Below, piece after piece: positions 1 to 64,000 of a stretch of DNA of 64,000 nucleotides. The stretch lies in NCBI GenBank assembly GCA_037445065.1, contig JBBILD010000001.1, forward strand, positions 56,716 through 120,715, read 5' to 3'. The stretch is from Myxococcales bacterium (GTDB lineage: Bacteria > Desulfobacterota > Binatia > HRBIN30). The position numbers were made by a program, and so were the translations under genes. The notes beneath the pieces are model-generated. The model worked only from the letters and a program-made list of their open reading frames with translations, was not told the origin of the DNA and made no database searches. Within the stretch, counting starts at the first letter, position 1, and each line of letters starts with the position of its first letter.

Positions 1-66
1 CGGGCTCCGCGCCCACTTGGCTTTGGAACGTGGCTTGAATCACCTGTTTTCGTTTCGGGGCAAGCG

Positions 67-2460
67 ATGATCGGCGCTAATCGGGAGAGGGAAGCGCGCG
101 TTGAGCGTTGGATGGTGGGAGTGGGTTGGTTTTTTGCGTGGATCCTTCCTGGCGTGGTCGCGGCACAACTCGCGGATTTGCAGATATGGAAGTCTGACGG
201 CGTCGCCACCGCCGTGCCAGGGCAGCCTATCACATACACGGTTACCGTCACGAATGCTGGACCTGATCCCGCTTTGGGGGCAATCGTGAGCGATGTCTTT
301 CCCGCCGCTTTGGTGGGGGTGGTCTGGACGTGCTCCGCGTCTCCTGGCTCCAGCTGCACGCCCGTAGGCAGTGGAAACATCAGTGACGCCGTTGATGTGT
401 TGGTGGGTGGGACCCTGACTTACACCGTCAATGGGACCATTGACCCGGGAGCGACTGGGTCTATCTCGAACACCGCGACGGTTACGGTGCTTGCGCCGGC
501 GACCGACCCCATGCCCTCCAATAACTCCAGTACAGACACCGACCTCCTGACGCCGCAGGCCGACCTAGGCGTTACGAAGACCGACTTTTCCTCTTCTGCC
601 GTTCCTGGGACTTGGGTGACCTACACAGTGACGGTGGTGAACAATGGGCCGAGCCACGCCACCGGTGCCCAAGTAATCGACTCCTTTCCCCCTGAGCTTC
701 AGTCGATCACTTGGACCTGCGCCGCCACTCCGGGATCCTCGTGCTCTTCCTCGGGCTCTGGAAACATCTCGGACACGGTGACCATCCGCGCTTCCGGTGC
801 GCTTACGTATTCGATTTCCGCATGGATCGATCCGGCGGCGACGGGCGTGTTAGTCAACTCGGCAAGTGTAAACCCGCCCCCAGGGGTCTCCGATCCGGGC
901 CCGTCGGCGAATTCAGACACGGACACGACCCTGCTTACGCCGCAGGCAAATTTGGCGGTGAGTAAAACGAATGGTACCAGCTCCGTAACCGCTGGTCTCA
1001 CCACGACGTATCAAATCCTAATTACCAATACGGGTCCGAGTGATGCTCCAGGCACAGCGGTGCAAGACTTCTTCCCCTCCGAGATCTCTTCTGCGGCTTG
1101 GTCATGCGTGGCTGCGGGAGGTGCGAGCTGCACTCCTTCTGGGACTGGGGACATCGACGAGCTTGTCGATTTACCTGCGGGCAGTTCCGTGTTGTTCACT
1201 GTGGTCGCGTCGGTCGACCCGTGTGCATCCGGTTTCGTCACGAACGGCGTGGACGTGGTTCCAGACTTTTCCGTTGTTGATCCTGACACCGCGGACAATT
1301 CTAGTTCTGACACGGACTCTATCATCCAAACTGCGGATCTGGCTTTGTCCGTGTCCGACTCGCCCGATCCCGTGCTTGTGTGTAATTTGCTCAGTTACCA
1401 AATCACGGTACGCAACATCGGCCCCTCATGTGCAAGCGGCATCGCTGTCACCAACACCTTGCCTGCAGGAGTCCCGTTTCTCGGCACCAGTGGCTCATGC
1501 AGTGTTTCGGGGGCTTCCCAGAACTGCTTAGTGAACGATCTCGCGCCGGGCGACGTAAACACCTTCGTGATCCAAGGCTTGGTGGACCGTTCCCTACGAG
1601 GAGCGGTGGTGGTCGATCAGACCGCGGTTACCTCGGTGACTTCTGACCCGGTAGCGGCAAACAACGCAATCGCCACGACCACCGAGATTAAACCGCGCGA
1701 CCCGTACACGATCAGCTTGACTGCTGCGCCGAGATACTTGCGGATTGGGGGGCAAAGCCGGGCCCGTTATCGAGTACGTGTTGCCAGTTTGTGTGACCCG
1801 ATGGTGGATTCCGAAGACGTGCTGGTCCGCAGCGTATTGCCTGTCGGATTATCGTTCCGCGGTGCCGAACCGCTGCCTACCTCTTCAGACGAAGCCGGCG
1901 CGGAATTTGAGTTCCCTCTCCTAGCGGGGGGAGAGTCCGTTGATTTGGAAATAGAGGCCGAGCTGAACGAAGACGCGGAGCCGGGAGCCGAGTTAGTGCA
2001 CTCGGTTCAGGTAGTAGATTCGCTCGGTCTGGGGGAGACCGCCTCGCAAGTGCTTTACGTTCGCCCGCTCCCAGACGTGCGCGGCAGGTTAGTGGTAAAG
2101 TTAGCCGTACCACGTAAGATTTCGGCTGGCGTGCAACTCCCCTCGCGTCTCGTCGTTGACAACAAGAGTGGGATACCGGCGGAAGACGTAGAGGCGATTT
2201 TGGTTTTGCCGTCCGAACTCACTTTAGTCTTGGCCGTCCCCCCGCCGAACTTTGAACTCGACTTTGGTGAACTGCGCGAGCTTCATTGGAACTTCCCGGC
2301 TGTGAAGCGTAAGCAAGTCATTCGATTATGGCACCTTTTGCCCGCTGATTTATTCCCCGGGGAGGTACTGAACTTCGTTGCCGAAGTTGAGGATTCCGAC
2401 GGGAACTTGGCGAGCAATCGGCGAGACGTGAGCATCCGAATGCCGCCCCGCGCTCGTTGA
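67..2460 (+). CDS. Secreted DUF11 (conserved repeat domain) Ig-like repeat surface protein
   Basis: Signal-like N-terminus (WFFAWILPGVVAAQ). Four clear repeats starting ADLxxxKxD/T with TYTVTVxNxGP and ending DPxxxNxSxTDTD, then further Ig-like domains. Start could be 112. Confidence 0.8.
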   Translation: MIGANREREARVERWMVGVGWFFAWILPGVVAAQLADLQIWKSDGVATAVPGQPITYTVTVTNAGPDPALGAIVSDVFPAALVGVVWTCSASPGSSCTPVGSGNISDAVDVLVGGTLTYTVNGTIDPGATGSISNTATVTVLAPATDPMPSNNSSTDTDLLTPQADLGVTKTDFSSSAVPGTWVTYTVTVVNNGPSHATGAQVIDSFPPELQSITWTCAATPGSSCSSSGSGNISDTVTIRASGALTYSISAWIDPAATGVLVNSASVNPPPGVSDPGPSANSDTDTTLLTPQANLAVSKTNGTSSVTAGLTTTYQILITNTGPSDAPGTAVQDFFPSEISSAAWSCVAAGGASCTPSGTGDIDELVDLPAGSSVLFTVVASVDPCASGFVTNGVDVVPDFSVVDPDTADNSSSDTDSIIQTADLALSVSDSPDPVLVCNLLSYQITVRNIGPSCASGIAVTNTLPAGVPFLGTSGSCSVSGASQNCLVNDLAPGDVNTFVIQGLVDRSLRGAVVVDQTAVTSVTSDPVAANNAIATTTEIKPRDPYTISLTAAPRYLRIGGQSRARYRVRVASLCDPMVDSEDVLVRSVLPVGLSFRGAEPLPTSSDEAGAEFEFPLLAGGESVDLEIEAELNEDAEPGAELVHSVQVVDSLGLGETASQVLYVRPLPDVRGRLVVKLAVPRKISAGVQLPSRLVVDNKSGIPAEDVEAILVLPSELTLVLAVPPPNFELDFGELRELHWNFPAVKRKQVIRLWHLLPADLFPGEVLNFVAEVEDSDGNLASNRRDVSIRMPPRAR

Positions 2461-2554
2461 TCCTTTTGGACGCGTCCGTTCAAGCAGGCCTTCGGCTTTC
2501 CCGAGTGCGGCATACCTTCGGAGTTTGAGCGTTGTCTTGTCAGAAGGTGGGCCG

Positions 2555-2570
2555 TGGCAAGGCAATTGCG
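2555..2570 (+). promoter_or_regulatory. Candidate sigma-54 (-24/-12) promoter upstream of the CBS gene
   Basis: TGGCAAGGCAATTGCG has GG-N10-GC spacing with TTGC at -12, ending 26 nt before ATG 2597. Confidence 0.55.
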
Positions 2571-2596
2571 TGTACTCGGAGCATGAGGACGAGCCG

Positions 2597-3151
2597 ATGC
2601 GAGTGAGAGATTGGATGACCCGTAACCCGATCACGGTGCAGGCTAGGGATCCTGTGCGACAGGCCGCCACCTTATTGGCTTCTAGGCGCGTGAACCAGCT
2701 CCCGGTGCTGGCAGGCGACCGCTTGGTCGGCATCATAACCGAGCGGGACATTCGCGAGGCTGTTTTCTGTTTGCTACCGGAGTGGAACTACGAACACCGA
2801 GAGACGTCTGTCCTGGATCTACGCGTGGAAGCAGTCATGACTCCCCACGTGCTCGTGGTGCAAGCTCAAGACGACCTGGTGCGAGCTGCCCGCCTGATGC
2901 GGCGGGAACGCTTGAACGCCCTTCCTGTGATGGATAGGCACCGTTTGGTTGGGATTTTGACCGGTTCAGACCTCGCCGTGGCGTTGATCAGTCTTTTATC
3001 GGCGGAGAGGCAGGCAGGGGGCGAGGGTCTCCGTGACGGAGGGTTCGGGGCACGGCATGACTCAAGGGGCGAAGCAAGCCTAGAAGGCGCATCATCGGCG
3101 GGTTACGCGGAGGAGGCTGGTTGCACCGGTCTTGGAAGAGGAGCTTCATGA
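2597..3151 (+). CDS. CBS domain pair protein (AcuB-like N-terminus)
   Basis: MRVRDWMTRNPITV...LPVLAGDRLVGIITERDI and VEAVMTPHV...LPVMDRHRLVGILTGSDL are two CBS motifs. Start moved to ATG 2597. Confidence 0.85.
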   Translation: MRVRDWMTRNPITVQARDPVRQAATLLASRRVNQLPVLAGDRLVGIITERDIREAVFCLLPEWNYEHRETSVLDLRVEAVMTPHVLVVQAQDDLVRAARLMRRERLNALPVMDRHRLVGILTGSDLAVALISLLSAERQAGGEGLRDGGFGARHDSRGEASLEGASSAGYAEEAGCTGLGRGAS

Positions 3152-3164
3152 CAGGAGGCATTAC

Positions 3165-3377
3165 ATGTCGAGAACCATGGCGGATATCGGTTTGGCCGCG
3201 GGAGATGTTTGGCGCTGTTTGGCGGAACATGGTCCAGCATCTGCCGACGTTGTGAAGCGGCGAACGAAGCTGGGTAGTAACGTTTTTTACGCAGCTGTGG
3301 GCTGGTTGGCACGCGAAGACAAATTGACGATCCGTGAAGAAGGTCGGAAATTGATTCTGGAGCTGAAAAACGCCTAA
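3165..3377 (+). CDS. Small winged-helix protein (DUF2582-like)
   Basis: IGLAAGDVWRCL...AVGWLAREDKL signature. AGGAGG RBS at 3153-3158. Confidence 0.8.
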   Translation: MSRTMADIGLAAGDVWRCLAEHGPASADVVKRRTKLGSNVFYAAVGWLAREDKLTIREEGRKLILELKNA

Positions 3378-3398
3378 CCGAGTTTCGCACGCACCATG

Positions 3399-4721
3399 TT
3401 ACGGCTTTGCCGCGGGCAGGGATAGAATGAAGGTAGAACCCACCCCGAGGGTGCTCTCGACGGTGAGTTCGCCACCCATGGCCGTCGCCAGGCGTGCCGA
3501 AAGTGCTAGGCCAATTCCGACCCCACCCGCCTGGTGACCCGCTGCCCCCTGCCGGAAAGGTTCAAAAAGATGGGGGAGCTCTTCCGCACGGATGCCAGGG
3601 CCGGTATCGCGGACAAAGATTTGAACTTGGCCGTTATGACCAGTTTGTGCGCTGAGGGTGATCTGACCGCGTTCGGTGAATTTCGCGGCGTTGGAAAGCA
3701 AGTTCAGAAGGATCTGCTCCAGCCGGTGTGGGTCTGCTCGGACAAACAGGTCACCCGCTGGGCTCACCTCGAATCGTACAGGCTTTCCACTGAGGCGTGG
3801 CTCGATAAAGGTCCGCATTTCCTGGAAGATAGGATCGAGGGCAACCCGCGAGGTCTTAATCGCAAGCTTGCCAGCTTCGATTCGCGACAAATCTAACAAG
3901 TCGGCGATCAAAAAGACCAGCGTACGCGACGTCCGCGCGATGCGCTCGACCGCGTCGCGCGCTTCCGCGCTGAGCGGGCCAAACTCTCCCTCAGCCAACA
4001 GGTCTACGTAGCCGGTGATGATGTTTAAAGGCGTGCGCAGTTCGTGCGAGACACTGGCTAAGAATTCGTTTTTCGCGGCGTTTGCCTGCTGCAAGGCTCG
4101 GTTGGCTTGCTCCAAAGCCTCGTTGGAACGTCGTAGTTCGGCCGCCTGCAGATAGAGAGCTTGCCGTTGGTGATCGAGAAAAGCTGCGCCCAGTACCGTG
4201 AGAATGCCTATCGCCACCAGCCCGAGCAGATGCATGCTAGCCGGGACGAGAGGTTGGGCCCCCGCAGCCAACGCCAACCCAAAGCCGGCGACACCCGCTC
4301 CCGAAACGAAACTCTGGGCGCGCCACCCCCAGGGCATCGATACCATCGAACCCACAAGGACGTAGAGGAGCGCGAGCGCCAGCACGTCGCCTGTGGAGCG
4401 GACGATTATGTGATAAGCGGTGATGCACGCGATCAAGGCTACCGCCGCGACTGTAGCGACCAAGCGCGCATGGTTTTGAAAACGGTGCGGACGTACCAGC
4501 GATCCGGCCGCCGCGAGCACAGCGAGTTCGACGCCGTAGAGAATCGCGTACACCGTATCTCGATCGGGGAATGCACGGTGTTCAAGAACCCAGGCAAGTC
4601 CCAGAACCGCTGCGAACGCCAGAGCTGCAGCCGGAAGTCGCTCCGCGACCCTACGGTTTACGTCAGCCATGTAGGATGCGGTAAGTTCCGCTTCGGCCCG
4701 CACGTGACGTTTATAATCCAT
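3399..4721 (-). CDS. Membrane sensor histidine kinase
   Basis: About 6 TM segments. H-box FLASVSHELRTPL, N-box NLLSNAAKFT, G boxes DTGPGI and GVGIGL. Confidence 0.9.
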   Translation of the reverse strand: MDYKRHVRAEAELTASYMADVNRRVAERLPAAALAFAAVLGLAWVLEHRAFPDRDTVYAILYGVELAVLAAAGSLVRPHRFQNHARLVATVAAVALIACITAYHIIVRSTGDVLALALLYVLVGSMVSMPWGWRAQSFVSGAGVAGFGLALAAGAQPLVPASMHLLGLVAIGILTVLGAAFLDHQRQALYLQAAELRRSNEALEQANRALQQANAAKNEFLASVSHELRTPLNIITGYVDLLAEGEFGPLSAEARDAVERIARTSRTLVFLIADLLDLSRIEAGKLAIKTSRVALDPIFQEMRTFIEPRLSGKPVRFEVSPAGDLFVRADPHRLEQILLNLLSNAAKFTERGQITLSAQTGHNGQVQIFVRDTGPGIRAEELPHLFEPFRQGAAGHQAGGVGIGLALSARLATAMGGELTVESTLGVGSTFILSLPAAKP

Positions 4722-4776
4722 CGGTTGCGGTGGTGCCAACGGAAGGCAAAGGAAACGGGATGCTTGGAGGCTGCTC

Positions 4777-5664
4777 GTGGTGAGATGCGCGCTGATCGTT
4801 CATGGGGGAGCGGGTCGAATCAACGAATCAGAAAAGGACGGCATCCTATCGGGCTTGCAGGAAGCGGCGGCGCGCGGTTTCCGTTTGCTACGTGAAGGGC
4901 TGAGCGCGGTCGAAGCGGCGGTGGAGGCTGTGGGATTTCTCGAAGACAATGTCTTGTTCAACGCTGGTCGAGGTTCGGTCGCGACGTTCGAGGGTTCGAT
5001 CGAGATGGATGCGTCAGTGATGGACGGTAAGTCCCTCCGCGCCGGTGCGGTAGCGGGGGTGCGCACCATTCGGCATCCGGCACGCTTGGCTGCCGCGATC
5101 TTGCGGCAAGGTCGGGAGGTATTTCTGGCTGGGGAAGCGGCGGAGCGGTGGGGCAGGGTTTGGGGACTGGAATCCTGGGACCCGATTGACCTTGCCGAAG
5201 GGGCTCGCACGAACCACGGGCTGGTTCGCAACTCTGTGGGAACGGTTGGCGCCATCGCGATGGATCGGCGAGGCCATTTAGCAGCGGCGACGTCCACGGG
5301 CGGCCGAGCTGGAAAGCGGGAGGGACGGATTGGTGATTCCGCTGTGATCGGGGCGGGTACGTATGCCGATGACGAGTCAGGCGCAGCTTCGGCTACCGGT
5401 TACGGTGAGGCGATCTTGCGGGTTTCTCTGGCCCACTTTGCGGTACGCCAGCTAGAAGCAGGGCGGGCGCCACAGGTTGTGGCCGAAGAGAGCCTGGCAC
5501 GACTGGGACGTCTGACTGGGGGGCATGCGGGGCTGATCTTGTTAGACCGACTCGGCCGCTGCGGAGCGGCAACGAACACGGCCCATATGCCCGTCGCATG
5601 GATGAAGGCGGGCATGGCGTGCCCACAAGCTCGTATGAGTCCATCGTGGGAGATGGTGCGTTAA
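4777..5664 (+). CDS. iaaA: Isoaspartyl peptidase / L-asparaginase (Ntn hydrolase)
   Basis: IVHGGAG, FNAGRGS, EMDASVMDG, GTVGAIA (autocleavage Thr), ATSTGG, GRIGDS. Confidence 0.9.
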   Translation: MVRCALIVHGGAGRINESEKDGILSGLQEAAARGFRLLREGLSAVEAAVEAVGFLEDNVLFNAGRGSVATFEGSIEMDASVMDGKSLRAGAVAGVRTIRHPARLAAAILRQGREVFLAGEAAERWGRVWGLESWDPIDLAEGARTNHGLVRNSVGTVGAIAMDRRGHLAAATSTGGRAGKREGRIGDSAVIGAGTYADDESGAASATGYGEAILRVSLAHFAVRQLEAGRAPQVVAEESLARLGRLTGGHAGLILLDRLGRCGAATNTAHMPVAWMKAGMACPQARMSPSWEMVR

Positions 5665-5679
5665 AGGAGCGAAGATCCA

Positions 5680-6450
5680 GTGCCAGAATTGACGGCAAAG
5701 TTCTTTGGCTCAGAAATTCCATGGTGGAGGCTTAGCTGGGGACTGTTGGCGGATGCCTTGGTTGCCGCTTGGACAATCCTTCTCGCGATCCCTGCAATTG
5801 TGTTTACGCTGTTGGCCCGTCGCACCTGGCTCATTGACTTCTTGGCGCCGGTCTGGAGCCGCGGCGTTCTGTGGATTTGCGGTGTGCGGGTGGAAGTTCA
5901 GGGTCTCGAAAACTTGGACCCCCACCGCTCCTACGTTTTGATCGCCAACCACGCGAGCAATTTCGACATTTGGGTGATGCTGGCAGCGTTACCACTCCGG
6001 CTGCGCTTTGTCGCGAAGCAGGAGTTACTGCGGGTTCCGTTTTTCGGAACGGCCCTTGCTCTGAGCGACCACATTGTCATCGATCGTTCCAATCCGGAGG
6101 ACGCGGTCCGAAGGATCAATGAGCGGGTGGCGGCACAAGCGCAGCGCGGTAAGCCATTTTGTTTACTTTTTTTTGCGGAAGGTACGCGTAGCCCTGACGG
6201 GACGATTCTGCCCTTTAAAAAAGGGGGTGTAACGCTGGCGTTGCGTTCTGGGTTGCCAGTGGTTCCTGTGGCAATTAGCGGCACACGCAAATTGCTCCCG
6301 AAGAATGCGATTCTCATCCGGCCTGGAGGGAAGGTAAAGCTGGTTTTGGCGAAGCCGATCGAAACAACGGGCATGACGTTAGAGGGTCGTGATGAGTTGA
6401 ACGAGCGGGTTCGGCAAACGGTGATCGCAAACTACGACCCAGGTTATTGA
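5680..6450 (+). CDS. plsC: 1-acyl-sn-glycerol-3-phosphate acyltransferase (PlsC family)
   Basis: NHASNFD (NHxxxxD), FVAKQEL, FAEGTRS, FKKG motifs. Confidence 0.85.
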   Translation: MPELTAKFFGSEIPWWRLSWGLLADALVAAWTILLAIPAIVFTLLARRTWLIDFLAPVWSRGVLWICGVRVEVQGLENLDPHRSYVLIANHASNFDIWVMLAALPLRLRFVAKQELLRVPFFGTALALSDHIVIDRSNPEDAVRRINERVAAQAQRGKPFCLLFFAEGTRSPDGTILPFKKGGVTLALRSGLPVVPVAISGTRKLLPKNAILIRPGGKVKLVLAKPIETTGMTLEGRDELNERVRQTVIANYDPGY

Positions 6451-6572
6451 TCTATTTCCCACCGCCCTTCGGGGTGACGCCTGGAGGCGAGGCAATTTCT
6501 CTTGCATGCCTGAGTCGTGCGCTGTCACATGGGTCACGGGGCCGGAGTGTTGGGCCAGGATGGGCTTTCATG

Positions 6573-8627
6573 TCACCAATGCGTGTCGTGTTGCGCCCCG
6601 GTTTCGGCCGCAGCAAGAAACGCTTGCGTTTTATCGGCTGGAACACCGAGAAGTTCGCCGATACGAAGGCTTGCCGCCAGCGCGTAGAGTTCGCTTTGCC
6701 CAGCCCAGTCCCTGCGCAACGGAAACGTCGAATTGCTCGCTTTGGCGAGCCAGCCAGAATGCGTGCGGATAAAACATTCGGACCCGAACCACTGAGCGCT
6801 GCGCAGACCATCGAGCGTTCTTAACGCCGGATCGTCGGCACAAGCCAGAATCACTTTCTGCCGGGAGCGCATCCTAGCGCAAAGAACTTCAATTTCCTGC
6901 AAGAGGAGTCTTACCAACTCTGGGTCCCCAGCAGGAGGATGCGCGACCGGGGTGACGACGGCGAGATCCGGTTCGACAACATCCAGGAGCGCGCGCATGT
7001 CACCAGGAGCAGCGATCCCTAGCTCCAAAATTAAAACATCGCATTTCGTGGGCGAGACTGCACCGAGGATACAGCGCAGCAACGCTTCGACGCGACCTAT
7101 GTGATGTATCCGCACGTTTAGGATCGCTAATGGAAGCCCGATTTGGGTATTGTACGAGAGCGGGTTGGACCTCACCTGAAAGTGTTGCCCAAGGTACCCG
7201 GTCAAAGTCCGTTTGACCACGGTTTTCCCCCGGCCACCCGTAATTCCGATAATGATCGGCCTGTGTCGCAGTGCCGCCTTTGTCAATGTTTTCAGCGTCA
7301 AACTAGCGAGCCTGCGCCGGAGCTTGGAAGGACGGCTCCCAAGAGAACCCACTGGCTGAAAGCCAATGCCTGCACGCTTTAGCACCTGAAGTTCGCGAGT
7401 TTTCGGCAAAAAGAAGTCGCGGATGCGTTCAAAGGCACGATCGATCTCCTCGGTCGAACGCGCGAAGCAAAAGCGTAAGTGCCCCTCTCCCGTAGGACCG
7501 AATGCAACACCAGGGACGACGGCGACCTTGGCGACGCGCAAGAGTTCCCGTGCAAGGCGCATAGAGTCGCGTGCACAAGGGACGCCGTCTTTAATGCGTG
7601 GAAAGGCAAAGTACGAGGCCTGTGGTGTCTGGTAGTCAAACACCCAAGGCAACGAATCCAAATGCTCGATCATTCTCCGCCTGCGCGCCCGGAGTTCTTC
7701 CCGGAATCGTCGCACTAGTTTTTCGCCGTGCTCCAATGCCGCAAGGGCTCCGTACTGAGACGCAACGGGCGCACAGGTTACTAATGCGTCATGGGCGCGG
7801 AGGATACGTGCCGCGAGGTTCCGGTCCGTGTGCAGAAAGCCGACTCGCCAGCCAGTCATGGCGAACGCCTTAGAGAACGAGCAAATGCGGACCGTTCGGT
7901 GGCGGAAGTCCGGCCATCGGGCGGGACTCATGACCGGTCGCTCCACGTAAACAAAATCCTTGTAAACCTCATCAGAAATGACAATCAGGTTGTGTCGCTC
8001 AGCGAGATCGAGAAGCGAGCGAACCGCCTCTGGTGAGAAGATCGTGCCGGTTGGGTTGTTTGGCTGGGCAATGAGGATTGCGCGGGTGCGCGAGGTCACT
8101 GCCTGTCGGCAACGCTCCGGATCGAGATCGAAACTCCTGTCTTCGTCGAGTGGAACGAAGCGCGCGTGTAGTCCGGCTAGCTTCAACGCGCTGAGATACG
8201 AGGTGTACGAGGGTGAGGGTAGAAGCACCTCGCATCCGGGTTCGAACAGTGCCAGCAGTGATGCGCTCAGACCTTCGATCGATCCGCAGGTGACGATGAT
8301 TTCGGAGTCAGGATCGTAGTGCATCCCGTCCTGCTTCAACGTTTCGGCGATTTGCTCGCGCAGTCGTGGCAGGCCCGGGGACAGGGTGTACCGCGCACAA
8401 GAGCCGTCGCGGATGTGTTGAACGACGAACTGCTTGATTTCCTCCGGGGTATCGAAACTAGGGATCCCTTGCGCGAGCGAGATTACGTCTGGGAGACCTG
8501 CTGCTTCCAGTTCGATGGCCTTGATCGGCGAGAGTACGAGTTCTTCCCACGGGCGTGGTGCAAGCGTACCCCAAAGTGAGGGATCCTCTGCCAATTGGCG
8601 TTTGCGGCTACCGTTCCTCTCGGCCAT
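6573..8627 (-). CDS. PLP-dependent aminotransferase class I/II fused to a C-terminal MurF-like ligase central domain
   Basis: N-terminal part has PNNPTG, SDEVY and SFSKAFAMTGWRVG (PLP Lys). C-terminal part has IIGITGGRGKT, SYNTQIGLPLAIL, LILELG and PDLAVVT. Start ATG 8627 overlaps the upstream gene. Confidence 0.8.
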   Translation of the reverse strand: MAERNGSRKRQLAEDPSLWGTLAPRPWEELVLSPIKAIELEAAGLPDVISLAQGIPSFDTPEEIKQFVVQHIRDGSCARYTLSPGLPRLREQIAETLKQDGMHYDPDSEIIVTCGSIEGLSASLLALFEPGCEVLLPSPSYTSYLSALKLAGLHARFVPLDEDRSFDLDPERCRQAVTSRTRAILIAQPNNPTGTIFSPEAVRSLLDLAERHNLIVISDEVYKDFVYVERPVMSPARWPDFRHRTVRICSFSKAFAMTGWRVGFLHTDRNLAARILRAHDALVTCAPVASQYGALAALEHGEKLVRRFREELRARRRRMIEHLDSLPWVFDYQTPQASYFAFPRIKDGVPCARDSMRLARELLRVAKVAVVPGVAFGPTGEGHLRFCFARSTEEIDRAFERIRDFFLPKTRELQVLKRAGIGFQPVGSLGSRPSKLRRRLASLTLKTLTKAALRHRPIIIGITGGRGKTVVKRTLTGYLGQHFQVRSNPLSYNTQIGLPLAILNVRIHHIGRVEALLRCILGAVSPTKCDVLILELGIAAPGDMRALLDVVEPDLAVVTPVAHPPAGDPELVRLLLQEIEVLCARMRSRQKVILACADDPALRTLDGLRSAQWFGSECFIRTHSGWLAKASNSTFPLRRDWAGQSELYALAASLRIGELLGVPADKTQAFLAAAETGAQHDTHW

Positions 8628-9294
8628 GGTCCGTCCTGCGACTGGAACTGCCGAGCACGCGCTCGCATAGCGCAGCACTCGCATGTTCCGGTGTGCCGTC
8701 GAGGAGGAGTGCTTCCCATCGCCCCTGCCTCTCGCACACAACATGCACGGAACCCAGAGCGATATCGAGCTGCGCGATCGCGTGCTCCTGGCCCTCCATC
8801 AGGTGGGTGAGTAAGGTGCGGATAACGCCCTTGTGGAGCACGAATAAGGTGTGACGGGGCAAGTTCGGCCGCAGTCGTTCGAACGTCTGCCAAACGCGCT
8901 GGCGAAAGACGGGCACTGCCTCTCCACCCGGGTATGCGAAGTTTTCTGGGTGCTCGCGCCAGAGTTGATATCTCAAGGGATCTGCAGCTTTGATCTCTTG
9001 CTCCGTTAGGCCTTCCCATTCCCCGAAACAAATCTCGTCAAAGCCAGCGAGGGCGATCTGCTGAACTCCAGGGGCGATCAGCGAGGCGGCTTCCCGGCAG
9101 CGAGCGAGCGTGCTGGTGACTGCGATATCGAAGCACAGGCGTATGCGGTTGCAAATCGTGGCCACTGCACGCATCTGTCCTCGGCCAAGGTCGCTAAGTG
9201 GGACGTCCGTTTGCCCGTAGTAGCGGATCCGCGAGCCTCCGGTGGTTTCGCCGTGGCGCACAAAGACGAGACTCCGGCCGGGAAGTCGGCTCAT
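8608..9294 (-). CDS. Histidine phosphatase family protein (CobC/phosphoglycerate mutase-like)
   Basis: VRHGET motif, DVPLSDLG, EICFGEWEG, PGGE and LHKGVI. Confidence 0.9.
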   Translation of the reverse strand: MSRLPGRSLVFVRHGETTGGSRIRYYGQTDVPLSDLGRGQMRAVATICNRIRLCFDIAVTSTLARCREAASLIAPGVQQIALAGFDEICFGEWEGLTEQEIKAADPLRYQLWREHPENFAYPGGEAVPVFRQRVWQTFERLRPNLPRHTLFVLHKGVIRTLLTHLMEGQEHAIAQLDIALGSVHVVCERQGRWEALLLDGTPEHASAALCERVLGSSSRRTDHGREER

Positions 9295-9297
9295 GGC

Positions 9298-10035
9298 TCA
9301 AAAGGAGACCCGTCGCATAATGGCTCGGGGTAACGAGCGAATCAAAGCCATCACAAGGCGCCACGTCGGGGGCGCGTAAACGACCGGCTGACCTGTGAGC
9401 AAGGCACGAACGACGACGCGTGCCACCTGATCCGGTCTGCCAGCGAGCGGCGGGGCCGGTAGGCCGGCAGTCATTTGAGTGTGAACGAAGCCGGGCCGGA
9501 CTTCGACGACCCTAAGACCTTGACCGCGATACTTGTGGTCCAGTCCTTCCAAGTAATAACGTAGGCCCGCTTTACTCGCGCCATAGAGAATGACCGGCTT
9601 CCGTGCGCGGTCGCCTGCAACCGACGTAAACACACAAAGCGTGCCGCCCCCGTTGGAGAGGAGCCGCGCCTTTGCGACTTCACAAAACAATATCGTATGG
9701 GTGAAATTAACGGTCAAAAGTTCGCGGAGTTGGCCCAGGTGCCGTTCGAGGTTTGATTGCTGAGCAAACAAACCGGCCGTGACAACGACCGTGTCCAGCC
9801 CGCCCACCGCCTCCTCCGCTTGTTGGAGCGCCGGCTCGAAGCAGGCAGGATCCAGCAAGTCGCACCACACTGTGGCCACCGAGCCTTGGGCTCCATGGAC
9901 TTCCAAGTCCCTTGCAGAGCGCAGAAGTTGCTCTGGGTCTCTGCCCAGAAGCACGATTCGGGCTCCCTTCTCCGCTAGAGCGCGCGCCAATGCCCTCCCC
10001 ATTCCACTTGTTGCCCCGAGCAACGCGACCTTCAT
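9298..10035 (-). CDS. Short-chain dehydrogenase, DprE2-like (decaprenylphosphoryl-2-keto-pentose reductase)
   Basis: GATSGMG, SVAGDRAR, YGASKAG and RPGFVHTQMT. ATGA overlap with the dprE1-like gene. Confidence 0.8.
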   Translation of the reverse strand: MKVALLGATSGMGRALARALAEKGARIVLLGRDPEQLLRSARDLEVHGAQGSVATVWCDLLDPACFEPALQQAEEAVGGLDTVVVTAGLFAQQSNLERHLGQLRELLTVNFTHTILFCEVAKARLLSNGGGTLCVFTSVAGDRARKPVILYGASKAGLRYYLEGLDHKYRGQGLRVVEVRPGFVHTQMTAGLPAPPLAGRPDQVARVVVRALLTGQPVVYAPPTWRLVMALIRSLPRAIMRRVSF

Positions 10036-11366
10036 ACCGAGTCTCCGAAAAGCCTTACCGATAGGGCACTGCGCAGCCGGCGGTGTGGGTCCCACCTCTC
10101 GCGGATCGCTCGGAATCGTTCCAACCTAGGCTCCATGCGTTCAAAATGCTCTCTGCGCGTGAAGGCATCCTTAGCGAGGTAGACTCGTCCTCCGGCTTCA
10201 ATAACGAATTCGTTTAAACAGTCGACAATTTTTTGCGTGTTCTCTCGCACCGGCATATCGAGTGCGTAAGAGATTCCAGGCTTGGGAAACGATAAAATCC
10301 CATTTCCCTCTGCCCCGCAGTCTTTGATGACAGCCAGAAAGATCGGTGCTTCCAATTTCTGTAACTGCTTTGCGAACTGCTCATGGAGGCCGAAGTCGCG
10401 GTCAGCAGGTAGAACGCACTGGTACTGCGTGAATCCCCGCGAGCCGTAAACGCGGTTCCAATTTTTCAAGGCGTCAAGGGGGTAGAAAAACTCGTTTGGT
10501 GACACGACCTTCCTCCGAGCCCGCTGTCGGGCGCGCAAAAAGTATGCTCCATTGAACCAGCGAACCATCCACGGTTGGAGAAACCAGTTCGGGAAAACGT
10601 CGGGAACCGGGAGGGGGTCGGGGTCGCGGGGTGCATAGGGAGGCGCCTCGTAGGGGTGGGCCCAGCGGCCTTTCATGACCGCTCCGCGACCGAAGCGGGG
10701 AGGAGGATTCAAAAAGTCAGCCCAAGCAACGGTGAACGGCCAGGTGCGGCCCGCCGCGCGCAAGGCCTCCAGCAAACCGCGGAGTGTGCCATGAATTTCA
10801 ACCTCCTCCAGGATCCAAGGCGACGGGATTGGTTTGAGTTGGAATTCGACTTCCAAGATATGCCCGGTTAGTCCCATGCCGCCAATGGTGGCGAAGAACA
10901 GATCTGAGTGTTCGTCTCGCGAACACTCCACGACGTCACCGGACGCGACCCGAATGAGAATCCGATGCACGTGCTCCCCGAAAGAGCCTTCTACGTGGTG
11001 CATCTTCCCGTGCACATCTGCAGCGACCATGCCGCCGATGCTGACGAATTTCGTTCCAGGTGAAACGGGGACGAACCAACCGCGCGGCAAGAAAAGTCGA
11101 TTCAGGCGCCAAAGCGGGCAACCCGACTCGGTTCGGATCTTTCCGGTCAACTCATCAAAAAACAAAACGCGGTCGGCCAGTTCGGTTCCGAGGAGGCAAT
11201 CCGCGGGGGAGGCGGGAAGCGCGGCGTCCCCATAAGAGCGGCCCAGACCGCGAGCTAAAGCGACGCCTTCGCACTTGCGGCGGAGGTCCTCATGTAGGCA
11301 GATCCTCCCTTCCGTGACCGGATACCGCCCCCAACCAAAAAGCCTCTGAGAAACCGAGCAGGCCAT
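10032..11366 (-). CDS. FAD-linked oxidase, DprE1-like (decaprenylphosphoryl-beta-D-ribose oxidase)
   Basis: GWGRYP, ARGLGRSYGDAA, PVSPGTKFVSIGGMVAADVHGKMHH, FFYPLD, WNRVYG, QYQC and GGRVYLAKD match the DprE1 motif set. Confidence 0.85.
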   Translation of the reverse strand: MACSVSQRLFGWGRYPVTEGRICLHEDLRRKCEGVALARGLGRSYGDAALPASPADCLLGTELADRVLFFDELTGKIRTESGCPLWRLNRLFLPRGWFVPVSPGTKFVSIGGMVAADVHGKMHHVEGSFGEHVHRILIRVASGDVVECSRDEHSDLFFATIGGMGLTGHILEVEFQLKPIPSPWILEEVEIHGTLRGLLEALRAAGRTWPFTVAWADFLNPPPRFGRGAVMKGRWAHPYEAPPYAPRDPDPLPVPDVFPNWFLQPWMVRWFNGAYFLRARQRARRKVVSPNEFFYPLDALKNWNRVYGSRGFTQYQCVLPADRDFGLHEQFAKQLQKLEAPIFLAVIKDCGAEGNGILSFPKPGISYALDMPVRENTQKIVDCLNEFVIEAGGRVYLAKDAFTRREHFERMEPRLERFRAIRERWDPHRRLRSALSVRLFGDSV

Positions 11367-11368
11367 CT

Positions 11369-12331
11369 TCAAGCCCTCCCGCCCCTTGGTTGGGTTTTAC
11401 GACGCGAAACTTCGGCTGCCTGGTCTGACATAAGAGCGCGAACTTCTTCGAGACTGGGAATCCCGGCTCGGCCCCCAAATTTTCGGCACTTTAAAGCGGC
11501 GCTAGCAGCCGCAAATCGCAGGGTTTTCTCGATGGGCCAGCCCTGGAGGAGCCCATGTATGCACCCTGCATGGAACAGGTCTCCGGCCCCGGTCGTGTCC
11601 AAGGCAAGCACACGATAGGCTGGCACAAAGATGGTCCGTTCCTCAGCGCGCGCGACGGCGCCTCCGGTCCCCAAGGTCACCCCTACAAGCCAAGGTCCAA
11701 GGCGGGCCACCTTTTCCACGGCCTTCTCGATCCGGTCCTCGCCGGTAAGGCGAAAGAAAAAATCGCGGCTGGCGATGAGTACATCGGTAAGGGCCAAGAG
11801 TTCGTTTATGGCTTGGGCCGGTTGATCGATGTCGAGAACGACTTGCACCCCGAACTCCTTGGCTCGCCGCGCCGATTCGATAGCAGTCCACGGGTCCACG
11901 GCATCGAGCAGGAGAAAACGAGCTCCTTTCAGGATTTCCGACGGCACCACTGGCAGCCGGAAGGGGTCTCCGCAGGGTCCGGCGAGCACAGACCGTTCAC
12001 CCGTTGCGCGATCAACCAAAATCACCGAAACCGGCTGACTCTGATTGCGGAGCACTACAGAGGCATGCAGGTTCACCCCCTCCCGCGCAAGGGCTGAACG
12101 GACGAGGAGACCTCCAGGGTCATCGCCGAAGACGCCTACGTAGGCCACGGGGATCCCCCAGCGACGCAGAGCTACCAAAGCCGTCGGTACTTGACCGCCG
12201 GGTTGGGTTTCGTAGCGGAGAAGCGGCTGCTTCCCGTCGAGGCGAGGGTGACGGTGAACCACGCAAAGGTGGTCCACTGTGCTTTGCCCACTACCCACCA
12301 CCAAAGCCGAACTGAGGCGACTCGTCAACAC
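11369..12331 (-). CDS. PfkB/ribokinase-family carbohydrate kinase
   Basis: PGGQVPTA, GDDPGG and DTTGAGDLFHAG signature. Confidence 0.9.
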   Translation of the reverse strand: MLTSRLSSALVVGSGQSTVDHLCVVHRHPRLDGKQPLLRYETQPGGQVPTALVALRRWGIPVAYVGVFGDDPGGLLVRSALAREGVNLHASVVLRNQSQPVSVILVDRATGERSVLAGPCGDPFRLPVVPSEILKGARFLLLDAVDPWTAIESARRAKEFGVQVVLDIDQPAQAINELLALTDVLIASRDFFFRLTGEDRIEKAVEKVARLGPWLVGVTLGTGGAVARAEERTIFVPAYRVLALDTTGAGDLFHAGCIHGLLQGWPIEKTLRFAAASAALKCRKFGGRAGIPSLEEVRALMSDQAAEVSRRKTQPRGGRA

Positions 12332-12496
12332 GGATCCTTGTTGTAGCTAATTACCATGCCGAACAGATGCCGGCCATGAGCAGGTGAGGGACACTCTTCG
12401 CACCTGCGGGGAAGCTCTTTCACTGTTGGGGCCCTTGATCACGGTCGGTTACCTACGCAGCACGGATCCTGAACTCAATTCGGAGGACTCCTGAAA

Positions 12497-13351
12497 TCAG
12501 TCACCGGAGGGGACTAACGCAATGACCCGGGCTGGGCTGCCGCTGCCGTTTACAATCGGGAGCGGCAGGGCAAAGATCCAGGCCCCCGTCGGAGGAAGTT
12601 GCTCCACGTTTGCAAGATTCTCGAACGCCGGTTTGTTTGCTGCGGAGAGGACCCGGTGCACCGGAAAAGAGCGAGATCGCCCAGGATCTACGCTGGCCGT
12701 GTCTACCCCAAGCGCAGCGATGTTCCTCTGCTCGACCAGGAATGACACCGCCTCAGCCGAAAACCCCGGGAAGCGAAGACCCGAAGTGTCCCCGGGCTGA
12801 TCAGATCCCAGGTATTGCTTCTTGTTTCCCCAGTACCGGCCCCAGCCACTCAACATCACCACGATCGCGCCCCCGGGCAGTGGACCGTGGCGCTGTTCCC
12901 AAAGCAAAACGTCCTGGACGGTCAGTTCATAATCCGTGTTACGGGCTGCCTGTTCCCGAACGTCAATGACCACCGCCGGACCGACACAGGCGCTCAACGG
13001 TACTGCGTCGGCCGCTAGCTTCCCCTCCCCAAAATGAAGGGGGGCATCCATGTGCGTCCCCCCGTGCTCTGCCATGCGAAAGTTGTTTGCCGCGTACCAG
13101 TACCCCTCAGGCGTCCAGCCGCGGTGAACCGGTTCGAGCGTAAAAGGAAGGCTGGTGGGCCAAAAGATCGTGTCCGGCCCCAGCGAGTGGGTGAGGTCCA
13201 CGAGCCGCACGGAAGCGAGCCATGGCGTGACTTGGGCTTTTTCCCACATCTGATGCGGCAGCTTTGGCCCCTTCGGGGCGCACGCAGCGAGAGAAAGGGT
13301 AGCCAGAACTACCGCCGTTACGTGGTGACCATGAGCAGTGGGCATGCTCAC
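12497..13351 (-). CDS. Cyclase-family metal hydrolase (kynurenine formamidase/isatin hydrolase-like), probable lipoprotein
   Basis: EHGGTHMDAPLHF motif, VDTASVD, ENLAN, GSGSPAR. Lipobox LSLAAC. Confidence 0.85.
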   Translation of the reverse strand: MSMPTAHGHHVTAVVLATLSLAACAPKGPKLPHQMWEKAQVTPWLASVRLVDLTHSLGPDTIFWPTSLPFTLEPVHRGWTPEGYWYAANNFRMAEHGGTHMDAPLHFGEGKLAADAVPLSACVGPAVVIDVREQAARNTDYELTVQDVLLWEQRHGPLPGGAIVVMLSGWGRYWGNKKQYLGSDQPGDTSGLRFPGFSAEAVSFLVEQRNIAALGVDTASVDPGRSRSFPVHRVLSAANKPAFENLANVEQLPPTGAWIFALPLPIVNGSGSPARVIALVPSGD

Positions 13352-13433
13352 CGCGTACGAAAATCGCGGGCTTCAAGTCAATCGTGGCGTGGGTGAACTG
13401 TCCGCTTTTCTGAACCACGATCGCCGGGTGCCC

Positions 13434-13462
13434 TTGACGAAAGGAGATCAAGATCGCATTAT
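13434..13462 (+). promoter_or_regulatory. Candidate sigma-70 promoter for the alternative sigma gene
   Basis: TTGACG-N17-CATTAT in the divergent intergenic region. Confidence 0.5.
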
Positions 13463-13595
13463 AAAAACCGTTTCGCGGGGGCTGGCTGGCAGGAGTACCT
13501 GTACGGCGAGGGCCTCTCACGATGGTTGAAACAAAGAGCGAAATTGCTCTGGACCTTCGCTGAATTTTCACCAATGATGTGCGTCGAAGACGGCC

Positions 13596-14795
13596 ATGTT
13601 CGATACGGACTACAACACTGAGTATGCAATGACGGATCAAACCTCACTCATCGAGGAGGAGCTGCCACGCTCTGAGGAGGCTACGGAGTCGCCAGAGGCA
13701 GAGGACCTCCTGGAACTGGAAAGCCGGGATGTGGAGTCGTTGTTTTCCGCAGACCTGGCCACCACTAGCGTTCTGTCCCGTGCCGAAGAGGAATCTCTTG
13801 CACGGCGGATTGCGCGTGCTCGGGAGCGAATTCTCAAGGTCCTACATGGGGCAAAAACCCTCAGCCGTCATGCCCTCGAGGACGCTGGTCGGGGGGTGAT
13901 TTTGCCAGAAGAAGACTTCCGCGAGCGGGAGACAGTGACCATCCTGCGTTTTGCCGAGGCAATTCTGGCAGATCAGAAGCTCCATCGCAGGAAAGAGTTT
14001 GTGCGCCGGACGGGCTTCCGCAGCGTGCGGCGTTTGCGCAAATTCGTAGACGATTTGACTAAGGCGTTGAACGACTACCGAGTTTTGCGAGACGAAATGA
14101 TGCGAGCGAACCTCAGGCTTGTGAATCTGTTCGCCCGCAGATACCGCCACCCGGTGTTGACGTCGCTCGACCTGTTCCAAGAGGGCACCATCGGCCTCTT
14201 GCGAGCGATCGAGAAGTATGACCCGCAGCGGAACATCAAGTTCAGTACCTACGCTACGTGGTGGATCTGGCAGCAGCTCAGCCGAGCTGCAGACATGCAG
14301 GGGTCGTTGATTCGTTTGCCGGTACACTGGAACCAGTTCCGGCGCCGGATCGGGCGAGACGCAAGGGAACTCGCCATGGAAAACGAGCGGCCAGTGACTC
14401 GGGACGAGATTGCAGCGACCCATGGGTTGGACCGAGAGCGCTTCGAAGCCATGGCGCAGAGCTTCCAGTTCGTTTCGACCGACGCGCCGATCGGTGAAGA
14501 TGACGATCGCACTCTGGAGAGCACCCTCGCTTCGGATAGTCCTGAACCAGAAGGTGTGGCGGAGAAGGCGTCATTACGCGAGCGCCTGGAAGACGCTTTG
14601 CGACAACTCCCAGAGCGCGAGCGGATCATTCTACGGCACCGATTTGGGTTGGATGACGACGAAACCGAAACCCTCGAGCAGCTTGGCCGACAGTTCGGAG
14701 TCAGTCGCGAACGGATCCGGCAGCTTGAAGCACGTGGCCTGAAGATGCTTCGCGCAATCTGTGCCCAGCAAGGCTTGCAGGATTATCTCGAGTAA
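13596..14795 (+). CDS. Alternative sigma-70 family factor (RpoD/RpoS-like, group 2/3)
   Basis: Region 1.2 VLSRAEEESLA. Region 2 ANLRLV...DLFQEGTIGLLRAIEKYDP...KFSTYATWWI. Region 4 TLEQLGRQFGVSRERIRQLE. Start could be 13629. Confidence 0.9.
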   Translation: MFDTDYNTEYAMTDQTSLIEEELPRSEEATESPEAEDLLELESRDVESLFSADLATTSVLSRAEEESLARRIARARERILKVLHGAKTLSRHALEDAGRGVILPEEDFRERETVTILRFAEAILADQKLHRRKEFVRRTGFRSVRRLRKFVDDLTKALNDYRVLRDEMMRANLRLVNLFARRYRHPVLTSLDLFQEGTIGLLRAIEKYDPQRNIKFSTYATWWIWQQLSRAADMQGSLIRLPVHWNQFRRRIGRDARELAMENERPVTRDEIAATHGLDRERFEAMAQSFQFVSTDAPIGEDDDRTLESTLASDSPEPEGVAEKASLRERLEDALRQLPERERIILRHRFGLDDDETETLEQLGRQFGVSRERIRQLEARGLKMLRAICAQQGLQDYLE

Positions 14796-14823
14796 CGCGG
14801 GACGGAAGCTAGTAGGAACCACG

Positions 14824-14867
14824 CAGTCCGGCGGCGGCGTTACTGTGGCCAGCCGCCGGACTGTTTT
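14824..14867 (+). terminator. Rho-independent terminator-like hairpin after the sigma gene
   Basis: 12-bp perfect stem CAGTCCGGCGGC / GCCGCCGGACTG followed by TTTT, between convergent genes. Confidence 0.6.
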
Positions 14868-15193
14868 CCACTAGGGGATTCCAAAGAAAACAGCGGCCCG
14901 CGCAGATAGGTGCTACGGCACTGAGGACATCGGCTCGGTTTCGAAAGGCGATCGCGCTCCGAAAATTGGAATCCGCATTTGAGGCACTGAGCCGGATGGA
15001 CAAGAAATTTCCCTGTCCGGGTAGCCGAACGCCGTAGGTGCTCCAGGTGCGAAGCCAACTCCTTTTCTGAAATTTTCAAACGTTGGGAGAGGCAACGCAG
15101 CGAATGTACGCCTTGCTCCAGAAGCTGCGCGAGTTGCTGTCGGATCGTTTGATCCCGAGATCCGGTGCCGGGCTGTGTCGGGCGCGGTGGCAT
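14840..15193 (-). CDS. HTH fused to Zn-ribbon predicted transcriptional regulator (COG3357-like)
   Basis: TIRQQLAQLL...SEKELASHLEHLRRS, then CLKCGF and PSRCPQCRS. Confidence 0.8.
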   Translation of the reverse strand: MPPRPTQPGTGSRDQTIRQQLAQLLEQGVHSLRCLSQRLKISEKELASHLEHLRRSATRTGKFLVHPAQCLKCGFQFSERDRLSKPSRCPQCRSTYLRGPLFSLESPSGKQSGGWPQ

Positions 15194-15247
15194 CGTCGAG
15201 CGCTTCTCATTTCTTTTATAGTCTGGTTGAGTTACGCGTGTAAGGGT

Positions 15248-15916
15248 ATGTCCAAGGAACCTGTTGGTGACTTTGCACGCGCCCGGAACGGCTTAATCGA
15301 GGAGTTGCGCCAGGACGGGATTCGGGATCCTCGAGTCTTGCAAGCGATCGCGCGGGTCCCGCGCGAGGAGTTCGTGCTGCTGCGGGATCGGGATCGCGCG
15401 TATGAAAATCGCGCTTTGCCAATCGAGCGCGGCCAGACAATCTCGCAGCCATTGATCGTTGCAATGATGACTGAGCTTTTGGAGCTGAAAGGCGGCGAGA
15501 AGGTGCTCGAAGTGGGAACGGGCTCTGGCTATCAAGCAGCGGTCTTAAGCCTGCTGTGTGGTTCGGTGTTTTCGATCGAAATTGATGCGGATTTGGCGGA
15601 ACAAGCACGCGAGCGCCTCAGCCGCCTGGGCTACTCCAACGTCCAGGTTCGAGTTGGAGACGGTTTCTATGGCTGGCCTGAAGAAGCGCCGTTTGACGCG
15701 ATCATCGTGACGGCGGTGGCGCCCCGGATTCCCGAGCCACTGATCGAACAGCTGAAGCCGCAGGGCGTACTCGTCTTGCCCTTAGAAGAAGGCTGGAGTG
15801 AGACCTTAGTGCGCGTTCGCAAGTTGGAAGATGGCTCTCTTCAGAAAGAGCGCTTTGGCGCGGTTGCTTTTGTGCCCATGCGGGGAGCCATCCGCGCACA
15901 GGAAGCGCAGCACTGA
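15248..15916 (+). CDS. pcm: Protein-L-isoaspartate O-methyltransferase
   Basis: VPREEFV, GQTISQP, VLEVGTGSGYQAAVL, GDGFYGWPEEAPFDAIIVTA and FVPM. Confidence 0.95.
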   Translation: MSKEPVGDFARARNGLIEELRQDGIRDPRVLQAIARVPREEFVLLRDRDRAYENRALPIERGQTISQPLIVAMMTELLELKGGEKVLEVGTGSGYQAAVLSLLCGSVFSIEIDADLAEQARERLSRLGYSNVQVRVGDGFYGWPEEAPFDAIIVTAVAPRIPEPLIEQLKPQGVLVLPLEEGWSETLVRVRKLEDGSLQKERFGAVAFVPMRGAIRAQEAQH

Positions 15917-16007
15917 CCTCTCGTACGCTTGGCAATGCGTGAAATGTGCGGTATGGCGGACGCTGGCGGTCATTGATGGCCCTGTGAGAATGGGAGGACG
16001 TGAGTTT

Positions 16008-16421
16008 ATGAGAGGGAAGGCTTCGTTGGGGATTTTGTTTGTGTGGATCGGGGGATTGCTGAGCGTTGGCGCTGCAAGAGCTAAGGAACCACCACCTCCG
16101 GCAAAGGCCGCGTACTTGAGATACTGCTCGGCGTGCCACGGAGCGACAGGGAAGGGCGACGGGGTGGTGTCGCATTTGATGAATCCCCGGCCAGCCGACC
16201 TCACGCAGCTCGCAAAGAAGAACAGAGGAGAGTTCCCGTTCCTGCGGATTATCCGGATCATTGATGGACGTGAAACGCTCCGCGCGCACGGTGACCCTGA
16301 TATGCCTGTGTGGGGAGAGATTTTTGCGTCAGAAGTGGTTGGTTCCCTGCACAAAGAGGCTGCAATTCGGGGGAAAGTGCTACTGATCACAGAGTACCTG
16401 GAATCCATCCAGGAGAGATAA
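16008..16421 (+). CDS. Periplasmic mono-heme c-type cytochrome
   Basis: Signal peptide, CSACHGATGKGDG, PADLTQL and HGDPDMPVWG (Met ligand). Confidence 0.9.
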   Translation: MRGKASLGILFVWIGGLLSVGAARAKEPPPPAKAAYLRYCSACHGATGKGDGVVSHLMNPRPADLTQLAKKNRGEFPFLRIIRIIDGRETLRAHGDPDMPVWGEIFASEVVGSLHKEAAIRGKVLLITEYLESIQER

Positions 16422-16458
16422 AGTTTGGTCGTGGACGGTTTGCTCCCCGCGGGTGAAT

Positions 16459-17964
16459 TCAGAAACCGAACGTTACCAGGTCGGACTGCGTTCTTGCATA
16501 GCTGAGCGCGAATTCCAACTGCGCTTTAGTCTGCGCGTGTACCTCGAAGATTGGTTCCCCTTTTTCCACGACGTCTCCGACCGTTCGTAAAAGCCGCACT
16601 CCGGAGGCCACGTTGGCAGGTGCCCCAGCCTGCTTAGCTACTCTGGCCATGTGCCAACAGTGAATGGCGCGGACCCGCCCGTCCGCAGGGGAAAGATACG
16701 GCTCTTGAAAAGGTGCTGCGGGTGGGAAGGGCTTGCGGCCTTGAGCGTCGAGAATTCGTTCGAAGGCCCTTTCCGCAGCACCGGAATCGAGCGCCTGTGC
16801 AGCCGTTCGATACCCTTGCCCTCCCACGACCGTACCAGACAGCTCGAGAATGCGAGCCGCCAAGTAGATGGACTTTTCGCGCAGGTCGACGGGCGCGCCA
16901 GGTTGTCGGTGCAGAACGGCCAGCACGTCCAGCGCTTCCAGCCTTGGTCCAATACCCCAACCGATAGGGCCGCGGGCCTCAGTGATCGCGATATCCACGT
17001 TCAAATCGATCCGTCGAGCCACGTCGCGGAACAACTGCGCTAGGTGATCTGCTTGCTCGATTGAGCGCACTTTAGCGGTTGGGCCTACGGGAATGTCTAG
17101 TAAAACGTGGGTCGCTCCTGCCGTTTTCTTTTTGGACAGAATGGAGGCAACCATTTGTGCCTCGGTGTCAATTTCCATCGGCCGCTCGACGGTGATCAAG
17201 ATATCGTCGGCTGGAGCCATGCCTAAGGCTCCTCCCCAGACGATACACGCTCTCGCGGTGTCGATGGCCCGGTAGAGCTGATCTGGGTCTAGTGCGACCT
17301 CAGCAAGCACTCCCATCGTGTCCGCTGTCCCAGCAGGACTCGTGATGGCTCGAGAGGATGTTTTCGGAACTGTGAGCCCGAGCGAAGCAAGAACTGGGAT
17401 GACAATCATGGTTGTTCGATTTCCGGGTACTCCGCCAATGCAGTGCTTGTCTAAGATCGGGCCACGTTCGAAATGCAAGCTTTTGCCAGTGTGCACCATT
17501 GCATTCGTGAGGGCCACGAGCTCGTCGAGGTCGAGTGACCGCAGAGCGCAGGCGAGGACGAACATTGAAAGCTCGATTTTCGAGTAACGGTGGGCGACGA
17601 TGTCACGGAGAATGGCTTCGAACTGTGCGGGCTCGAGCTTTTGGCCAGTCAATTTGGCGCGCACCAAGTCGAGACTTCGCGGCGCCGGGGAGTGCGCAGC
17701 GTGGACGAGGGTTCCTTCGGGGAGTTGCAGATCTCGGAAGGCTACTTCAGAGAGCCCGATTTCATCGGCGGCGAGCAGCCCGTTTCGACAAAAGTTCAAG
17801 ATGCCTGTGATCTCCCGCCCGTCCGTGGAAAGCGTCGCTGCGCTCCAGACCCGCACCCGGTCCAGAGGGCGGAATCCCAAGTTGCCCTTTTCGACAGCAG
17901 ACTCGTGTATGAACACGACGCGCTCGCTGAGGGTATCGATGTGCATCCGCCGGAGTTTGAACAT
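16459..17964 (-). CDS. Thymidine phosphorylase family, AMP-phosphorylase-like long form
   Basis: N-terminal extension (LRRMHIDT), DKHCIGGVPGNRTT, PKTSSRAITSPAGTADTM and SILSKK. AGGAGG RBS before ATG 17964. Confidence 0.85.
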   Translation of the reverse strand: MFKLRRMHIDTLSERVVFIHESAVEKGNLGFRPLDRVRVWSAATLSTDGREITGILNFCRNGLLAADEIGLSEVAFRDLQLPEGTLVHAAHSPAPRSLDLVRAKLTGQKLEPAQFEAILRDIVAHRYSKIELSMFVLACALRSLDLDELVALTNAMVHTGKSLHFERGPILDKHCIGGVPGNRTTMIVIPVLASLGLTVPKTSSRAITSPAGTADTMGVLAEVALDPDQLYRAIDTARACIVWGGALGMAPADDILITVERPMEIDTEAQMVASILSKKKTAGATHVLLDIPVGPTAKVRSIEQADHLAQLFRDVARRIDLNVDIAITEARGPIGWGIGPRLEALDVLAVLHRQPGAPVDLREKSIYLAARILELSGTVVGGQGYRTAAQALDSGAAERAFERILDAQGRKPFPPAAPFQEPYLSPADGRVRAIHCWHMARVAKQAGAPANVASGVRLLRTVGDVVEKGEPIFEVHAQTKAQLEFALSYARTQSDLVTFGF

Positions 17965-18062
17965 GAGCGACCTCCTCTCGATGTTGAGCCGTTTGTTATC
18001 TTTGTCCGCCCTGTTGGAAATTGTTGTCATGCGTTACGGGCGCGAGAAGGAAAGACCGGGAA

Positions 18063-19670
18063 ATGCAGGCTCGAGATCGTGGCGTTGATGCAATCACACG
18101 CGAGTTGTTCTTACACCGGCTTTCGGCGGTTTGCGAGGAGATGGGGGCTGCGCTCTGCAAAAGTGCGTTTTCTGCAAACATCAAGGAGCGCCGCGACTTT
18201 TCCTGCGCGTTGTTCGACGGGGCGGGCCAATTGGTGGCACAGGCGGCGCACATCCCCGTTCACCTCGGTTCCACGCAGTTGGCAGTGAAGGAAGCCCTTG
18301 GTCTCGTCACAATGTCGGCGGGCGACGTGGCAGCCGTGAACGATCCGTTTGCGGGAGGAACGCACCTCCCCGATCTGACGCTCGTTGCCCCTGTGGTTTT
18401 GTCTGGTCGCTCCCGACCGCTGGCCTTCGTAGCTGTGCGTGCGCACCACGCAGACATGGGCGGTATGGTTCCGGGATCCATGCCACTCTCTGAAGAGATC
18501 TTTCAGGAAGGCCTTCGGATCCCGCCGGTCTTGTGTGTGCGCAATCGCCGCTGGGTACCGGAGTTTCTGCGGCTCTTCCTTGCAAACACACGCGTTCCTG
18601 AAGAGCGCCAGGGCGACCTCTTTGCTCAGCTGGCTGCGATCCGCATCGGGCAAGCGCGGATGGCGGGCTTGTGTCGGCGCTTTGGTGCAAGAGTGCTCGA
18701 GACGGTCATGGCGTCCTTGCTGGACTACTCAGAGCAACTGGCTCGTGCACTCATTGCCCGGATTCCGAACGGGCGATACACGGGGCAAGACGTTCTCGAT
18801 GATGATGGTCGGGGCACCCGTGGGATTCAGCTTCGCGTTGCGCTCGAAGTCAAACGTGACTCGATGCGGGTGGATTTTTCGGGTTCCTCGCCTCAGGTGG
18901 CTGGTTGCCTGAACGCAAACGCTGCCATCACCTGGGCAGCGGTTTTGTACGTGCTGCAGACCTTGGCCGGTGGGCGAATTCCGCCAAACGCGGGCTTGAT
19001 GCGGCGGCTGGAGGTGGTTGCTCCGGAGGGGTCCATCGTAAACGCCCGTTTTCCTGCGGCAGTGGCGGGTGGCAACGTAGAAACCTCGCAGAGGTTGGTG
19101 GACGTTCTTTTTCGTGCTCTCGCCCGTGCGTTGCCGGAAGAGATCCCTGCCGCCAGCGGGGGCACGATGAACAACTTGGCCCTTGGTGGTTACGACCCCA
19201 TCCGCAGCCGCTTCTTTACCTACTACGAGACGATCGCCAGTGGGGCAGGGGCTGGCCCGAGTGGCCGCGGTGCGGATGGCATCCACACCCACATGACAAA
19301 CACCTGGAACACACCGATTGAAGCTTTGGAAGCCGCATACCCCGTCCGGGTCACAGCGTACCGCATCCGAGTGCGCTCGGGTGGGGAAGGACGCCACCGG
19401 GGAGGTGCTGGAGTTGTCCGGGAAATAGAGGTGCTTTGCCCGCTGCGCTTCTCCCTATTGAGCGAACGCAGGGTATTCCCCCCTTGGGGTTTGCTCGGGG
19501 CTCAACCTGGCCGGCGGGGCCGGAACGTGCAAGTAGGACGGAACGGTAGGAAGTGGTTACTCCCCGGCAAGGTCGAAGGCCAGCTGGCGCCGGGAGAACG
19601 ACTTCGGATCGAAACCCCGGGGGCTGGGGGGTGGGGCCGAAAGCGGGGAAGGGGTGCACGGGGGAAGTAG
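18063..19670 (+). CDS. Hydantoinase B / 5-oxoprolinase family subunit
   Basis: NIKERRDFSCALFD, HIPVHLGS, NDPFAGGTHLPD, HHADMGG, GGNVETSQR, HTHMTNT and ETPGAGGWG. Confidence 0.9.
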   Translation: MQARDRGVDAITRELFLHRLSAVCEEMGAALCKSAFSANIKERRDFSCALFDGAGQLVAQAAHIPVHLGSTQLAVKEALGLVTMSAGDVAAVNDPFAGGTHLPDLTLVAPVVLSGRSRPLAFVAVRAHHADMGGMVPGSMPLSEEIFQEGLRIPPVLCVRNRRWVPEFLRLFLANTRVPEERQGDLFAQLAAIRIGQARMAGLCRRFGARVLETVMASLLDYSEQLARALIARIPNGRYTGQDVLDDDGRGTRGIQLRVALEVKRDSMRVDFSGSSPQVAGCLNANAAITWAAVLYVLQTLAGGRIPPNAGLMRRLEVVAPEGSIVNARFPAAVAGGNVETSQRLVDVLFRALARALPEEIPAASGGTMNNLALGGYDPIRSRFFTYYETIASGAGAGPSGRGADGIHTHMTNTWNTPIEALEAAYPVRVTAYRIRVRSGGEGRHRGGAGVVREIEVLCPLRFSLLSERRVFPPWGLLGAQPGRRGRNVQVGRNGRKWLLPGKVEGQLAPGERLRIETPGAGGWGRKRGRGARGK

Positions 19671-19735
19671 CGGAGGTCTGGCCGGAGCTGCTTCCCCCGT
19701 GCGGGTTGGGAGGGAAGGGGAGGGGTTGAGGAAGA

Positions 19736-20272
19736 TCACGCCGCAGCAGGCGGTGCCGCGACCGGTTTGGCACCTGTACCGGATCGTTCGCGCCGCTCCA
19801 AACGAGAGAGTCGCTTTTCAAGCGCGTCCAATCTCTCGCATGCCCGCCGAAGCTCCGTGTGCGTAGCCAGATCCAGGCGCTGCGAAAGGAATCTCCGTGC
19901 TCGCTGCTCGAGTCGGTTGGCCGCCAGGCGTAACGGTTCCCGCAGCTGCCGCCTCCAGGTTGCGAACTGTTTCGTGAGTTGACGCGATGATACCGAGAGG
20001 CGTCCCTCGAGCATTTCGAGTTGGCGGCGGGCAAGCTTCTCAACATCCTGCCAGATTTGCTCGCTTTGCGTGCGCATCTCACGACTGATCTGCGCGGCTC
20101 GTTTCTCGGCAGCACGCCCCGCTGCCGCGATTCGCTTGCGCGTGTCCTGCAGCAAACGGGCCGTATTGTCGGGAAACAAGCGCACAACGCGGTCAATCTG
20201 AGCGGTCACCGTGTCCGTCACCGGAGTCGAACCTTTTGGCACCCGTGGCTTCGCAGCCATTTTCCTTGCCAT
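19736..20272 (-). CDS. Coiled-coil phasin / PHA-granule-associated-like protein
   Basis: Helical protein ending RLDLATHTELRRACERLDALEKRL, a PhaI/PhaF-like tail. TCAGGAGG RBS. The longer ORF in the track runs through the tRNA and is spurious. Confidence 0.6.
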   Translation of the reverse strand: MARKMAAKPRVPKGSTPVTDTVTAQIDRVVRLFPDNTARLLQDTRKRIAAAGRAAEKRAAQISREMRTQSEQIWQDVEKLARRQLEMLEGRLSVSSRQLTKQFATWRRQLREPLRLAANRLEQRARRFLSQRLDLATHTELRRACERLDALEKRLSRLERRERSGTGAKPVAAPPAAA

Positions 20273-20293
20273 GAGAGAACCTCCTGACCAGGC

Positions 20294-20335
20294 CATATAA
20301 CGCGGTGCATCATACATGTCAATGCACTGCGTCAT
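20294..20335 (-). promoter_or_regulatory. Sigma-70 promoter with overlapping repeated TGC-rich operator
   Basis: Minus strand TTGACA(20322-20317)-N17-TATATG(20299-20294). Direct repeats ATGACGCAGTGCAT and ATGATGCACCGCGT with 22-nt period. Confidence 0.6.
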
Positions 20336-20428
20336 GGTTGTGCGAGGCGCGGTCCCTGGTCCAGCGCCGTAAACCTCCCAGAAACCAAGTTGAGGAAGCG
20401 GCAGAGGTGCGGCCCTAGGAGAAAGGAC

Positions 20429-20451
20429 CCCACCGTCTGGAAAAGGGTGGG
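20429..20451 (-). terminator. Possible hairpin terminator downstream of the tRNA
   Basis: CCCACC / GGTGGG stem followed by a weak GTCCTTT tail. Confidence 0.3.
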
Positions 20452-20453
20452 AG

Positions 20454-20527
20454 TGGTCGCACGTGGACTCGAACCACGGGCCTCCTGCATGTGAGGCAGG
20501 CGCTCTAACCAGCTGAGCTATGCGACC
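20454..20527 (-). tRNA. tRNA-Val(CAC)
   Basis: GGTCGCA acceptor stem pairs with TGCGACC. D-arm TAGCTCAGCTGGTTAGAGC, anticodon arm CCTGC-CTCACAT-GCAGG, T-loop GTTCGAGTC. 3' CCA is not encoded. Confidence 0.97.
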
Positions 20528-20653
20528 ATGAGCGAAACGTGCCGCTAACACATGCGGCCCGTGGTCGCAAGAAGAGTACGTGCCACCTTGGAAGAAGATC
20601 CTTGCTTGGGGAAGCCCGTGCGATAGAGTGCCGGAGCTTCAGGAGGCTTTGGG

Positions 20654-21658
20654 ATGAGTGTCGCCATGTGGGCAAAGGCGGTTCGAGTAATCCCACGGGT
20701 TGATAAAACGGAGTGGGAGCAACTCGACGTCATCTCTCGCTGGTTGATTGCAACGCGCTCTGCGGTCTTGGTGATGACCTTGAATTCCGCTGTGCTGGCA
20801 GGATTGTTGGCCTGGCGGGATGGAAAATTTTCGTTTTTGCCCTGGCTGTTGGTGACGGTTGGGCTTTTGCTCGCGCACGCTACGAATAATCTGGTGAACG
20901 ACCTCACCGACCACTGGAAGGGTGTTGACCGGGACAACTATTTCCGGGCTCAGTACGGCCCGCAGCCGCTCGAGCATGGTTTGCTCTCGATTCGCGAAGT
21001 GCTCGCTTACATCGCGGTGACCGGAGGGACCGCGTTGCTTGTGGGGCTGGTGCTGGTTTACTGGAGGGGTGCACCAGTTGCGGCTTTGCTCGCAGCAGGC
21101 GCGTTCTTTGTACTGTTTTATACTTGGCCGCTGAAATTCATTGGCTTGGGCGAGCCAGCTGTGGTGGCTGTGTGGGGGCCGCTGATGGTGGGTGGCGGGT
21201 ATTTTGTCGTAACCGGAGAGCTTCGCGGAAGCATACTTTGGGCAAGTTTGCCACTCGCCTTGGCGGCCACCAGCGTGCTGTTTGGTAAACATATCGACAA
21301 GCACGATGCTGACCGAGAAAAAAGAATTTATACCCTGCCGGTACTCTTGGGCGAGCGGGCCGCGCGCTGGGTGGCGGTTGTCTTGATAATCGCGATGTAC
21401 GCGGTGACACTGGCGCTGGTCTTGAGCGGTGCGTTCGGTTGGCCCCTCTTACTGGTCGTTGGTGCGCTGCCTGCGGGTCACCTGGCGGTACGGGTGTACT
21501 TGCAGCCGCGACCAAAAACTCCTCCCGAGGAATATCCACTAGGAATCTGGCCGTTGTGGTATTCTGCGTTTGCGTTTCGCCACACGCGCCGGTTCGGCGC
21601 CCTGTTCTTGTTGGGCACGGCGCTAGAAGCCGGCATGTGGCGTCTGTTCGGCGGTTGA
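20654..21658 (+). CDS. menA: 1,4-dihydroxy-2-naphthoate polyprenyltransferase (UbiA family, MenA-like)
   Basis: ATR motif, NNLVNDLTDHWKGVD, YTWPLKFIGLGE, DKHDADREKRIYTL and multiple TMs. Confidence 0.8.
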   Translation: MSVAMWAKAVRVIPRVDKTEWEQLDVISRWLIATRSAVLVMTLNSAVLAGLLAWRDGKFSFLPWLLVTVGLLLAHATNNLVNDLTDHWKGVDRDNYFRAQYGPQPLEHGLLSIREVLAYIAVTGGTALLVGLVLVYWRGAPVAALLAAGAFFVLFYTWPLKFIGLGEPAVVAVWGPLMVGGGYFVVTGELRGSILWASLPLALAATSVLFGKHIDKHDADREKRIYTLPVLLGERAARWVAVVLIIAMYAVTLALVLSGAFGWPLLLVVGALPAGHLAVRVYLQPRPKTPPEEYPLGIWPLWYSAFAFRHTRRFGALFLLGTALEAGMWRLFGG

Positions 21659-21695
21659 TAAAGGCCTGACAAAAGTCCTCGTTTCGGAGGTCAGT

Positions 21696-22976
21696 ATGGG
21701 CGTCGAAATACAGCAGGCACCCGTGGAGCAGCTCGACATCATTAGTGCGAGAACCTACGGAGAACACGGTTATCCGCACGAGGCCTGGGCCAGGCTGCGT
21801 CGTGAAGCTCCGGTCTGTTTCATGCGACCGCCCGGTTACCGCCCTTTTTGGGCGATCACGAAGCACGCTGATGTGATCGAGGTCTCCACGCAACCGGATA
21901 AGTTCAAAAGCGCGGGGCGATTCATCCTGTTTCCCGAGGCTGCTGAGTCCTCTGGACCTCGTCTCGAAGAAGACCCGCCCCTGCGTATGCTGGTTAACAT
22001 GGATCCCCCGGAACACCGAACCTACCGACGTCTCGTTAGCGGTTGGTTTACACCTCGAGCGATTGCCCGCTTGGAGCAACGGCTGGTCGAAATCACGCAC
22101 GAAATCTTTGATGATCTCGCTGGCGACGGCGGTTGGCGCGAATGCGACTTTGTGCGTGATGTGGCGGCTCTCCAGCCCTTGCGGATGATCACAGAGATCC
22201 TGGGGATTCCCAGACAAGATGAGCAGTTCGTGTTGCGGGTGACAAACGAAAACTTCGGCCTCGAGGACCCCGAGTTTCAGCGACCTGGTGACACGCGTGC
22301 GGAGCGCTTGGGTTTTTTGCAAGAAGCGTTTGCCTATTTACAGCAGATCACGGAAGACCGGCGCGCGAACCCGCGCGAAGATTTGAGTACGGTGCTGGCG
22401 CACGCCACGATCAACGGAGAGCCGGTACCGCAATTTGAGTTGTTTTCGCTGTATTTCTTGATCATGGTCGCTGGGCATGACACCACCAGGAACTCAATTG
22501 CAGGAGGTCTCCTGGCCTTGATCGAGCACCCACAGGAGCTGGCACGGCTTCGCGCAAATCCCCACCTCATTGAAACCGGAGCGGACGAAATTGTTCGCTG
22601 GACAAGCCCTGTGATTCACTTTTCCCGCACGGCGACGGTGGACTACGAGCTGCGTGGCCAGAGGATCCGCAAGGGGGACTCGGTGGCTTTGTTTTATCCG
22701 TCCGCGAATCGTGACGAAGAAGTATTCCCGGACCCGTTTGTTTTCCGCTTGGATCGGGAACCCAATCCACACTTGGGGTTTGGAGTCGGAGAGCATTTCT
22801 GTTTGGGAGCGCACTTGGCACGGCTCGACATCAAGGTGTTTTTTCGAGAGTTCGCGCGCCGTGTCGAGGCAATCGAACTTGCCGGCCCCGTGGAGCGCTT
22901 ACACGCTAGTTTTGTCGGGGGTCCCAAGCGCATGCCCATTCGGTGGCGGCTAAAGCCGCGCGCCGCCGTAAACTGA
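21696..22976 (+). CDS. Cytochrome P450 (CYP125/CYP124-like)
   Basis: MDPPEH, AGHDTT, EIVRW (ExxR) and HLGFGVGEHFCLG heme motif. Confidence 0.95.
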   Translation: MGVEIQQAPVEQLDIISARTYGEHGYPHEAWARLRREAPVCFMRPPGYRPFWAITKHADVIEVSTQPDKFKSAGRFILFPEAAESSGPRLEEDPPLRMLVNMDPPEHRTYRRLVSGWFTPRAIARLEQRLVEITHEIFDDLAGDGGWRECDFVRDVAALQPLRMITEILGIPRQDEQFVLRVTNENFGLEDPEFQRPGDTRAERLGFLQEAFAYLQQITEDRRANPREDLSTVLAHATINGEPVPQFELFSLYFLIMVAGHDTTRNSIAGGLLALIEHPQELARLRANPHLIETGADEIVRWTSPVIHFSRTATVDYELRGQRIRKGDSVALFYPSANRDEEVFPDPFVFRLDREPNPHLGFGVGEHFCLGAHLARLDIKVFFREFARRVEAIELAGPVERLHASFVGGPKRMPIRWRLKPRAAVN

Positions 22977-23095
22977 CCGGCGGCTACGCTTCCCCGCCGG
23001 TGTCCACGTAAGCGGCAGCCGGGTGGAGCCACGCATCTATGTTGCTCTTCCCGTGTCGATCCGCCGCCCTCAGTTTGCCAAACGACCAACGGTGC

Positions 23096-26000
23096 TCAGC
23101 GACAGACAAACGTACTCCCGCTTCGTGAGAACTCACACCGAGGGCGCACGCTAGTGCTTTCATTGAACGTAAGGCTGCTGCACTGTCCCATTGCTGCGCG
23201 GCTCTGATTACCGAGGACAACGATCAGCTGAACCGGGTCCTTGCCTGGCTGAATCTGAAAATCGCCGGTCTTTCCTTTGATGGTCACGGTAAAAAGACCC
23301 GGCGTCCGCGTGGAACTGCGAACGGTTGCCTTTACAATGTCCCCTTGGAGCCGGTCAGGGTCGCGGTAAGTGGCTACATGGCCGCTGGTACTGAGTCGCC
23401 AACCAACGTCCGAGCGCGAGGTGGCAGCGCCTCCCGGAACGATCCTTTGCCACAGCAGATTCCCGTTTCGATCGAGCACCGCGAAACGGATTCCCTCCGC
23501 AACTGGGTTAGGCGCTGGGACGGCGGGTGCGAGCATCCAGGCCACCCGAATGCTGAGGTTTTCATCGCCTGCTGGATCGGGGTTCCGTGTGATCTTCAGT
23601 TTTGCTGGAGAAGGAACAGTAGTGCCGCTGCAAAAGACTTCTGGCAGTGGGGTCGTTGTTGGCGTTGGGGTCTCGGTTTCCGTAGGGGTCGGCGTCTCGG
23701 ATGGTGTGGGCGTCTCGGATGGTGTGGGCGTCGAGGTCGGAGTCTGAGTGGGGGGATCCGTTGGCGTCTGCGTGGGCGTCCAGGTCGGTGTCAGTGTGGG
23801 CCCGCCGGGTGTGATTGTCACAGTAGGTGTTGGGGTGGGCGTAAAGGTGAGGCTGGGTGTCGGCGAGAGCGTGGGAGTGCTTGTCCGGGTTATGGTTGCT
23901 GAGGGCGTCCAGGTTAGGGTTGGGGTCGGTGTCAGCGTGGGCACGGGCGAGAGGGTCGGGGTCTGGGTGGCGGTCAAAGTTTGGCTCGGCGAGGGCGTGG
24001 CTGTGCGCGTCGGGGTTCGTGACGCAGTCGCCGTGGACGTAGCGCTAGGAGTGGGGGTGGCAGTCGCGAAGTTCGGGGTGCTGTTGGGGTCAGCCGGGTC
24101 GGAGCCCGCGTCGATTTCGTCGCGATCGAAATAAGAGTCCTCGTCACGGTCGACGCCCATCCGCACCGCGGATCCTAACGGGACGGCCGTATACGTAAGC
24201 TCCTGACCTGGGATGGAAGCCACCATGCGCAGGGAAGAATCGGTCCAGGCGGGCTCACCGGCTCGGTCGCTTTGGAAGGTACCAGTGGCTGTACGGTACC
24301 AGCCGCGCATCTCGCCGTTGTAAAAACCTTTCACGACGATGTCCGTTTCCCCCGCGGCAGCGCGCTGCAAAAGCAGGTCGATGCGCGGATTAGCCACTGC
24401 AGCGTTGGCTGAGGTCAGGGTAACCTGCTGTCCAACAACGGGGAAGAGATCCGTGTCGAACGCGAGCAGAAACTGCTCCACATTGCGCCGCTGGGTGTCC
24501 CCGCCGTCGAAGCCAGCCCCATTTTGGTTATTGAAGACGGTGGCATTGAGAAATCGAAAGAGGGTGTCCACGCTACCGTCGTGGAGAAAGCCGAAGCCCC
24601 GGATTTGGTCACCCTTGTGTCCGTTGTCGCCAGAGTTGAAGAACGGAACGGCTGCCATCCCGAACATTCCGACTTTTTGGTAGAGGTTTCGCAGGTGGGC
24701 GATCTTGATGACTTGAGGCTCGTTTTCGAAGCTGGCCTTCCCATCTGTGCCGAAGAACCCTTGAGCACGGTTTGTCACGTGGCAGCCGTTGCAAGTGTGT
24801 CCAAGCGCGCTGTCCGTACCATCCGTGCCGAACGGGATTCCATCTGCGCGGCGAGGACCAAAGAAGAAGTCGCGGCCCGCTTGCTGTGCCGGTGTGAGGG
24901 AGTTGTCTAGGGCGCGGATGGGATTCGGCGGCAACTTTACTTGCAAGATAAAGTCAGTAAACGCTTGCATCTCTGCTGCGGTGAGTTGCGCGCTTCGGCC
25001 AAGCAGTCCAGGGAAAGCGACGTTGAACGCCTTGAACGCAAGATCCGCGCTGAAGGGCTGAGAACTTCCTCCATTGCGGTCACCCCGCCAGTGCATGGCC
25101 CCGTGGTTGACGAGCCCTCGTAACGTTTGCGTGGTCATCGGGCCTTTCATTGGATGAAAATCGCGGAACACTCCGCTGGGAATGAACGAAGCCAGTTTCA
25201 CAGGAAGCGGGTTCGTCTGGGTTTCATCGTCCGGGTTGCCGAGATCCCAGGCGAGGCTGTCGAGGTCTGCGAAGATGTGACAACTTGCACACGCTGCTTC
25301 TCCGTTGCTCGAGGTATATTGCGCATCGTACAAAAAGCGCCGCCCATTAATCACCGAAGCCGGTTCGGGATTATAGAGGGACACGTGGTCCACCTCGGTT
25401 TTGGTCGCCGTGTCCACGATTGCGATCCCGTTGTCGAAACGCGTCAGGACGTAAAGTCGTTGCCGCGTTTCATCGAGGGCCAAACCCGCCGGCCCGCCGC
25501 CGCTGACAGAAATGTAGTTGGCGCCGTTCGGAACAAATGTGTCGGCCTCGAGTTCGGCAGTTTGAAAAACGCCGACTTTGCTGGAGCCGAAAGCCGCGAC
25601 GTACAGGGTCTGGCCATCACTGGTCACGACCATGTCCAGCGGTGTGGCAAGGCTGTGATCCTTGGCCCCTGGCGGAGCTGGGCGCTGACTGTAGTCAATG
25701 TGCTTGTTCAGATGGCGTGGTAGCACATTGGAGCCGGACAGAACCGTAATCCTCGCCTCGGCGAGGTGCCCTTGCACTGTGGTTCCCCCGAACTGGGCCG
25801 CAAAGACTCCGGGACCTTCGAACCGAAACTCGTTGCGCGCCTCGAAGTTGCTCACGTAAATTTTCCCGGTAACCGGGTTCGTGACCATGTTGAACAAGAT
25901 CGTCCCGACACCGGCGAAGTAGCCCGCTCCACCGGGGAGTTGGGCCGGCGGGTTGGCGTTGGCGTCGATGACAAACACGTCCTTGTCGGGTAAGTTGAAT

Positions 26001-26926
26001 TTGACGGCATTGTTCCAGTTGCGCCCACACACGCTTCCTGGGCAGTCCGCATCGGTGGTACAACTCCAGCCGTACTTAGACCCACCTGCGCACGCCTTAT
26101 CCGACCAGTACGATCCATTCCACTTGACGATGAGGCCGACCTCGGGCGCCGCCGCACCGGTGTGATCGCGCGTAGGCAGCGGTAATCCGCCCGGGTATGT
26201 CACTCCAGAAACCGTGCAGGGCCCCGCAACTACGTTATCCCCTTTGTTCGAGTCGTCGCACACGACGCCTTCGTTGACCACCGTGGTTTGGTTTCCAGAG
26301 TGAAAGACCGCCGCGTACACTCTGCTGCCATCCGGACTGACGGCAAGAGCGCGCGGCGTATCGCCAAACAACGTGAGGATGGCCAAGGGTATGCCGCCCA
26401 GCGAGCTTCCGAGATTGTTGGCATCGAAGACCCACACATCCGCGCGCCCGATTCCGGGTGTGGTGAGTTGGGGGTCGTTCGGGTTATTTTGCCCGCGATG
26501 GGCACACGTGATAAACGCCCGATTTCTGCCCGGGCCGGCGAACACGATGTCCCGTGGTTCATCTCCGACTAATAGAGTGCGAACGACGCGGGCAGGGAGG
26601 GACGACAGGTCCACAATGCTCACAGAGTCCGACAAGTGGTTGACTACCCAGACCTCGGTGTTCGTGCGGGCAGCCACCGCCACTGGTTCTAAGCCTACTG
26701 GCACGGAGTCCAAATGCGTCAGGGATCCGTCAGGATTAATGGAAAAGATTTCTAGGCGGCTGTCAGGGATGTTGGTCGCAAAAAGCTTGCTCCCGTCGGG
26801 GGACTTGGCCAGCGGCCGCACGGGGCCACTTTCGAACAGTGTGTACGGGCCTGCCGCGAGAACCCGAGGCAACGACAATAGTAACGTGAATCCAACCCAA
26901 AACGCCCCGCGTGCGAGCGATTGCAT
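23096..26926 (-). CDS. Large secreted YVTN/YncE beta-propeller plus di-heme (CCP/MauG-like) protein with Pro/Thr linker and Cys-containing C-terminal domain
   Basis: Signal peptide. Propeller repeats (VPVGLEPVAVA, VGDEPRDIVFA). CASCH and CNGCH heme motifs, HWRGDR, FLHDGS. Acidic DRDEDSYFD...DPADP motif and TPTP linker. Confidence 0.8.
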   Translation of the reverse strand: MQSLARGAFWVGFTLLLSLPRVLAAGPYTLFESGPVRPLAKSPDGSKLFATNIPDSRLEIFSINPDGSLTHLDSVPVGLEPVAVAARTNTEVWVVNHLSDSVSIVDLSSLPARVVRTLLVGDEPRDIVFAGPGRNRAFITCAHRGQNNPNDPQLTTPGIGRADVWVFDANNLGSSLGGIPLAILTLFGDTPRALAVSPDGSRVYAAVFHSGNQTTVVNEGVVCDDSNKGDNVVAGPCTVSGVTYPGGLPLPTRDHTGAAAPEVGLIVKWNGSYWSDKACAGGSKYGWSCTTDADCPGSVCGRNWNNAVKFNLPDKDVFVIDANANPPAQLPGGAGYFAGVGTILFNMVTNPVTGKIYVSNFEARNEFRFEGPGVFAAQFGGTTVQGHLAEARITVLSGSNVLPRHLNKHIDYSQRPAPPGAKDHSLATPLDMVVTSDGQTLYVAAFGSSKVGVFQTAELEADTFVPNGANYISVSGGGPAGLALDETRQRLYVLTRFDNGIAIVDTATKTEVDHVSLYNPEPASVINGRRFLYDAQYTSSNGEAACASCHIFADLDSLAWDLGNPDDETQTNPLPVKLASFIPSGVFRDFHPMKGPMTTQTLRGLVNHGAMHWRGDRNGGSSQPFSADLAFKAFNVAFPGLLGRSAQLTAAEMQAFTDFILQVKLPPNPIRALDNSLTPAQQAGRDFFFGPRRADGIPFGTDGTDSALGHTCNGCHVTNRAQGFFGTDGKASFENEPQVIKIAHLRNLYQKVGMFGMAAVPFFNSGDNGHKGDQIRGFGFLHDGSVDTLFRFLNATVFNNQNGAGFDGGDTQRRNVEQFLLAFDTDLFPVVGQQVTLTSANAAVANPRIDLLLQRAAAGETDIVVKGFYNGEMRGWYRTATGTFQSDRAGEPAWTDSSLRMVASIPGQELTYTAVPLGSAVRMGVDRDEDSYFDRDEIDAGSDPADPNSTPNFATATPTPSATSTATASRTPTRTATPSPSQTLTATQTPTLSPVPTLTPTPTLTWTPSATITRTSTPTLSPTPSLTFTPTPTPTVTITPGGPTLTPTWTPTQTPTDPPTQTPTSTPTPSETPTPSETPTPTETETPTPTTTPLPEVFCSGTTVPSPAKLKITRNPDPAGDENLSIRVAWMLAPAVPAPNPVAEGIRFAVLDRNGNLLWQRIVPGGAATSRSDVGWRLSTSGHVATYRDPDRLQGDIVKATVRSSTRTPGLFTVTIKGKTGDFQIQPGKDPVQLIVVLGNQSRAAMGQCSSLTFNESTSVRPRCEFSRSGSTFVCR
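23644..24068 (-). repeat. Pro/Thr-rich low-complexity linker (TPTP repeats) inside the CDS
   Basis: About 140 aa of (T/S)PT repeats, including tandem TPTPSE units. Confidence 0.9.
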
Positions 26927-27039
26927 AGCCGTGTCCAATCTTCCCTCCCCAGATGGGGCGTCGCTTACCACAGGTGGAGTTCGATTGACAACACAATAAC
27001 GCAACCTTCTTGTGCCACGGGAGGACAAAGCGCGAGGCG

Positions 27040-27065
27040 GGAATAAAATGAAAAGAATGAACGTA
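27040..27065 (+). promoter_or_regulatory. Candidate ECF (SigR/SigH-type) autoregulatory promoter
   Basis: GGAAT-N17-CGTA with an A-rich spacer, 38 nt upstream of the ECF sigma start. It resembles the GGAAT-N18-GTT SigR/SigH consensus. Confidence 0.55.
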
Positions 27066-27103
27066 GTAAGTGGCGGTAGTTGTAAAAGCTAGAAAACCAT
27101 AAG

Positions 27104-27676
27104 ATGGCCTGGCCAGGAAAAGATCGCGGGTGGTTCGAGCGCGAGGTCCTACCTCATCTCTCTGCACTGTATCAGTTTGCCGTAGAGCTGGCCGGCCTAG
27201 ACGACGCAGAGGACCTTGTGCAGACGGCCGTTCTGCGTGCATGGCAGCGGCGGGCATTGGCGCGGCCGGACCGCAGTTTGCGACCCTGGCTCTTTGCGAT
27301 TCTGCGGCATGAGTGGATCGATGAATGTAGGCGGCGCCAGCGTGTCGGTCGCTGCGACAACGTAACGGAGGAGTTGCTTCTGACGCCGTTGTCTTCTGAT
27401 CCAGTGGCATTGGTGGCTCAACAGCGAAATGCTCGCCGGGTGCGGGACGCTCTCCGGGCCATTCCTGAGGCGTTCCGTTGGCCGGTTTACTTGAAGGACG
27501 TCGAGGGGTTCGGGTACCGCGAAATCGCGGAAATTTTGGGACTTCCTATCGGTACCGTAATGAGCCGTCTCGCCAGGGGCCGCGCGCTGCTCCGAGAGCG
27601 CCTGGAGGAAGTGGCAGCGGAGTCAGGTGTTGCCGGGTCACGGTCCGTCGTAAGGAAGCGGACAAATGGATTGTAG
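27104..27676 (+). CDS. ECF RNA polymerase sigma factor (SigR/SigH-like)
   Basis: DAEDLVQ, RPWLFAILRH, and region 4 DVEGFGYREIAEILGLPIGTVMSRLARGR. Confidence 0.92.
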   Translation: MAWPGKDRGWFEREVLPHLSALYQFAVELAGLDDAEDLVQTAVLRAWQRRALARPDRSLRPWLFAILRHEWIDECRRRQRVGRCDNVTEELLLTPLSSDPVALVAQQRNARRVRDALRAIPEAFRWPVYLKDVEGFGYREIAEILGLPIGTVMSRLARGRALLRERLEEVAAESGVAGSRSVVRKRTNGL

Positions 27677-28493
27677 TAGTTGTCAGCGGTACGTGACCGC
27701 ATACGTCGATCACGAGCTGGGCCTGGAACAAATGCTCCTTGTCGAGGAGCACGTTGCCGCGTGTTCTGCTTGCCGTGGGCGGCTCGAGAACGAGCGGGAA
27801 ACAGCCCTTCTGGTAGCCGAATACTTTCCGCGCCTGGTGGCTCCGGAACGTTTGCTGCATCGGATTCGAGCTGCGCTTCGCTCGCCGGTGCGGTGGCCCG
27901 TGCGCAGCACACCGGTTTGGCCCCTGGCTGCCGGTTTATTCTTGGTTTGGTTGGGTTGGTGGATCGGAATCGGGGGTGTCTTGAGCAAGAACCCACCGGA
28001 AATCGTGCGCGACGCCATTGAGCTTCACCGCCACTCAGGGCTTCCCGATGCTTCGGCTGTGCGAACGGATGATCCCGCCCTTGCGAATCGATGGCTGCGG
28101 GAGCGGCTTGCGTTCATTCCTGAGGGTGCGCTCAGAACGCCGGATGGTGCCGAACTCGTGGCTGCACAGGTCGTCACCATTGCTGGCACGTCGGCGGGTT
28201 TCGTCCGCTACCGGGCGCGGGACGGGCATGTTTCGTTGTTTCTCCTCCCGGCACGCTCTCTTCCCGCTAGCGGGGAGAAATTTTGGGTCGGCGGAGTGGA
28301 GTTTCGAGCCTACGCGTGGCAAGGAGAAAGGCCAATTTTGTGGAATCATGACTCCGTTTCTTACATTTTAGTCGCTGAGTCGAATCGGGAAATCGGGGAA
28401 CATGTCCGCGACCGGTCCCCGCGGGCCTGCGGGGTGTGTCATTCGGTCGGGAACGAATGGGCCCGGAAGCTCTCCTCCGGAGAGTTGTTGTAA
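27666..28493 (+). CDS. Zinc-finger (ZAS) transmembrane anti-sigma factor with C-terminal CxxCH
   Basis: N-terminal C...YVDHEL...HVAACSAC (HxxxCxxC), one TM, extracytoplasmic domain, and CGVCH at 28428-28442. Overlaps the sigma stop. Confidence 0.85.
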   Translation: MDCSSCQRYVTAYVDHELGLEQMLLVEEHVAACSACRGRLENERETALLVAEYFPRLVAPERLLHRIRAALRSPVRWPVRSTPVWPLAAGLFLVWLGWWIGIGGVLSKNPPEIVRDAIELHRHSGLPDASAVRTDDPALANRWLRERLAFIPEGALRTPDGAELVAAQVVTIAGTSAGFVRYRARDGHVSLFLLPARSLPASGEKFWVGGVEFRAYAWQGERPILWNHDSVSYILVAESNREIGEHVRDRSPRACGVCHSVGNEWARKLSSGELL

Positions 28494-28510
28494 CGAGTTG
28501 GGGTGGACGG

Positions 28511-29641
28511 ATGAGAAAACCAGCAAGATCTTTGGCGGCCTCTCTTTTCGGTGCTTTTGCATTGTACCTCCCGAAGGGCGTGTTGGAGCCAATCATTCCG
28601 GCAGACAACCCATTGACGGTCGAGAAAGTGGAATTGGGAAAGAAACTGTATTTTGACAAACGCCTTTCGGCGGATGGGACGGTGGCTTGTGCTACCTGTC
28701 ACGATCCCACGAAGGGCTTCTCGGACGGTCGTCCTGTGGCCACTGGGATCCGCAACCAAGCGGGTGCTCGCAACTCGCCAACCGTCTTGTACGCTGGGTT
28801 CAGCGAGATCCAGTTCTGGGACGGGAGAGCACCATCCTTGGAAGAACAGGCAAAACAGCCCCTCATCAACCCGGTAGAAATGGGACAACCGTCGCATGAT
28901 GCGGTCGTGAAGGCGGTGCAGGCGGTTGCCGACTATCCGCCCCTGTTCCAGCGCGCCTTTGGTAGCCCTACGATCACGATTGACCGGATTGTTCAAGCAA
29001 TCGCCTCCTTCGAGCGAACACTGGCACCGTTTTCCTCGCCCTTCGATCGCTTTCTGGCCGGGGAAAAAGACGCGATTAGCGACTCCGCCAAGCGCGGCTT
29101 CCAGCTGTTTTTGGGTAAGGCGCGCTGCGTTACCTGCCACGAATTCAACGCCGCATTTCCGTTCTTTACCGACAACAAGTTCCACAACATCGGCGTGGCA
29201 ATGAAAGGGAACTTCGAACAGTTGGCCCGCGAGGCGCAAGCCTTGGTGGGTCGTGGGAAAGAGGCCGAAGCGGAGCTCACCCACAAGCCGGGGGTCGAAG
29301 CACTGGGCCGCTGGATCGTTTCCCGCGAGCCAAAGGACATTGGAGCCTTCAAAACCCCGGGCCTTCGCAACGTCGCCTTGACGGCGCCGTACATGCACGA
29401 CGGCAGCTTGCGAACGCTCGAAGAGGTGATGGAGTTCTACAATAAGGGCGGGGAACCAAATCCCAACTTGGACGGAGGCATGCGCCCGCTCGGCCTCACG
29501 CAGCAGGAAATCACAGATATCATCGAGTTCATGAAGAGCCTGACGGACGAAAGTGGAGGCAAGAATTTCAACTGGGAGGAATTGAAAGCGTTGGCTCAGA
29601 AAACACGCGCTGGGGAGTTGGTGCCGGGCCCCGCGCCGTGA
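28511..29641 (+). CDS. Di-heme cytochrome c peroxidase / MauG family protein
   Basis: LGKKLYFDKRLS, CATCH, RNSPTV, QFWDGRA, CVTCH and FKTPGLRNVALTAPYMHDGS...EFYNKGG. Confidence 0.92.
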   Translation: MRKPARSLAASLFGAFALYLPKGVLEPIIPADNPLTVEKVELGKKLYFDKRLSADGTVACATCHDPTKGFSDGRPVATGIRNQAGARNSPTVLYAGFSEIQFWDGRAPSLEEQAKQPLINPVEMGQPSHDAVVKAVQAVADYPPLFQRAFGSPTITIDRIVQAIASFERTLAPFSSPFDRFLAGEKDAISDSAKRGFQLFLGKARCVTCHEFNAAFPFFTDNKFHNIGVAMKGNFEQLAREAQALVGRGKEAEAELTHKPGVEALGRWIVSREPKDIGAFKTPGLRNVALTAPYMHDGSLRTLEEVMEFYNKGGEPNPNLDGGMRPLGLTQQEITDIIEFMKSLTDESGGKNFNWEELKALAQKTRAGELVPGPAP

Positions 29642-29676
29642 GAACGGAACACGGTACCGGGAAGGAGGAATGAGTC

Positions 29677-30825
29677 ATGGCAAAGTACACGCTCCCTCAG
29701 GAACGGAAAAAACAAGAGTATCTGGGCGAGCGCGACCGGTTTTTCGCCGAGCTGCCTAAGCTCAACCGTCGAGACTTTTTCAGGGTTGCCGCCAAGGCAG
29801 CGGCAGTGGCCACCGCGTTCTGGAAGGGGTATCCACCCCACTCGTTTCAACTGATTCGGGTTGCCGAAGCGAAGCAGAGCCAACCTAAATTCACGTTCGC
29901 GTATATCTCCGATACACACATTCTCGACAAAGGGCTCAATCATCGCTTTGTCAAAGCCTGCCAGAAGGCGGTTCAGGACGTGAATGCGCTCGATCCGCAG
30001 CCCGATTTTGTCTTGTTCGGGGGCGACTTGGCGCAGTTGGGCAAGGCCGAGGAGCTGTCGATCGGGCAGCAGATCTTGAAGGAGTTAAAAGCTCCCGTAC
30101 GCATGATGGTTGGCGAGCATGACTGGTACTTGGACATGGGCGAGAAGTGGCGCGAAATGTTCGGTGAGCCCACGTATTCGTTTGATCACAAGGGCGTCCA
30201 CTTCGTTGTTTTGAATTCGGTGATCGTCGAGGACTATTGGACCGAGCCGAAGATGACCCCGATGGAGCGCATGCTCGCTATGGCGCAACTCGACAATCCG
30301 AACGGCCGCCCATTTATGGTAGGCGAAGAGCAACGCGATTGGTTGCGGAAGGATTTGGCGAAGGTCGACAAAAAGACTCCAGTCGTGGTCTTCTCGCACT
30401 CCCCGCTATACAAGTACTACCGCCCATGGAACTTTTGGACCGAGGATGCCGAAGAGGTCCAGAAGTTGCTGTTTCCGTTCGAATCGGTGACCGTCATCCA
30501 CGCGCACACGCATCAGGTGCTGACCAACCGCATCCGCAACATTACCTTCCATGGGGTTTTATCGACCGCCTGGCCCTGGCCGTATGCGCCCACCGGGATT
30601 CCAGAACTCACCGTTCAAATGGTCCGGGCGGACCCTTTTAATCAGTTCGATGGTTGCGGCTGGGGAACCGTCTCGATGCGAGAAGATGGCCAGGCGGACA
30701 AACACTACGTACTCTGGGACCGGAACCCAATGACCGTGACGTTTGACCACGTGCGCCGAGGCAAGGAAGGAATGCGTGAGCTGGCAAAGCCGTTCCAGGG
30801 TAGCCTGAGCTGGCCATCGTACTGA
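29677..30825 (+). CDS. Tat-exported calcineurin-like metallophosphoesterase
   Basis: LNRRDFF twin-arginine motif. SDTH, GGDL, GEHD, SHSP and HAHTH metal motifs. AGGAGG RBS. Confidence 0.88.
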   Translation: MAKYTLPQERKKQEYLGERDRFFAELPKLNRRDFFRVAAKAAAVATAFWKGYPPHSFQLIRVAEAKQSQPKFTFAYISDTHILDKGLNHRFVKACQKAVQDVNALDPQPDFVLFGGDLAQLGKAEELSIGQQILKELKAPVRMMVGEHDWYLDMGEKWREMFGEPTYSFDHKGVHFVVLNSVIVEDYWTEPKMTPMERMLAMAQLDNPNGRPFMVGEEQRDWLRKDLAKVDKKTPVVVFSHSPLYKYYRPWNFWTEDAEEVQKLLFPFESVTVIHAHTHQVLTNRIRNITFHGVLSTAWPWPYAPTGIPELTVQMVRADPFNQFDGCGWGTVSMREDGQADKHYVLWDRNPMTVTFDHVRRGKEGMRELAKPFQGSLSWPSY

Positions 30826-30857
30826 CCGAACCCCGGCTGGACGGAAGGAGAACACAG

Positions 30858-31466
30858 ATGCGTTGGGTTGCAAAGAGACAGTGGCTGTTTGGGTTTGCCG
30901 GGCTGCTCGCAATTTCGATGCGTCCGGCTTACGCGGGCGAGATTGCCAAGCATCAATTGCCCTCAGCCCCGGATGGGCAAAGCAAGGTGGTGGGCCTATG
31001 TGACGGAGAAACGTCCGTTGTGGTCCCCGGTGTCGCTGCCCATGATCGAATGAGTCCTCAGCAGGCACGTTCGGTCGCAACGGAACTCATGCGGCGGCAC
31101 GAGGAAAAGAACCAAGTAGCCCACGGAGGGCAGGAACACACGCAGCGCGAGATCCGGGTTTGGGAAGCGGAGCTGAAGCGTGTCGTTGACGAAGGATACC
31201 GGTTATTTCACTCGCCGGAGCTTGGGACCAACGGCATTTCTTGCGACATGTGTCACCCGGATGCGAGCAATACCCACCCGGAGACATACCCGAAGTTCCA
31301 AACCCAGCTTCGCCGCATTGCGCTGCTGCGCGACATGATCAACTGGTGTATTGAAAACCCGATGGAGGGTCCGCCACTACCGGAACACGATGATAAGATG
31401 AAGGCGTTGGAGGCATACATCATCTCAACTAGGAAGGGTGTGGCATTAGCTCCCGGCAAGCATTGA
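30858..31466 (+). CDS. Periplasmic mono-heme cytochrome c, SoxA/TsdA-like domain
   Basis: Signal peptide, CDMCH, and YPKF...MINWCIENPMEG...MKALEAYI resembling the His/Cys-heme domain of SoxA/TsdA. Confidence 0.8.
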   Translation: MRWVAKRQWLFGFAGLLAISMRPAYAGEIAKHQLPSAPDGQSKVVGLCDGETSVVVPGVAAHDRMSPQQARSVATELMRRHEEKNQVAHGGQEHTQREIRVWEAELKRVVDEGYRLFHSPELGTNGISCDMCHPDASNTHPETYPKFQTQLRRIALLRDMINWCIENPMEGPPLPEHDDKMKALEAYIISTRKGVALAPGKH

Positions 31467-31834
31467 TAGCGGAAGTCGGAGTCGCCGTTATTCTGGTCTT
31501 TTTCGGGGCAGGGGCCTCTGCGGGCGAGGAGGGGAAGTATCGCACTCGCCTCCTCGCCCGTGAGTTCCTCGAGCACCAACAGCAACTTGGTTTGGACCAG
31601 TCGCAGGTAGAACGACTCGAGGCGCTCGCTCAACGGTGGGAAGCGACCCACCGGGCACTGGCGCCGCGGGCATCGAAGGACGGGTATGCGAGCGTACAAG
31701 AAAAGGCGGACGCCTTATTCGTTTGGAAGGAGCTGAGCAGCCAGCGCGTTCTCGTTGACCGAGACGCATTGTTCGTGCTCTCCCCCGAGCAGCGCCAGAG
31801 GTGGCGGGGGCTTCATTCGCAAAAAACCCCATGA
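31463..31834 (+). CDS. Small helical periplasmic protein (Spy/CpxP-like)
   Basis: Signal-like N-terminus, QLGLDQSQVERL and VLSPEQRQRW (LTxxQ-like). TTGA overlap with the cytochrome stop. Confidence 0.55.
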   Translation: MIAEVGVAVILVFFGAGASAGEEGKYRTRLLAREFLEHQQQLGLDQSQVERLEALAQRWEATHRALAPRASKDGYASVQEKADALFVWKELSSQRVLVDRDALFVLSPEQRQRWRGLHSQKTP

Positions 31835-31950
31835 GCCCTCGGCCGTGATAAAGGCAACAAAAGGCATTCGCTGTCCACACAAAACATTCTTTCTCGTATT
31901 GCGCCATCCCGTATTTTGGGGCAACTTTTCGCCGACGAGCGAGGAACTGC

Positions 31951-33405
31951 ATGGATCGGCGCAGAAAGAAACCTGTGGGCGTACGGGGTGTCACCCGTCG
32001 AAGGGCATTGCAGCAAATCGGCGCGGCCGCCGGCGCGCTTTCGCTCTCCCCCCTGTGGATGGGCTGCGGCGACGATGGAGAGAAAGGGTTGTTCGACCAA
32101 CCTCCTTTGACGCCTCAAGAGTTGCGCGTCGACACGGTTGTGCTGGTCATGATGGAGAACCGAACCTTCGACCATTTTCTGGGCTCGTTGTCGCTGCACG
32201 AGGGAAGGTCGGTGGACGGCCTGCGAGCCGAGTTCTGGAACCCACGCCCTGACGGAAGTCGCGTACCGGTGTTCCCGTTGGGACCTCGGTGTGTTGCTGA
32301 TCCTCCACATGGCTGGGAGGCAAGCTTCCGCCAGGTCAACGACGGCCGCATGGACGGCTTTGTGCGCGAGCACTCCGCGGAGGTGGGTGCGGAACATGGG
32401 GATGAGGTCATGGGATACTACCAGCGTGCCCAGTTGCCCATTTACTACGCGCTGGCTGATGAGTTCGTGCTCTGCGAACGCTGGTTTTGCTCGGTGCGCG
32501 GCCCGACATGGCCGAACCGGATGTACTTGCATGCGGCGCAGTCCGATGGCCGCAAGGACAATAGTTTTCCTGGGCCGGCGGGTTTTCGCTTTGCCACGAT
32601 TTACGACGTACTCAACGCTGTCGGGATCGAGTGGAAGTACTACTTTCTTGACTTGCCGTTCTTAGCCCTCTGGGGGAGCCTGCGCACCCAATCGCAACGC
32701 TTGCGCCCGCTCGAAGAATTCTTCGAAGATGCTCGCTCCGGTCGGCTACCACCCGTGACAATCGTGGAGCCGGGGTTCACGCTGAACGACGACCATCCTC
32801 CGCACGACATCCAATTGGGGCAGGCGTTCATTGCGGCGGTTCTTCGAACCTTAGGAACTAGTCCTCACTGGCCCCGCTGCCTCTTCATCCTCACGTACGA
32901 TGAACACGGCGGTTTCTTTGACCACGTACCACCACCGACTGTACCGGACGAGCGCTCTGACCAAGGTTTCGGTGCCTTGGGCCCGCGTGTCCCAAGTTTT
33001 CTCGTATCCCCGTGGGCCAAGCGCGGGTTCGTGAGCCCTACGGTATATGAACACAGCTCGTTTCCCGCTTTCCTTGAGTTTCTCTTTGGTCTGGAACCTT
33101 TGACCATGCGGGACGCTCAAGCGAACATCTTTTTGGACGCTTTTGACCGAGATCGCCTGCTGCGCAACGACCCGCGCTCTTTCCCGGCCTTGCCCCAGCT
33201 TGTCGTGGACGAGGAGCCTGCGCCGGAGTGCGTCGCCCTCGGGGCACCCTCGGGACAAGCGGCCATTCAGGATATCGAACGCTGGGCAGATACCGGCGCC
33301 TTGGAGCGCGAGCTCGACCGGCGAAAGTACGCGCGAGAAACCCTTACCTATATCAACCGGCAGTTGGTGCGCTCCGGCTGGGCACGCTGGCGGCACAGCA
33401 GTTGA
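31951..33405 (+). CDS. Tat lipoprotein phosphoesterase (phospholipase C / AcpA family)
   Basis: TRRRAL...WMGC signal, MMENRTFDHFLG, GPTWPNR, DDHPPH, TYDEHGGFFDHV and GPRVP. Confidence 0.9.
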   Translation: MDRRRKKPVGVRGVTRRRALQQIGAAAGALSLSPLWMGCGDDGEKGLFDQPPLTPQELRVDTVVLVMMENRTFDHFLGSLSLHEGRSVDGLRAEFWNPRPDGSRVPVFPLGPRCVADPPHGWEASFRQVNDGRMDGFVREHSAEVGAEHGDEVMGYYQRAQLPIYYALADEFVLCERWFCSVRGPTWPNRMYLHAAQSDGRKDNSFPGPAGFRFATIYDVLNAVGIEWKYYFLDLPFLALWGSLRTQSQRLRPLEEFFEDARSGRLPPVTIVEPGFTLNDDHPPHDIQLGQAFIAAVLRTLGTSPHWPRCLFILTYDEHGGFFDHVPPPTVPDERSDQGFGALGPRVPSFLVSPWAKRGFVSPTVYEHSSFPAFLEFLFGLEPLTMRDAQANIFLDAFDRDRLLRNDPRSFPALPQLVVDEEPAPECVALGAPSGQAAIQDIERWADTGALERELDRRKYARETLTYINRQLVRSGWARWRHSS

Positions 33406-33525
33406 CAATGCTCGTGCTGTGCCCCGAGTTTCGCCTCTGTCCGTCTTCCTGACGTTTTCCCCCATGTCGGCAAGCAGCTGACGCGAGACGCTCCACTCGT
33501 GGAAGTCCGGCCCCTTTACGAGCGG

Positions 33526-33542
33526 TTGGCACCCGGATCGCT
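33526..33542 (+). promoter_or_regulatory. Candidate sigma-54 promoter upstream of the metalloprotease
   Basis: TTGGCACCCGGATCGCT has TGGCAC and GG-N10-GC spacing, about 30 nt before ATG 33572. Confidence 0.5.
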
Positions 33543-33571
33543 CTTCGTGTCCTCCCGACGGAGGACACGAA

Positions 33572-35602
33572 ATGTTGAAGAAAAAAATTTGGTGGCTTGC
33601 TGGTTGGCTGGCTGGGTGGGCTGCCCTAGCACATGCCACCACAATGATCGTGGCTGATGAACAGAAATTAGCCTCGGCGGCTGATCTCGTGGTGGTGGGA
33701 CGGGTGGAGTCAACAGCGCCAGTGCCAGATGCCGCTCGGGGCGGAGGCGTGCAAACCAACACGGTGCTGACCATCCGTGAGATATGGAAAGGGCACGCTG
33801 AAAGGGGGACAATCGTGATTTCCGAGCAGGGTGGCGATCTGGGCGAAATCTCGGAGCGCTATTTCGGAGTGCCGGAATACCGAAGTGGGGAGGTAGTCTT
33901 GGGCTTCCTGACGCGCCGCGTCGGTGGGGGCTGGCAAACCCTGGGCATGGCGATGGGCAAATTTTCCGTAGTCGAGGGATCTGCTGGAAGTTTGGCAATT
34001 CGAGACCTCGGTGCAGGAACGGATGCGCTGGAATGGGACGGCGCGACCCTCCGCAGGGTTCCGGGTCGGGCGGTCTATCGCCTCGAGGATTTGCGGCAAT
34101 CTGTGCAAGGCACCCTGCAGAAACGCATGGGTCCCAGGGCGGAGCCCCTCGAAACTGAAGACGTAGACGACCTGGAACAATACGTTGCGCCCTTTGGGCT
34201 TATGGGGAGCCCCGGTCGCTGGTTCGAGGTGGACGAAGGAGCACCAGTTGGCTTTTGGGTAGACGCAAACGGCGACTCGGGCCTCGGTTTTGCCGCCACC
34301 AGCCGAGCCGTCGATCGCGCGATGGCGGCTTGGTCGAATGTTCCGACGGCAAAAATCCAACTACAGAACTTGGGCGCCAGAGAACCAGCACCGCCAGATT
34401 GCAGGGGGCCAAGCCAAGTCTTGTTCAACGACCCGACAAACTCGATTAGTGACCCGTTCTTTTGTTCCGGCGTTCTCGCCCTCGGTGGGTACTGCACCAC
34501 TTCGGAAGAAATGGTGGTCAACGGAGTCAACTTTCGGCGCATCACCGTAGGCAAGGTTGTCTTTAACAACGGGTGGGAGGTCTGCCCGTTCTGGAACGAG
34601 TGCAATGTGGCGGAAGTTGTCACGCACGAACTCGGCCATGCGATCGGGATCGGGCACTCGGAGAACTCCCGCGCAACGATGTTCGCATATGCCCACTTCG
34701 ACGGTCGCTGCGCTTCGCTGCGCGCGGATGACGTGGCCGCGGTAAGCTTCATCTATCCGGCTTCAGAGTCCATGCACGACGTCGTGCTCGAAACCCCGCG
34801 GCCGGTCAGAGCCGTGATTCGGGCCGGTTCGCCCGAGGCAGTGGTGCCGGTAAGCGTCACTGTGCGCCATGCCGATTGGTGGGGAGGAGGCGCCTGGATC
34901 CGCTTGCAAGCCGAGGATGGCTCCTGCCCTGCCGGTACAGTTGAGAAAGTGGATTTTGGGGCCTTCTCGGAAGGGGATCGCGTCTACGTGCCTCCGGCAG
35001 GCGAGGCAAAAGGGGTGCTATCTCTACACTTGCGCAGCGACGCGTTTACTTCTCGCGATCCCAAGGCTCCAGCTCGCTGCGTTGTAGAACTCAGCGCCTC
35101 GGCCGAGGAAGCGGGGAATATGGACCCGTATCCCGGAAATGAGCGAGCCGCGGTCATCGTAGATGTGACCGACAAGAACGACTTAAACTCCAAATTGAAA
35201 CCTGTGCAAGTCGCCTTGCGAACGGTCAAGCCGGTTTTCATGCGCATCCCGTTGGGCAGAACCGAGGCGCTGAAAAGGGTCAACGTGCCTGTCCGATCGG
35301 CTGCGGCGGTGCAAACCGTCTCGGTTCGAGTCGAAACCTCCGATTGTCCGAGCGGTATCATTACCGGCGTTGTCTTACCCCGCTCGGTCGCTCCATTTAC
35401 AGATGTAGCGATGGGAGCAAACTCCACACGAACCGCGCAGGTCTTACTGCGAGCCGACCGCTCACTGTGGACATCCCTATTCGCGGGGTCTCCCGCCCGC
35501 TGCTCCGCAATGCTCGTCGTCGAAAGCGATCTTACCGACCCAGACTTGAGCAATAATGTGCTTCCACTTCTGATTGATGTTCAAGACGACAACGACATCT
35601 AG
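33572..35602 (+). CDS. Secreted matrixin-like (metzincin) zinc metalloprotease with two C-terminal repeats
   Basis: Signal peptide, HELGHAIGIGHS (HExxHxxGxxH) and Met-turn ATMF. Confidence 0.88.
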   Translation: MLKKKIWWLAGWLAGWAALAHATTMIVADEQKLASAADLVVVGRVESTAPVPDAARGGGVQTNTVLTIREIWKGHAERGTIVISEQGGDLGEISERYFGVPEYRSGEVVLGFLTRRVGGGWQTLGMAMGKFSVVEGSAGSLAIRDLGAGTDALEWDGATLRRVPGRAVYRLEDLRQSVQGTLQKRMGPRAEPLETEDVDDLEQYVAPFGLMGSPGRWFEVDEGAPVGFWVDANGDSGLGFAATSRAVDRAMAAWSNVPTAKIQLQNLGAREPAPPDCRGPSQVLFNDPTNSISDPFFCSGVLALGGYCTTSEEMVVNGVNFRRITVGKVVFNNGWEVCPFWNECNVAEVVTHELGHAIGIGHSENSRATMFAYAHFDGRCASLRADDVAAVSFIYPASESMHDVVLETPRPVRAVIRAGSPEAVVPVSVTVRHADWWGGGAWIRLQAEDGSCPAGTVEKVDFGAFSEGDRVYVPPAGEAKGVLSLHLRSDAFTSRDPKAPARCVVELSASAEEAGNMDPYPGNERAAVIVDVTDKNDLNSKLKPVQVALRTVKPVFMRIPLGRTEALKRVNVPVRSAAAVQTVSVRVETSDCPSGIITGVVLPRSVAPFTDVAMGANSTRTAQVLLRADRSLWTSLFAGSPARCSAMLVVESDLTDPDLSNNVLPLLIDVQDDNDI

Positions 35603-35697
35603 TAAGCAGGGACTTGGGTGTCGGTGCCGCGGGCTGTCGCTTTTCTTCGAAGCGAGGGAACTGCCCGCAAACCCGCAGCCAACAAGCGGCCCGGCGC

Positions 35698-38001
35698 TCA
35701 GGCTGGGAGCTGCTCTCTCTGTAAAGAAAAAGGCCGCAAGGGTAACTGGACGACAAATGTGGAACCGCGACCGAGTTCACTATCTACCATAATCTGCCCA
35801 CCCATGGCTTCGACCATGCGGCGCACAATGTATAACCCTAACCCCACCCCGGACTGTGATTGCCCGCCGGCAGCGCGTCCCTGGCGGAAAGGCTCGAAGA
35901 TCATCGGCTGTTCCTCCGCTGGAATACCCACCCCGGTGTCCTCGACGATGATCTGAACGCTGTCGTCGCTCCTAGCAGCGCTGACTCGCACCCAGCCGCT
36001 CGCAGTGAACTTCACCGCATTCGATACGAGGTTTTTGACTACCACTTTTAGTTTGCTCGGATCGGTTTCGATCTCAGGGCCTTGCGGCGGCAACAGACAC
36101 CATAGATCCACTGCTTTTTCACGCCACTGCTGACGGACCTCGCGCACGGCGCTCGCGACCACTTCAGTTAGGGAGATCCTGCGCACGTCTAGTGGTAGGC
36201 GGCCACTTTCCAGACGCGTGAGGTCGAGGATGCCGTTGACCATGTCGAGAAGCTGCAAAGCATTCGCGTGTAGGCGAGCCAGCGCTTCCGCTTGTTCCGC
36301 ATTGATTCGCCCGAGGACTTCTTCCTGGAGGAGAGCAGTATAGCCGATGATGACATTCAGCGGGGTGCGTAGTTCGTGAGACATGGTAGCCATGAATTCC
36401 GACTTCAGACGGCTCGCTTGCTCTAGCTCCTCCATCACTCGCGCGTTTTCGAGAGCCAGAGAAGCAAGTTGTGAGAGTCCACGAGCGATCCGCTCCTGGG
36501 AGGGATGCAATGGAAAGTCCCCCTCGAGCAAGCCTACGATCAAAGCGCCCGACACTTGTTCGCCTCGCCGCAAGGGGATGACCAGCGCGCCGGAAAAGCC
36601 GGCAGCCAGAGCAAGCAAGAATTGCGGAACCATTGTCTGGGCCGCGCGATGATCGAGTTGGATGAGTTCCTTTTGTTGGATACGCTGCGCTAGGCTGCTG
36701 ACCATCGTCGGGGGAACGCGGACAATCCGCAGTGTATCCCAAACTTCGTCGGAGAAATTGTAATTCCCGACCGGATGAGCGTCGTTCCGCTGGGGGTCGA
36801 TCAACCAAAGTTGAGCCCACTTCCCACCCAATGCATTTGTGGCTGCCGCGCAAAGCCGCTCCGCCAAGTCCTGCTTACTGAGCGAGGCGATAATTTCTTC
36901 AGCGGCCGCCGACAGGGCGGCGGCCACGTACGCTTCCTCGGCAAGCTGGCGCTGGAATTTTCGCTGTTCCGTAATGTCCGTTGCGACGCCCAGCACTTGG
37001 GCTACCGAACCATCCTCCGCCAGTAGCGGGCGCTTGATCGTTCGCAGCCAGCGCTCTCTTCCTTGAGCATCGGTGATCTTTTCTTCCTCGATTTGCTGCT
37101 CTTGGGCGGTTTCGAACACCCGCAAGTCGATCGCTCGAAAGAAAGCGACTTCTTCGGCGTGGGGGTTGAAATCGGCGTCTGTCCTCCCGATTAAATCCTC
37201 GACGGTGGTCCCATAGACCTCCGCAACCGCCTGATTGACCAAGGTAAAGTGACCGTCCCGGTCCTTTGCGAAGACGAGATGCGGGTCGGTATCGATGACC
37301 TGCCGTAGGAACCGCCGCTGGGTCTCGATCTGGCGCTCGTGCTCGAGCCGGCGGCCAGCCTCGATCCGTGCTTCTGCCCGGGAGCGTTCCAATTGATAGG
37401 CGATGTAAACCGAGGCGCCGACGACGACCAGAACACCCAGAAACTCGCGTAGGCGTAACGGAGAAAAGTGACCCTCGCTGAGTACGATCGTGACAAGGTA
37501 AAGGGGCAGCAGGATCGCTCCGAGAGCCAATTGGGGGAGACAGCCCCAGGGCAGCAGAGCAGCGCTGCCCATGGCAAGCGCAACGAACACGAAGGAAGCG
37601 CTATTGGCATCCCCGGTGACGACGGATACGGCCGAGGCGGTGGCAGCCGCGGCGGTCAAACCCAGCAAACCGTTGATCGTGTGTCCCCTGCGGCTGTGGA
37701 CACGATACGAAGCGATCAATAGAAGCAGCAAAAATCCGAGCGCGATGCAATGAACCGCACTCACCACCGGATTCTCACCTGGCCGTGCCACCAGCTCAGC
37801 GACGGCGAATGCGGCCAGACAGCCAGTCAGCAGCCAGCCAGCCACGCGCACTCGCGCCTGGAGTTCCGCATCCCGTCTTTCCCCCGGCTGCCCGTTGCTG
37901 CCGCCCTTAGGCCGAGCAGAATCCATACGCAAAGAAGTTGCTATGTGATCCACCGCGCACAGGCAAGAAAAAACTGCTCCGAGGAGCCCGACCGCGGCCA
38001 T
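35698..38001 (-). CDS. Membrane PAS/GAF sensor histidine kinase
   Basis: TM region, PAS (FAKDRDGHFTLVN...GVATDITE), GAF, SHELRTPL, NLVSNAVKFT and GVGLGL. Start could be 37926. Confidence 0.9.
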   Translation of the reverse strand: MAAVGLLGAVFSCLCAVDHIATSLRMDSARPKGGSNGQPGERRDAELQARVRVAGWLLTGCLAAFAVAELVARPGENPVVSAVHCIALGFLLLLLIASYRVHSRRGHTINGLLGLTAAAATASAVSVVTGDANSASFVFVALAMGSAALLPWGCLPQLALGAILLPLYLVTIVLSEGHFSPLRLREFLGVLVVVGASVYIAYQLERSRAEARIEAGRRLEHERQIETQRRFLRQVIDTDPHLVFAKDRDGHFTLVNQAVAEVYGTTVEDLIGRTDADFNPHAEEVAFFRAIDLRVFETAQEQQIEEEKITDAQGRERWLRTIKRPLLAEDGSVAQVLGVATDITEQRKFQRQLAEEAYVAAALSAAAEEIIASLSKQDLAERLCAAATNALGGKWAQLWLIDPQRNDAHPVGNYNFSDEVWDTLRIVRVPPTMVSSLAQRIQQKELIQLDHRAAQTMVPQFLLALAAGFSGALVIPLRRGEQVSGALIVGLLEGDFPLHPSQERIARGLSQLASLALENARVMEELEQASRLKSEFMATMSHELRTPLNVIIGYTALLQEEVLGRINAEQAEALARLHANALQLLDMVNGILDLTRLESGRLPLDVRRISLTEVVASAVREVRQQWREKAVDLWCLLPPQGPEIETDPSKLKVVVKNLVSNAVKFTASGWVRVSAARSDDSVQIIVEDTGVGIPAEEQPMIFEPFRQGRAAGGQSQSGVGLGLYIVRRMVEAMGGQIMVDSELGRGSTFVVQLPLRPFSLQREQLPA

Positions 38002-38074
38002 GCCAGAGGCCGCACGTTCTTGCCCAGCGCTGTGTCGGATTGCACCACCAGAACCAATGTACTTTAGTGCCGCT

Positions 38075-38848
38075 ATGGTTGGTCAACGCACAGTTCTGCT
38101 GCACGGAGTGCTGTTTGCGGTAACGCTAGCGGGTTGCGTAGGGCGTTACGTTCGGCTGGACCAGAAGGGCATGACTTGTGTCGAGGCCCACCAAATCGCG
38201 CTCGCTACGGTGCAACGCCTCGGTTACGCGGTGGTCGATTCCACTAGACCCGCCCCTGGGTCGCCTGGGTTGGTAACTGGAAGCCGGGGCGAAGGCTCAC
38301 AGGTACGCAAGGTATTGGTCCAGGTGTTTTGCACAGAGATGGGCGCCCAGGTGGAAGCACGGACGGAAGGAGAAGGGTTGCCGGACCTCTCTTTTGCCAA
38401 CGAGTTCCAGAAAGGCTTTGCCGCGCTCGCGGCCCAACGCCCTCGACCGCGAGAGTTGGCGAGTCAGGGGATTGACGTGGCTGTGCATCCCGAGCGAGCC
38501 AGCGCCAGTGAGTTAGGAGTGGATGTATCGCTTCTCGGCGTGGTACCCGTGAGTGTAAGAATCGCGAATCACACCACCCGTTCATACCGTTTGCTCGTGA
38601 ACCGAATTCTTCTCCAGGATGACCGTGGCGGCCGAACGCCTCCGTTACCGGCCAGTGAGGTTTTGACAAAACTTTCGGAGGAGCAGCGTTCAGCCGTGGC
38701 GCCCCGCCTCCTCCGCGACCGAGTGGTGCGGCCAGGAGAACTGGTGGAGGGTTACCTGTTCTTTCCCTTCGCAGCGTATTCTCGAGCCCGAGTGAGCTTA
38801 CAGGATATGGAGAGCGAGGAGCTAGAAGGCTTTACGATCGAGTTTTGA
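38075..38848 (+). CDS. Hypothetical lipoprotein
   Basis: Lipobox VTLAGC and a C-terminal beta domain (VEGYLFFP). No family recognised. Confidence 0.6.
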   Translation: MVGQRTVLLHGVLFAVTLAGCVGRYVRLDQKGMTCVEAHQIALATVQRLGYAVVDSTRPAPGSPGLVTGSRGEGSQVRKVLVQVFCTEMGAQVEARTEGEGLPDLSFANEFQKGFAALAAQRPRPRELASQGIDVAVHPERASASELGVDVSLLGVVPVSVRIANHTTRSYRLLVNRILLQDDRGGRTPPLPASEVLTKLSEEQRSAVAPRLLRDRVVRPGELVEGYLFFPFAAYSRARVSLQDMESEELEGFTIEF

Positions 38849-40634
38849 CCCCCAGGTCCGAAGGCAGTTCGCTGTGGGGTAAAGCCCTCGCCATGGCGGA
38901 TAAAAGCTCATCAGGGCCGACGTAACCGACAAAGCGCGCCACTTCGGTTCCTTCGCCATTCAGGACAATCAGCGTCGGTACACCGCGGACACCAAACCGC
39001 GTGGTCAGTGTCTCCGTCTGCTGATTCTCAAGGGTGAGGTCGGCGCGCAACATCGAGAATTGACTGGCGAGTTCAATCACTCTGGAGTCAGCAAACGTTG
39101 TCGCATCCATCTCATGGCAGGGAATGCACCAATCAGCGACAAAATCGAGAACAACGGGGCGCCGTAACTCCGTGGCCCTGGAGAGTGCCTCCTCAGAGAA
39201 CGGTGTCCACCCGATTTCGCTTCGCGCCGGGAAGGGGACGGCAAACCAGAGGGCTGCTGCCACAGCGGCCAGGCCACCCAGTTGCTTGAAACGGCGGAAG
39301 CCGGACCATGAGTCTCCGGAACGATCAAGAAACCCTAAGCCGACACCCGCAGCGGCAATCAGGACTGTGTAGCCAATGCGGCGCACGGAATTGGGGAGAA
39401 GAGGCGAAAGGAAGTACCACCCCAGAAATAACAGGATGGCTCCGAAGAGGTGTTCCACCCAGACGAGCCAGTCACCGGCTCGGGGCAGGGCTCGCAACGA
39501 TCCCGCCGCGAGCGCGAGGGCCAGATACGGTAGTCCGAGCCCGAGGCCCAGTGCGCTGAAGAGCTCCAGACCGAGCCACGGTTGCTTTTGGCTGCTCACG
39601 AACACGATCAGACCCACGACCACAGGACCAATACACGGAGCGGCGACGATCCCCATGCTCAATCCCATGAGGAGGGCACCCAGCATGCCGGGGCTGCTTG
39701 TACCAGCAATCCGCAGCCATCGAGCCGGTAGGCGGAGCTGGTATACCCCAAAGGATGCAAGCGCCAGGACAACCATCAGCCCCGCGGCCCCGATGAGAAC
39801 GATGGGCTTTTGCAACCAGGCCCCGAACAAACCTCCAGTTAACGCTGCGGCCGCGCCCAGTGACGCGAAGCTGACGACGATTCCCGCAACATACAGGGAA
39901 GCGAGCATCACGAGGTGGCGGAAACTCTGTCGAGCTTGGCGCCCGAAGTACGCAAGGGTCACAGAAATGAGAGGGTAAACACAGGGGGTCAGATTCAACC
40001 CTAAGCCCAGCAGCAAAACGAGCAAATAGGTTGCTAAATGCCCCCGCTGCTCTAACCAGGCGGCGAAGTCAAATGGGCCGGTGCTAAGACCTACGGTCCC
40101 CACCTGGTCGCCAGTTGTGGAGGCGGCATCCCCGACCGGCAGAAGCAAGGACGCATGGGTGGTTGCGGGCGGTGCGCACGTGGTGTCTGTACAGGCTTGG
40201 TAGCGTAGCTTGGCCTCGAGGCGAACCTCCGAAGCGAGATACTCGGGCGGGAGTTCGATCCACGTGAGGAACCGTACGGTCCCTTCGTAAACGCGCAGCA
40301 CCTTTTGCGGGGCAAAGGAGAAAGAGCGAGTTTCTGGAGGCGGGTATTGCACGGGACCGATGCGGACGCCTTGGTCGGAAGCGAGCTGTAACTCGCTCGG
40401 TACGAGGAAGGGCTCCGTCGGGTCGTTGGCGTGAATATGCCACCCGGAGGCAATATCCGCTCGTACTTCTACTGGCACGCGGCCTCCTCGCACTGCCGCC
40501 GGAGCGAGAGAATGGAAGCGCAGCTTTACGACGTCAGACCCGCTGGCAAGGCTGGGTAGGATAGCCAGCGCAAAGCTGATCCACCGTGCGGCGAGCAGCC
40601 ATTTGCTGATGCCCACGGCCGCGTCCCTAATCAT
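38832..40634 (-). CDS. dsbD: Thiol:disulfide interchange protein DsbD
   Basis: N-domain YQACTDTTCAPP, TM domain LTPCVYP and APCIGP, thioredoxin domain ADWCIPC. Confidence 0.92.
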   Translation of the reverse strand: MIRDAAVGISKWLLAARWISFALAILPSLASGSDVVKLRFHSLAPAAVRGGRVPVEVRADIASGWHIHANDPTEPFLVPSELQLASDQGVRIGPVQYPPPETRSFSFAPQKVLRVYEGTVRFLTWIELPPEYLASEVRLEAKLRYQACTDTTCAPPATTHASLLLPVGDAASTTGDQVGTVGLSTGPFDFAAWLEQRGHLATYLLVLLLGLGLNLTPCVYPLISVTLAYFGRQARQSFRHLVMLASLYVAGIVVSFASLGAAAALTGGLFGAWLQKPIVLIGAAGLMVVLALASFGVYQLRLPARWLRIAGTSSPGMLGALLMGLSMGIVAAPCIGPVVVGLIVFVSSQKQPWLGLELFSALGLGLGLPYLALALAAGSLRALPRAGDWLVWVEHLFGAILLFLGWYFLSPLLPNSVRRIGYTVLIAAAGVGLGFLDRSGDSWSGFRRFKQLGGLAAVAAALWFAVPFPARSEIGWTPFSEEALSRATELRRPVVLDFVADWCIPCHEMDATTFADSRVIELASQFSMLRADLTLENQQTETLTTRFGVRGVPTLIVLNGEGTEVARFVGYVGPDELLSAMARALPHSELPSDLGVKTRS

Positions 40635-40681
40635 GTGCCCCGGTTGCTTGCAATTTGCGCAGCCGGCACCATGCGTGGGCC

Positions 40682-41566
40682 ATGCGAGCGCAATGGGTGA
40701 ACCTGAGTCTGTTTTGCTTGATTCTCTCATGGGTTGTTTCCGTGCGGGCTCAGTCGCCCTCCGCTCTCGCTCCATTACGAACGGAAGTGGCTGCGCCGGT
40801 AGGCGATGGCATCGCGGAAGCGAGCCTAGCGTTCGTGTACCAGCGGAACGAGCGTTTTCCGTTTTTCACCACTCCCGGAGCGATCCGCACGCAGGATCGC
40901 ATTCACCTGCCGGTGCTGAGATTCCGCGCCGGGGTGGGCTCGCGCGTTGAGATCGACGCCCAGCACGAAATGATCTACCTGGACGAGACAACTCGCGACG
41001 GCTTGTCCAACTGGCAGTACGGGACCGGGGATGCGCAGCTTCACACGAAGGTCGCCGTCGTGAAGGAGCAGGGGCTCGTTCCGGCAATCTCCGTCCGCTT
41101 CGGTACCAAGCTCCCGAACGCGAGCCGCGTTGATCGACTCGGCACCGATGAGACCGATTTCGACATCCTTGCGTTGCTAAGCAAGGACCTGGGAACTGTG
41201 TCTCTTCACACCAACTTGGGGATCGCTCTTCTCGGCAATCCTGGATCATCCCCGCTGCCCGGTGCTTTCGAAGCCGGAGGTCAGGATGACCTATTTGTTT
41301 ACTCCGTGGCCTTGGCTTCTAGGCCCTGGGCTGTTTGGGGCCAGGAAGCTCCTGCGCTCCGATGGGTCCTAGAGTTCGATGGTACGACAGGGTCGCGGTT
41401 CGGTAACGATCGCTCGCGCTGGAGTGCGGGGGTCAGATGGGAGCACCTCGGCTGGAGCTATTTCTTCGGCGGCAGCGCGGGGCTAACGCGAGGCAGCGAA
41501 GACTTCGGGCTCGGCCTGGGCCTGGCGTACCGATGGGATTTGGGAGCGTTGTTGCGCGGCCCGTGA
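40682..41566 (+). CDS. Putative outer-membrane beta-barrel protein
   Basis: Signal peptide, amphipathic beta strands, GTGDAQL, KLPNA...LGTDETD and a terminal GLAYRW strand. Confidence 0.55.
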   Translation: MRAQWVNLSLFCLILSWVVSVRAQSPSALAPLRTEVAAPVGDGIAEASLAFVYQRNERFPFFTTPGAIRTQDRIHLPVLRFRAGVGSRVEIDAQHEMIYLDETTRDGLSNWQYGTGDAQLHTKVAVVKEQGLVPAISVRFGTKLPNASRVDRLGTDETDFDILALLSKDLGTVSLHTNLGIALLGNPGSSPLPGAFEAGGQDDLFVYSVALASRPWAVWGQEAPALRWVLEFDGTTGSRFGNDRSRWSAGVRWEHLGWSYFFGGSAGLTRGSEDFGLGLGLAYRWDLGALLRGP

Positions 41567-41586
41567 GAGAAAGACCGTTGGAAGGT

Positions 41587-42798
41587 TCAAGGCGCCGTTC
41601 GTCGAGCAGCCCGCCTGCGATGCGTCCGCGCGTTTTCGAGCGCAGTATCGTGCAGATGAATGGGCACACACTCGACGATCTCTAGCCCATACCCAGGCAG
41701 ACTGACGAGCCGCCGAGGGAAGTTGCTCAGCAAACGAATTTTACGTACGCCAACATCGCGTAAGATTTGCGCCCCGATCCCGTAGTCCCGAAACGCTCGC
41801 TGCCGAGAGTCGGGATCTGTGGTGGGGTTGCGCGCAAAGGCCTTCTTGATCTGTGCGAGTTCCGCTCCTCGCCCCTCTCGTCGGAGATACACGATGACGC
41901 CTTTTCCAGCCTCGCCAATCGTCCGCATGGCTTCGTGTAGTAGCGCGGCGGTGTTTTGTTCCGCCATTTGAAAGACGTCTCCGGGTAAAAACTCGGCGTG
42001 GGCCCGGACAAGCACGGGCTCTTCCGGATCGAACTCGCCCTTCACCAGGGCAACGTGCTCTCCTTCGTCCACGTCGGTGTGATAGACAAAGATGCGAAAT
42101 TCGCCTCCGTAGCGGCTGTACAACTTTGCCTCCGCAACGCGATGGACCAAAGAGTCGTGCTGAAGGCGGTACTGGACCAGATCGGCAATTGTACAAATCT
42201 TCAGGTTGTGCTCCGCGGCAAAACGTTCCAAATCCGGCAGGCGGGCCATGGTTCCGTCTTCTTTCATGATCTCACAAATCACGCCGGCCGGTTTGAGCCC
42301 GGCGAGTCGAGCAAGATCAACAGAGCCTTCCGTCTGACCGGTTCGCACTAGCACGCCTCCACGCCGGGCAATCAAGGGGAAGACGTGCCCCGGAACGACA
42401 AAATCAGTCGGCCGAGCCCCCGGTCGGATCGCGGCGCGAATCGTGTGCGCGCGGTCCGCGGCGCTCACTCCGGCCGCAATCCCATGCTTCGCATCAATGG
42501 AAACCGTGAAGGCTGTTCCCAAGGGAGCGCGGTTTTCCTCTACCATCATGGTCAGGCCAAGCTGGTGGGCGTGTTCCTCCGTGAGGGTCAGGCAAATCAA
42601 CCCGCGGCCGTATTTGGTCATGAAGTTAATCGCTTCCGGGGTCACCTTCTCCGCGGCCAAGCACAAGTCCCCTTCGTTTTCCCGAGTTTCGTCATCCATG
42701 AGAATGATCATCTTGCCCGCCCGCAGGTCGGCCAAGCACTCTTCAATGGGGCTGGTACGTTTAGGCCGCCGAGAAGGCAAACGAACCGCTGTAAACAT
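41587..42798 (-). CDS. ribB: 3,4-dihydroxy-2-butanone 4-phosphate synthase with degenerate GTP cyclohydrolase II domain (RibBX type)
   Basis: DDETRENEGD, GLIC, AFTVSID, PGHVFPL and GVICEI. The C-terminal domain reads HAEFLPGD and lacks the GCH-II Zn cysteines. Confidence 0.9.
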   Translation of the reverse strand: MFTAVRLPSRRPKRTSPIEECLADLRAGKMIILMDDETRENEGDLCLAAEKVTPEAINFMTKYGRGLICLTLTEEHAHQLGLTMMVEENRAPLGTAFTVSIDAKHGIAAGVSAADRAHTIRAAIRPGARPTDFVVPGHVFPLIARRGGVLVRTGQTEGSVDLARLAGLKPAGVICEIMKEDGTMARLPDLERFAAEHNLKICTIADLVQYRLQHDSLVHRVAEAKLYSRYGGEFRIFVYHTDVDEGEHVALVKGEFDPEEPVLVRAHAEFLPGDVFQMAEQNTAALLHEAMRTIGEAGKGVIVYLRREGRGAELAQIKKAFARNPTTDPDSRQRAFRDYGIGAQILRDVGVRKIRLLSNFPRRLVSLPGYGLEIVECVPIHLHDTALENARTHRRRAARRTAP

Positions 42799-42984
42799 GG
42801 TGCCAGAGCGTATAGCGAAGGGCTTCTGATCGAGAAAGCAAGGCCTTTGGCCGGGCAAAGCGAGACCCTGGGTGGCGGGTGAGATTCAATGTCCGCTCCG
42901 CGCAGAGTTCCCCACAAGGCTTGCACAGGAGCGCAAAATTGCGTTCCTTGGTACCACGCACCGAGTGCGCGGTGGCTGCGATCC

Positions 42985-43467
42985 ATGCGAATATCGGAAA
43001 AAGTCGACGGATCTCTAGTGCTCGTCGGGAAATCGTGGGGAAGCTTCGAGGAAACTGTGCGCGCCATGGTCGAGCATCTCGCAGCCGCGGGCCGTTTGCC
43101 AGCGGAACTGGTCGAGCCCACGATCGACGGTGTTTGCCGGCGAGAACGGGAAGCGAGCATGACGATGGCGGACGTTGGGGTGAGCGTACCTCACCTGCGC
43201 GTGCCAGGGGTTCGGGGAATCGTCTGGGCATTGGCGGTGGCTGCCCCAGCAGTGTTTTCAGTCGGTGTCGGTCTGCCGATTTCCATCGTGGCACTCGTGC
43301 TTTCCTCGCCTTCTCTCGTTGGCGATCATTTGGAGTTCCTTTCGTCGTTGTCGCTGCTCCTCCAGTCCCCGCGTTGTCGGCAACGATTGATGCAGGCTCG
43401 CTCGAGCGAGGAGGTCGTGGCGGTCATTCAGGCGTTCGAGGAGCGCGGTGGCCCCTTGGCTCGCTGA
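42985..43467 (+). CDS. PTS EIIA (fructose/Ntr-type) domain protein
   Basis: RREREASMTMADVGVSVPHLR (phospho-His motif) and HLEFLSSLSLLL. Confidence 0.8.
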   Translation: MRISEKVDGSLVLVGKSWGSFEETVRAMVEHLAAAGRLPAELVEPTIDGVCRREREASMTMADVGVSVPHLRVPGVRGIVWALAVAAPAVFSVGVGLPISIVALVLSSPSLVGDHLEFLSSLSLLLQSPRCRQRLMQARSSEEVVAVIQAFEERGGPLAR

Positions 43468-43509
43468 TGGAGTGGCCTGCTAGACACGCCGGTACAGGGA
43501 GACAAAGCT

Positions 43510-46266
43510 GTGGAAAACCTTGATGCGTTGCTGCGAGCGAACGCGGAGTACGTCGAGCATTTGTACGAGCAATACCGTCGCGACCCGCAGTCCGTGGATC
43601 CCTCTTGGGCGCTGCTCTTCGCGGGCTTCGAGATGGGGCGCTCGGTAGCGGTTCGCACCCCCGCCACGGGGAAAGTGAGCGAAGGTTTGGTCTCACGCCG
43701 CCAAATCGGCGTCTACAACCTCATTCACTCGTATCGGGAGATTGGGCATTTAATCGCCAACTTGGACCCTTTGGGGGACAACTTGCAGGCGCACCCGCTG
43801 CTCGAGCCCGAGGAGTTCGGCTTCTCTGCCGATGAGTTGGATACGATCGTAGTGGAGACGCCGACGCTGAAGGGGTTCACCCGGGGCACGTTGCGAGAGG
43901 TCATCGAGCGCTTGCGCGCGATTTACTGCGGAACCCTGGGAATCGAGTACATGGATACCGACAGCAAAGAGGAGAGAACCTGGTTTCAGGATCGCATCGA
44001 ACCAACCCTGAACAAACCGCGATTGGACTCGGAACAACGCAAGTCGGTTCTCTACCGCCTGACTCAGGCCGAAGCCTTTGAGCAGTTTTTGCAGGTGAAA
44101 TACCTGGGTCAGAAGCGCTTTTCCCTGGAAGGCGCCGAGGCTCTGATCCCCTTGCTGGACGCGCTGATTGAAGAATCGGTTGAGAATGGTGTGGAAGAGA
44201 TCGTGATGGGCATGGCGCATCGGGGACGCCTGAACGTGCTCGCCCACGTATTGCGGAAGCCGTACGAGATGATCTTTGCGGAATTCGAGGGAACTCGACT
44301 GCCCCCGCACGTACCGGGGGACGGGGATGTAAAATACCACTTGGGTTACTCAAAGGACCTGGTGACTAGCAGCGGTCGCAAGGTGCACCTGTCGTTGTGT
44401 TCCAATCCGAGCCACTTGGAAGCCGTCAACCCTGTGGTCGAGGGGATCGTCCGCGGCAAACAGTATTACATGGGAGATGTTGACGGTACGCGAGTGCAAC
44501 CCGTGCTGATCCACGGCGATGCTGCCTTTTGTGGTCAGGGGATTGTAGCCGAGACGTTGGCGCTCACTGCGCTGCCGGGATACCGAACGGGGGGCACGAT
44601 TCATATTATCGTGAATAACCAAATCGGCTTTACCACTTCGCCGCCTGATTACCGCCCCACGCGCTACCCGACCGATATTGCGAAGTTTCTGCATGTGCCG
44701 GTGTTGCACGTAAACGCAGACGACCCCGAGGCGGCGATCCAAGCCGCCCGTTTGGCAGCCGCCTATCGCGCTCGGTTTCGACGCGACGTTTTTATCGACC
44801 TCGTTTGCTACCGCCGTCATGGCCACAACGAGACGGACGACCCGACGTTCACCCAGCCGGTGCTGTACCGGAAAATTCAGGAGCATCCTACGGTGCGGGC
44901 GCTTTACGCTGAGAAACTGTTGCACGACGGGGTGGTGACTCGCGAGGAACTGGATCGGCAGGCGGCATCGCTGCGCGAGATCTTCGAGGATGCTCTCAAT
45001 TACGCCAGGGATTTCATGCCACGGCAGCAAGTGTTTGTGTTTGGGGGCGTATGGAAAGGGATGCGCTGGGCAGGTGACGACTGGAGCGCCCACACCGCCG
45101 TAGCCCGTGAAACGCTGGACGCGATTGTCCAGGCTGTGCAGCGGGTGCCGGAAGGCTTTTCCGTGCATCCCAAGGTGCGAAAACTTTACGAGCAGCGCGC
45201 CCAGATGCTGCAGGGCGAGGGAGAAGTGGACTGGGCTTGCGCGGAAATGCTCGCCTTCGGCACCTTGCTACTCGAAGGAACGCATGTGCGATTGGCCGGC
45301 CAGGATAGTGGCCGGGGTACGTTCAGCCAGCGGCACGCAGTCTGGCGTGATCTGCAAACCGGGAACGCGTACGTGCCCTTGAACCAGCTAGCGGAACGGC
45401 AGGGATGTTTTACGGTCCTCGATACGATGCTTTCAGAGCTTGCCGTCTTGGGGTTCGAGTATGGCTTTAGCTCCGCTGACCCCCGGAACCTCGTGCTTTG
45501 GGAGGCCCAGTTCGGTGACTTTGCCAACAATGCTCAGGTCATTATCGACCAGTTCATCAGTTCCGCCGAGTCCAAGTGGCAGAAGATGAGTGGTTTGGTC
45601 CTCTTGCTGCCGCACGGATACGAAGGCCAAGGGCCAGAGCATTCTAGCGCCCGCTTGGAGCGCTTTTTACAGCTCTGCGCAGAGAACAATATGCAAGTCT
45701 GCAACTTGACGACACCAGCGCAGTACTTTCACGCGCTGCGCCGGCAAATCCACAGGAACTTCCGGAAGCCGTTGATCCTCATGACACCGAAGAGTTTGCT
45801 TCGTCACAAGTTGTGCGTTTCGCCGGTGGAGGATTTTACCGACGGCACCTTTCAACCGGTGCTCGGCGATGTGGATCCGATTGTGCCCTCGAAAGTGCGC
45901 CGCGTGGTCCTCTGTTCCGGGAAGATCTTTTACGACTTGTTGGTGGCCCGGCACGAACGAGACATTGATGATATTGCCTTCGTGCGGGTAGAACAGTTGT
46001 ATCCGTTCCCGGAAAAAGAACTGCAGGCAATCCTGCAGCAGTATCCGCCGCGGTGCGAGATCATGTGGGCACAGGAAGAGCCTTGGAACATGGGAGCTTG
46101 GCCCGAAATGTTCCGCCGCTTGCTTCGCGTGGTCGGCATGGAGAGGCCGATCCTGTACGCGGGCCGCAGAGCAGCAGCGAGCCCAGCCACGGGATCGTAC
46201 AAGGTACACCAAAGCGAGGAGCAAGAGGTGATTCAGGCGGCACTGCGGAGGACTTATGGCCGTTGA
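43510..46266 (+). CDS. sucA: 2-oxoglutarate dehydrogenase E1
   Basis: [52 protein letters not shown] and GPEHSSAR. Confidence 0.97.
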
Positions 46267-47554
46267 GGTGCGGATTCCGAGCCTAGGCGAATCGATTACG
46301 GAGGGGGTCATCGTTCGCTGGATCAAACAAGAGGGCGAAGAGGTGCGGGCGGATGAACCGCTCCTCGAGTTGGAGACAGAAAAAGCGAGTGTTGAAATTC
46401 CTGCCGCCGCAACGGGACGGCTGCGCGTTTTGAAGGCCGCCGGAACCACTGTGCGTGTAGGCGAGGTTGTGGCCATGATCGAGACCGAGGCCGCCCACGC
46501 TGCTCGGTCGGTTGGCGCGCGGCAGGCGGCCCCTGAGAAACAGCGTGCTCCCTCCCTCACGTCACCGGCAGCGCCGCAAGAGCGCCCGGAAAAACCGGCA
46601 GCAACAAGCGAAGCGCTGCCTCCATTGAGCCCCGCAGTGCGGAGGCTTGTCGAAGAGCACGGCCTCGATGCGAGCACGATCCCAGGCACGGGCAAAGGTG
46701 GGAGGTTGACGAAAGCAGACGTTCTGGCGCGCTTAGAGGAATTGCAGCGAGAGGCGTCTTCAAGTGCCTCACAGCCGGCCCCGGGAGGGGCGGCCGAGCC
46801 GTTGGGCGGCACTCCGCGCGCGGCCGAGGAACCCATCGTTCGGCCCCCGGAGGAGCGCAAGGAGCGGCGCGTTCCCATGACCCCGTTGCGCCGCAGGATT
46901 GCGGAACGCCTGGTCCAGGCTCAGCGTACGGCGGCGATTTTGACCACGTTCAACGAAGTGGACATGAGCGCGGTACTCGAACTGCGGGCGCGATACCGCG
47001 ACTCGTTCCAGAAACGGCACGGAATTGGTCTGGGCCTGATGTCTTTCTTTGCCAAGGCGTGTGTCGCGGCCCTGCAGGAAATTCCGGTGGTGAATGCCTT
47101 TATTGACGACGAGGACATCGTATACCACGACTACGTTCACCTGGGGATCGCAGTTGCCACCACGCGCGGGTTGGTGGTGCCGGTGATTCGCCACGCCGAG
47201 CGGCGATCGTTTGCAGAGATCGAACAGGAAATCGAACGCTTGGCAGGACTTGCCCGGGAGGGCAAACTCGGCATCGAGGATGTTTCTGGAGGCACGTTTA
47301 CGATTACAAACGGTGGGGTGTTCGGGTCTTTGCTGTCCACCCCGATTCTCAACCCGCCTCAGAGCGGCATTTTGGGCATGCACAAGATCGAGAAACGACC
47401 TGTCGTGGTGAACGATCAAATCGTAGTTCGGCCGATGATGTATGTTGCGCTTTCGTACGATCATCGCTTGGTGGATGGAGAGCAAGCGGTCACCTTCCTG
47501 GTACGGGTGAAGGAGCGAATCGAAGACCCTTCGCGCCTCCTGCTCGATCTGTGA
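46256..47554 (+). CDS. sucB: Dihydrolipoamide succinyltransferase E2
   Basis: Lipoyl domain ETEKA, E3-binding SPAVRRL...[17 protein letters not shown] and SYDHRLVDG. Confidence 0.97.
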
Positions 47555-47613
47555 AGAGCGTGGCGGACTCGCGGCCGAACATCTGAGGAGCCAGGCGGAG
47601 AGAGGAGTGAGGA

Positions 47614-49032
47614 ATGCCAGCAGACTCTGGTATGCCTACAGGAGTGTTTGACCTCGTCGTGATTGGCGCAGGGCCGGGGGGATACATTGCCGCGATTCGA
47701 GCGGCACAGCTCGGGATGAAAGTGGCTTGCGTCGAGAAGGAAGCTGCGCTCGGTGGCACATGTCTCAACATCGGGTGCATCCCGAGCAAAGCCTTGCTTG
47801 ACTCGAGCGAGCATTACTACGCTGCGCGGACCGAGTTTGCGGCGCACGGCATTCGGGTCAACACGGTCTCGCTCGATTTAGCCGCGATGATGACGCGCAA
47901 AGAACGCGTGGTGAAAACCCTTACGCAAGGCATTGCGGGGTTGTTCAAAAAACATGGAATCGAGCGGATTACCGGTATCGGTCGCATCGCGGCTCCAGGC
48001 GAGGTTCAGGTCCAGGGCGAAAAAGCGGAACAGCGCTTGCGCGCAAAGAGAATTTTGATTGCGACCGGAAGTGTCCCTGCCGCGCTTCCGGGCGTACCTT
48101 TCGATGGACAGAAGATCCTGTCATCCACGGAGGCCTTGTCCCTCCGCTCGGTGCCGAAGCGATTGCTGGTCGTCGGTGCAGGCGCGGTCGGGCTCGAGTT
48201 GGGGTCGGTCTGGGCCCGTTTGGGAAGCGAGGTTCTCGTAGTCGAACTGCTCCCGCGGATTGTGCCCGGGATGGATCGCGGTCTCGCGGAACTGTTGCAA
48301 AAGTCGTTGCAGAAGCAGGGGCTCAAATTCGAACTCGAGACGACGGTGCGCAAGGCCGAGGTGCAAGCGGACGGAGTACGCGTAACCGTGGAGCGGCAAG
48401 GGCAGCAGCGGGAAGTCTCGGTGGATTGCGTTCTTGTGGCGGTTGGTCGCAAACCGTTTACCGAGGGATTAGGACTCGAGGCGCTGGGAGTTGTGTGTGA
48501 CAGAGCGGGGCGGATTCAGGTGAACCAAGATTACGAAACCACGGTGCGCGGCATTTACGCGATCGGAGATGTCATTCCCGGCCCCATGCTAGCGCACAAG
48601 GCGGAAGAAGAAGGAGTTGCGGCTGTGGAGCGGATGTGTGGCATCGCCGGCCACGTCAATTACAACGCGATTCCCAACGTCGTGTATACGAACCCCGAGC
48701 TGGCCGGCGTGGGGCAGACGGAGGAAGAGGCCCGCGCCGCGGGTTTGGACGTGCGCGTGGGCGTGTTTCCTTTCCTTGCAAACGGGCGGGCACGCTGCCT
48801 CGGAAATCCAGAGGGGCAAGTGAAAGTGGTTGCCGATGTTCGGACCGATCGAATCCTAGGGGTTCACATACTCGGCCCACGGGCTTCGGACTTGATTGCG
48901 GAGGCGGTTCTGGCGATCGAGTTTGGCGCGAGCGCCGAGGATTTGGCTCGAACCTGCCATGCACACCCAACTCTTCCGGAAGCCCTCAAAGAAGCTGCAC
49001 TCGCTGTTGCGGGGCGTCCATTGAATCTTTGA
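47614..49032 (+). CDS. lpdA: Dihydrolipoamide dehydrogenase E3
   Basis: GAGPGG, GGTCLNIGCIPSK, MLAHKA and HAHPTLPE. Confidence 0.97.
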   Translation: MPADSGMPTGVFDLVVIGAGPGGYIAAIRAAQLGMKVACVEKEAALGGTCLNIGCIPSKALLDSSEHYYAARTEFAAHGIRVNTVSLDLAAMMTRKERVVKTLTQGIAGLFKKHGIERITGIGRIAAPGEVQVQGEKAEQRLRAKRILIATGSVPAALPGVPFDGQKILSSTEALSLRSVPKRLLVVGAGAVGLELGSVWARLGSEVLVVELLPRIVPGMDRGLAELLQKSLQKQGLKFELETTVRKAEVQADGVRVTVERQGQQREVSVDCVLVAVGRKPFTEGLGLEALGVVCDRAGRIQVNQDYETTVRGIYAIGDVIPGPMLAHKAEEEGVAAVERMCGIAGHVNYNAIPNVVYTNPELAGVGQTEEEARAAGLDVRVGVFPFLANGRARCLGNPEGQVKVVADVRTDRILGVHILGPRASDLIAEAVLAIEFGASAEDLARTCHAHPTLPEALKEAALAVAGRPLNL

Positions 49033-49208
49033 GGAGGCGCGTGCCTTCACCCTCAACGATGGAGGGTGGGGCCCGCAGAGCAGGGTGCACTTTGGAAACC
49101 CGCCGATAGGCGTTTGTCGGAACCCGCGCGCCGGTTGCCATTCGGCTGCAAGCTGCAAACAAAGGGAAGGCTCACTCGGGAGTTTGTGGTTCAAAGAGGG
49201 ACGCAGGC

Positions 49209-50513
49209 ATGAGCGCAAAACACCTTGCTGTTCTGGTGGGCGGCGGCCCCGCCCCGGGAATCAACAGTGTGATTGGAGCAGCTACGATCCGAGCCCAGTT
49301 AGAAGGGGTGCCGGTGCTGGGCGTTCGCGACGGGTTCGAGCACATCATGCAAGGACGCACCGACCAGGTAGTACCGCTCACCATTGAAAAAGTGAGTCGG
49401 GTACATTTTCGCGGAGGATCCATCATTGGGATCTCGCGCGCCAACCCGACTAAAAGTGCAGATCTTCTCGAGCGGTGCGTGCGCACGTTGTTGCAACTGA
49501 ACGTGAACTCGCTGATCACGATCGGCGGAGATGACACAGCCTACTCCGCGATGCGCCTGGCGCAGCAGTCCGCTGGCCGTCTGCGTGTGGTGCACGTGCC
49601 GAAGACCATTGACAACGACTTGGATCTGCCACCTCACGTGGACACGTTCGGCTTTCAGACGGCCCGCCACGTCGGTGTCGAACTGGTGAAAAACCTCATG
49701 GTCGACGCCTACACGACCTCGCGCTGGTACATTGTGGTCACCATGGGCCGCAAAGCTGGACACTTGGCCTTAGGAATCGGCAAAGCGGCGGGAGCAACGC
49801 TGACCTTGATCCTCGAGGAGTTCCTGGGTCGGCCGGTGCGTTTGCAGCATGTCACCGACATATTGGTTACAGCGATCCTCAAACGCTTGGCCGACGGCCG
49901 GCGCGACGGAGTGGCAGTGGTGGCGGAAGGGGTGGTACTCGATATGGCCCCGGAGGACATCCAAGGGCTCGAAAACGTCGAGCGCGATGAACACGGCAAC
50001 GTCCGTTTGGCTGAGATCGATCTGGGCGAGATTCTCAAGAGAGCGGTCACCGCTCAGCTCCGGGCGATGGGAATCAAATTAACCGTTCAGGCCAAAAACA
50101 TTGGCTATGAATTGCGTTGCGCCGATCCGATTCCGTACGACATGGAATACACGCGGGACCTTGGTTACTGCGCCGCAAAATACTTGCTCGAAGGGGGTGA
50201 TCAGGTGATGGTTTCTCTTCAGGGCGGGCAGTTCGTTCCGATTCCGTTTACCCAGCTTCTCGACCCGAACACTGGGCGTGCGCGAGTGCGCCTCGTTGAT
50301 ATTTTTTCCACCCGCTACGCGATTGCACGGCGGTACATGATCCGACTGCGCAGGGATGATTTCGAACGGCCGCAGGAAATCGAGCGCTTTGCACGTGTCG
50401 CGGGTATGACGGCGGAGGAGTTTCGGCGCCGGTACGAGTACTTGGTCGATCTCGAACCGCCCCCTCTCGTCCTACCCAAAGCGAGCTGGGGTGGGGCGGG
50501 TCCGGTGCTTTAG
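49209..50513 (+). CDS. pfp: Pyrophosphate-dependent phosphofructokinase
   Basis: GGGPAPGIN, IGGDDT (Asp typical of PPi use), PKTIDND, MGRKAGH and GYELRC. Confidence 0.9.
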   Translation: MSAKHLAVLVGGGPAPGINSVIGAATIRAQLEGVPVLGVRDGFEHIMQGRTDQVVPLTIEKVSRVHFRGGSIIGISRANPTKSADLLERCVRTLLQLNVNSLITIGGDDTAYSAMRLAQQSAGRLRVVHVPKTIDNDLDLPPHVDTFGFQTARHVGVELVKNLMVDAYTTSRWYIVVTMGRKAGHLALGIGKAAGATLTLILEEFLGRPVRLQHVTDILVTAILKRLADGRRDGVAVVAEGVVLDMAPEDIQGLENVERDEHGNVRLAEIDLGEILKRAVTAQLRAMGIKLTVQAKNIGYELRCADPIPYDMEYTRDLGYCAAKYLLEGGDQVMVSLQGGQFVPIPFTQLLDPNTGRARVRLVDIFSTRYAIARRYMIRLRRDDFERPQEIERFARVAGMTAEEFRRRYEYLVDLEPPPLVLPKASWGGAGPVL

Positions 50514-50537
50514 CGCGGAGGACGAGCGGCCCAAACT

Positions 50538-50870
50538 TCAAGCGAGTTTGAAGCCCAGCGTAAATCCGGCCGTAAAAGCGGCGCCAAATGGCAGATTGCT
50601 GGTGAGAATCTCCCAAGCCCGTTGGAGCCAGGAAGAGCCGCCGCCCTCGTTCCAGAGATGCTGCGCGGATTCTTGAACCGCACCCCAGTGAATCGTAATC
50701 CAACCCTCGTGGGCCAAGATTTGAAGGGTGAAAAAGAGCAGACCGAGAAGTAGCGCCAGCAGACGGGTGATTTTCTTTGCAGCGTAACCCGCTGCAAAGC
50801 CAGCGAGCCCCCCGAAGCCCAACTGGGCTGGCGGCAAGAAGGTCGTGAGTGCCGTCCACGGAGGTTCCAC
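50538..50870 (-). CDS. FUN14-family small membrane protein
   Basis: QLGFGGLAGFAAGYAAKK...GWITIHW...FTAGFTLGF pattern. Confidence 0.8.
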   Translation of the reverse strand: MEPPWTALTTFLPPAQLGFGGLAGFAAGYAAKKITRLLALLLGLLFFTLQILAHEGWITIHWGAVQESAQHLWNEGGGSSWLQRAWEILTSNLPFGAAFTAGFTLGFKLA

Positions 50871-50927
50871 CGGCGTGCTACCTCGTCGCGGTGCAGGAAC
50901 GGCAGGTCATCCCGACTCGAGGTCCAG

Positions 50928-51395
50928 CTACGGAGCCGTGCCTCCCTCGCCCGCGGATACAGGTGGCCGAGCTGTTTGGGGCAGAGTTGCGCTTCGCCAC
51001 GAATCCACCGGTTCCCGCTGCCACGCGGCGAACAAGAGAACTCCGGCGCAGAGTAAGTCGAGCCCCAAAAACGCCCAACCTGGTAGTCCTGGATTCCCTT
51101 CTAGAGCAAAACCCAGCGCTCTACCCCCCGCTAGCCCCAGCCATAGACTGCCAAGGAAAACCAGCAGGAGCCGGGCTTCGCTCCCCTTCCAAATGGCGTA
51201 CAAGTTCCACAGTCCAGCCATCAGAAACAGCCCTCCGTAGACGGCTCGGATTTCTGCCAGCACCGCGCTTCGGCTCGTCTCGCTGGCCGGCGTGAGCGCG
51301 AGTACGCCCATCAACCGTTCCGGGTAGGCCAACGCCCCCAAGCCGAAAAGAACGGTTGCCACTCCCACCCACGTTGCACCCATTCGTGCAGACAC
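50928..51395 (-). CDS. DUF4345-like membrane protein
   Basis: EIRAVYGG motif, 4 TMs, GRALG. AGGAGG RBS before the GTG start. Confidence 0.7.
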   Translation of the reverse strand: MSARMGATWVGVATVLFGLGALAYPERLMGVLALTPASETSRSAVLAEIRAVYGGLFLMAGLWNLYAIWKGSEARLLLVFLGSLWLGLAGGRALGFALEGNPGLPGWAFLGLDLLCAGVLLFAAWQREPVDSWRSATLPQTARPPVSAGEGGTAP

Positions 51396-51440
51396 GTTTT
51401 CCTCCTTTGTTGTCGGATTCTCCGCGGCCGCCCAACCCCT

Positions 51441-52430
51441 TCATCCCACCACACGCCCCAGCGCTTGGCGATAGCTTGTTTCCACGTACGCACGTTGAAA
51501 GCTTCGGTTCGCGCGAAGTGCGCGATGAAGTCGCGACAAGTTGTAATGAGGAACTCCGGGATAAAGGTGGTGCTCCAGATGAAAGGCCACGTGATGGGGG
51601 GCCAGGAAGAAACGCGCCAACGGATTGCGGGAAATCACGGTGCGGGCATTGCGCAACGGGTCTTCCCGGTCGGGCACCGCCGCATGTTCTAGGACGCCAC
51701 GAACCCGGAGAATCACCTGGTACACAGTGAGAAGGGGGAGAACCCACAAGATCAGAAACGCAGGCCCGTACCCTGCCCACAGCAGGCCGGCGATGGCCGC
51801 ACCACCTGCGAGCCGCTTGGCCGTGTTTGCCCCGTCCCATTGGCGGAGAAGCCTTCCCGCGCGCGGCCGCATACGCCCGCTCACCCGATCCACAACCAAG
51901 TATCCTCGCATCACAAGCGCAGAGATGCCCACGGCGTCCCGCAAAAGCTTACGGCGCCAACTGGCCCGCCCGCATGGGAACGGGAGTGAAAGGGACAGAT
52001 CAGGATCCTCAGCCGTGAGTAAGTACTTGTGATGGCGCAAATGCACCGTACGGTAGGCAAGCAAGTGGCTGGCAATCGGTTGTGCGCAAAGCCAGTGCCC
52101 CACCCAATCGTTCCAACGTCGGCTAGGTAAGAGCCGGAAGTGTGCCGCATCATGCATCAGCACAGCGAGTGCATGTTGGCAGCGACCGATCACCAGCATC
52201 GCAAGCCCCCAGATCACAGGATGGGGCAGCGAGACAGCGGTTAGCAATGTGGCCGCGATCAGTCCCCAGGTAGAAATCAGGGACAAACCCGAGCGGAGCC
52301 AACTCACTTCTTGAAGGGATCGGAGGACCTCTGCCGGGAGCCGTAAGGACACAGTAGGCTCAGCAGCCTCCCAACCAGCGCTGTCATGCAGAACAGGGCT
52401 CGGGGTTGGCTTCTCCATCCCTGTCTCCAT
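51441..52430 (-). CDS. Membrane fatty-acid desaturase family protein
   Basis: His boxes HDAAH, HLRHH, EH and HLEHH. Confidence 0.88.
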   Translation of the reverse strand: METGMEKPTPSPVLHDSAGWEAAEPTVSLRLPAEVLRSLQEVSWLRSGLSLISTWGLIAATLLTAVSLPHPVIWGLAMLVIGRCQHALAVLMHDAAHFRLLPSRRWNDWVGHWLCAQPIASHLLAYRTVHLRHHKYLLTAEDPDLSLSLPFPCGRASWRRKLLRDAVGISALVMRGYLVVDRVSGRMRPRAGRLLRQWDGANTAKRLAGGAAIAGLLWAGYGPAFLILWVLPLLTVYQVILRVRGVLEHAAVPDREDPLRNARTVISRNPLARFFLAPHHVAFHLEHHLYPGVPHYNLSRLHRALRANRSFQRAYVETSYRQALGRVVG

Positions 52431-52530
52431 GGTCACTTCCCATAGCATTAGGCTCTTGTCAAAAGGAAGCTGCCGGGTGCGGCGAGGTGGAGTCTGCACC
52501 TGGTGCGCACGGCAATTGCAGGAGGCCAAC

Positions 52531-53763
52531 ATGATCGAGTGGAGCGAGCAGCATCGAATGATTCAGGACATGGTGCGGCGTTTTGTAGAGGCTGAAGTTG
52601 TGCCGCGGCTCAAAGACCTCGAGCACGGTGACCTGCCTCCCTACGAGATCATGCGCAAACTCGCGCAGCAGTTTGGGATCGCGGAAGCGGCACGCGCTCG
52701 TTACGAGGCGCAAAAAGCGCGCGCCCTTAGGGGAGAAACCGATCCGGGCCGCGAGTCGCGTGGTGGGCAGGCCGCCGCGGATGCTTTGGCAATGCAGATC
52801 ATTCCGGTGATCGAATTGTCGAAATACTGCCCGGGACTTGTGACCGCGATGGGGGTCAGCATGGGCCTGACCGCGGGCGCAATCATGAGCCGTGGCACAT
52901 GGGCACAAAAAGACCGCTGGGCGCTTCCGTTGTTGACCCTCGAAAAGATCGGTGCGTGGGCTATCACCGAGCCTGGTTCTGGGTCTGACGCGTTTGGTGG
53001 CATGAAATCCACAGCACGACGCGAACGGGACGGTTACGTTCTGAACGGGCAGAAAACGTTCATTACAAACGGGCCGTACGCGGACACGATCGTGTTCATT
53101 TGTAAACTGGATGACGGGGTGACACCGCCGCGCGACCGCAAAATCGTCGCGTTTATCCTCGACAAGGGGATGGATGGGCTGATCCAGTCCAAGCCGTTGC
53201 GCAAGATGGGCCTCCATTCGTCACCAACCGGAGAGTTGTTCCTGGATAACGTCCGCGTCGGGCGAGAACGGTTGTTGGGGGAAAACGAAGACGCGTATGG
53301 CGGACGCTCCGGGGCAAAGGCGACTTTTGGAGCGGAACGTAGTGGCGTAGTTGCCATGGCTTACGGCATCGTGGAACGTTGCATTCAGCTTTGCACGGAA
53401 TACGCCCGAAATCGGGTTCAGTTCGGGCGCCCGATTGGGGAGTTCCAGTTGATTCAGCTGAAGCTTGCGAAAATGTACGTTGCGCGGATGAACATCCGGA
53501 ACATGCTTTTCCGCCAAATCGAGCTGGCAGCTCAAGGGAAATCCCTCAGCTTCGCTGAGGCATCGGCAAACAAGCTGTATGCTGCCCAAGCAACCATGGA
53601 AGTGACGCTAGAGGCGGTGCAGTTGTTTGGCGGGAACGGGTACATGGCCGAATACGGCGTCGAACAGCTTTGTCGCGACGCGAAGGTGCTGCAGATATAC
53701 GGAGGCACGGACGAAATTCAGATTTCCCAGATCGCCCGCTCCATGCTGAAGGGCGAGGCGTAA
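52531..53763 (+). CDS. Acyl-CoA dehydrogenase
   Basis: AITEPGSGSD, LNGQKTFITNG, RVQFGRPIGEFQLIQ, GGNGY and IYGGTDEIQ. Confidence 0.95.
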   Translation: MIEWSEQHRMIQDMVRRFVEAEVVPRLKDLEHGDLPPYEIMRKLAQQFGIAEAARARYEAQKARALRGETDPGRESRGGQAAADALAMQIIPVIELSKYCPGLVTAMGVSMGLTAGAIMSRGTWAQKDRWALPLLTLEKIGAWAITEPGSGSDAFGGMKSTARRERDGYVLNGQKTFITNGPYADTIVFICKLDDGVTPPRDRKIVAFILDKGMDGLIQSKPLRKMGLHSSPTGELFLDNVRVGRERLLGENEDAYGGRSGAKATFGAERSGVVAMAYGIVERCIQLCTEYARNRVQFGRPIGEFQLIQLKLAKMYVARMNIRNMLFRQIELAAQGKSLSFAEASANKLYAAQATMEVTLEAVQLFGGNGYMAEYGVEQLCRDAKVLQIYGGTDEIQISQIARSMLKGEA

Positions 53764-53767
53764 GGAG

Positions 53768-54241
53768 ATGGTCATGTCCGAACCAAGCCGGTTCGATCAC
53801 TACGATGAGCGGATCGCGGAGGCGATGATCCGTGCAAACGCCGCGGCCACAGGTCTTCCTCAATATTTGGGAGTGCGCTTTCTCGAGTTCGGGCCGGGAA
53901 CTCTCGTGGCGGAGATGCCGGTTCGCGAGGAGCTGATCACCCCTGTAAGTGCCTTGCATGGGGGTGTGATGGCTGGCCTCGTGGATCACGTTTTGGGCTG
54001 CGTCTTGTATCCGTTGATGCGACCGGGCCAATGGGCAGCGACCACCGAGTTCAAGCTCAATTATCTCGCAGCGGTGCGAGGGGGGACCCTGCGTGCAGAG
54101 TCTCGCGTCATTTCCCTCACTCGCCGTACCGCTGTCGTGCAGGTGCACGTTTGGAACGAAGGCACGCTTGCTGCTCTCGCACAAGGAACACTGCTTGTGT
54201 CTGAACCACCGGGAAAAGCGGACAAAAGCAAAACTGCCTGA
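53768..54241 (+). CDS. PaaI-family hotdog thioesterase
   Basis: LHGGVMAGLVD and TEFKLNYL. Confidence 0.9.
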   Translation: MVMSEPSRFDHYDERIAEAMIRANAAATGLPQYLGVRFLEFGPGTLVAEMPVREELITPVSALHGGVMAGLVDHVLGCVLYPLMRPGQWAATTEFKLNYLAAVRGGTLRAESRVISLTRRTAVVQVHVWNEGTLAALAQGTLLVSEPPGKADKSKTA

Positions 54242-54385
54242 AGCCCTTGCTCGTTCGACGATCGGGTGGGAGGTTACGATGGGGCGTGATACGGCTGCAG
54301 CGCCGTTTGCCGCGCGAATCGGGCGCCGCGCACTTGTGCAGAGTTGCGGCGAGGCAGGTACGGCCAGCAAAATTGTCCCCGGGCC

Positions 54386-55066
54386 TTAGTCTCGTCGTAG
54401 CTCGTCAATGCGATCCCTGTGTGCGACGAACACCCGATGAGCCAAGCCAAGAAACAAACCGGTGCCAACGACGCCTGGGATGGCGCGCAGTGCTTGTTCG
54501 ACTTCGTATGGGTTCGCTAGCGGCGGGACCGCACAATCCAGAATGTGATTATACCCGTCGCTCAGAAACGGCCCATCACCGTGGCTCCGCAAGACTGGGT
54601 CGAAGCCGAGTGCCCGAATCCGTCGCCGGCAGAACCCGAGAGCGAAGGGCAGGACCTCCACCGGCAGGCGCCCGCGCTGTCCTAACTGGGTAACGAGCTT
54701 TTCGGCGCCGACCAGAATGATCACTTCCCGTGAGGCCGAGGCGACAACCTTCTCACGCACAAGCGCGCCTCCGTAGCCCTTGATGAGGTTGAGCTGTGGG
54801 TCGACTTCATCCGCGCCGTCCACGGTAAGGTCAATCGCGTCCACCTCGTCCAGGCTGGTGAGCGGAAGCTTGAGCTGACGCGCTAGGGCAGCGGTTGCTT
54901 CGGACGTGGGTACACACCGCAACGTTTCCGTAAGGTGGTTGCATTCAGCCAAGGCACGGACAAAGGCGCTGGCTGCACGCCCAGTGCCTAAACCAATGGT
55001 CATCCCTGTACGCACGAAGCCGACTGCGCGGCGCGCCAGCAGATCGAGTTGGTCATTTTGCGACAT
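54386..55066 (-). CDS. rpiA: Ribose-5-phosphate isomerase A
   Basis: IGLGTG, VDGADEVD, KGYGGALVREK and GVVGTGLF. Start could be 55084. Confidence 0.95.
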   Translation of the reverse strand: MSQNDQLDLLARRAVGFVRTGMTIGLGTGRAASAFVRALAECNHLTETLRCVPTSEATAALARQLKLPLTSLDEVDAIDLTVDGADEVDPQLNLIKGYGGALVREKVVASASREVIILVGAEKLVTQLGQRGRLPVEVLPFALGFCRRRIRALGFDPVLRSHGDGPFLSDGYNHILDCAVPPLANPYEVEQALRAIPGVVGTGLFLGLAHRVFVAHRDRIDELRRD

Positions 55067-55080
55067 GTTTGCGCTGTTTG

Positions 55081-56292
55081 TCAAATGATCCCTGCCTCCC
55101 GCAAGGCGCGCCGCTGATCCTCGTCGAGGCCAAGAAGGCCTCCATAGACCTCGTCGTTGTGTTCTCCTAAGCGCGGGGCACCGCTGCGGATCGCGCCCGG
55201 GCTTGCCGACAATCGCGGGTAGACACCTTGCATGCGGATGGGGCCTAGCACGGGGTCTTGGACAGTGACCAGGCTGCCTCGCGCGGCATAATGCGGGTCT
55301 GAAAAAATGTCTGCAATTGAGTAAATCCGCGAGACCGGGACTTGAGCTGCTACCAAGATTCGCTCGATTTCCCCGGCCGTGTGCTCACCGACCCACTGAC
55401 CGACGATCCGGTGGATCTCGTCCGCGTGTTCGACTCTAGCGGACAGGGTGGCAAAACGCGGATCCTCGGACAATTCTGGCCTGCCCATTGCACCCGCTAA
55501 GCGGCGGAACAATTCGTCACCGGCGGCGACAATGCAGATATACTGGCCGTCTTTCGTGCGCCAATTATCGAGCGGCGCGGAATTGGGCAAGCAATTCCCG
55601 GTTCGTTCGCGCACCTCTCCCAGCCGGTCGTACGCTGCAGCAGTGTATTCGAGCACGCGAAACACAGCCTCGTATAAGGCGGCATCAATGCATTGCCCAG
55701 GGCCTTGCCGGCAGTCGCGGTAATAAAGGGCGGTGACAATCGCGAACGCATTGAATACCCCAGTAAGGTAGTCCGCAATCAAGGTTCCCGGCCGCACCGG
55801 GGGGCGGTCCGGGAAGCCGGTAAGGTACAGGAGGCCGCCAAAGGCAATTGCAATGCGGTCGAGACCTGGTCTGGGGGCGTAAGGCCCATGCTGCCCGTAC
55901 ACGGAAACCCGTGCCAGGATCAAGCGAGGGTTGATTTGTCGTAACGTGTCGAAGTCGAGGTTCCACGACTCGAGGGTGCCGGGCTGAAAGTTTTCGACAA
56001 CGACGTCGGCGTGCGGAACTAATTGGCGGAACAATTCTTGCCCTTCAGGCCGGCGAAGGTCCAGCGTGATGGACTTCTTGCCGCGATTCTCCACCGCCCA
56101 CCAGAGAGAGTAACCACGTTCGAACGGGCCAATATGCCGCAAAAAATCACCACGGTCGGGGAGTTCGACTTTGATGACTTCCGCACCGAAGTCGGCGAGG
56201 AGGGTGGCGGCAAAGGGTGCGGCAATTCGGGTCCCGAGGTCCAAGATGCGGACGCCAGAAAGGGGACCTGGATTTTGTTCCCTCGCTTGCAT
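55081..56292 (-). CDS. Family III CoA-transferase (CaiB/BaiF)
   Basis: GPLSGVRILDL, DFGAEVIKVE, NRGKKSITLDL, ENFQPG and APRLGEH. Confidence 0.93.
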   Translation of the reverse strand: MQAREQNPGPLSGVRILDLGTRIAAPFAATLLADFGAEVIKVELPDRGDFLRHIGPFERGYSLWWAVENRGKKSITLDLRRPEGQELFRQLVPHADVVVENFQPGTLESWNLDFDTLRQINPRLILARVSVYGQHGPYAPRPGLDRIAIAFGGLLYLTGFPDRPPVRPGTLIADYLTGVFNAFAIVTALYYRDCRQGPGQCIDAALYEAVFRVLEYTAAAYDRLGEVRERTGNCLPNSAPLDNWRTKDGQYICIVAAGDELFRRLAGAMGRPELSEDPRFATLSARVEHADEIHRIVGQWVGEHTAGEIERILVAAQVPVSRIYSIADIFSDPHYAARGSLVTVQDPVLGPIRMQGVYPRLSASPGAIRSGAPRLGEHNDEVYGGLLGLDEDQRRALREAGII

Positions 56293-56381
56293 GCCGCGTT
56301 ACTGGCGCGAAGCGTGCGGCGCTGCAAGCCTGCCACCGCTCCTTGCGCTGGCCTCCAAGCGCGCCTTAGAATCGCGGTTCG

Positions 56382-58607
56382 ATGACGGCGGACCCGCAGT
56401 CGCCTGCCTTCGAGAGCGAGCTTTCGGATGACGAGCGCCGTCGCAGGCGGCGTGAGGCGTGGCTCATCCTGATCGGTCTCTTGCTCTTTGTTGTGCTGAC
56501 CTGGCTGACGGTGGCGCGGGCGCCGGAAGGGGGAGTTTTCGGCAACAGCACGTTTTCCTTCCTCCTCATCAATGTCAACCTGCTACTGCTGATTCTCCTT
56601 GTCTTCCTGGTGACTCGGAACTTGGTCAAACTCGTGGCGGAACGGCGGCGTGGAATTTTTGGGTCGCGCCTGCGCAGCCGCTTAGTGGCCGCGTTCCTGC
56701 TGATCACCCTGGGACCGAGTGTCCTCTTGTTCTTCGTGGCCCAAGGATTCTTGCAGGCCGTTTTCACTAGTTGGTTCAACGTTCGCGTAGAGTCCGCGCT
56801 TCGCAACTCGGTGCAGGTGTCTCAGAGTTACTACCAGTTCGCTGCGAATGGTGCGATTCACTTCGCTCGCGAACTGGCACGTGGATTGGGCGAACGCTGG
56901 TTACTGGAGTCGCGCGGGACCGAGATTGCTGGTTGGCTGGAAAGTAAACGAGCGGAGTACGGACTTGCGATGGTGGGGCTTTGGAACCAAGGGGGGAGCC
57001 CGCTGGCGATGGCGCGAGAGAAACAGATGCACAACGCTCCACTGGCAGATCCAGCCGCGATTCGGGAGGCTCTGGCCGGTGGAGAAGCGGCCGACACGAT
57101 GCGCTGGGGGAGGTCGGACGTGGTTTGGGTAGCCGTTCCGGTTCGCGACCCCGGAGGAGCGGTGGTTGCGGCTTTGGGAGTGGCATACTGGGTGCCGCGC
57201 AGCGTGAGCGAATTGACGCGGGCAATCGCCCGTTCATACGCGGAGTACCGACAGTTGGAGATTTTGCGCCAGCCGATCAAAAACAGTTACATACTCACAC
57301 TGGCACTCATTACGTTGGTGCTGATTTTTTCCGGAACCTGGTTCGGGATCCGGCAGGCGCGAAGAATCTCGAAGCCGTTGCTGGAACTCGCCGCTGGAAC
57401 TCGCGAGGTGGCACGGGGGAATTGGAGTTACCGGATCGAACCCCCGGGCGATCACGAGATTGCCTTGCTTGTCGAAGCGTTCAATCAAATGACGGCGGAG
57501 CTGGAGCAAACGAACCGGGAACTCGTGCAGCGCCGAACGTACGTGGAAAACCTCCTGGCGAACATTGGAGCAGGAGTGCTGTCGTTGGATTCCACCGGCG
57601 TGGTGACCACGGTCAACCCAGCGGCCGAGCGCTTGCTCGGAGTCGCAGCCAGCAGCGCACTGGGTAAGCATTGGGGTGCAGTGTTTGCTGGCAGCGGCTG
57701 GAGCAAGCTCCAGGAGATGGTGGCTGAGGCAACCGTAGAACCTAGGAGAGAAATCCAGCGACAGATGCAGCTGACCTCGTCGGGAGAGGGTCGGGTTGTG
57801 CTGGTCACAGCAACGCCTCTGGGGGAAGGAACGCAGGGTAGGCAAGGTCTGATGCTGTTTTTTGAGGATGTTACCCACCTCATGCGGGTACAGCGGATGG
57901 AGGCTTGGCGTGAGGTTGCGCGCCGCCTTGCACACGAAATCAAGAACCCGCTGACCCCGATTCAACTGTCCGCGCAACGGTTGGAGAAGCGGCTGCTGCC
58001 GCTCCTTTCACCCGAGGACCGCGCGATCGTCGAAGAGTGCACGGAAACGATTGTCCAGGAGGTTGAGCACCTGAAACGACTGGTTACGGAGTTCTCTCGG
58101 TTTGCGCGCTTGCCTGCAGTGCAGTTGGTGCCGAGCGACGTCAACGCATTGGTGGAAGACACGGTGCGTATGTTCCGCAGTGGACAGCCGAAGCTCGAGG
58201 TGCGTTTTTACCCAGGCTCGGGACTGCCACTGGTTGAGCTCGACCGCGACGCGATTAAGCGCGCGCTGTGGAATCTGCTCGATAACGCTGCCGCGGCAGT
58301 GGCGGAGGAAGCATCGCCCCGGGTTGAGGTGCGCACGGAATACCATCCCGACGCGGGCGCGGTTCGCATCGAGGTGGCCGACAATGGTTGTGGTATCCCC
58401 CGCGATGCGAAGGCGCGGTTGTTCGAGCCTTACTTTTCGACCAAGCCGGAAGGCACCGGGCTGGGACTTGCCATCGTGGCCTCGATCGCGGCGGAGCATC
58501 AGGCTTACGTGCACGTGACGGATAATCTTCCGAAGGGGGCGCGCTTTGTACTCGAATTTCCATTGCGATCCTTGAAAGCGCTGCGTCCTTCGGCTGTAGG
58601 AGCGTAG
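56382..58607 (+). CDS. ntrY: NtrY-like sensor histidine kinase (TM-HAMP-PAS-HisKA-HATPase)
   Basis: RRGIFGSRLRSRLV, HAMP (FNQMT), PAS, AWREVARRLAHEIKNPLTPIQLSAQRL and GTGLGL. Confidence 0.9.
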   Translation: MTADPQSPAFESELSDDERRRRRREAWLILIGLLLFVVLTWLTVARAPEGGVFGNSTFSFLLINVNLLLLILLVFLVTRNLVKLVAERRRGIFGSRLRSRLVAAFLLITLGPSVLLFFVAQGFLQAVFTSWFNVRVESALRNSVQVSQSYYQFAANGAIHFARELARGLGERWLLESRGTEIAGWLESKRAEYGLAMVGLWNQGGSPLAMAREKQMHNAPLADPAAIREALAGGEAADTMRWGRSDVVWVAVPVRDPGGAVVAALGVAYWVPRSVSELTRAIARSYAEYRQLEILRQPIKNSYILTLALITLVLIFSGTWFGIRQARRISKPLLELAAGTREVARGNWSYRIEPPGDHEIALLVEAFNQMTAELEQTNRELVQRRTYVENLLANIGAGVLSLDSTGVVTTVNPAAERLLGVAASSALGKHWGAVFAGSGWSKLQEMVAEATVEPRREIQRQMQLTSSGEGRVVLVTATPLGEGTQGRQGLMLFFEDVTHLMRVQRMEAWREVARRLAHEIKNPLTPIQLSAQRLEKRLLPLLSPEDRAIVEECTETIVQEVEHLKRLVTEFSRFARLPAVQLVPSDVNALVEDTVRMFRSGQPKLEVRFYPGSGLPLVELDRDAIKRALWNLLDNAAAAVAEEASPRVEVRTEYHPDAGAVRIEVADNGCGIPRDAKARLFEPYFSTKPEGTGLGLAIVASIAAEHQAYVHVTDNLPKGARFVLEFPLRSLKALRPSAVGA

Positions 58608-58735
58608 CCTTGGTGTTCTGGGTGAGTAAGAAAGGTGGGGCTACCGCTTGGGCGTTACGCTGCGAACCTTCGCTCGCCTGAGATTCCGGTGGCAGCAGCC
58701 GGAACCAGGTGCGAAAGTCGGTGGGAGGAGGAGCC

Positions 58736-60013
58736 GTGACAACAGTTTTGGTTGTGGATGACGAAGCTCACATCCGTTCCTCGCTGCGTGGAATTTTGTC
58801 GGAAGAAGGCATGCACGTGGTGGAGGCGGCGAACGGGCGAGAAGCCCTGGCTTTGCTCGAACAATGTAGGCCTGACCTGGTCGTGCTCGACGTCTGGATG
58901 CCCGAGGTAGATGGTCTAGAGTTCTTGCGCGCCATCCAGAACCGGGCCCAGGCGCCCGCGGTCTTGATGATTTCCGGCCATGGCAACATCGAGACCGCGG
59001 TCAAAGCCACACAACTGGGAGCCGTAGATTTTATCGAAAAGCCATTCTCGCTTGCGGGATTCCTGGGTGCGGTTGAACGCGCCCTGCGCCGCCAGCAGGT
59101 TCAAAACCAGCAGGATCCCCACCCTGCCTCCCCGCTCCCTACGAGTAGCCGCTCGGTGGAGGGGGTTGCTCCGCAAGTCCGTGGGCGTTTTCGGCAACGG
59201 ACGGTTGCGCGGAGCATGGTCGATACCGGAACGGGTTTGCATAGCGGAGTAAAAACAGGACTGATCTTACAGCCCATGCCGCCAGGTTCGGGGATCGTGT
59301 TCTCGAACCTTTCCGCCGAGACGCCCGTACCCGCTCATTTGGACTTCGTGGACTCCACAGGCTACGCCACCACATTGCATCGCGCCGGGGTGACCATCCG
59401 TACGGTCGAGCACTTACTGGCCGCGCTCCATGCGTACCGAGTCACGAACTTGTTCGTGAAAGTCCAAGGGGAAGTCCCGATTATGGACGGTTCTGCGCAG
59501 CGTTGGTGCGAGCTGATCGAGAGCGCTGGGGTGGAGGAGCAGGACGCTTGGGCCGAGGAATACGCGGTGCGCGAGGTCGTGGAGATAAGGCGCAGCGAGG
59601 AGGAGTGGATTCGGATCGAGCCCTTCGACAGACTCGCAGTGACGTACGTGCTCGAATATCCGCCACCCGTGGGCAGGCAAGAGTATTCCTTTGTGTTGCA
59701 GGACCCGCACAGTTTCCGGGAGCAGATTGCACCCGCGCGCACGTTCGGATTCGTGAAGGACATGAAGCTCTTAGCCTCGATGGGCTTAGCGTCCGGCGGC
59801 CGCTTAGATAACTGCATTCTGATCGACGACGAAAAAATCGTGAACACCACCTTGCGGTTCCCTGAAGAACTCGCTCGCCACAAGATCCTCGACATCTGTG
59901 GCGACATGTATTTGCTGGGCCGGCCGCTGCGCGGGAAGATCACTGCGAAAAGAACCGGTCACTCCGAAAACATCGCCTTACTTCGCAAGCTTCGCAGTCA
60001 GTTCGAGGGGTGA
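58736..60013 (+). CDS. lpxC: Response-regulator receiver domain fused to UDP-3-O-acyl-N-acetylglucosamine deacetylase LpxC
   Basis: REC: VVDDE, LDVWMPEVDG, ISGHG, FIEKPF. LpxC: GTGLHSG, TVEHLLAAL, EVPIMDGSA, APARTFGF, RHKILD, TGH. GGAGGAGG RBS before GTG 58736. Confidence 0.92.
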   Translation: MTTVLVVDDEAHIRSSLRGILSEEGMHVVEAANGREALALLEQCRPDLVVLDVWMPEVDGLEFLRAIQNRAQAPAVLMISGHGNIETAVKATQLGAVDFIEKPFSLAGFLGAVERALRRQQVQNQQDPHPASPLPTSSRSVEGVAPQVRGRFRQRTVARSMVDTGTGLHSGVKTGLILQPMPPGSGIVFSNLSAETPVPAHLDFVDSTGYATTLHRAGVTIRTVEHLLAALHAYRVTNLFVKVQGEVPIMDGSAQRWCELIESAGVEEQDAWAEEYAVREVVEIRRSEEEWIRIEPFDRLAVTYVLEYPPPVGRQEYSFVLQDPHSFREQIAPARTFGFVKDMKLLASMGLASGGRLDNCILIDDEKIVNTTLRFPEELARHKILDICGDMYLLGRPLRGKITAKRTGHSENIALLRKLRSQFEG

Positions 60014-60146
60014 GACAGGCGCTGGCCCCCCCTGTGCCGCCAGCGACAATGCATTCGTGTTCAGCAGCGAACGCTTCCCCTGCGAGGAGACACGCCGCCG
60101 GCCTGAACCAGACGCGAAAGGCGGGCGCGGAGAAGACTCGCGTGCT

Positions 60147-61298
60147 TCAACGTTGCACCACCGTGGCAGCAAGGCGATGACTGCGCCGGATTTCCCGGGC
60201 AACCCGCTGTGCTTGTTTGGGGCTCGGGAAATCTCCTACCGTCACCCGATACACGGCCTGGCGCTTGGATCGGCCCTGTTCGATTTTGGCGGGGTAGCCG
60301 GAGCGGTCGAGCGATTTTTGTACCCGCTCTGCGAGCGCATAGTCCCGAAAGTTGCCCAGACGCACTGCGTAGGCCGAGCGTTTCTGTGCGCTTCCCTGCC
60401 CTACTTCGTCACCCCCGCCGCGTGTGGTCTCGCCGCTCCCTGCCACTTGCAGAGTTTCAGGAAATACCTCCGGCCACGATTCACCTTCCAATGCTGCGGC
60501 CAGCAGGCGTTTGATATCCCCCCATAGATCAGTGGAGCCGAGCACTGCAAAACTGACGCTCCGCTCACCCGCCCAAGCTGCGCCGACGAAGCAGCGTTTT
60601 GCCGCCCGAGTCCACCCTGTTTTGCCCACAACTCGAAGGTGGTAGTCGCCGAGCAAGCGATTGTGATTGCGAAGCGCAATGCGTCGCATTGAGCCTGACG
60701 TCGGCCGGATCTCTCCCGTACGCGTGCTCACGATTGCTTCGAACAAAGGATGGCGGAGTGCATACCGGAAAATGACGGCCAAGTCCCGCGCACTCGATAC
60801 GTGCCGATCATCGGGCAACCCGTGAGGATTGACAAAGTGTGTGTTTCGCGCCCCCAATTTCCAGGCCAGCGCATTCATCCGTTCCGCGAAGGAAGCAACC
60901 GAGCCTGCCAACCCCTCGGCAATGACCACACTGGCGTCATTGGCCGAATTGAGCAGCACCGCGTAGACAAGATCCGCAAGCCGCAGGGTCATTCCCGGTT
61001 TGAGCCCCAGCTTTGAAGCCGGGGTCGCCGCAGCTTCTTTGGAAACCGGAAAGGACTCCTGCATACGTCCGCTCTGGATTGCCAGCAGGGCAGTGACCAC
61101 TTTCGTTGTGCTGGCGGGGGGTAGGGGCGTATCCGGCTCGTGTGCCCACAACACGGACCCGGTTGCGTTGTCCAGCACGATTGCGGCACGAGCCGTGAGC
61201 AGGCGGGGTGAGTTCCCTCCGTTCGCGGCTTCGACACCGGACGCACCCCACCCCGCAGCCCAAAACGCGATGACCGCCAAAAAACGCCATGTCCGCAC
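60147..61298 (-). CDS. D-alanyl-D-alanine carboxypeptidase (S11) with C-terminal SPOR domain
   Basis: PASTTK (SxxK), SAND (SxN), NPHGL and GKTG. C-terminal YAVRLGNF...YRVTVGDF SPOR domain. Confidence 0.9.
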   Translation of the reverse strand: MRTWRFLAVIAFWAAGWGASGVEAANGGNSPRLLTARAAIVLDNATGSVLWAHEPDTPLPPASTTKVVTALLAIQSGRMQESFPVSKEAAATPASKLGLKPGMTLRLADLVYAVLLNSANDASVVIAEGLAGSVASFAERMNALAWKLGARNTHFVNPHGLPDDRHVSSARDLAVIFRYALRHPLFEAIVSTRTGEIRPTSGSMRRIALRNHNRLLGDYHLRVVGKTGWTRAAKRCFVGAAWAGERSVSFAVLGSTDLWGDIKRLLAAALEGESWPEVFPETLQVAGSGETTRGGGDEVGQGSAQKRSAYAVRLGNFRDYALAERVQKSLDRSGYPAKIEQGRSKRQAVYRVTVGDFPSPKQAQRVAREIRRSHRLAATVVQR

Positions 61299-61400
61299 CT
61301 GCACCACCTCCTCAGCCGCGAGTTTCCTCCAACCCAACACACAGCATGCGCCAAGACACCCAGCGCTGTCAACGGAAAGTCAACAGGCGAATTCCTCCAG

Positions 61401-62504
61401 CTATTGAGCCCGCAGGTCTTCGTCAAGCCACGGCGCCGCTGGTGCAGCGTGTGTCAGCACCGAGCGGAACAGAAACACACTGAGAATGAGAGGCAGCACG
61501 TAGTACGCGACACGAAAAATCAGTACTGCAATGACCGCGACCTCGAATGGCACGCCCAATCCGGCAAAGATGGCGGCCATTGAGCCTTCCATGATTCCCA
61601 GACCACCCGGAATAAACGACACCAAGGACAAGACAATCCCAACTGCGAAGCCAACAATCACGAAACTGAAGGGTAAAGGATAACCCACGGCCAGAAACGC
61701 CGTGTGCAGGATGAGCAGAGTTGCCACCCAGTCTACCGCGATCCAGAAAATCGGCCCCAGCATGTGGGTCTTCCGTTCCATCAAGAACTCGATGCCGCGG
61801 TCTAGATTTCTTTGAAAACGCCAGATCCGAACACGCCGGAGTTTGAGCCGGGGGGCTACCCGGTGCACTAGCCAGTGCCCTACCTCGGCGAGCAAAAACA
61901 AGGTGCGCCGGCGCACGCGGCGGTGAATGAGTAAGAAAACGGCAATCAGGGACGCGATGGTGAAAACCGCGGTAAGCACGGCGCTGGTGATGAGTGTGAG
62001 GCCAGTGAGTTCGTGGGTTTTGAGCAGGTAGAAAAACCCGGCAAGCACGAACAGCAGCAACATCAGGTTGGTGATGAACGTTTGCACCAAGGAAATCGTC
62101 ACGGCTCGCCCAGACGGCACCTTGAGCCGCAGAAAGAAGTACATCCGCACGGCAAAACCGCTGAGCCCTCCACTCGTGATCAAGTGGTTGATGGTGTTTG
62201 CGACGAAGGTCACCTTGAGCATGTCCCAGAACGGGACCCAGTACCCGGCAGCGCGCGCAATGTCTTGATAGGACCGGGCCATCGCCACATAACTCGCCAT
62301 GGAGCACAGCACGGGTAAAAGCAGGCGGGAGGGGTGCACCTTTTGCGTCGTGCGCCAAAGCTCGCGTGCATCGGAAAACGCAAAAAGAGCCACCAAAGCC
62401 GCGAGGCCGAAAACCAGCAGCCAGGAAAGCCACTGTGGCCGCCGCAATAGGCGCTGGGCGAGAGGATCCGCCGCCGCAACCTCGGCATTGGAGTTTTTTG
62501 CCAT
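61401..62504 (-). CDS. Lysylphosphatidylglycerol synthase TM / flippase-like membrane protein (UPF0104)
   Basis: Multi-TM, SGGLSG, PGGLGIMEG and IFRVAYYVLP. Confidence 0.85.
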   Translation of the reverse strand: MAKNSNAEVAAADPLAQRLLRRPQWLSWLLVFGLAALVALFAFSDARELWRTTQKVHPSRLLLPVLCSMASYVAMARSYQDIARAAGYWVPFWDMLKVTFVANTINHLITSGGLSGFAVRMYFFLRLKVPSGRAVTISLVQTFITNLMLLLFVLAGFFYLLKTHELTGLTLITSAVLTAVFTIASLIAVFLLIHRRVRRRTLFLLAEVGHWLVHRVAPRLKLRRVRIWRFQRNLDRGIEFLMERKTHMLGPIFWIAVDWVATLLILHTAFLAVGYPLPFSFVIVGFAVGIVLSLVSFIPGGLGIMEGSMAAIFAGLGVPFEVAVIAVLIFRVAYYVLPLILSVFLFRSVLTHAAPAAPWLDEDLRAQ

Positions 62505-62624
62505 CGTGCCAACGCGTGAAAGAAGCAGCGAATTACTTTTGCTGCGAGGAGAGGTCAAGGATGCTCGAACTTGTGGGCTTGCCAGCGAGTCGCTAAGCAG
62601 GGGCGTACTCTCGTTGGCGCGCCT

Positions 62625-62924
62625 ATGTTTGTGATCGCGAACTTACTTGTGGCTCTGGCGCGTGTTCTAGACCTCCTGCTCCACATCTACAGTTTGATCC
62701 TGATTGTCCGTGTCATTGTGTCTTGGGTCAATGCTGACCCGTACAATCCGCTCGTGCGCTTCTTGTACCAGGCCACCGAGCCGTTGCTGTACCGGGTCCG
62801 ACGTGCTCTGCCGGTTGTGTACGCGGGGATCGACTTTTCCCCCCTCGTGGTACTGATCGCGATTTTTTTCTTGCAGGGGTTTTTAGTGACTACGTTGCAA
62901 GACATCGCAGCGTCTCTGCGGTGA
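62625..62924 (+). CDS. yggT: YggT family membrane protein
   Basis: SWVNADPYNPLVRFLYQATEP and IDFSPLV. Confidence 0.92.
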   Translation: MFVIANLLVALARVLDLLLHIYSLILIVRVIVSWVNADPYNPLVRFLYQATEPLLYRVRRALPVVYAGIDFSPLVVLIAIFFLQGFLVTTLQDIAASLR

Positions 62925-63003
62925 GGCTCGCGTTGACAAGGATGGGGCCAGTGATTATCGCGCTTGCCGCGTTTCATCTAGCTGTTGATGCAGGAGGGAT
63001 CCG

Positions 63004-63300
63004 GTGCCGATTTACGAATACATGTGTGAAACCTGTGGTGAGTTCGAAGTGACCCAGCGCATCACCGATCCTCCGCTCAAACGGTGCCCGACTTGTCGGA
63101 GTAAAGTGCGCAAGCTGATCTCGGCTAGCTCTTTCCAACTGAAAGGATCTGGTTGGTACCTGACCGATTACGCCCGCAGTGGCAGTGGGAAGTCGGCAGG
63201 TGGAGAGGAGAAGTCGGGGAGCGCCGCAACGGCTGGCGAGGTGAAGACGGAAGCAAAGGCGGGAGGAAAGGGATCGGCTGCGGCGTCCACAGGTTCCTGA
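63004..63300 (+). CDS. FmdB-family zinc-ribbon protein
   Basis: MPIYEYMCETCG...CPTC...FQLKGSGWYLTDY. Confidence 0.92.
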   Translation: MPIYEYMCETCGEFEVTQRITDPPLKRCPTCRSKVRKLISASSFQLKGSGWYLTDYARSGSGKSAGGEEKSGSAATAGEVKTEAKAGGKGSAAASTGS

Positions 63301-63515
63301 CAGCCACGGCCTAGGGCCCTCAGCGAGCCCGTGCCACGAGCACCAGTCTCGGCGATAGAATTTCCCGCCTTCTGGCGGAGTGCGCTCTTCGCGCAGAAGT
63401 TCTGCCGAACGGCAACGTGCGATGCCTATGCCTGAGCAGCGCACGTTGCGAAAAGATCAGGTCGTTGGCGCCTGGTCCAGGGCGGGCACAGGAGCTTGGG
63501 CGCTATAGAGCCGCA

Positions 63516-64000
63516 CTAACGGGCGCCGCGATTTTGCGGAGCCGGGGGACTTGCCAGGGCTTTGCTGCGGCTTGGATGGCGCAGTTTGCGTAAGGCCTTC
63601 GCCTCGATTTGCCGGATTCGCTCCCGGGTGACCGCAAAACGCTGACCAACCTCCTCGAGGGTGTAATCCGAACGCTCACCGATTCCAAATCGCATGCGCA
63701 AGATTTGCTCCTCGCGAGGCGTGAGAGTGGCCAGAACCCGCCGGGTTTGCTCTTCGAGGCTGGAGAAAACGGCGGCGTCCGCCGGGGAAATGGTCTGCCG
63801 GTCTTCCACGAAATCCCCTAGGGAGCTGTCTTCCTCGTCTCCGATCGGAGTTTCCAAGGACACCGGTTCTTTGACGATGCGCAGGACCTTGCGGACCTTC
63901 TCGATCGGCATTTCCATCCGTTCGGCAATCTCCTCCGGAGTGGGTTCGCGGCCGAGTTGTTGAACTAAATACCGGGAGGAACGCACCACTTTGTTGATCG
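63516..64000 (-). CDS. rpoD: RpoD-like sigma-70 factor, 3' part (truncated by window edge)
   Basis: [27 protein letters not shown] and [33 protein letters not shown]. Confidence 0.85.

Follow-up and report, generated by a model that had tools for sequence, protein, structure and literature searches.

A MauG/MbnH-type di-haem enzyme (D), an exported two-metal protein of the metallophosphoesterase fold (E) and a SoxA/TsdA-type cytochrome (F) form a conserved gene unit that recurs in hundreds of bacterial species. In the window, the whole 64,000-nucleotide stretch of DNA analysed, this unit follows the genes for an ECF sigma factor (B) and a membrane anti-sigma factor (C). We believe that the locus probably encodes an autoregulated ECF sigma/anti-sigma switch, which in turn drives a conserved three-protein redox complex in the periplasm. 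What was established here comprises the genes present, their synteny, the ligand residues, a promoter motif and a computed complex.

Gene content of the locus

The seven open reading frames, their overlaps, six CxxCH motifs and the GGAAT-N17-CGTA element were all confirmed on re-reading the window sequence. The features are listed below by position in the window.

23096-26926, - strand: A, 1276 aa from the ATG giving MQSLARG; secreted beta-propeller plus di-haem CCP-like protein with a Thr/Pro-rich linker
27040-27065, + strand: ECF-type promoter-like element, GGAAT-N18-GTA, -35 = GGAATAAA
27104-27676, + strand: B, ECF sigma factor, 190 aa; Sigma70_r2 48.6 bits, Sigma70_r4_2 52 bits
27666-28493, + strand: C, membrane anti-sigma, 275 aa; zf-HC2 36.5 bits
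27750-27773, + strand: ZAS motif of C, H29-x3-C33-x2-C36
about 27915-27983, + strand: single TM helix of C
28428-28442, + strand: CGVCH ending the periplasmic domain of C
28511-29641, + strand: D, MauG/MbnH-type di-haem enzyme, 376 aa; CCP_MauG 205 bits
28688-28702, + strand: CATCH of D
29126-29140, + strand: CVTCH of D
29438-29440, + strand: Tyr310 of D, aligned with MauG Tyr294
29677-30825, + strand: E, Tat-exported metallophosphoesterase-fold two-metal protein, 382 aa; Metallophos 63.3 bits
29767-29772, + strand: RR of E (Tat motif RRDFF)
29911-29919, + strand: DTH of E
30112-30123, + strand: GEHD of E
30427-30429, + strand: Trp251 of E
30858-31466, + strand: F, SoxA/TsdA-type mono-haem cytochrome, 202 aa; SoxA-TsdA_cyt-c 46.4 bits
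30999-31001, + strand: Cys48 of F
31242-31256, + strand: CDMCH of F
31347-31349, + strand: Cys164 of F, aligned with the Cys of MINAC in SoxA 1h31
31463-31834, + strand: G, small exported protein, 123 aa; final gene of the + strand run

The Sigma70_r2/r4, zf-HC2, CCP_MauG, Metallophos and SoxA-TsdA_cyt-c matches exceeded the Pfam cut-offs. C overlaps B by 11 nt, the gaps C-D, D-E and E-F are 17, 35 and 32 nt, and G starts with a TTG within a TTGA overlap on the stop codon of F. A GTG at 28436 is a less likely alternative start of D. The original prediction had described the sigma and anti-sigma genes and those downstream as one tightly packed unit, and this is supported. A second phosphoesterase gene (PF04185) starts 116 nt 3' of G.

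Conservation of the D-E-F unit

The E family matched at least 581 species loci, and 80 loci were fetched and kept for the synteny comparison. The carriers of the family included myxobacteria, Acidobacteriota, Kryptonia, Brocadia, NC10 and Methylocella. D and F were each present in 77 of the 80 loci, and all three genes in 74, where the order was D-E-F in every case except one (73/74; L042 is D-F-E). In all six loci missing D or F, E lies at a contig end, and D-E-F is syntenic wherever the flank suffices. This indicates that the recurrence is more than chance. Clustering of the neighbouring ORFs gave no further gene common to more than 22 of the 80 loci. In the neighbourhood check proposed with the original prediction, the conserved unit, D-E-F, is smaller than the one first drawn.

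A and G had been counted as module members, which the comparison did not support. A homologue of A was found only in the closest relative (L001, 1/80), and no promoter match facing A was found; homologues of G were found only in L001 and L002 (2/80). A and G are therefore lineage-specific neighbours, and A lies outside the conserved unit. The six CxxCH motifs reported around one intergenic region are present in four proteins (two in A, CASCH and CNGCH; one in C; two in D; one in F), but since A and G are lineage-specific, their grouping is partly a coincidence of neighbourhood. The profile matches of A were a Lactonase/YVTN propeller and weak hydrazine-synthase beta/gamma rows. For the label "Spy-like" given to G, the only match in its favour was a sub-threshold LTXXQ one (E 0.034, 15.3 bits, cut-off 24.3). 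The literature searched gave no described pathway matching the cluster, so the original statement to that effect stands.

The sigma factor, its promoter and the anti-sigma factor

The element GGAATAAAATGAAAAGAATGAACGTA at 27040-27065 can be read as GGAAT-N17-CGTA or GGAAT-N18-GTA and ends 38 nt before the ATG of the sigma gene. GGAAT..GTT is the SigR promoter consensus, and GGAATAAA-N15-GTT precedes the sigma gene in the relatives L001-L003. GGAATAA occurs 67 times on both strands of the whole 3.79-Mb genome; of seven genome-wide matches to the full pattern, only the element at 27040-27065 clearly precedes a gene. Within 450 nt upstream of D and on its strand, 21 of the 72 usable loci carry GGAATAA, whereas a background of 0.035 per strand-kb would give about 1.3. 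These 21 take in every one of the 17 non-Binatia loci whose sigma gene is adjacent. In L001-L003, as in the window, the sigma gene heads the operon and the motif lies ahead of that gene. Wherever a sigma gene adjoins, a GGAATAA..GTT/C promoter precedes D or the sigma gene. The GGAAT..GT(T/A) element first noticed in the window is conserved in relatives and is also found before D where the sigma gene is divergent. A B-like ECF sigma gene adjoins D-E-F in 20 of the 80 loci. The other 60 lack one, so that a minority of carriers is under ECF control. The best NCBIfam rows of B were PRK12533 and SigH_actino, both below cut-off. A Fur-family regulator precedes D in seven of the 80 loci. Among the four scanned, the best NCBIfam row was PerR in three, and in L070 IrrA was followed by PerRB; all PerR-like scores were below their cut-offs. 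These putative PerR-like regulators suggest a peroxide link.

Residues C33, C36, C255, C258 and H259 were invariant in 17/17 anti-sigma sequences, and H121 was nearly so. The C-terminal CxxCH, the haem-c attachment motif pointed out originally, was thus kept in Binatia, Acidobacteriota, Kryptonia and Myxococcota. Judging from this motif, which by itself does not prove attachment, C seems to carry its own covalent haem. The original term "haem-sensing" was not supported; a putative haem-bearing sensor is the better description. Relatives of C are named in source records only as "zf-HC2 domain-containing protein" or "anti-sigma factor RsiW", and C scored 31.5 bits against the RsrA model (cut-off 62.5).

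Conserved residues of D, E and F

D scored 260.8 bits against the NCBIfam MauG model and 250.8 bits against MbnH, both below cut-off. Tyr310, at the position of MauG Tyr294, was present in 72/72 orthologues, and peroxidases align Met there. Trp103 was kept in 68 of the 71 orthologues having a residue at that position. In PDB sequence matches, the best full-length hit was cytochrome c551 peroxidase (3o5c, E 5.3e-55), MbnH reached E 8.7e-55 and BthA (6nx0) E 4.1e-19; the C-terminal domain was nearest MbnH (6e1c, E 2.9e-17). The earlier statement that no mau or mbnP genes are present is true within the window, but a MADH light-chain match and an MbnP-like match lie on other contigs of the genome.

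All canonical metal ligands of E, like its catalytic His, were kept in 80/80 sequences, so hydrolysis by E is possible; in the same 80, GEHD replaces GNHD. Among wider relatives, Glu stands at the Asn position in 89/92, and the following His is missing in 10/92. E also has an invariant Trp/Tyr cluster (W251, W254, W299, W301, Y303). Outside the three closest relatives, identity across phyla is 58-71%. Of 43 representatives scanned, three relatives are fused to a cupredoxin and one to a Rieske domain. The closest folds to the predicted model of E (pLDDT 89.6) were those of GpdQ, Rv0805 and purple acid phosphatases, with Foldseek E-values of 3e-16 to 1e-10, a query TM of 0.45-0.53 and 13-18% identity. 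The YaeI match of E (E 0.0025) lay far below cut-off. In F, Cys164 was present in 74/74 and Cys48 in 75/75 sequences having a residue at the position in question, and Cys48-Asp49 is a second invariant site. Cys164 occupies the position of the SoxA MINAC Cys, the haem ligand of SoxA. F scored 37.3 bits against the SoxA NCBIfam model (cut-off 110), and SoxY was not found in the 97.7%-complete genome.

Predicted D-E-F complex

Three-chain fold prediction gave a median score of 0.70 (runs 0.77, 0.70 and 0.48), the model's own confidence, against 0.00 for the best control. A mark of 0.70 was reached by 58/80 solved complexes and 2/110 mismatched pairs, counts that hold only roughly for D-E-F because the input was three chains with our own alignments. 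At least 60% of contacts agreed between runs, and partner pLDDT was at least 85. Residues 130-135, 164 and 167-168 of F were predicted to contact residues 83, 120, 204-206, 251 and 299-302 of E, and the predicted contacts of D flank its second haem motif. With D replaced, the score was 0.00, so the E-F contact is not confident without D. Contact residues conserved at 90% or more were enriched in F (9/16 vs 34/147 elsewhere, p 0.008) and E (18/30 vs 121/304, p 0.03) but not in D (4/14 vs 92/315). The prediction supports a D-E-F complex with the haem loop of F over the metal site of E.

Proposed mechanism and alternative explanations

In the mechanism that we favour, the cytoplasmic ZAS domain of C would hold sigma B, and its periplasmic domain would bear one covalent c-type haem. 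B might be released by a redox or peroxide signal at this haem; the free sigma factor would read the GGAATAAA..GT(T/A) promoter and transcribe its own gene and those for C to G. D, E and F would then assemble, with the His/Cys haem loop of F capping the two-metal site of E and D docking on E via the domain with its His/Tyr six-coordinate haem. Most likely, D would take oxidising equivalents from H2O2 and pass them through the complex to the composite metal-haem site, where they may oxidise a small periplasmic substrate; our guess is an oxyanion, of sulfur or another element, or a metal ion. Phosphoester cleavage would be a less likely activity. We infer that C bears a haem, and likewise infer the signal, which way electrons flow and what the substrate is.

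In the original prediction D was a maturase. D would use H2O2 to install in E or F a protein-derived cofactor, for example a modified Trp or Tyr; these two would then be the working enzyme, and D would be required for biogenesis only. The MauG Tyr ligand and bridging Trp of D, its MbnH-like C-terminal domain, the Trp/Tyr cluster of E and the predicted D contacts beside the second haem motif all fit. BthA, a MauG-like enzyme, adjoins a putative purple acid phosphatase that has been suggested as its target (PMC6405878). D falls below the MauG and MbnH cut-offs, its predicted interface is not conservation-enriched, and the fusion of relatives of E to cupredoxin or Rieske domains speaks for continuous electron transfer, not a single maturation event. 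This role is possible, though we consider it rather unlikely; it is compatible with the mechanism above and does not exclude it. That D, F and E are ordinary parts, namely a plain cytochrome c peroxidase and its electron donor with an unrelated exported phosphatase between them by chance, is very improbable. The peroxidase 3o5c is the best full-length match of D, and PerR-like regulators precede D in seven loci. However, E stands between D and F in 73/74 loci across many phyla and, at 58-71% identity, is far more constrained than a bystander; Tyr replaces the peroxidase Met, and the complex scores above its 0.00 controls.

Two further readings, which we hold to be about equally improbable, turn on the chemistry of E. 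In a miniature Sox-like system, the haem of F would couple sulfite or thiosulfate oxidatively to a Cys, E would hydrolyse the sulfonate off like SoxB, and D would remove the electrons. The SoxA/TsdA-type domain of F, its MINAC-aligned Cys and invariant Cys48-Asp49 agree with this, as does the predicted placing of Cys164 and the haem loop on the metal site of E. SoxB, a Tat-exported two-manganese hydrolase, belongs to the same superfamily as E. Against it, F is far below the SoxA cut-off, SoxY was not found, the carriers have no sulfur-oxidising lifestyle in common and the regulators are stress-type. Alternatively, E could be a periplasmic phosphodiesterase or phosphatase of the GpdQ/purple-acid-phosphatase kind, its metal pair being shifted between Fe(III) and Fe(II) by F and D so that the enzyme is switched on or off under oxidative stress. 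Mammalian purple acid phosphatase undergoes reductive activation, the nearest folds and sequences of E are of this kind, its metal ligands and the GEHD His are kept in 80/80 sequences, and the PF04185 gene follows G. Yet F covers the active-site mouth in the predicted complex, the catalytic His is missing in 10/92 wider relatives, the Asn-to-Glu change is invariant in E, and identity to any characterised esterase is 13-18%.

Comparison with known systems

C resembles the ZAS anti-sigmas (RsrA/SigR, ChrR/SigE, RsiW) in its N-terminal HxxxCxxC zf-HC2 domain and the GGAAT..GTT-type promoter, and differs by its TM helix and by the invariant CxxCH that closes its periplasmic domain. The MauG/pre-methylamine dehydrogenase and MbnH/MbnP systems use a His/Tyr six-coordinate haem to oxidise a partner protein over distance. 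D shares their Tyr and Trp as well as the two haem motifs; unlike them, it is below both NCBIfam cut-offs and is partnered by a two-metal phosphoesterase-fold protein and a cytochrome. Like E and F, the Sox system brings together in the periplasm a Cys-ligated haem of the SoxA type and a metallophosphoesterase-superfamily protein exported by Tat. The differences are the SoxY search result, the SoxA score of F, the stress-type regulators and the size of E, which at 382 aa presumably lacks the second domain of SoxB. From its closest solved folds, GpdQ (Enterobacter), Rv0805 (Mycobacterium) and purple acid phosphatases, E is set apart by its Tat signal, its haem-protein partners, GEHD in place of GNHD and a C-terminal extension rich in Trp. 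YkuE of Bacillus subtilis is likewise a metallophosphoesterase exported folded via Tat; it belongs to a different subfamily, and the available part of the source describes no haem partners (PMC5449189). The nearest parallel to D/E is BthA/PhosA of Burkholderia, in which a Tyr/His-ligated MauG-like di-haem enzyme always adjoins an exported putative phosphatase that its authors suggest BthA may oxidise, and for which the accessible part of the source mentions neither a SoxA-type cytochrome nor an ECF pair (PMC6405878). A further difference is that E is nearer GpdQ than the purple acid phosphatases.

Gene run in the window and its neighbors

The original prediction described a compact run of genes on the + strand, and all of its genes, overlaps and CxxCH motifs were re-found in the window.

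Features of the gene run, with the handles used in the text
23096-26926, - strand: A, divergent gene for a propeller/di-haem protein, 1276 aa, two CxxCH
27040-27065: promoter-like element GGAATAAAATGAAAAGAATGAACGTA
27104-27676, + strand: B, ECF sigma factor, Pfam match over the cut-off
27666-28493, + strand: C, anti-sigma factor, 11-nt overlap with B, one CxxCH, Pfam match over the cut-off
28511-29641, + strand: D, di-haem enzyme of the CCP/MauG family, 17-nt gap after C, two CxxCH, Pfam match over the cut-off
29677-30825, + strand: E, metallophosphoesterase with an RRDFF Tat motif, Pfam match over the cut-off
30858-31466, + strand: F, mono-haem SoxA/TsdA-type cytochrome, one CxxCH, Pfam match over the cut-off
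31463-31834, + strand: G, small exported protein, 123 aa, start inside a TTGA overlap with the stop of F

The CxxCH motifs number six (A, two; C, one; D, two; F, one). A sigma-70 consensus scan gave 1 promoter-like site against 1.3 expected and was uninformative, and a terminator consensus scan of the + strand 3' of the G stop found no terminator-like site. The assignment of G as a Spy/CpxP-like protein was dropped, as its LTXXQ match was sub-threshold only.

Protein A joins a YVTN/lactonase beta-propeller to a di-haem CCP-like region that weakly matches the hydrazine synthase beta and gamma subunits and MbnH. This region is followed by a long linker rich in Thr and Pro and then by a C-terminal domain of no assigned kind. 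A UbiA prenyltransferase and a cytochrome P450 are encoded directly past A (20654-22976, +). On the other side, a PF04185 phosphoesterase of the phospholipase C/acid phosphatase family (31951-33405, +; 484 aa, 267 bits) starts 116 nt 3' of G and is followed by a 676-aa protein with a matrixin (M10) motif. This phosphoesterase is a neighbor particular to the lineage of the window. A DsbD-type thiol:disulfide interchange protein lies 7 kb downstream (38832-40775, -).

Conservation of D, E and F

More than 5400 relatives of E were scored. Their identity was 58-71% across phyla with the three closest relatives excluded, and they are named only metallophosphoesterase, CpdA or Icc in the databases. 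A scan of one genome per species confirmed at least 581 loci, whose carriers include cultured myxobacteria, Acidobacteriota, anammox and NC10 bacteria. From these, 80 loci were kept for neighborhood work and searched with the seven window proteins by tblastn. D was present in 77 of the 80 loci, and so was F. In the 3 loci lacking D, E lies at most 811 nt from the contig start, and in the 3 lacking F, at most 269 nt remain past E. Because these misses have E at a contig edge, D-E-F is complete in every locus with room for it. The gene order was D-E-F throughout, with the sole exception of one locus (L042) that reads D-F-E.

A homologue of A was found in only one of the 80 loci (L001), and homologues of G in only two (L001 and L002). 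When all flanking ORFs of the 80 loci were clustered, no additional gene was common to more than 22 loci. The conserved unit is therefore D-E-F, and A and G are neighbors particular to the lineage of the window. The expected conservation of the neighborhood thus held across phyla for D, E and F and failed for A, which was rejected as a member (1/80), and for G (2/80). The earlier interpretation as an ECF-controlled, uncharacterised periplasmic redox module stands in part, with its extent narrowed to B-C-D-E-F and the wider neighborhood outside. This module is widespread and is assembled from known kinds of parts.

Family tests of D, E and F

Over its full length, D matched peroxidases and MbnH about equally; its C-terminal domain was closest to MbnH, then to MauG. 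The haem motifs CATCH and CVTCH were conserved in 71/71 and 72/72 of the sequences with a residue there. In the alignment to MauG chains, Tyr310 falls on MauG Tyr294, and Tyr occupies this position in 72/72 orthologues; Tyr310 is the predicted axial ligand of the six-coordinate haem. The tryptophan between the haems (Trp103) was found in 68 of 71 sequences. D lacks the canonical His/Met feature of cytochrome c peroxidase: its Tyr stands in the Met column of 3o5c, where Met is the ligand of the electron-transfer haem. Neither the MauG model TIGR03791 (260.8 bits against an equivalog cut-off of 443.85) nor the MbnH model TIGR04039 (250.8 against 362.85) was reached. The genome of the window holds only two CCP_MauG genes, D and one on contig C2 (58292-58753, +).

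E passed the metallophosphoesterase model PF00149 with 63.3 bits against a cut-off of 21.5. Its metal ligands D79, H81, D117, H241, H277 and H279 (DxH, GD, H, GHxH) were each present in 80/80 sequences. In place of the canonical GNH(D/E) motif, all 80 orthologues have GEHD. Among 92 wider relatives, Glu takes the Asn position in 89 and the next His is absent in 10, and among 43 distant representatives, three carry a cupredoxin domain and one a Rieske domain. The structural model of E was built on a 92-row alignment (pLDDT 89.6), and a 13-row version (pLDDT 56) was set aside. Its nearest folds were GpdQ, Rv0805 and purple acid phosphatases at 13-18% identity, and a sequence search of the PDB returned GpdQ and acid phosphatases only. 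Together, these observations point to E as a two-metal site that would exchange electrons, not a plain esterase. Residues 1-30 of E (29677-29766) form an unusually long, partly conserved, predicted helical stretch before the twin-arginine motif (helix 7-28 in the model), which may be the binding site of a Tat proofreading chaperone.

F passed the SoxA/TsdA domain PF21342 (46.4 bits against 27) and did not reach the SoxA model TIGR04484 (37.3 bits against 110). Its Cys164, present in 74/74 sequences, aligns with the Cys of MINAC in SoxA 1h31, the haem ligand of that protein. A second pair, Cys48-Asp49, was conserved in 75/75 sequences.

Predicted D-E-F complex

D (22-350), F (40-202) and E (49-382) were modelled together, each with its own alignment and with E as the scored partner. 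The three runs scored 0.77, 0.70 and 0.48 (median 0.70), and all three controls scored 0.00. In the calibration of the tool, 58 of 80 solved complexes and 2 of 110 mismatched pairs reached this mark. For D-E-F the calibration is only rough, since the alignments were our own and the submission had three chains. Contact agreement between runs was at least 60%, and the pLDDT of the partner was at least 85. The control with D replaced also gave 0.00, and the E-F contact is therefore not confident alone.

The top contacts on the F side are the CDMCHPD loop, Cys164 and Asn167-Pro168. On the E side they are Leu83 (by the DTH ligands), Gln120 (by the bridging Asp), Leu205-Asp206, Trp251, Trp299, Trp301 and Pro302. 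D contacts E through residues 205 and 208, which flank the second haem motif, and through 318-326. Contact residues were more often conserved than the rest in F (9/16 vs 34/147) and in E (18/30 vs 121/304); in D their conservation was not raised (4/14 vs 92/315). To our knowledge, no complex of this type has been solved.

Sigma factor, anti-sigma factor and promoter

A B-like sigma factor adjoins D-E-F in 20 of the 80 loci by tblastn. In Binatia it lies upstream and is co-directional; Acidobacteriota and Kryptonia have it in divergent orientation, and three Myxococcota have it downstream. B and C have the features of an ECF/class I (ZAS) pair: sigma regions 2 and 4 only, a zf-HC2 anti-sigma factor, and adjacent genes. 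The ZAS motif of C was confirmed as H29-x3-C33-x2-C36. The RsrA model (TIGR03988) was not reached by C (31.5 bits against 62.5), nor the SigH_actino model (TIGR02947) by B (119.1 against 251.55).

The homologues of C evolve fast, at 17-51% identity to C. All 17 aligned anti-sigma factors, from four phyla, retain the cysteines of the ZAS motif together with a CxxCH that lies 8-22 residues from the C-terminus, and His121 is nearly invariant among them. The CxxCH follows the transmembrane helix and therefore faces the periplasm, the side on which c-type haem is attached. C is a putative c-type haem protein. Relatives of C are named only zf-HC2 or RsiW-like in the databases. Word-based searches returned 4 proteins for the sequence of C alone and 29 for the profile. 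Most of these came from Kryptonia, and all had generic names; the ESM Atlas likewise gave generic names only for E and for the periplasmic domain of C.

Across 151 genomes of the window's phylum, the anti-sigma profile matched mostly the N-terminal ZAS domain. In one genome only (G143) did the match extend as far as position 253 of the 264-position profile, and this genome has E on the same strand at a distance of about 1.5 kb. Four genomes whose matches end at positions 204-235 have no E. All these numbers are too small for inference. The window's own genome holds a second, partial relative (contig C4, 87734-88327, +; profile positions 2-185 of 264, E-value 8.6e-23), far from any E gene.

The element GGAATAAA-N15-GT(T/A) precedes the sigma gene in the window and in its three Binatia relatives (L001-L003). 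Where the sigma gene is divergent or downstream, a matching element lies on the D strand, 41-307 nt 5' of D. Of 72 usable loci, 21 had GGAATAA before D, where the background of 0.035 per strand-kb would give about 1.3; these 21 include all 17 non-Binatia loci with the sigma factor. The 51 loci without the motif have no B-like sigma by tblastn, save L001-L003, where it stands before the sigma gene. In divergent acidobacterial loci, the putative promoters facing the sigma gene read by eye as GGAAT/GGAAG/GGACG-N17-18-GTT. A scan of the window's whole genome with GGAATAA-N15-17-GT[TAC] gave seven matches. Only the B operon's own promoter was clearly 5' of a gene, so the scan revealed no wider regulon. 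These comparisons support a predicted autoregulated sigma factor with D-E-F as its target; for A they give no such support.

In five Kryptonia loci (L005, L006, L007, L009, L018), a tRNA-like sequence was spotted by eye. It lies in the divergent intergenic region, with the sigma gene on one side and the D promoter on the other.

Seven of the 80 loci (L040, L044, L046, L060, L067, L070, L079) encode a Fur-family regulator ahead of D, on the same strand and about 2 kb before E; these seven are without the ECF pair. The best NCBIfam rows were PerR in 3 of 4 scanned, and IrrA then PerRB in L070, all below cut-off. A link to peroxide is hinted at by this regulator.

Proposed mechanism and alternatives

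From the observed gene content, synteny, ligand residues, promoter motif and computed complex, we infer the following as the most likely course. C would keep B bound until its haem receives a redox or peroxide signal from the periplasm, and freed B would then transcribe the operon. D would take up H2O2 and store oxidising equivalents on its two haems in the fashion of MauG. These equivalents would move on from D to E and F. There, a small substrate would be oxidised at a joint site that the metal pair forms with the Cys-ligated haem. It is possible, but on the whole doubtful, that D-E-F is a new kind of periplasmic metalloenzyme, in which a two-metal centre of phosphoesterase fold has become a redox site connected both to a Cys-ligated haem and to a di-haem enzyme capable of bis-Fe(IV), and which uses H2O2 to oxidise a small substrate. 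In this reading the enzyme is switched on by an anti-sigma factor sensing the periplasm via its own covalent haem, which would be the first such factor characterised.

Several other readings compete with the mechanism set out first. D may be a maturase, as its closeness to MbnH and MauG would suggest. The operon has no methylamine dehydrogenase genes, and no MbnP partner lies beside D. The only MbnP-like match of the genome is on contig C10 (7514-8260, -; 264.8 bits, over cut-off), and its one PF02975 match, a methylamine-dehydrogenase light-chain-like gene, is on contig C43 (818-1144, -; 166.3 bits); neither contig has a CCP_MauG match. Sox-like sulfur chemistry would draw on the SoxA/TsdA domain and Cys164 of F, and must be weighed with the failed SoxA model and with a search of the 97.7%-complete genome for SoxY (PF13501), the one Sox partner looked for, in which it was not found.

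E could also be a redox-switched esterase, a reading that keeps the phosphatase-like fold and full ligand set in their usual role and leaves the GEHD motif to be explained. Finally, D, E and F may be unrelated ordinary parts. Each does belong to a known kind; what such a reading must explain is their constant company and order and the computed complex. The reading that we favor, tentatively, is the stepwise mechanism set out first.

Significance and comparison with known systems

D, E and F are kept together in at least 581 species, and E bears generic names only. Should E prove to be a redox site, this would add a new chemistry to the metallophosphoesterase fold and a widespread new partner to those of MauG-type enzymes, with a bearing on the unsolved BthA/PhosA pair. 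A haem-c-bearing anti-sigma factor, if true, would open a new path by which the redox state of the periplasm reaches transcription. The module is testable in cultured, genetically tractable myxobacteria.

A literature search found no description of the D-E-F triad or of a haem-c anti-sigma factor. Assignments to MauG, MbnH, SoxA and RsrA each fall short in a defining feature that was tested. Among described systems, BthA of Burkholderia comes closest, a Tyr/His di-haem enzyme that is invariably beside a putative purple acid phosphatase and has an unsolved function (PMC6405878). D and E are only distantly related to BthA and its phosphatase and, as far as that pair is described, the module differs further in having F and the ECF sigma/anti-sigma pair.

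Follow-up and report, generated by a model that had tools for sequence, protein, structure and literature searches.

A receiver domain fused to LpxC downstream of an NtrY-like kinase suggests direct signaling control of lipid A synthesis

Introduction

In the 64,000-nucleotide stretch of bacterial DNA analysed here (the window), the gene directly downstream of an NtrY-type sensor kinase, in the place usually held by ntrX, encodes a response-regulator receiver domain joined to LpxC, which suggests that a signaling kinase directly switches outer-membrane synthesis through the fused receiver. LpxC is the enzyme that commits the cell to making lipid A. To our knowledge, it is controlled through proteolysis and, in a few species, at the level of transcription. 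A receiver fused to this enzyme would represent a third and much more direct control logic, and it brings with it a ready experimental handle consisting of one aspartate and one kinase.

Layout of the Locus

The open reading frames of the kinase and of the fusion protein lie on the same strand and are separated by 128 nt. The features of the locus, with the source of the assignment where one applies, are as follows (window positions):

56382..58607, + strand: NtrY-like membrane sensor histidine kinase, 741 aa (open reading frame list, Pfam)
56460..56840, + strand: NtrY_N region of the kinase, residues 27-153 (Pfam)
57906..58568, + strand: core of the kinase with HisKA at residues 509-577 and HATPase_c at 621-729 (Pfam)
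58608..58735, + strand: spacer of 128 nt separating the kinase gene from the fusion gene
58709..60013, + strand: longest open reading frame of the fusion gene, from GTG 58709, 434 aa
58723-58733, + strand: ribosome-binding site GGGAGGAGGAG ahead of the fusion gene
58736..60013, + strand: REC-LpxC fusion gene, likely start at GTG 58736, 425 aa (profiles, alignment, ribosome-binding site)
58745..59065, + strand: receiver domain, residues 13-119 in 434-aa numbering (Pfam, alignment)
58889-58891, + strand: codon of D61, the predicted phospho-acceptor of the receiver
59111..59188, + strand: Q/P/S-rich linker, residues 135-160 in 434-aa numbering (alignment, AlphaFold2)
59195..59992, + strand: LpxC deacetylase domain, residues 163-428 in 434-aa numbering (Pfam, NCBIfam, alignment, Foldseek)

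Translation of the fusion likely begins nine codons inside the longest open reading frame, because the GTG at this position is preceded by GGGAGGAGGAG, relatives begin there and a 98%-identical collection copy is also 425 aa long. Residue numbers of the fusion protein nevertheless refer to the 434-aa frame unless the 425-aa form is named. Around these genes, an Rfam search of positions 55000-62000 with E up to 0.1 returned zero matches, terminator-like sites near the spacer numbered 3 vs 4.8 expected from shuffles, none of them significant, and a search of the locus for sigma70-like promoter sites returned zero.

Both Domains of the Fusion Look Functional

Pfam, NCBIfam and the alignment agree on a receiver, a linker and a full LpxC in one frame, as the initial annotation had read the gene, and the motifs that it had named are present in the translation (VVDDE, LDVWMP, SGHG and EKPF in the receiver; VEH, HKILD and TGH in LpxC), as is the Q/P/S-rich linker. 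Response_reg (PF00072) scores 112 bits over residues 13-119 against a cut-off of 30.2, the LpxC family PF03331 scores 288 bits over residues 163-428 and covers profile positions 1-266 of 268, and the lpxC model TIGR00325 reaches 257.2 bits (cut-off 187.25). Across 31 aligned fused proteins, whose overall identity is 37-78%, receiver residues D17, D18, D61, S89, F108 and K111 are invariant; they contain the acidic pair, Asp, Ser/Thr and Lys that we take to be equivalent to D12, D13, D57, T87 and K109 of CheY. The closest solved receivers are those of NtrC4 and Brucella NtrX. In the LpxC part, E234, H235, H391, K392, D395, D399 and H418 are invariant and T345 is nearly so. H235, H391, D395 and E234 align with H78, H237, D241 and E77 of Pseudomonas aeruginosa LpxC, and H418, T345, K392 and D399 with its H264, T190, K238 and D245, residues that presumably comprise the His, His and Asp zinc ligands, the catalytic Glu/His pair, and the Thr, Lys and Asp of the active site.

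The AlphaFold2 model is in line with these assignments. The LpxC domain is modelled with pLDDT mostly of 84-97, falling to 55-61 around residues 351-370, and Foldseek superposes it on Aquifex aeolicus LpxC with a target-normalised TM score of 0.94 and an rmsd of 1.7-1.8 Å. Both halves of the protein thus look functional, and deacetylase activity is predicted. Only a few residues follow the last LpxC helix in the chain, and the fused LpxC aligns up to about residue 277-280 of the roughly 300-residue P. aeruginosa chains. How the two halves sit relative to each other is less sharply defined: a pTM of 0.85 for the whole two-domain chain hints at a defined packing between receiver and LpxC, but a fixed interdomain interface is not guaranteed, since the linker of about 25 residues varies from relative to relative, both in sequence and in length, and is disordered in the model (pLDDT <50 at residues 137-157). 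When the receiver (1-127 of the 425-aa form) and LpxC (150-425) were predicted as separate chains, from a 48-row alignment per chain and without controls, the complex obtained a score of 0.01 and a mark of 0.32, which weighs neither for nor against docking.

An unusual fusion could in principle be an assembly chimera, or a frameshift error merging a truncated ntrX with lpxC, or an internal start could yield a free LpxC that does the real work. We found nothing in favor of such an artefact, which we regard as barely credible. A 79,285-base contig from another sample (run X3 record 7) spans positions 58300-60100 with 19 substitutions and with indels only at 58647 and 60026, both outside the coding sequence, which settles the coverage of the junction that the initial annotation had wanted confirmed; run X2 record 2 covers 58965-59463, and runs X5 and X6 cover parts of the stretch only, which does not count against the junction. 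Nor is the fusion confined to this contig, as the search of 30 related genomes gave a full-length fused match in 28 and both domains occur in all 120 best-listed homologues. Against an internal start, no Met or Val is conserved in the alignment columns ahead of the LpxC domain.

The Kinase and Its Pairing with the Fusion

The kinase has the NtrY-type architecture, with NtrY_N, HAMP, PAS, HisKA and HATPase_c domains in Pfam. NtrY_N is matched with 31.6 bits against a cut-off of 23.2 over profile positions 6-132 of 291; no other protein of the genome bears this domain, and among 14 control genomes the family matches Caulobacter only. Hydropathy places four hydrophobic segments at about residues 26-44, 60-78, 101-128 and 304-322, the last two of which enclose a loop of about 175 residues, and H518 lies within HEIKNPL, the H-box of HisKA. 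Among the 25 NCBIfam matches listed for the kinase there is no NtrY model, and the best two, the LIC_11548 family (261.3 bits, cut-off 750) and AtoS (234.7 bits, cut-off 646), both stay below their cut-offs.

Linkage of the fusion to an ntrY-like gene, which the initial annotation had suggested looking for in other genomes, is seen throughout the loci of the window's class and for some of the long forms of the protein (described below), and is absent from short-form loci of other classes and from loci in two other phyla. A kinase orthologue lies directly upstream of the fusion in 9/9 loci of the same family and in 2/2 loci from other families of the class, while an adjacent kinase is seen in 0/11 short-form loci of other classes and in 0/10 loci in two other phyla. 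In the five genomes checked that have an unlinked fusion, exactly one full-length kinase orthologue (32-44% identity) is present (5/5), and none of these orphan kinases has a receiver gene within 1.5 kb (5/5), which leaves the fusion as their only obvious output. Outside the window's class it is therefore co-occurrence that points to the pairing, and phosphotransfer from the NtrY-like kinase to the fused receiver is predicted from these genomic associations.

LpxC and NtrX Content of the Genomes

The fusion is the one LpxC match in the 97.7%-complete genome, which also contains LpxB, and thus the enzyme cannot be bypassed. The check for a stand-alone ntrX had a similar outcome, with no protein above the family cut-off (best score 402.6 bits vs 600). 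Three genomes of the Acidobacteriota-labelled phylum and two relatives assembled in 4 and 6 contigs (G008 and G020, respectively) likewise have the fusion as their sole LpxC. A plain LpxC accompanies it in Nitrospirota-labelled genomes and in genome G064, lineages that thus have another route to lipid A and in which the fusion may have a more specialised task.

Elsewhere in the window's genome there is a very distant LapB-like protein (31.4 bits against a cut-off of 430) with a membrane segment, TPR repeats and a C-terminal zinc ribbon. It is the second Zn_ribbon_LapB match of the genome, and it makes LapB-type control of the fused LpxC possible. The strongest Zn_ribbon_LapB match of the genome was set aside as a LapB candidate, being RadA by sequence features read by eye.

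Long Forms and the Origin of the Fusion

The search for this architecture in other genomes revealed a large family in three phyla. Of the 80 related loci listed, most have a plain LpxC, whereas L046 encodes a full-length fusion and L047 probably a long form. In the long forms, a module of about 300 residues lies between receiver and LpxC, giving the order receiver, degenerate sigma54-type AAA+, Fis-type HTH and LpxC. Among the best 120 relatives of one long form, LpxC, Sigma54_activat and AAA_lid_14 are found in all 120 and the receiver in 119, and of the 33 long and intermediate forms that were aligned, 8 give an HTH_8 match. In all 30 long forms inspected, GAFTGA is absent and the DE of Walker B is non-canonical, with Walker A kept. 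Judged by their domain order, the long forms are whole NtrX-like regulators fused to LpxC, and they may bind DNA. An NtrY-like kinase is upstream in 3/5 long-form loci.

The LpxC part of the window protein shares 52-61% identity with the long forms against 33-45% with plain LpxC, and its receiver shares 38-43% with theirs. In a tree of the LpxC domain (a quick, unrooted search with SH-aLRT support only), a branch with 98% SH-aLRT separates all fused forms from 35 plain LpxC proteins, and the deepest fused branches lack resolution. Possible stages on the way to the fusion are also seen: loci L037 and L039 have separate lpxC, ntrY-like and ntrX-like genes in a row, L021 has lpxC followed by the kinase at the end of the locus, and protein P0245 is a REC-HTH_8-LpxC intermediate. 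It is more plausible that the window protein is the reduced descendant of an NtrX-type regulator that was fused to LpxC and then lost AAA+ and HTH, although with an unrooted tree and unsettled deepest branches this order is not demonstrated. Control of lpxC has most likely moved from transcription onto the enzyme itself. The series from separate lpxC, ntrY and ntrX genes, through a fused whole regulator and the loss of AAA+, to receiver plus enzyme would be a rare traceable case of regulation shifting from a promoter onto a protein.

Proposed Mechanism and Alternative Explanations

We think it fairly probable that kinase and fusion form a two-component system in which the enzyme itself is the response regulator and phosphorylation sets LpxC activity. 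In this model, the loop of about 175 residues would let the NtrY-like kinase detect a cue from the envelope or the periplasm, with the PAS domain perhaps reading a cytoplasmic cue, and the kinase would phosphorylate D61 of the receiver, which is tethered through the flexible linker to the cell's only LpxC. The phosphorylation state would then set LpxC activity, and with it lipid A flux, after translation. An effect of phosphorylation on LpxC, of whichever sign, is inferred. The sub-mechanism that seems most likely is a CheB-like one, with the catalytic domain restrained in one state of the receiver and free in the other; the alternatives would be that phosphorylation governs dimerisation or that it governs turnover.

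In the last of these, the receiver would be a switchable degradation signal or a dock for an adaptor, and the kinase would set LpxC abundance through a protease. Such turnover would fit with proteolysis being the best-known control of LpxC, the genome does contain the distant LapB-like protein, and the fused LpxC has no extended C-terminal tail that could serve as a degron, so that another degradation handle would be needed. We nevertheless consider this unlikely, as nothing in the sequence indicates a protease or an adaptor, no protease gene is linked within the window, and the layout of receiver, linker and enzyme is also that of regulators acting directly on their own enzyme. It seems distinctly improbable, too, that the protein is a relic, a "Rosetta stone" of a past link whose receiver now neither activates nor inhibits LpxC and may be no more than a sink for phosphate from the kinase. 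A disordered and variable linker and the several lineages without an adjacent kinase would fit a relic. However, the phosphorylation residues are all invariant despite the divergence of the aligned proteins, the architecture is kept in all three phyla, 130 residues of no use to an essential enzyme would be likely to decay or vanish, and the orphan kinases have no other receiver beside them.

Returning to phosphorylation as the switch of LpxC activity, a broader reading, quite possible and held here tentatively, is that systems of the NtrYX type are basically devoted to lipid A homeostasis, with a circuit that has been shortened to LpxC-as-regulator in at least three phyla. If so, the NtrY-like kinase would need only seconds to adjust the committed step of LPS synthesis to an envelope signal, with no need for transcription or proteolysis, and the long REC-AAA+-HTH-LpxC forms would have two functions, DNA binding and catalysis of the very step under their control. 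The series of forms also suggests that LpxC is at the centre of the connection, so far poorly understood, of NtrYX with the proteobacterial envelope.

Comparison with Known Systems

No publication describing a REC-LpxC fusion was found in the open literature, and the words "receiver" and "fusion" are absent from a 2025 review of lipid A regulation. What is already known is that NtrYX and a Desulfovibrio NtrC-type regulator control lpxC transcription. NtrYX lowers lpxC transcripts in Rhodobacter sphaeroides and Caulobacter crescentus (PMC12444477; PMC7240162), and loss of ntrYX in R. sphaeroides raises them 8.8-fold (PMC7240162; PMC12444477). The alphaproteobacterial NtrY/NtrX systems of these species and of Brucella share the architecture of the window kinase and, like the window system, are tied to the cell envelope and lpxC. 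NtrX is also the best NCBIfam response-regulator family for the window receiver, yet the match of 119.8 bits to NF051870 covers profile positions 3-127 of 452, the receiver part only, against a cut-off of 600, so that the window protein is not an NtrX; Pfam finds neither AAA+ nor HTH in it, and it is probably a descendant of the NtrX family rather than a member. A further difference is that NtrX is a DNA-binding protein with dozens of targets and an indirect effect on lpxC in R. sphaeroides, whereas the window protein carries the enzyme itself.

A sigma54-family regulator dedicated to lpxC is found in the DVU2931 (kinase)/DVU2934 (NtrC-type) pair of D. vulgaris. The single target of DVU2934 is lpxC, and in Syntrophobacter fumaroxidans lpxC lies directly upstream of the operon orthologous to DVU2931/DVU2934 (PMC3333781), the gene order of loci L037 and L039. 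This pair, likened here by description and gene order, exerts transcriptional control from separate genes, unlike the window fusion. The proteolytic pathways differ in another way: control by FtsH/LapB/YejM in enterobacteria, with Lon suggested for alphaproteobacteria (PMC12444477), is the best known, and the enterobacterial system needs a C-terminal degron, whereas the fused LpxC ends right after its catalytic domain.

CheB, PleD/WspR and RpfG share the layout of the fusion, in which a flexible linker connects a receiver at the N-terminus with a catalytic domain at the C-terminus. Their output domains and pathways are unrelated to LpxC, so that the resemblance is one of logic only. CheB is an esterase restrained by its unphosphorylated receiver. 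The long REC-AAA+-HTH-LpxC forms share the LpxC clade and the receiver type with the window protein and differ from it in their extra module.

A histidine kinase and a receiver-LpxC fusion protein

Two adjacent genes, at the window positions below, encode an NtrY-like kinase and a protein in which a receiver (REC) domain is joined by a linker to LpxC. A second envelope gene lies at the same locus.

56382..58607, + strand: NtrY-like sensor histidine kinase, 741 aa
58709..60013, + strand: REC-LpxC ORF in its longest frame, 434 aa
60147..61340, - strand: PBP5-like D-Ala-D-Ala carboxypeptidase bearing a SPOR domain at its C-terminus, converging on the fusion gene

Judged from its sequence, the first ORF is a membrane histidine kinase, with the Pfam domains NtrY_N (31.6 bits; cut-off 23.2), HAMP, PAS, HisKA and HATPase_c, an H-box (HEIKNPL) at H518, and, in a hydropathy scan, four hydrophobic segments of which the third and fourth are separated by a loop of ~175 residues. 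In the fusion ORF, Pfam places a complete LpxC domain at residues 163-428 (288 bits), behind a receiver at 13-119 (112 bits), and the NCBIfam equivalog model for lpxC matches with 257.2 bits (cut-off 187.25). The true start is probably the GTG at 58736, giving a protein of 425 aa, because it is preceded, at a distance of 2 nt, by a strong ribosome-binding site (GGGAGGAGGAG) and relatives begin at the same position; residue numbers of the fusion used here follow the 434-aa ORF, in which D61 corresponds to D52 of the 425-aa protein. The carboxypeptidase gene is found downstream on the opposite strand in eight of nine same-family loci, the ninth being cut short.

Both halves of the protein appear intact. 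When 31 fused proteins sharing 37-78% identity with that of the window were aligned, the receiver residues D17, D18, D61, S89, F108 and K111 proved invariant, as did E234, H235, H391, K392, D395, D399 and H418 of the LpxC part. The latter align with E77, H78, H237, K238, D241, D245 and H264 of Pseudomonas aeruginosa LpxC, residues known to coordinate zinc and to act in acid/base catalysis in LpxC. The AlphaFold2 model (mean pLDDT 87.3, pTM 0.85) predicts two well-folded domains, with residues 137-157 disordered, and its LpxC part superposes on Aquifex aeolicus LpxC with a TM score of 0.94. No solved structure spanning both receiver and LpxC was found when structures were compared with this model.

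Reality and distribution of the fusion

The initial annotation, made from the sequence alone, had allowed for an assembly chimera at the junction. A contig of 79,285 bases, obtained from another sample, spans 58300-60100 with 19 substitutions relative to the window, and its only indels, at 58647 and 60026, fall outside the coding sequence; a second sequencing run bridges 58965-59463. Moreover, a full-length fused match is present in 28 of 30 genomes of the same order. The other two (G026 and G028; 94% and 97% complete, in 400 and 430 contigs) gave no LpxC match at all, most likely owing to assembly gaps. An artefact is thus ruled out by the junction-spanning contig from another sample together with the same-order genomes, and the receiver-LpxC fusion is a real and robust observation.

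The family is also large. All of the 120 best homologues listed carry both Pfam domains, and those that are named are mostly 'Candidatus Binatia'. In the phylum of the window, 139 of 151 sampled genomes have an LpxC-level match, and in 18 of these, counting the window's own, the alignment spans the whole fusion; six further genomes have short fusions with longer linkers (three of them confirmed), and in 11 the LpxC domain ends reading frames of 690-837 aa. The search for this architecture in other genomes extended it to two further phyla, each sampled with 121 genomes: that of a Nitrospirae-labelled MAG, where 15 genomes have full-length fusions (37-41% identity), and that of a Pyrinomonadaceae-labelled MAG, where nine do (45-50% identity). 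In the latter phylum the fusion is the sole LpxC in three of three genomes checked; in the former it occurs together with a plain (unfused) LpxC in three of three (G181, G253 and G189), as it does in G064 of the window's own phylum. In G253, G189 and G064 the plain LpxC scores 354-369 bits on PF03331 and the fusion 249-254 bits. Where the two coexist, the role of the fusion may be a specialised or a conditional one. Three homologues, P0055, P0082 and P0087, are 60-62% identical to the window's protein and fall within a tight 18-row clade of its relatives (98% support), yet public records assign them to Acidoferrales, Terriglobales and Margulisiibacteriota; these labels may stem from mis-binned contigs.

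Long forms and the origin of the fusion

Besides the short form (REC-linker-LpxC), a large family of longer proteins of ~680-800 aa was found (loci L012-L016, from G036, G075, G065, G137 and G110; proteins P0121-P0240). All five long frames scanned consist of REC, Sigma54_activat, AAA_lid_14 and LpxC in Pfam, and among the 120 best matches listed for a long-form query all have LpxC and AAA+ domains and 119 also REC; many of them are annotated by JGI as 'NtrX'. HTH_8 is detected in eight of 33 aligned long and intermediate forms, and the consensus shows a conserved Fis-type pattern in the stretch preceding LpxC. Walker A is mostly retained. In 30 of 30 long forms GAFTGA is missing and the DE of Walker B departs from the canonical sequence. 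NtrX, too, generally shows these features. By their domain content, long forms are read as a whole NtrX-like regulator (receiver, AAA+ and Fis-type HTH) fused to LpxC. They may be DNA-binding proteins that also catalyse the very step under their control. Three proteins are, on the same kind of evidence, intermediate forms: P0245 (491 aa), which is REC-HTH_8-LpxC and appears to have lost the AAA+ module only, and P0249 (505 aa) and P0269 (483 aa), whose long linkers match nothing in Pfam. In several high-GC relatives (L024 of G139, L045 of G172, L008 and L010) the 1000-1400 codons that precede the fusion contain no stop; since the extra 870 residues of L024 have no Pfam match, these frames are regarded as open by chance, and a kinase-regulator-enzyme triple fusion was rejected.

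A quick IQ-TREE analysis of 128 LpxC domains (unrooted, with SH-aLRT support) left out candidates covering <88% of the domain and included 38 of 87 plain LpxC, the 87 being the count once four candidates with N-terminal extensions had been relabelled (17 of the 38 from the loci, seven hand-picked and 14 random). A branch with 98% support splits 93 fused-clade rows from 35 plain LpxC. Three short 'plain' rows (289-292 aa) nest within the fused clade, perhaps because their genes were called too short. Short forms alternate with long ones across the tree (14 changes each, at least six to seven forced by well-supported branches); P0245 is sister to a long form with 100% support, and so is the window's clade of 22 rows with 91%. 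The simplest reading of this tree, which is unrooted and without resolution at its base, is that the fusion arose once and that the middle module was then lost repeatedly.

Linkage to the kinase and genome context

Loci with an adjacent kinase orthologue
Same family as the window: 9/9
Other families of the window's class: 2/2
Long forms: 3/5
Short forms of other classes: 0/11
Two other phyla: 0/10

The linkage to ntrY held in the window's class and in some long forms and did not extend to short forms of other classes or to the two other phyla. Long forms often sit behind an NtrY-like kinase, and L047, a probable long form, has one upstream too. Each of five genomes in which the fusion is unlinked has exactly one full-length orthologue of the kinase (32-44% identity), and no receiver gene lies closer to it than 1.5 kb. 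Among 17 plain-LpxC loci, two (L037 of G032 and L039 of G051) have plain lpxC, an NtrY-like kinase and an NtrX-like regulator in this order on one strand, and in a third, L021 of G064, lpxC is followed by the kinase, where the locus ends. From their gene order, these three represent the unfused state of the same lpxC-kinase linkage. The window's receiver is 47-48% identical (105-119 bits) to the regulators of L037 and L039 versus at most 42% (85 bits) to paralogues in its own genome. The initial reading of a receiver-LpxC protein behind an NtrY-like kinase was right, and is strengthened by the long NtrX-LpxC fusions and these separate-gene clusters.

The window's genome (3.79 Mb, 97.7% complete) was also searched for a stand-alone lpxC or ntrX. 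Its single LpxC match is the fused one, and relatives G008 (four contigs) and G020 (six contigs) likewise have fused LpxC only. LpxB is present, and the kinase is the only NtrY_N protein. None of the sigma54-type AAA+ domains (17 matches, 12 strong) reaches the NtrX cut-off, the best scoring 402.6 bits against 600. Outside the window, G000:C10:56747-58039 resembles LapB in architecture (hydrophobic segments at the N-terminus, then TPR-like repeats, and a CxxC...CxxC zinc ribbon at the C-terminus), but its NCBIfam LapB score is just 31.4 bits against a cut-off of 430. The top Pfam Zn_ribbon_LapB match, G000:C7:169939-171420, also outside the window, was rejected as LapB since by eye its zinc ribbon and P-loop look like RadA/Sms; this model alone consequently does not identify LapB, and it also matches Gram-positive control genomes.

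Proposed mechanism and comparison with known systems

We infer as the most likely working mode that the kinase would sense an envelope or cytoplasmic cue and phosphorylate D61 of the receiver, the state of which would set LpxC output post-translationally. How the receiver would do so can be envisaged in several ways. Intramolecular inhibition and release is favoured because of the CheB-type layout of the fusion and the whole-chain pTM of 0.85, which hints at a defined packing of the modelled domains. Dimerisation via an NtrC-type receiver is a real alternative, consistent with the long helix (residues 115-134) predicted in the same model, and so is phospho-dependent turnover of the fusion.

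No description of a receiver-LpxC fusion was found in the searched literature, and the words 'receiver' and 'fusion' do not occur in the accessible portion of a 2025 review (PMC12444477), according to which NtrYX inhibits lpxC transcription in Rhodobacter sphaeroides and Caulobacter crescentus. In R. sphaeroides without NtrYX, lpxC is up 8.8-fold, apparently as an indirect effect (PMC7240162), and in Desulfovibrio vulgaris lpxC is the single target of the NtrC-type regulator DVU2934, encoded with the kinase DVU2931, the orthologous operon of Syntrophobacter fumaroxidans adjoining lpxC (PMC3333781). In the fusion described here, receiver and LpxC are parts of one protein, which shares the receiver-linker-enzyme layout of CheB.
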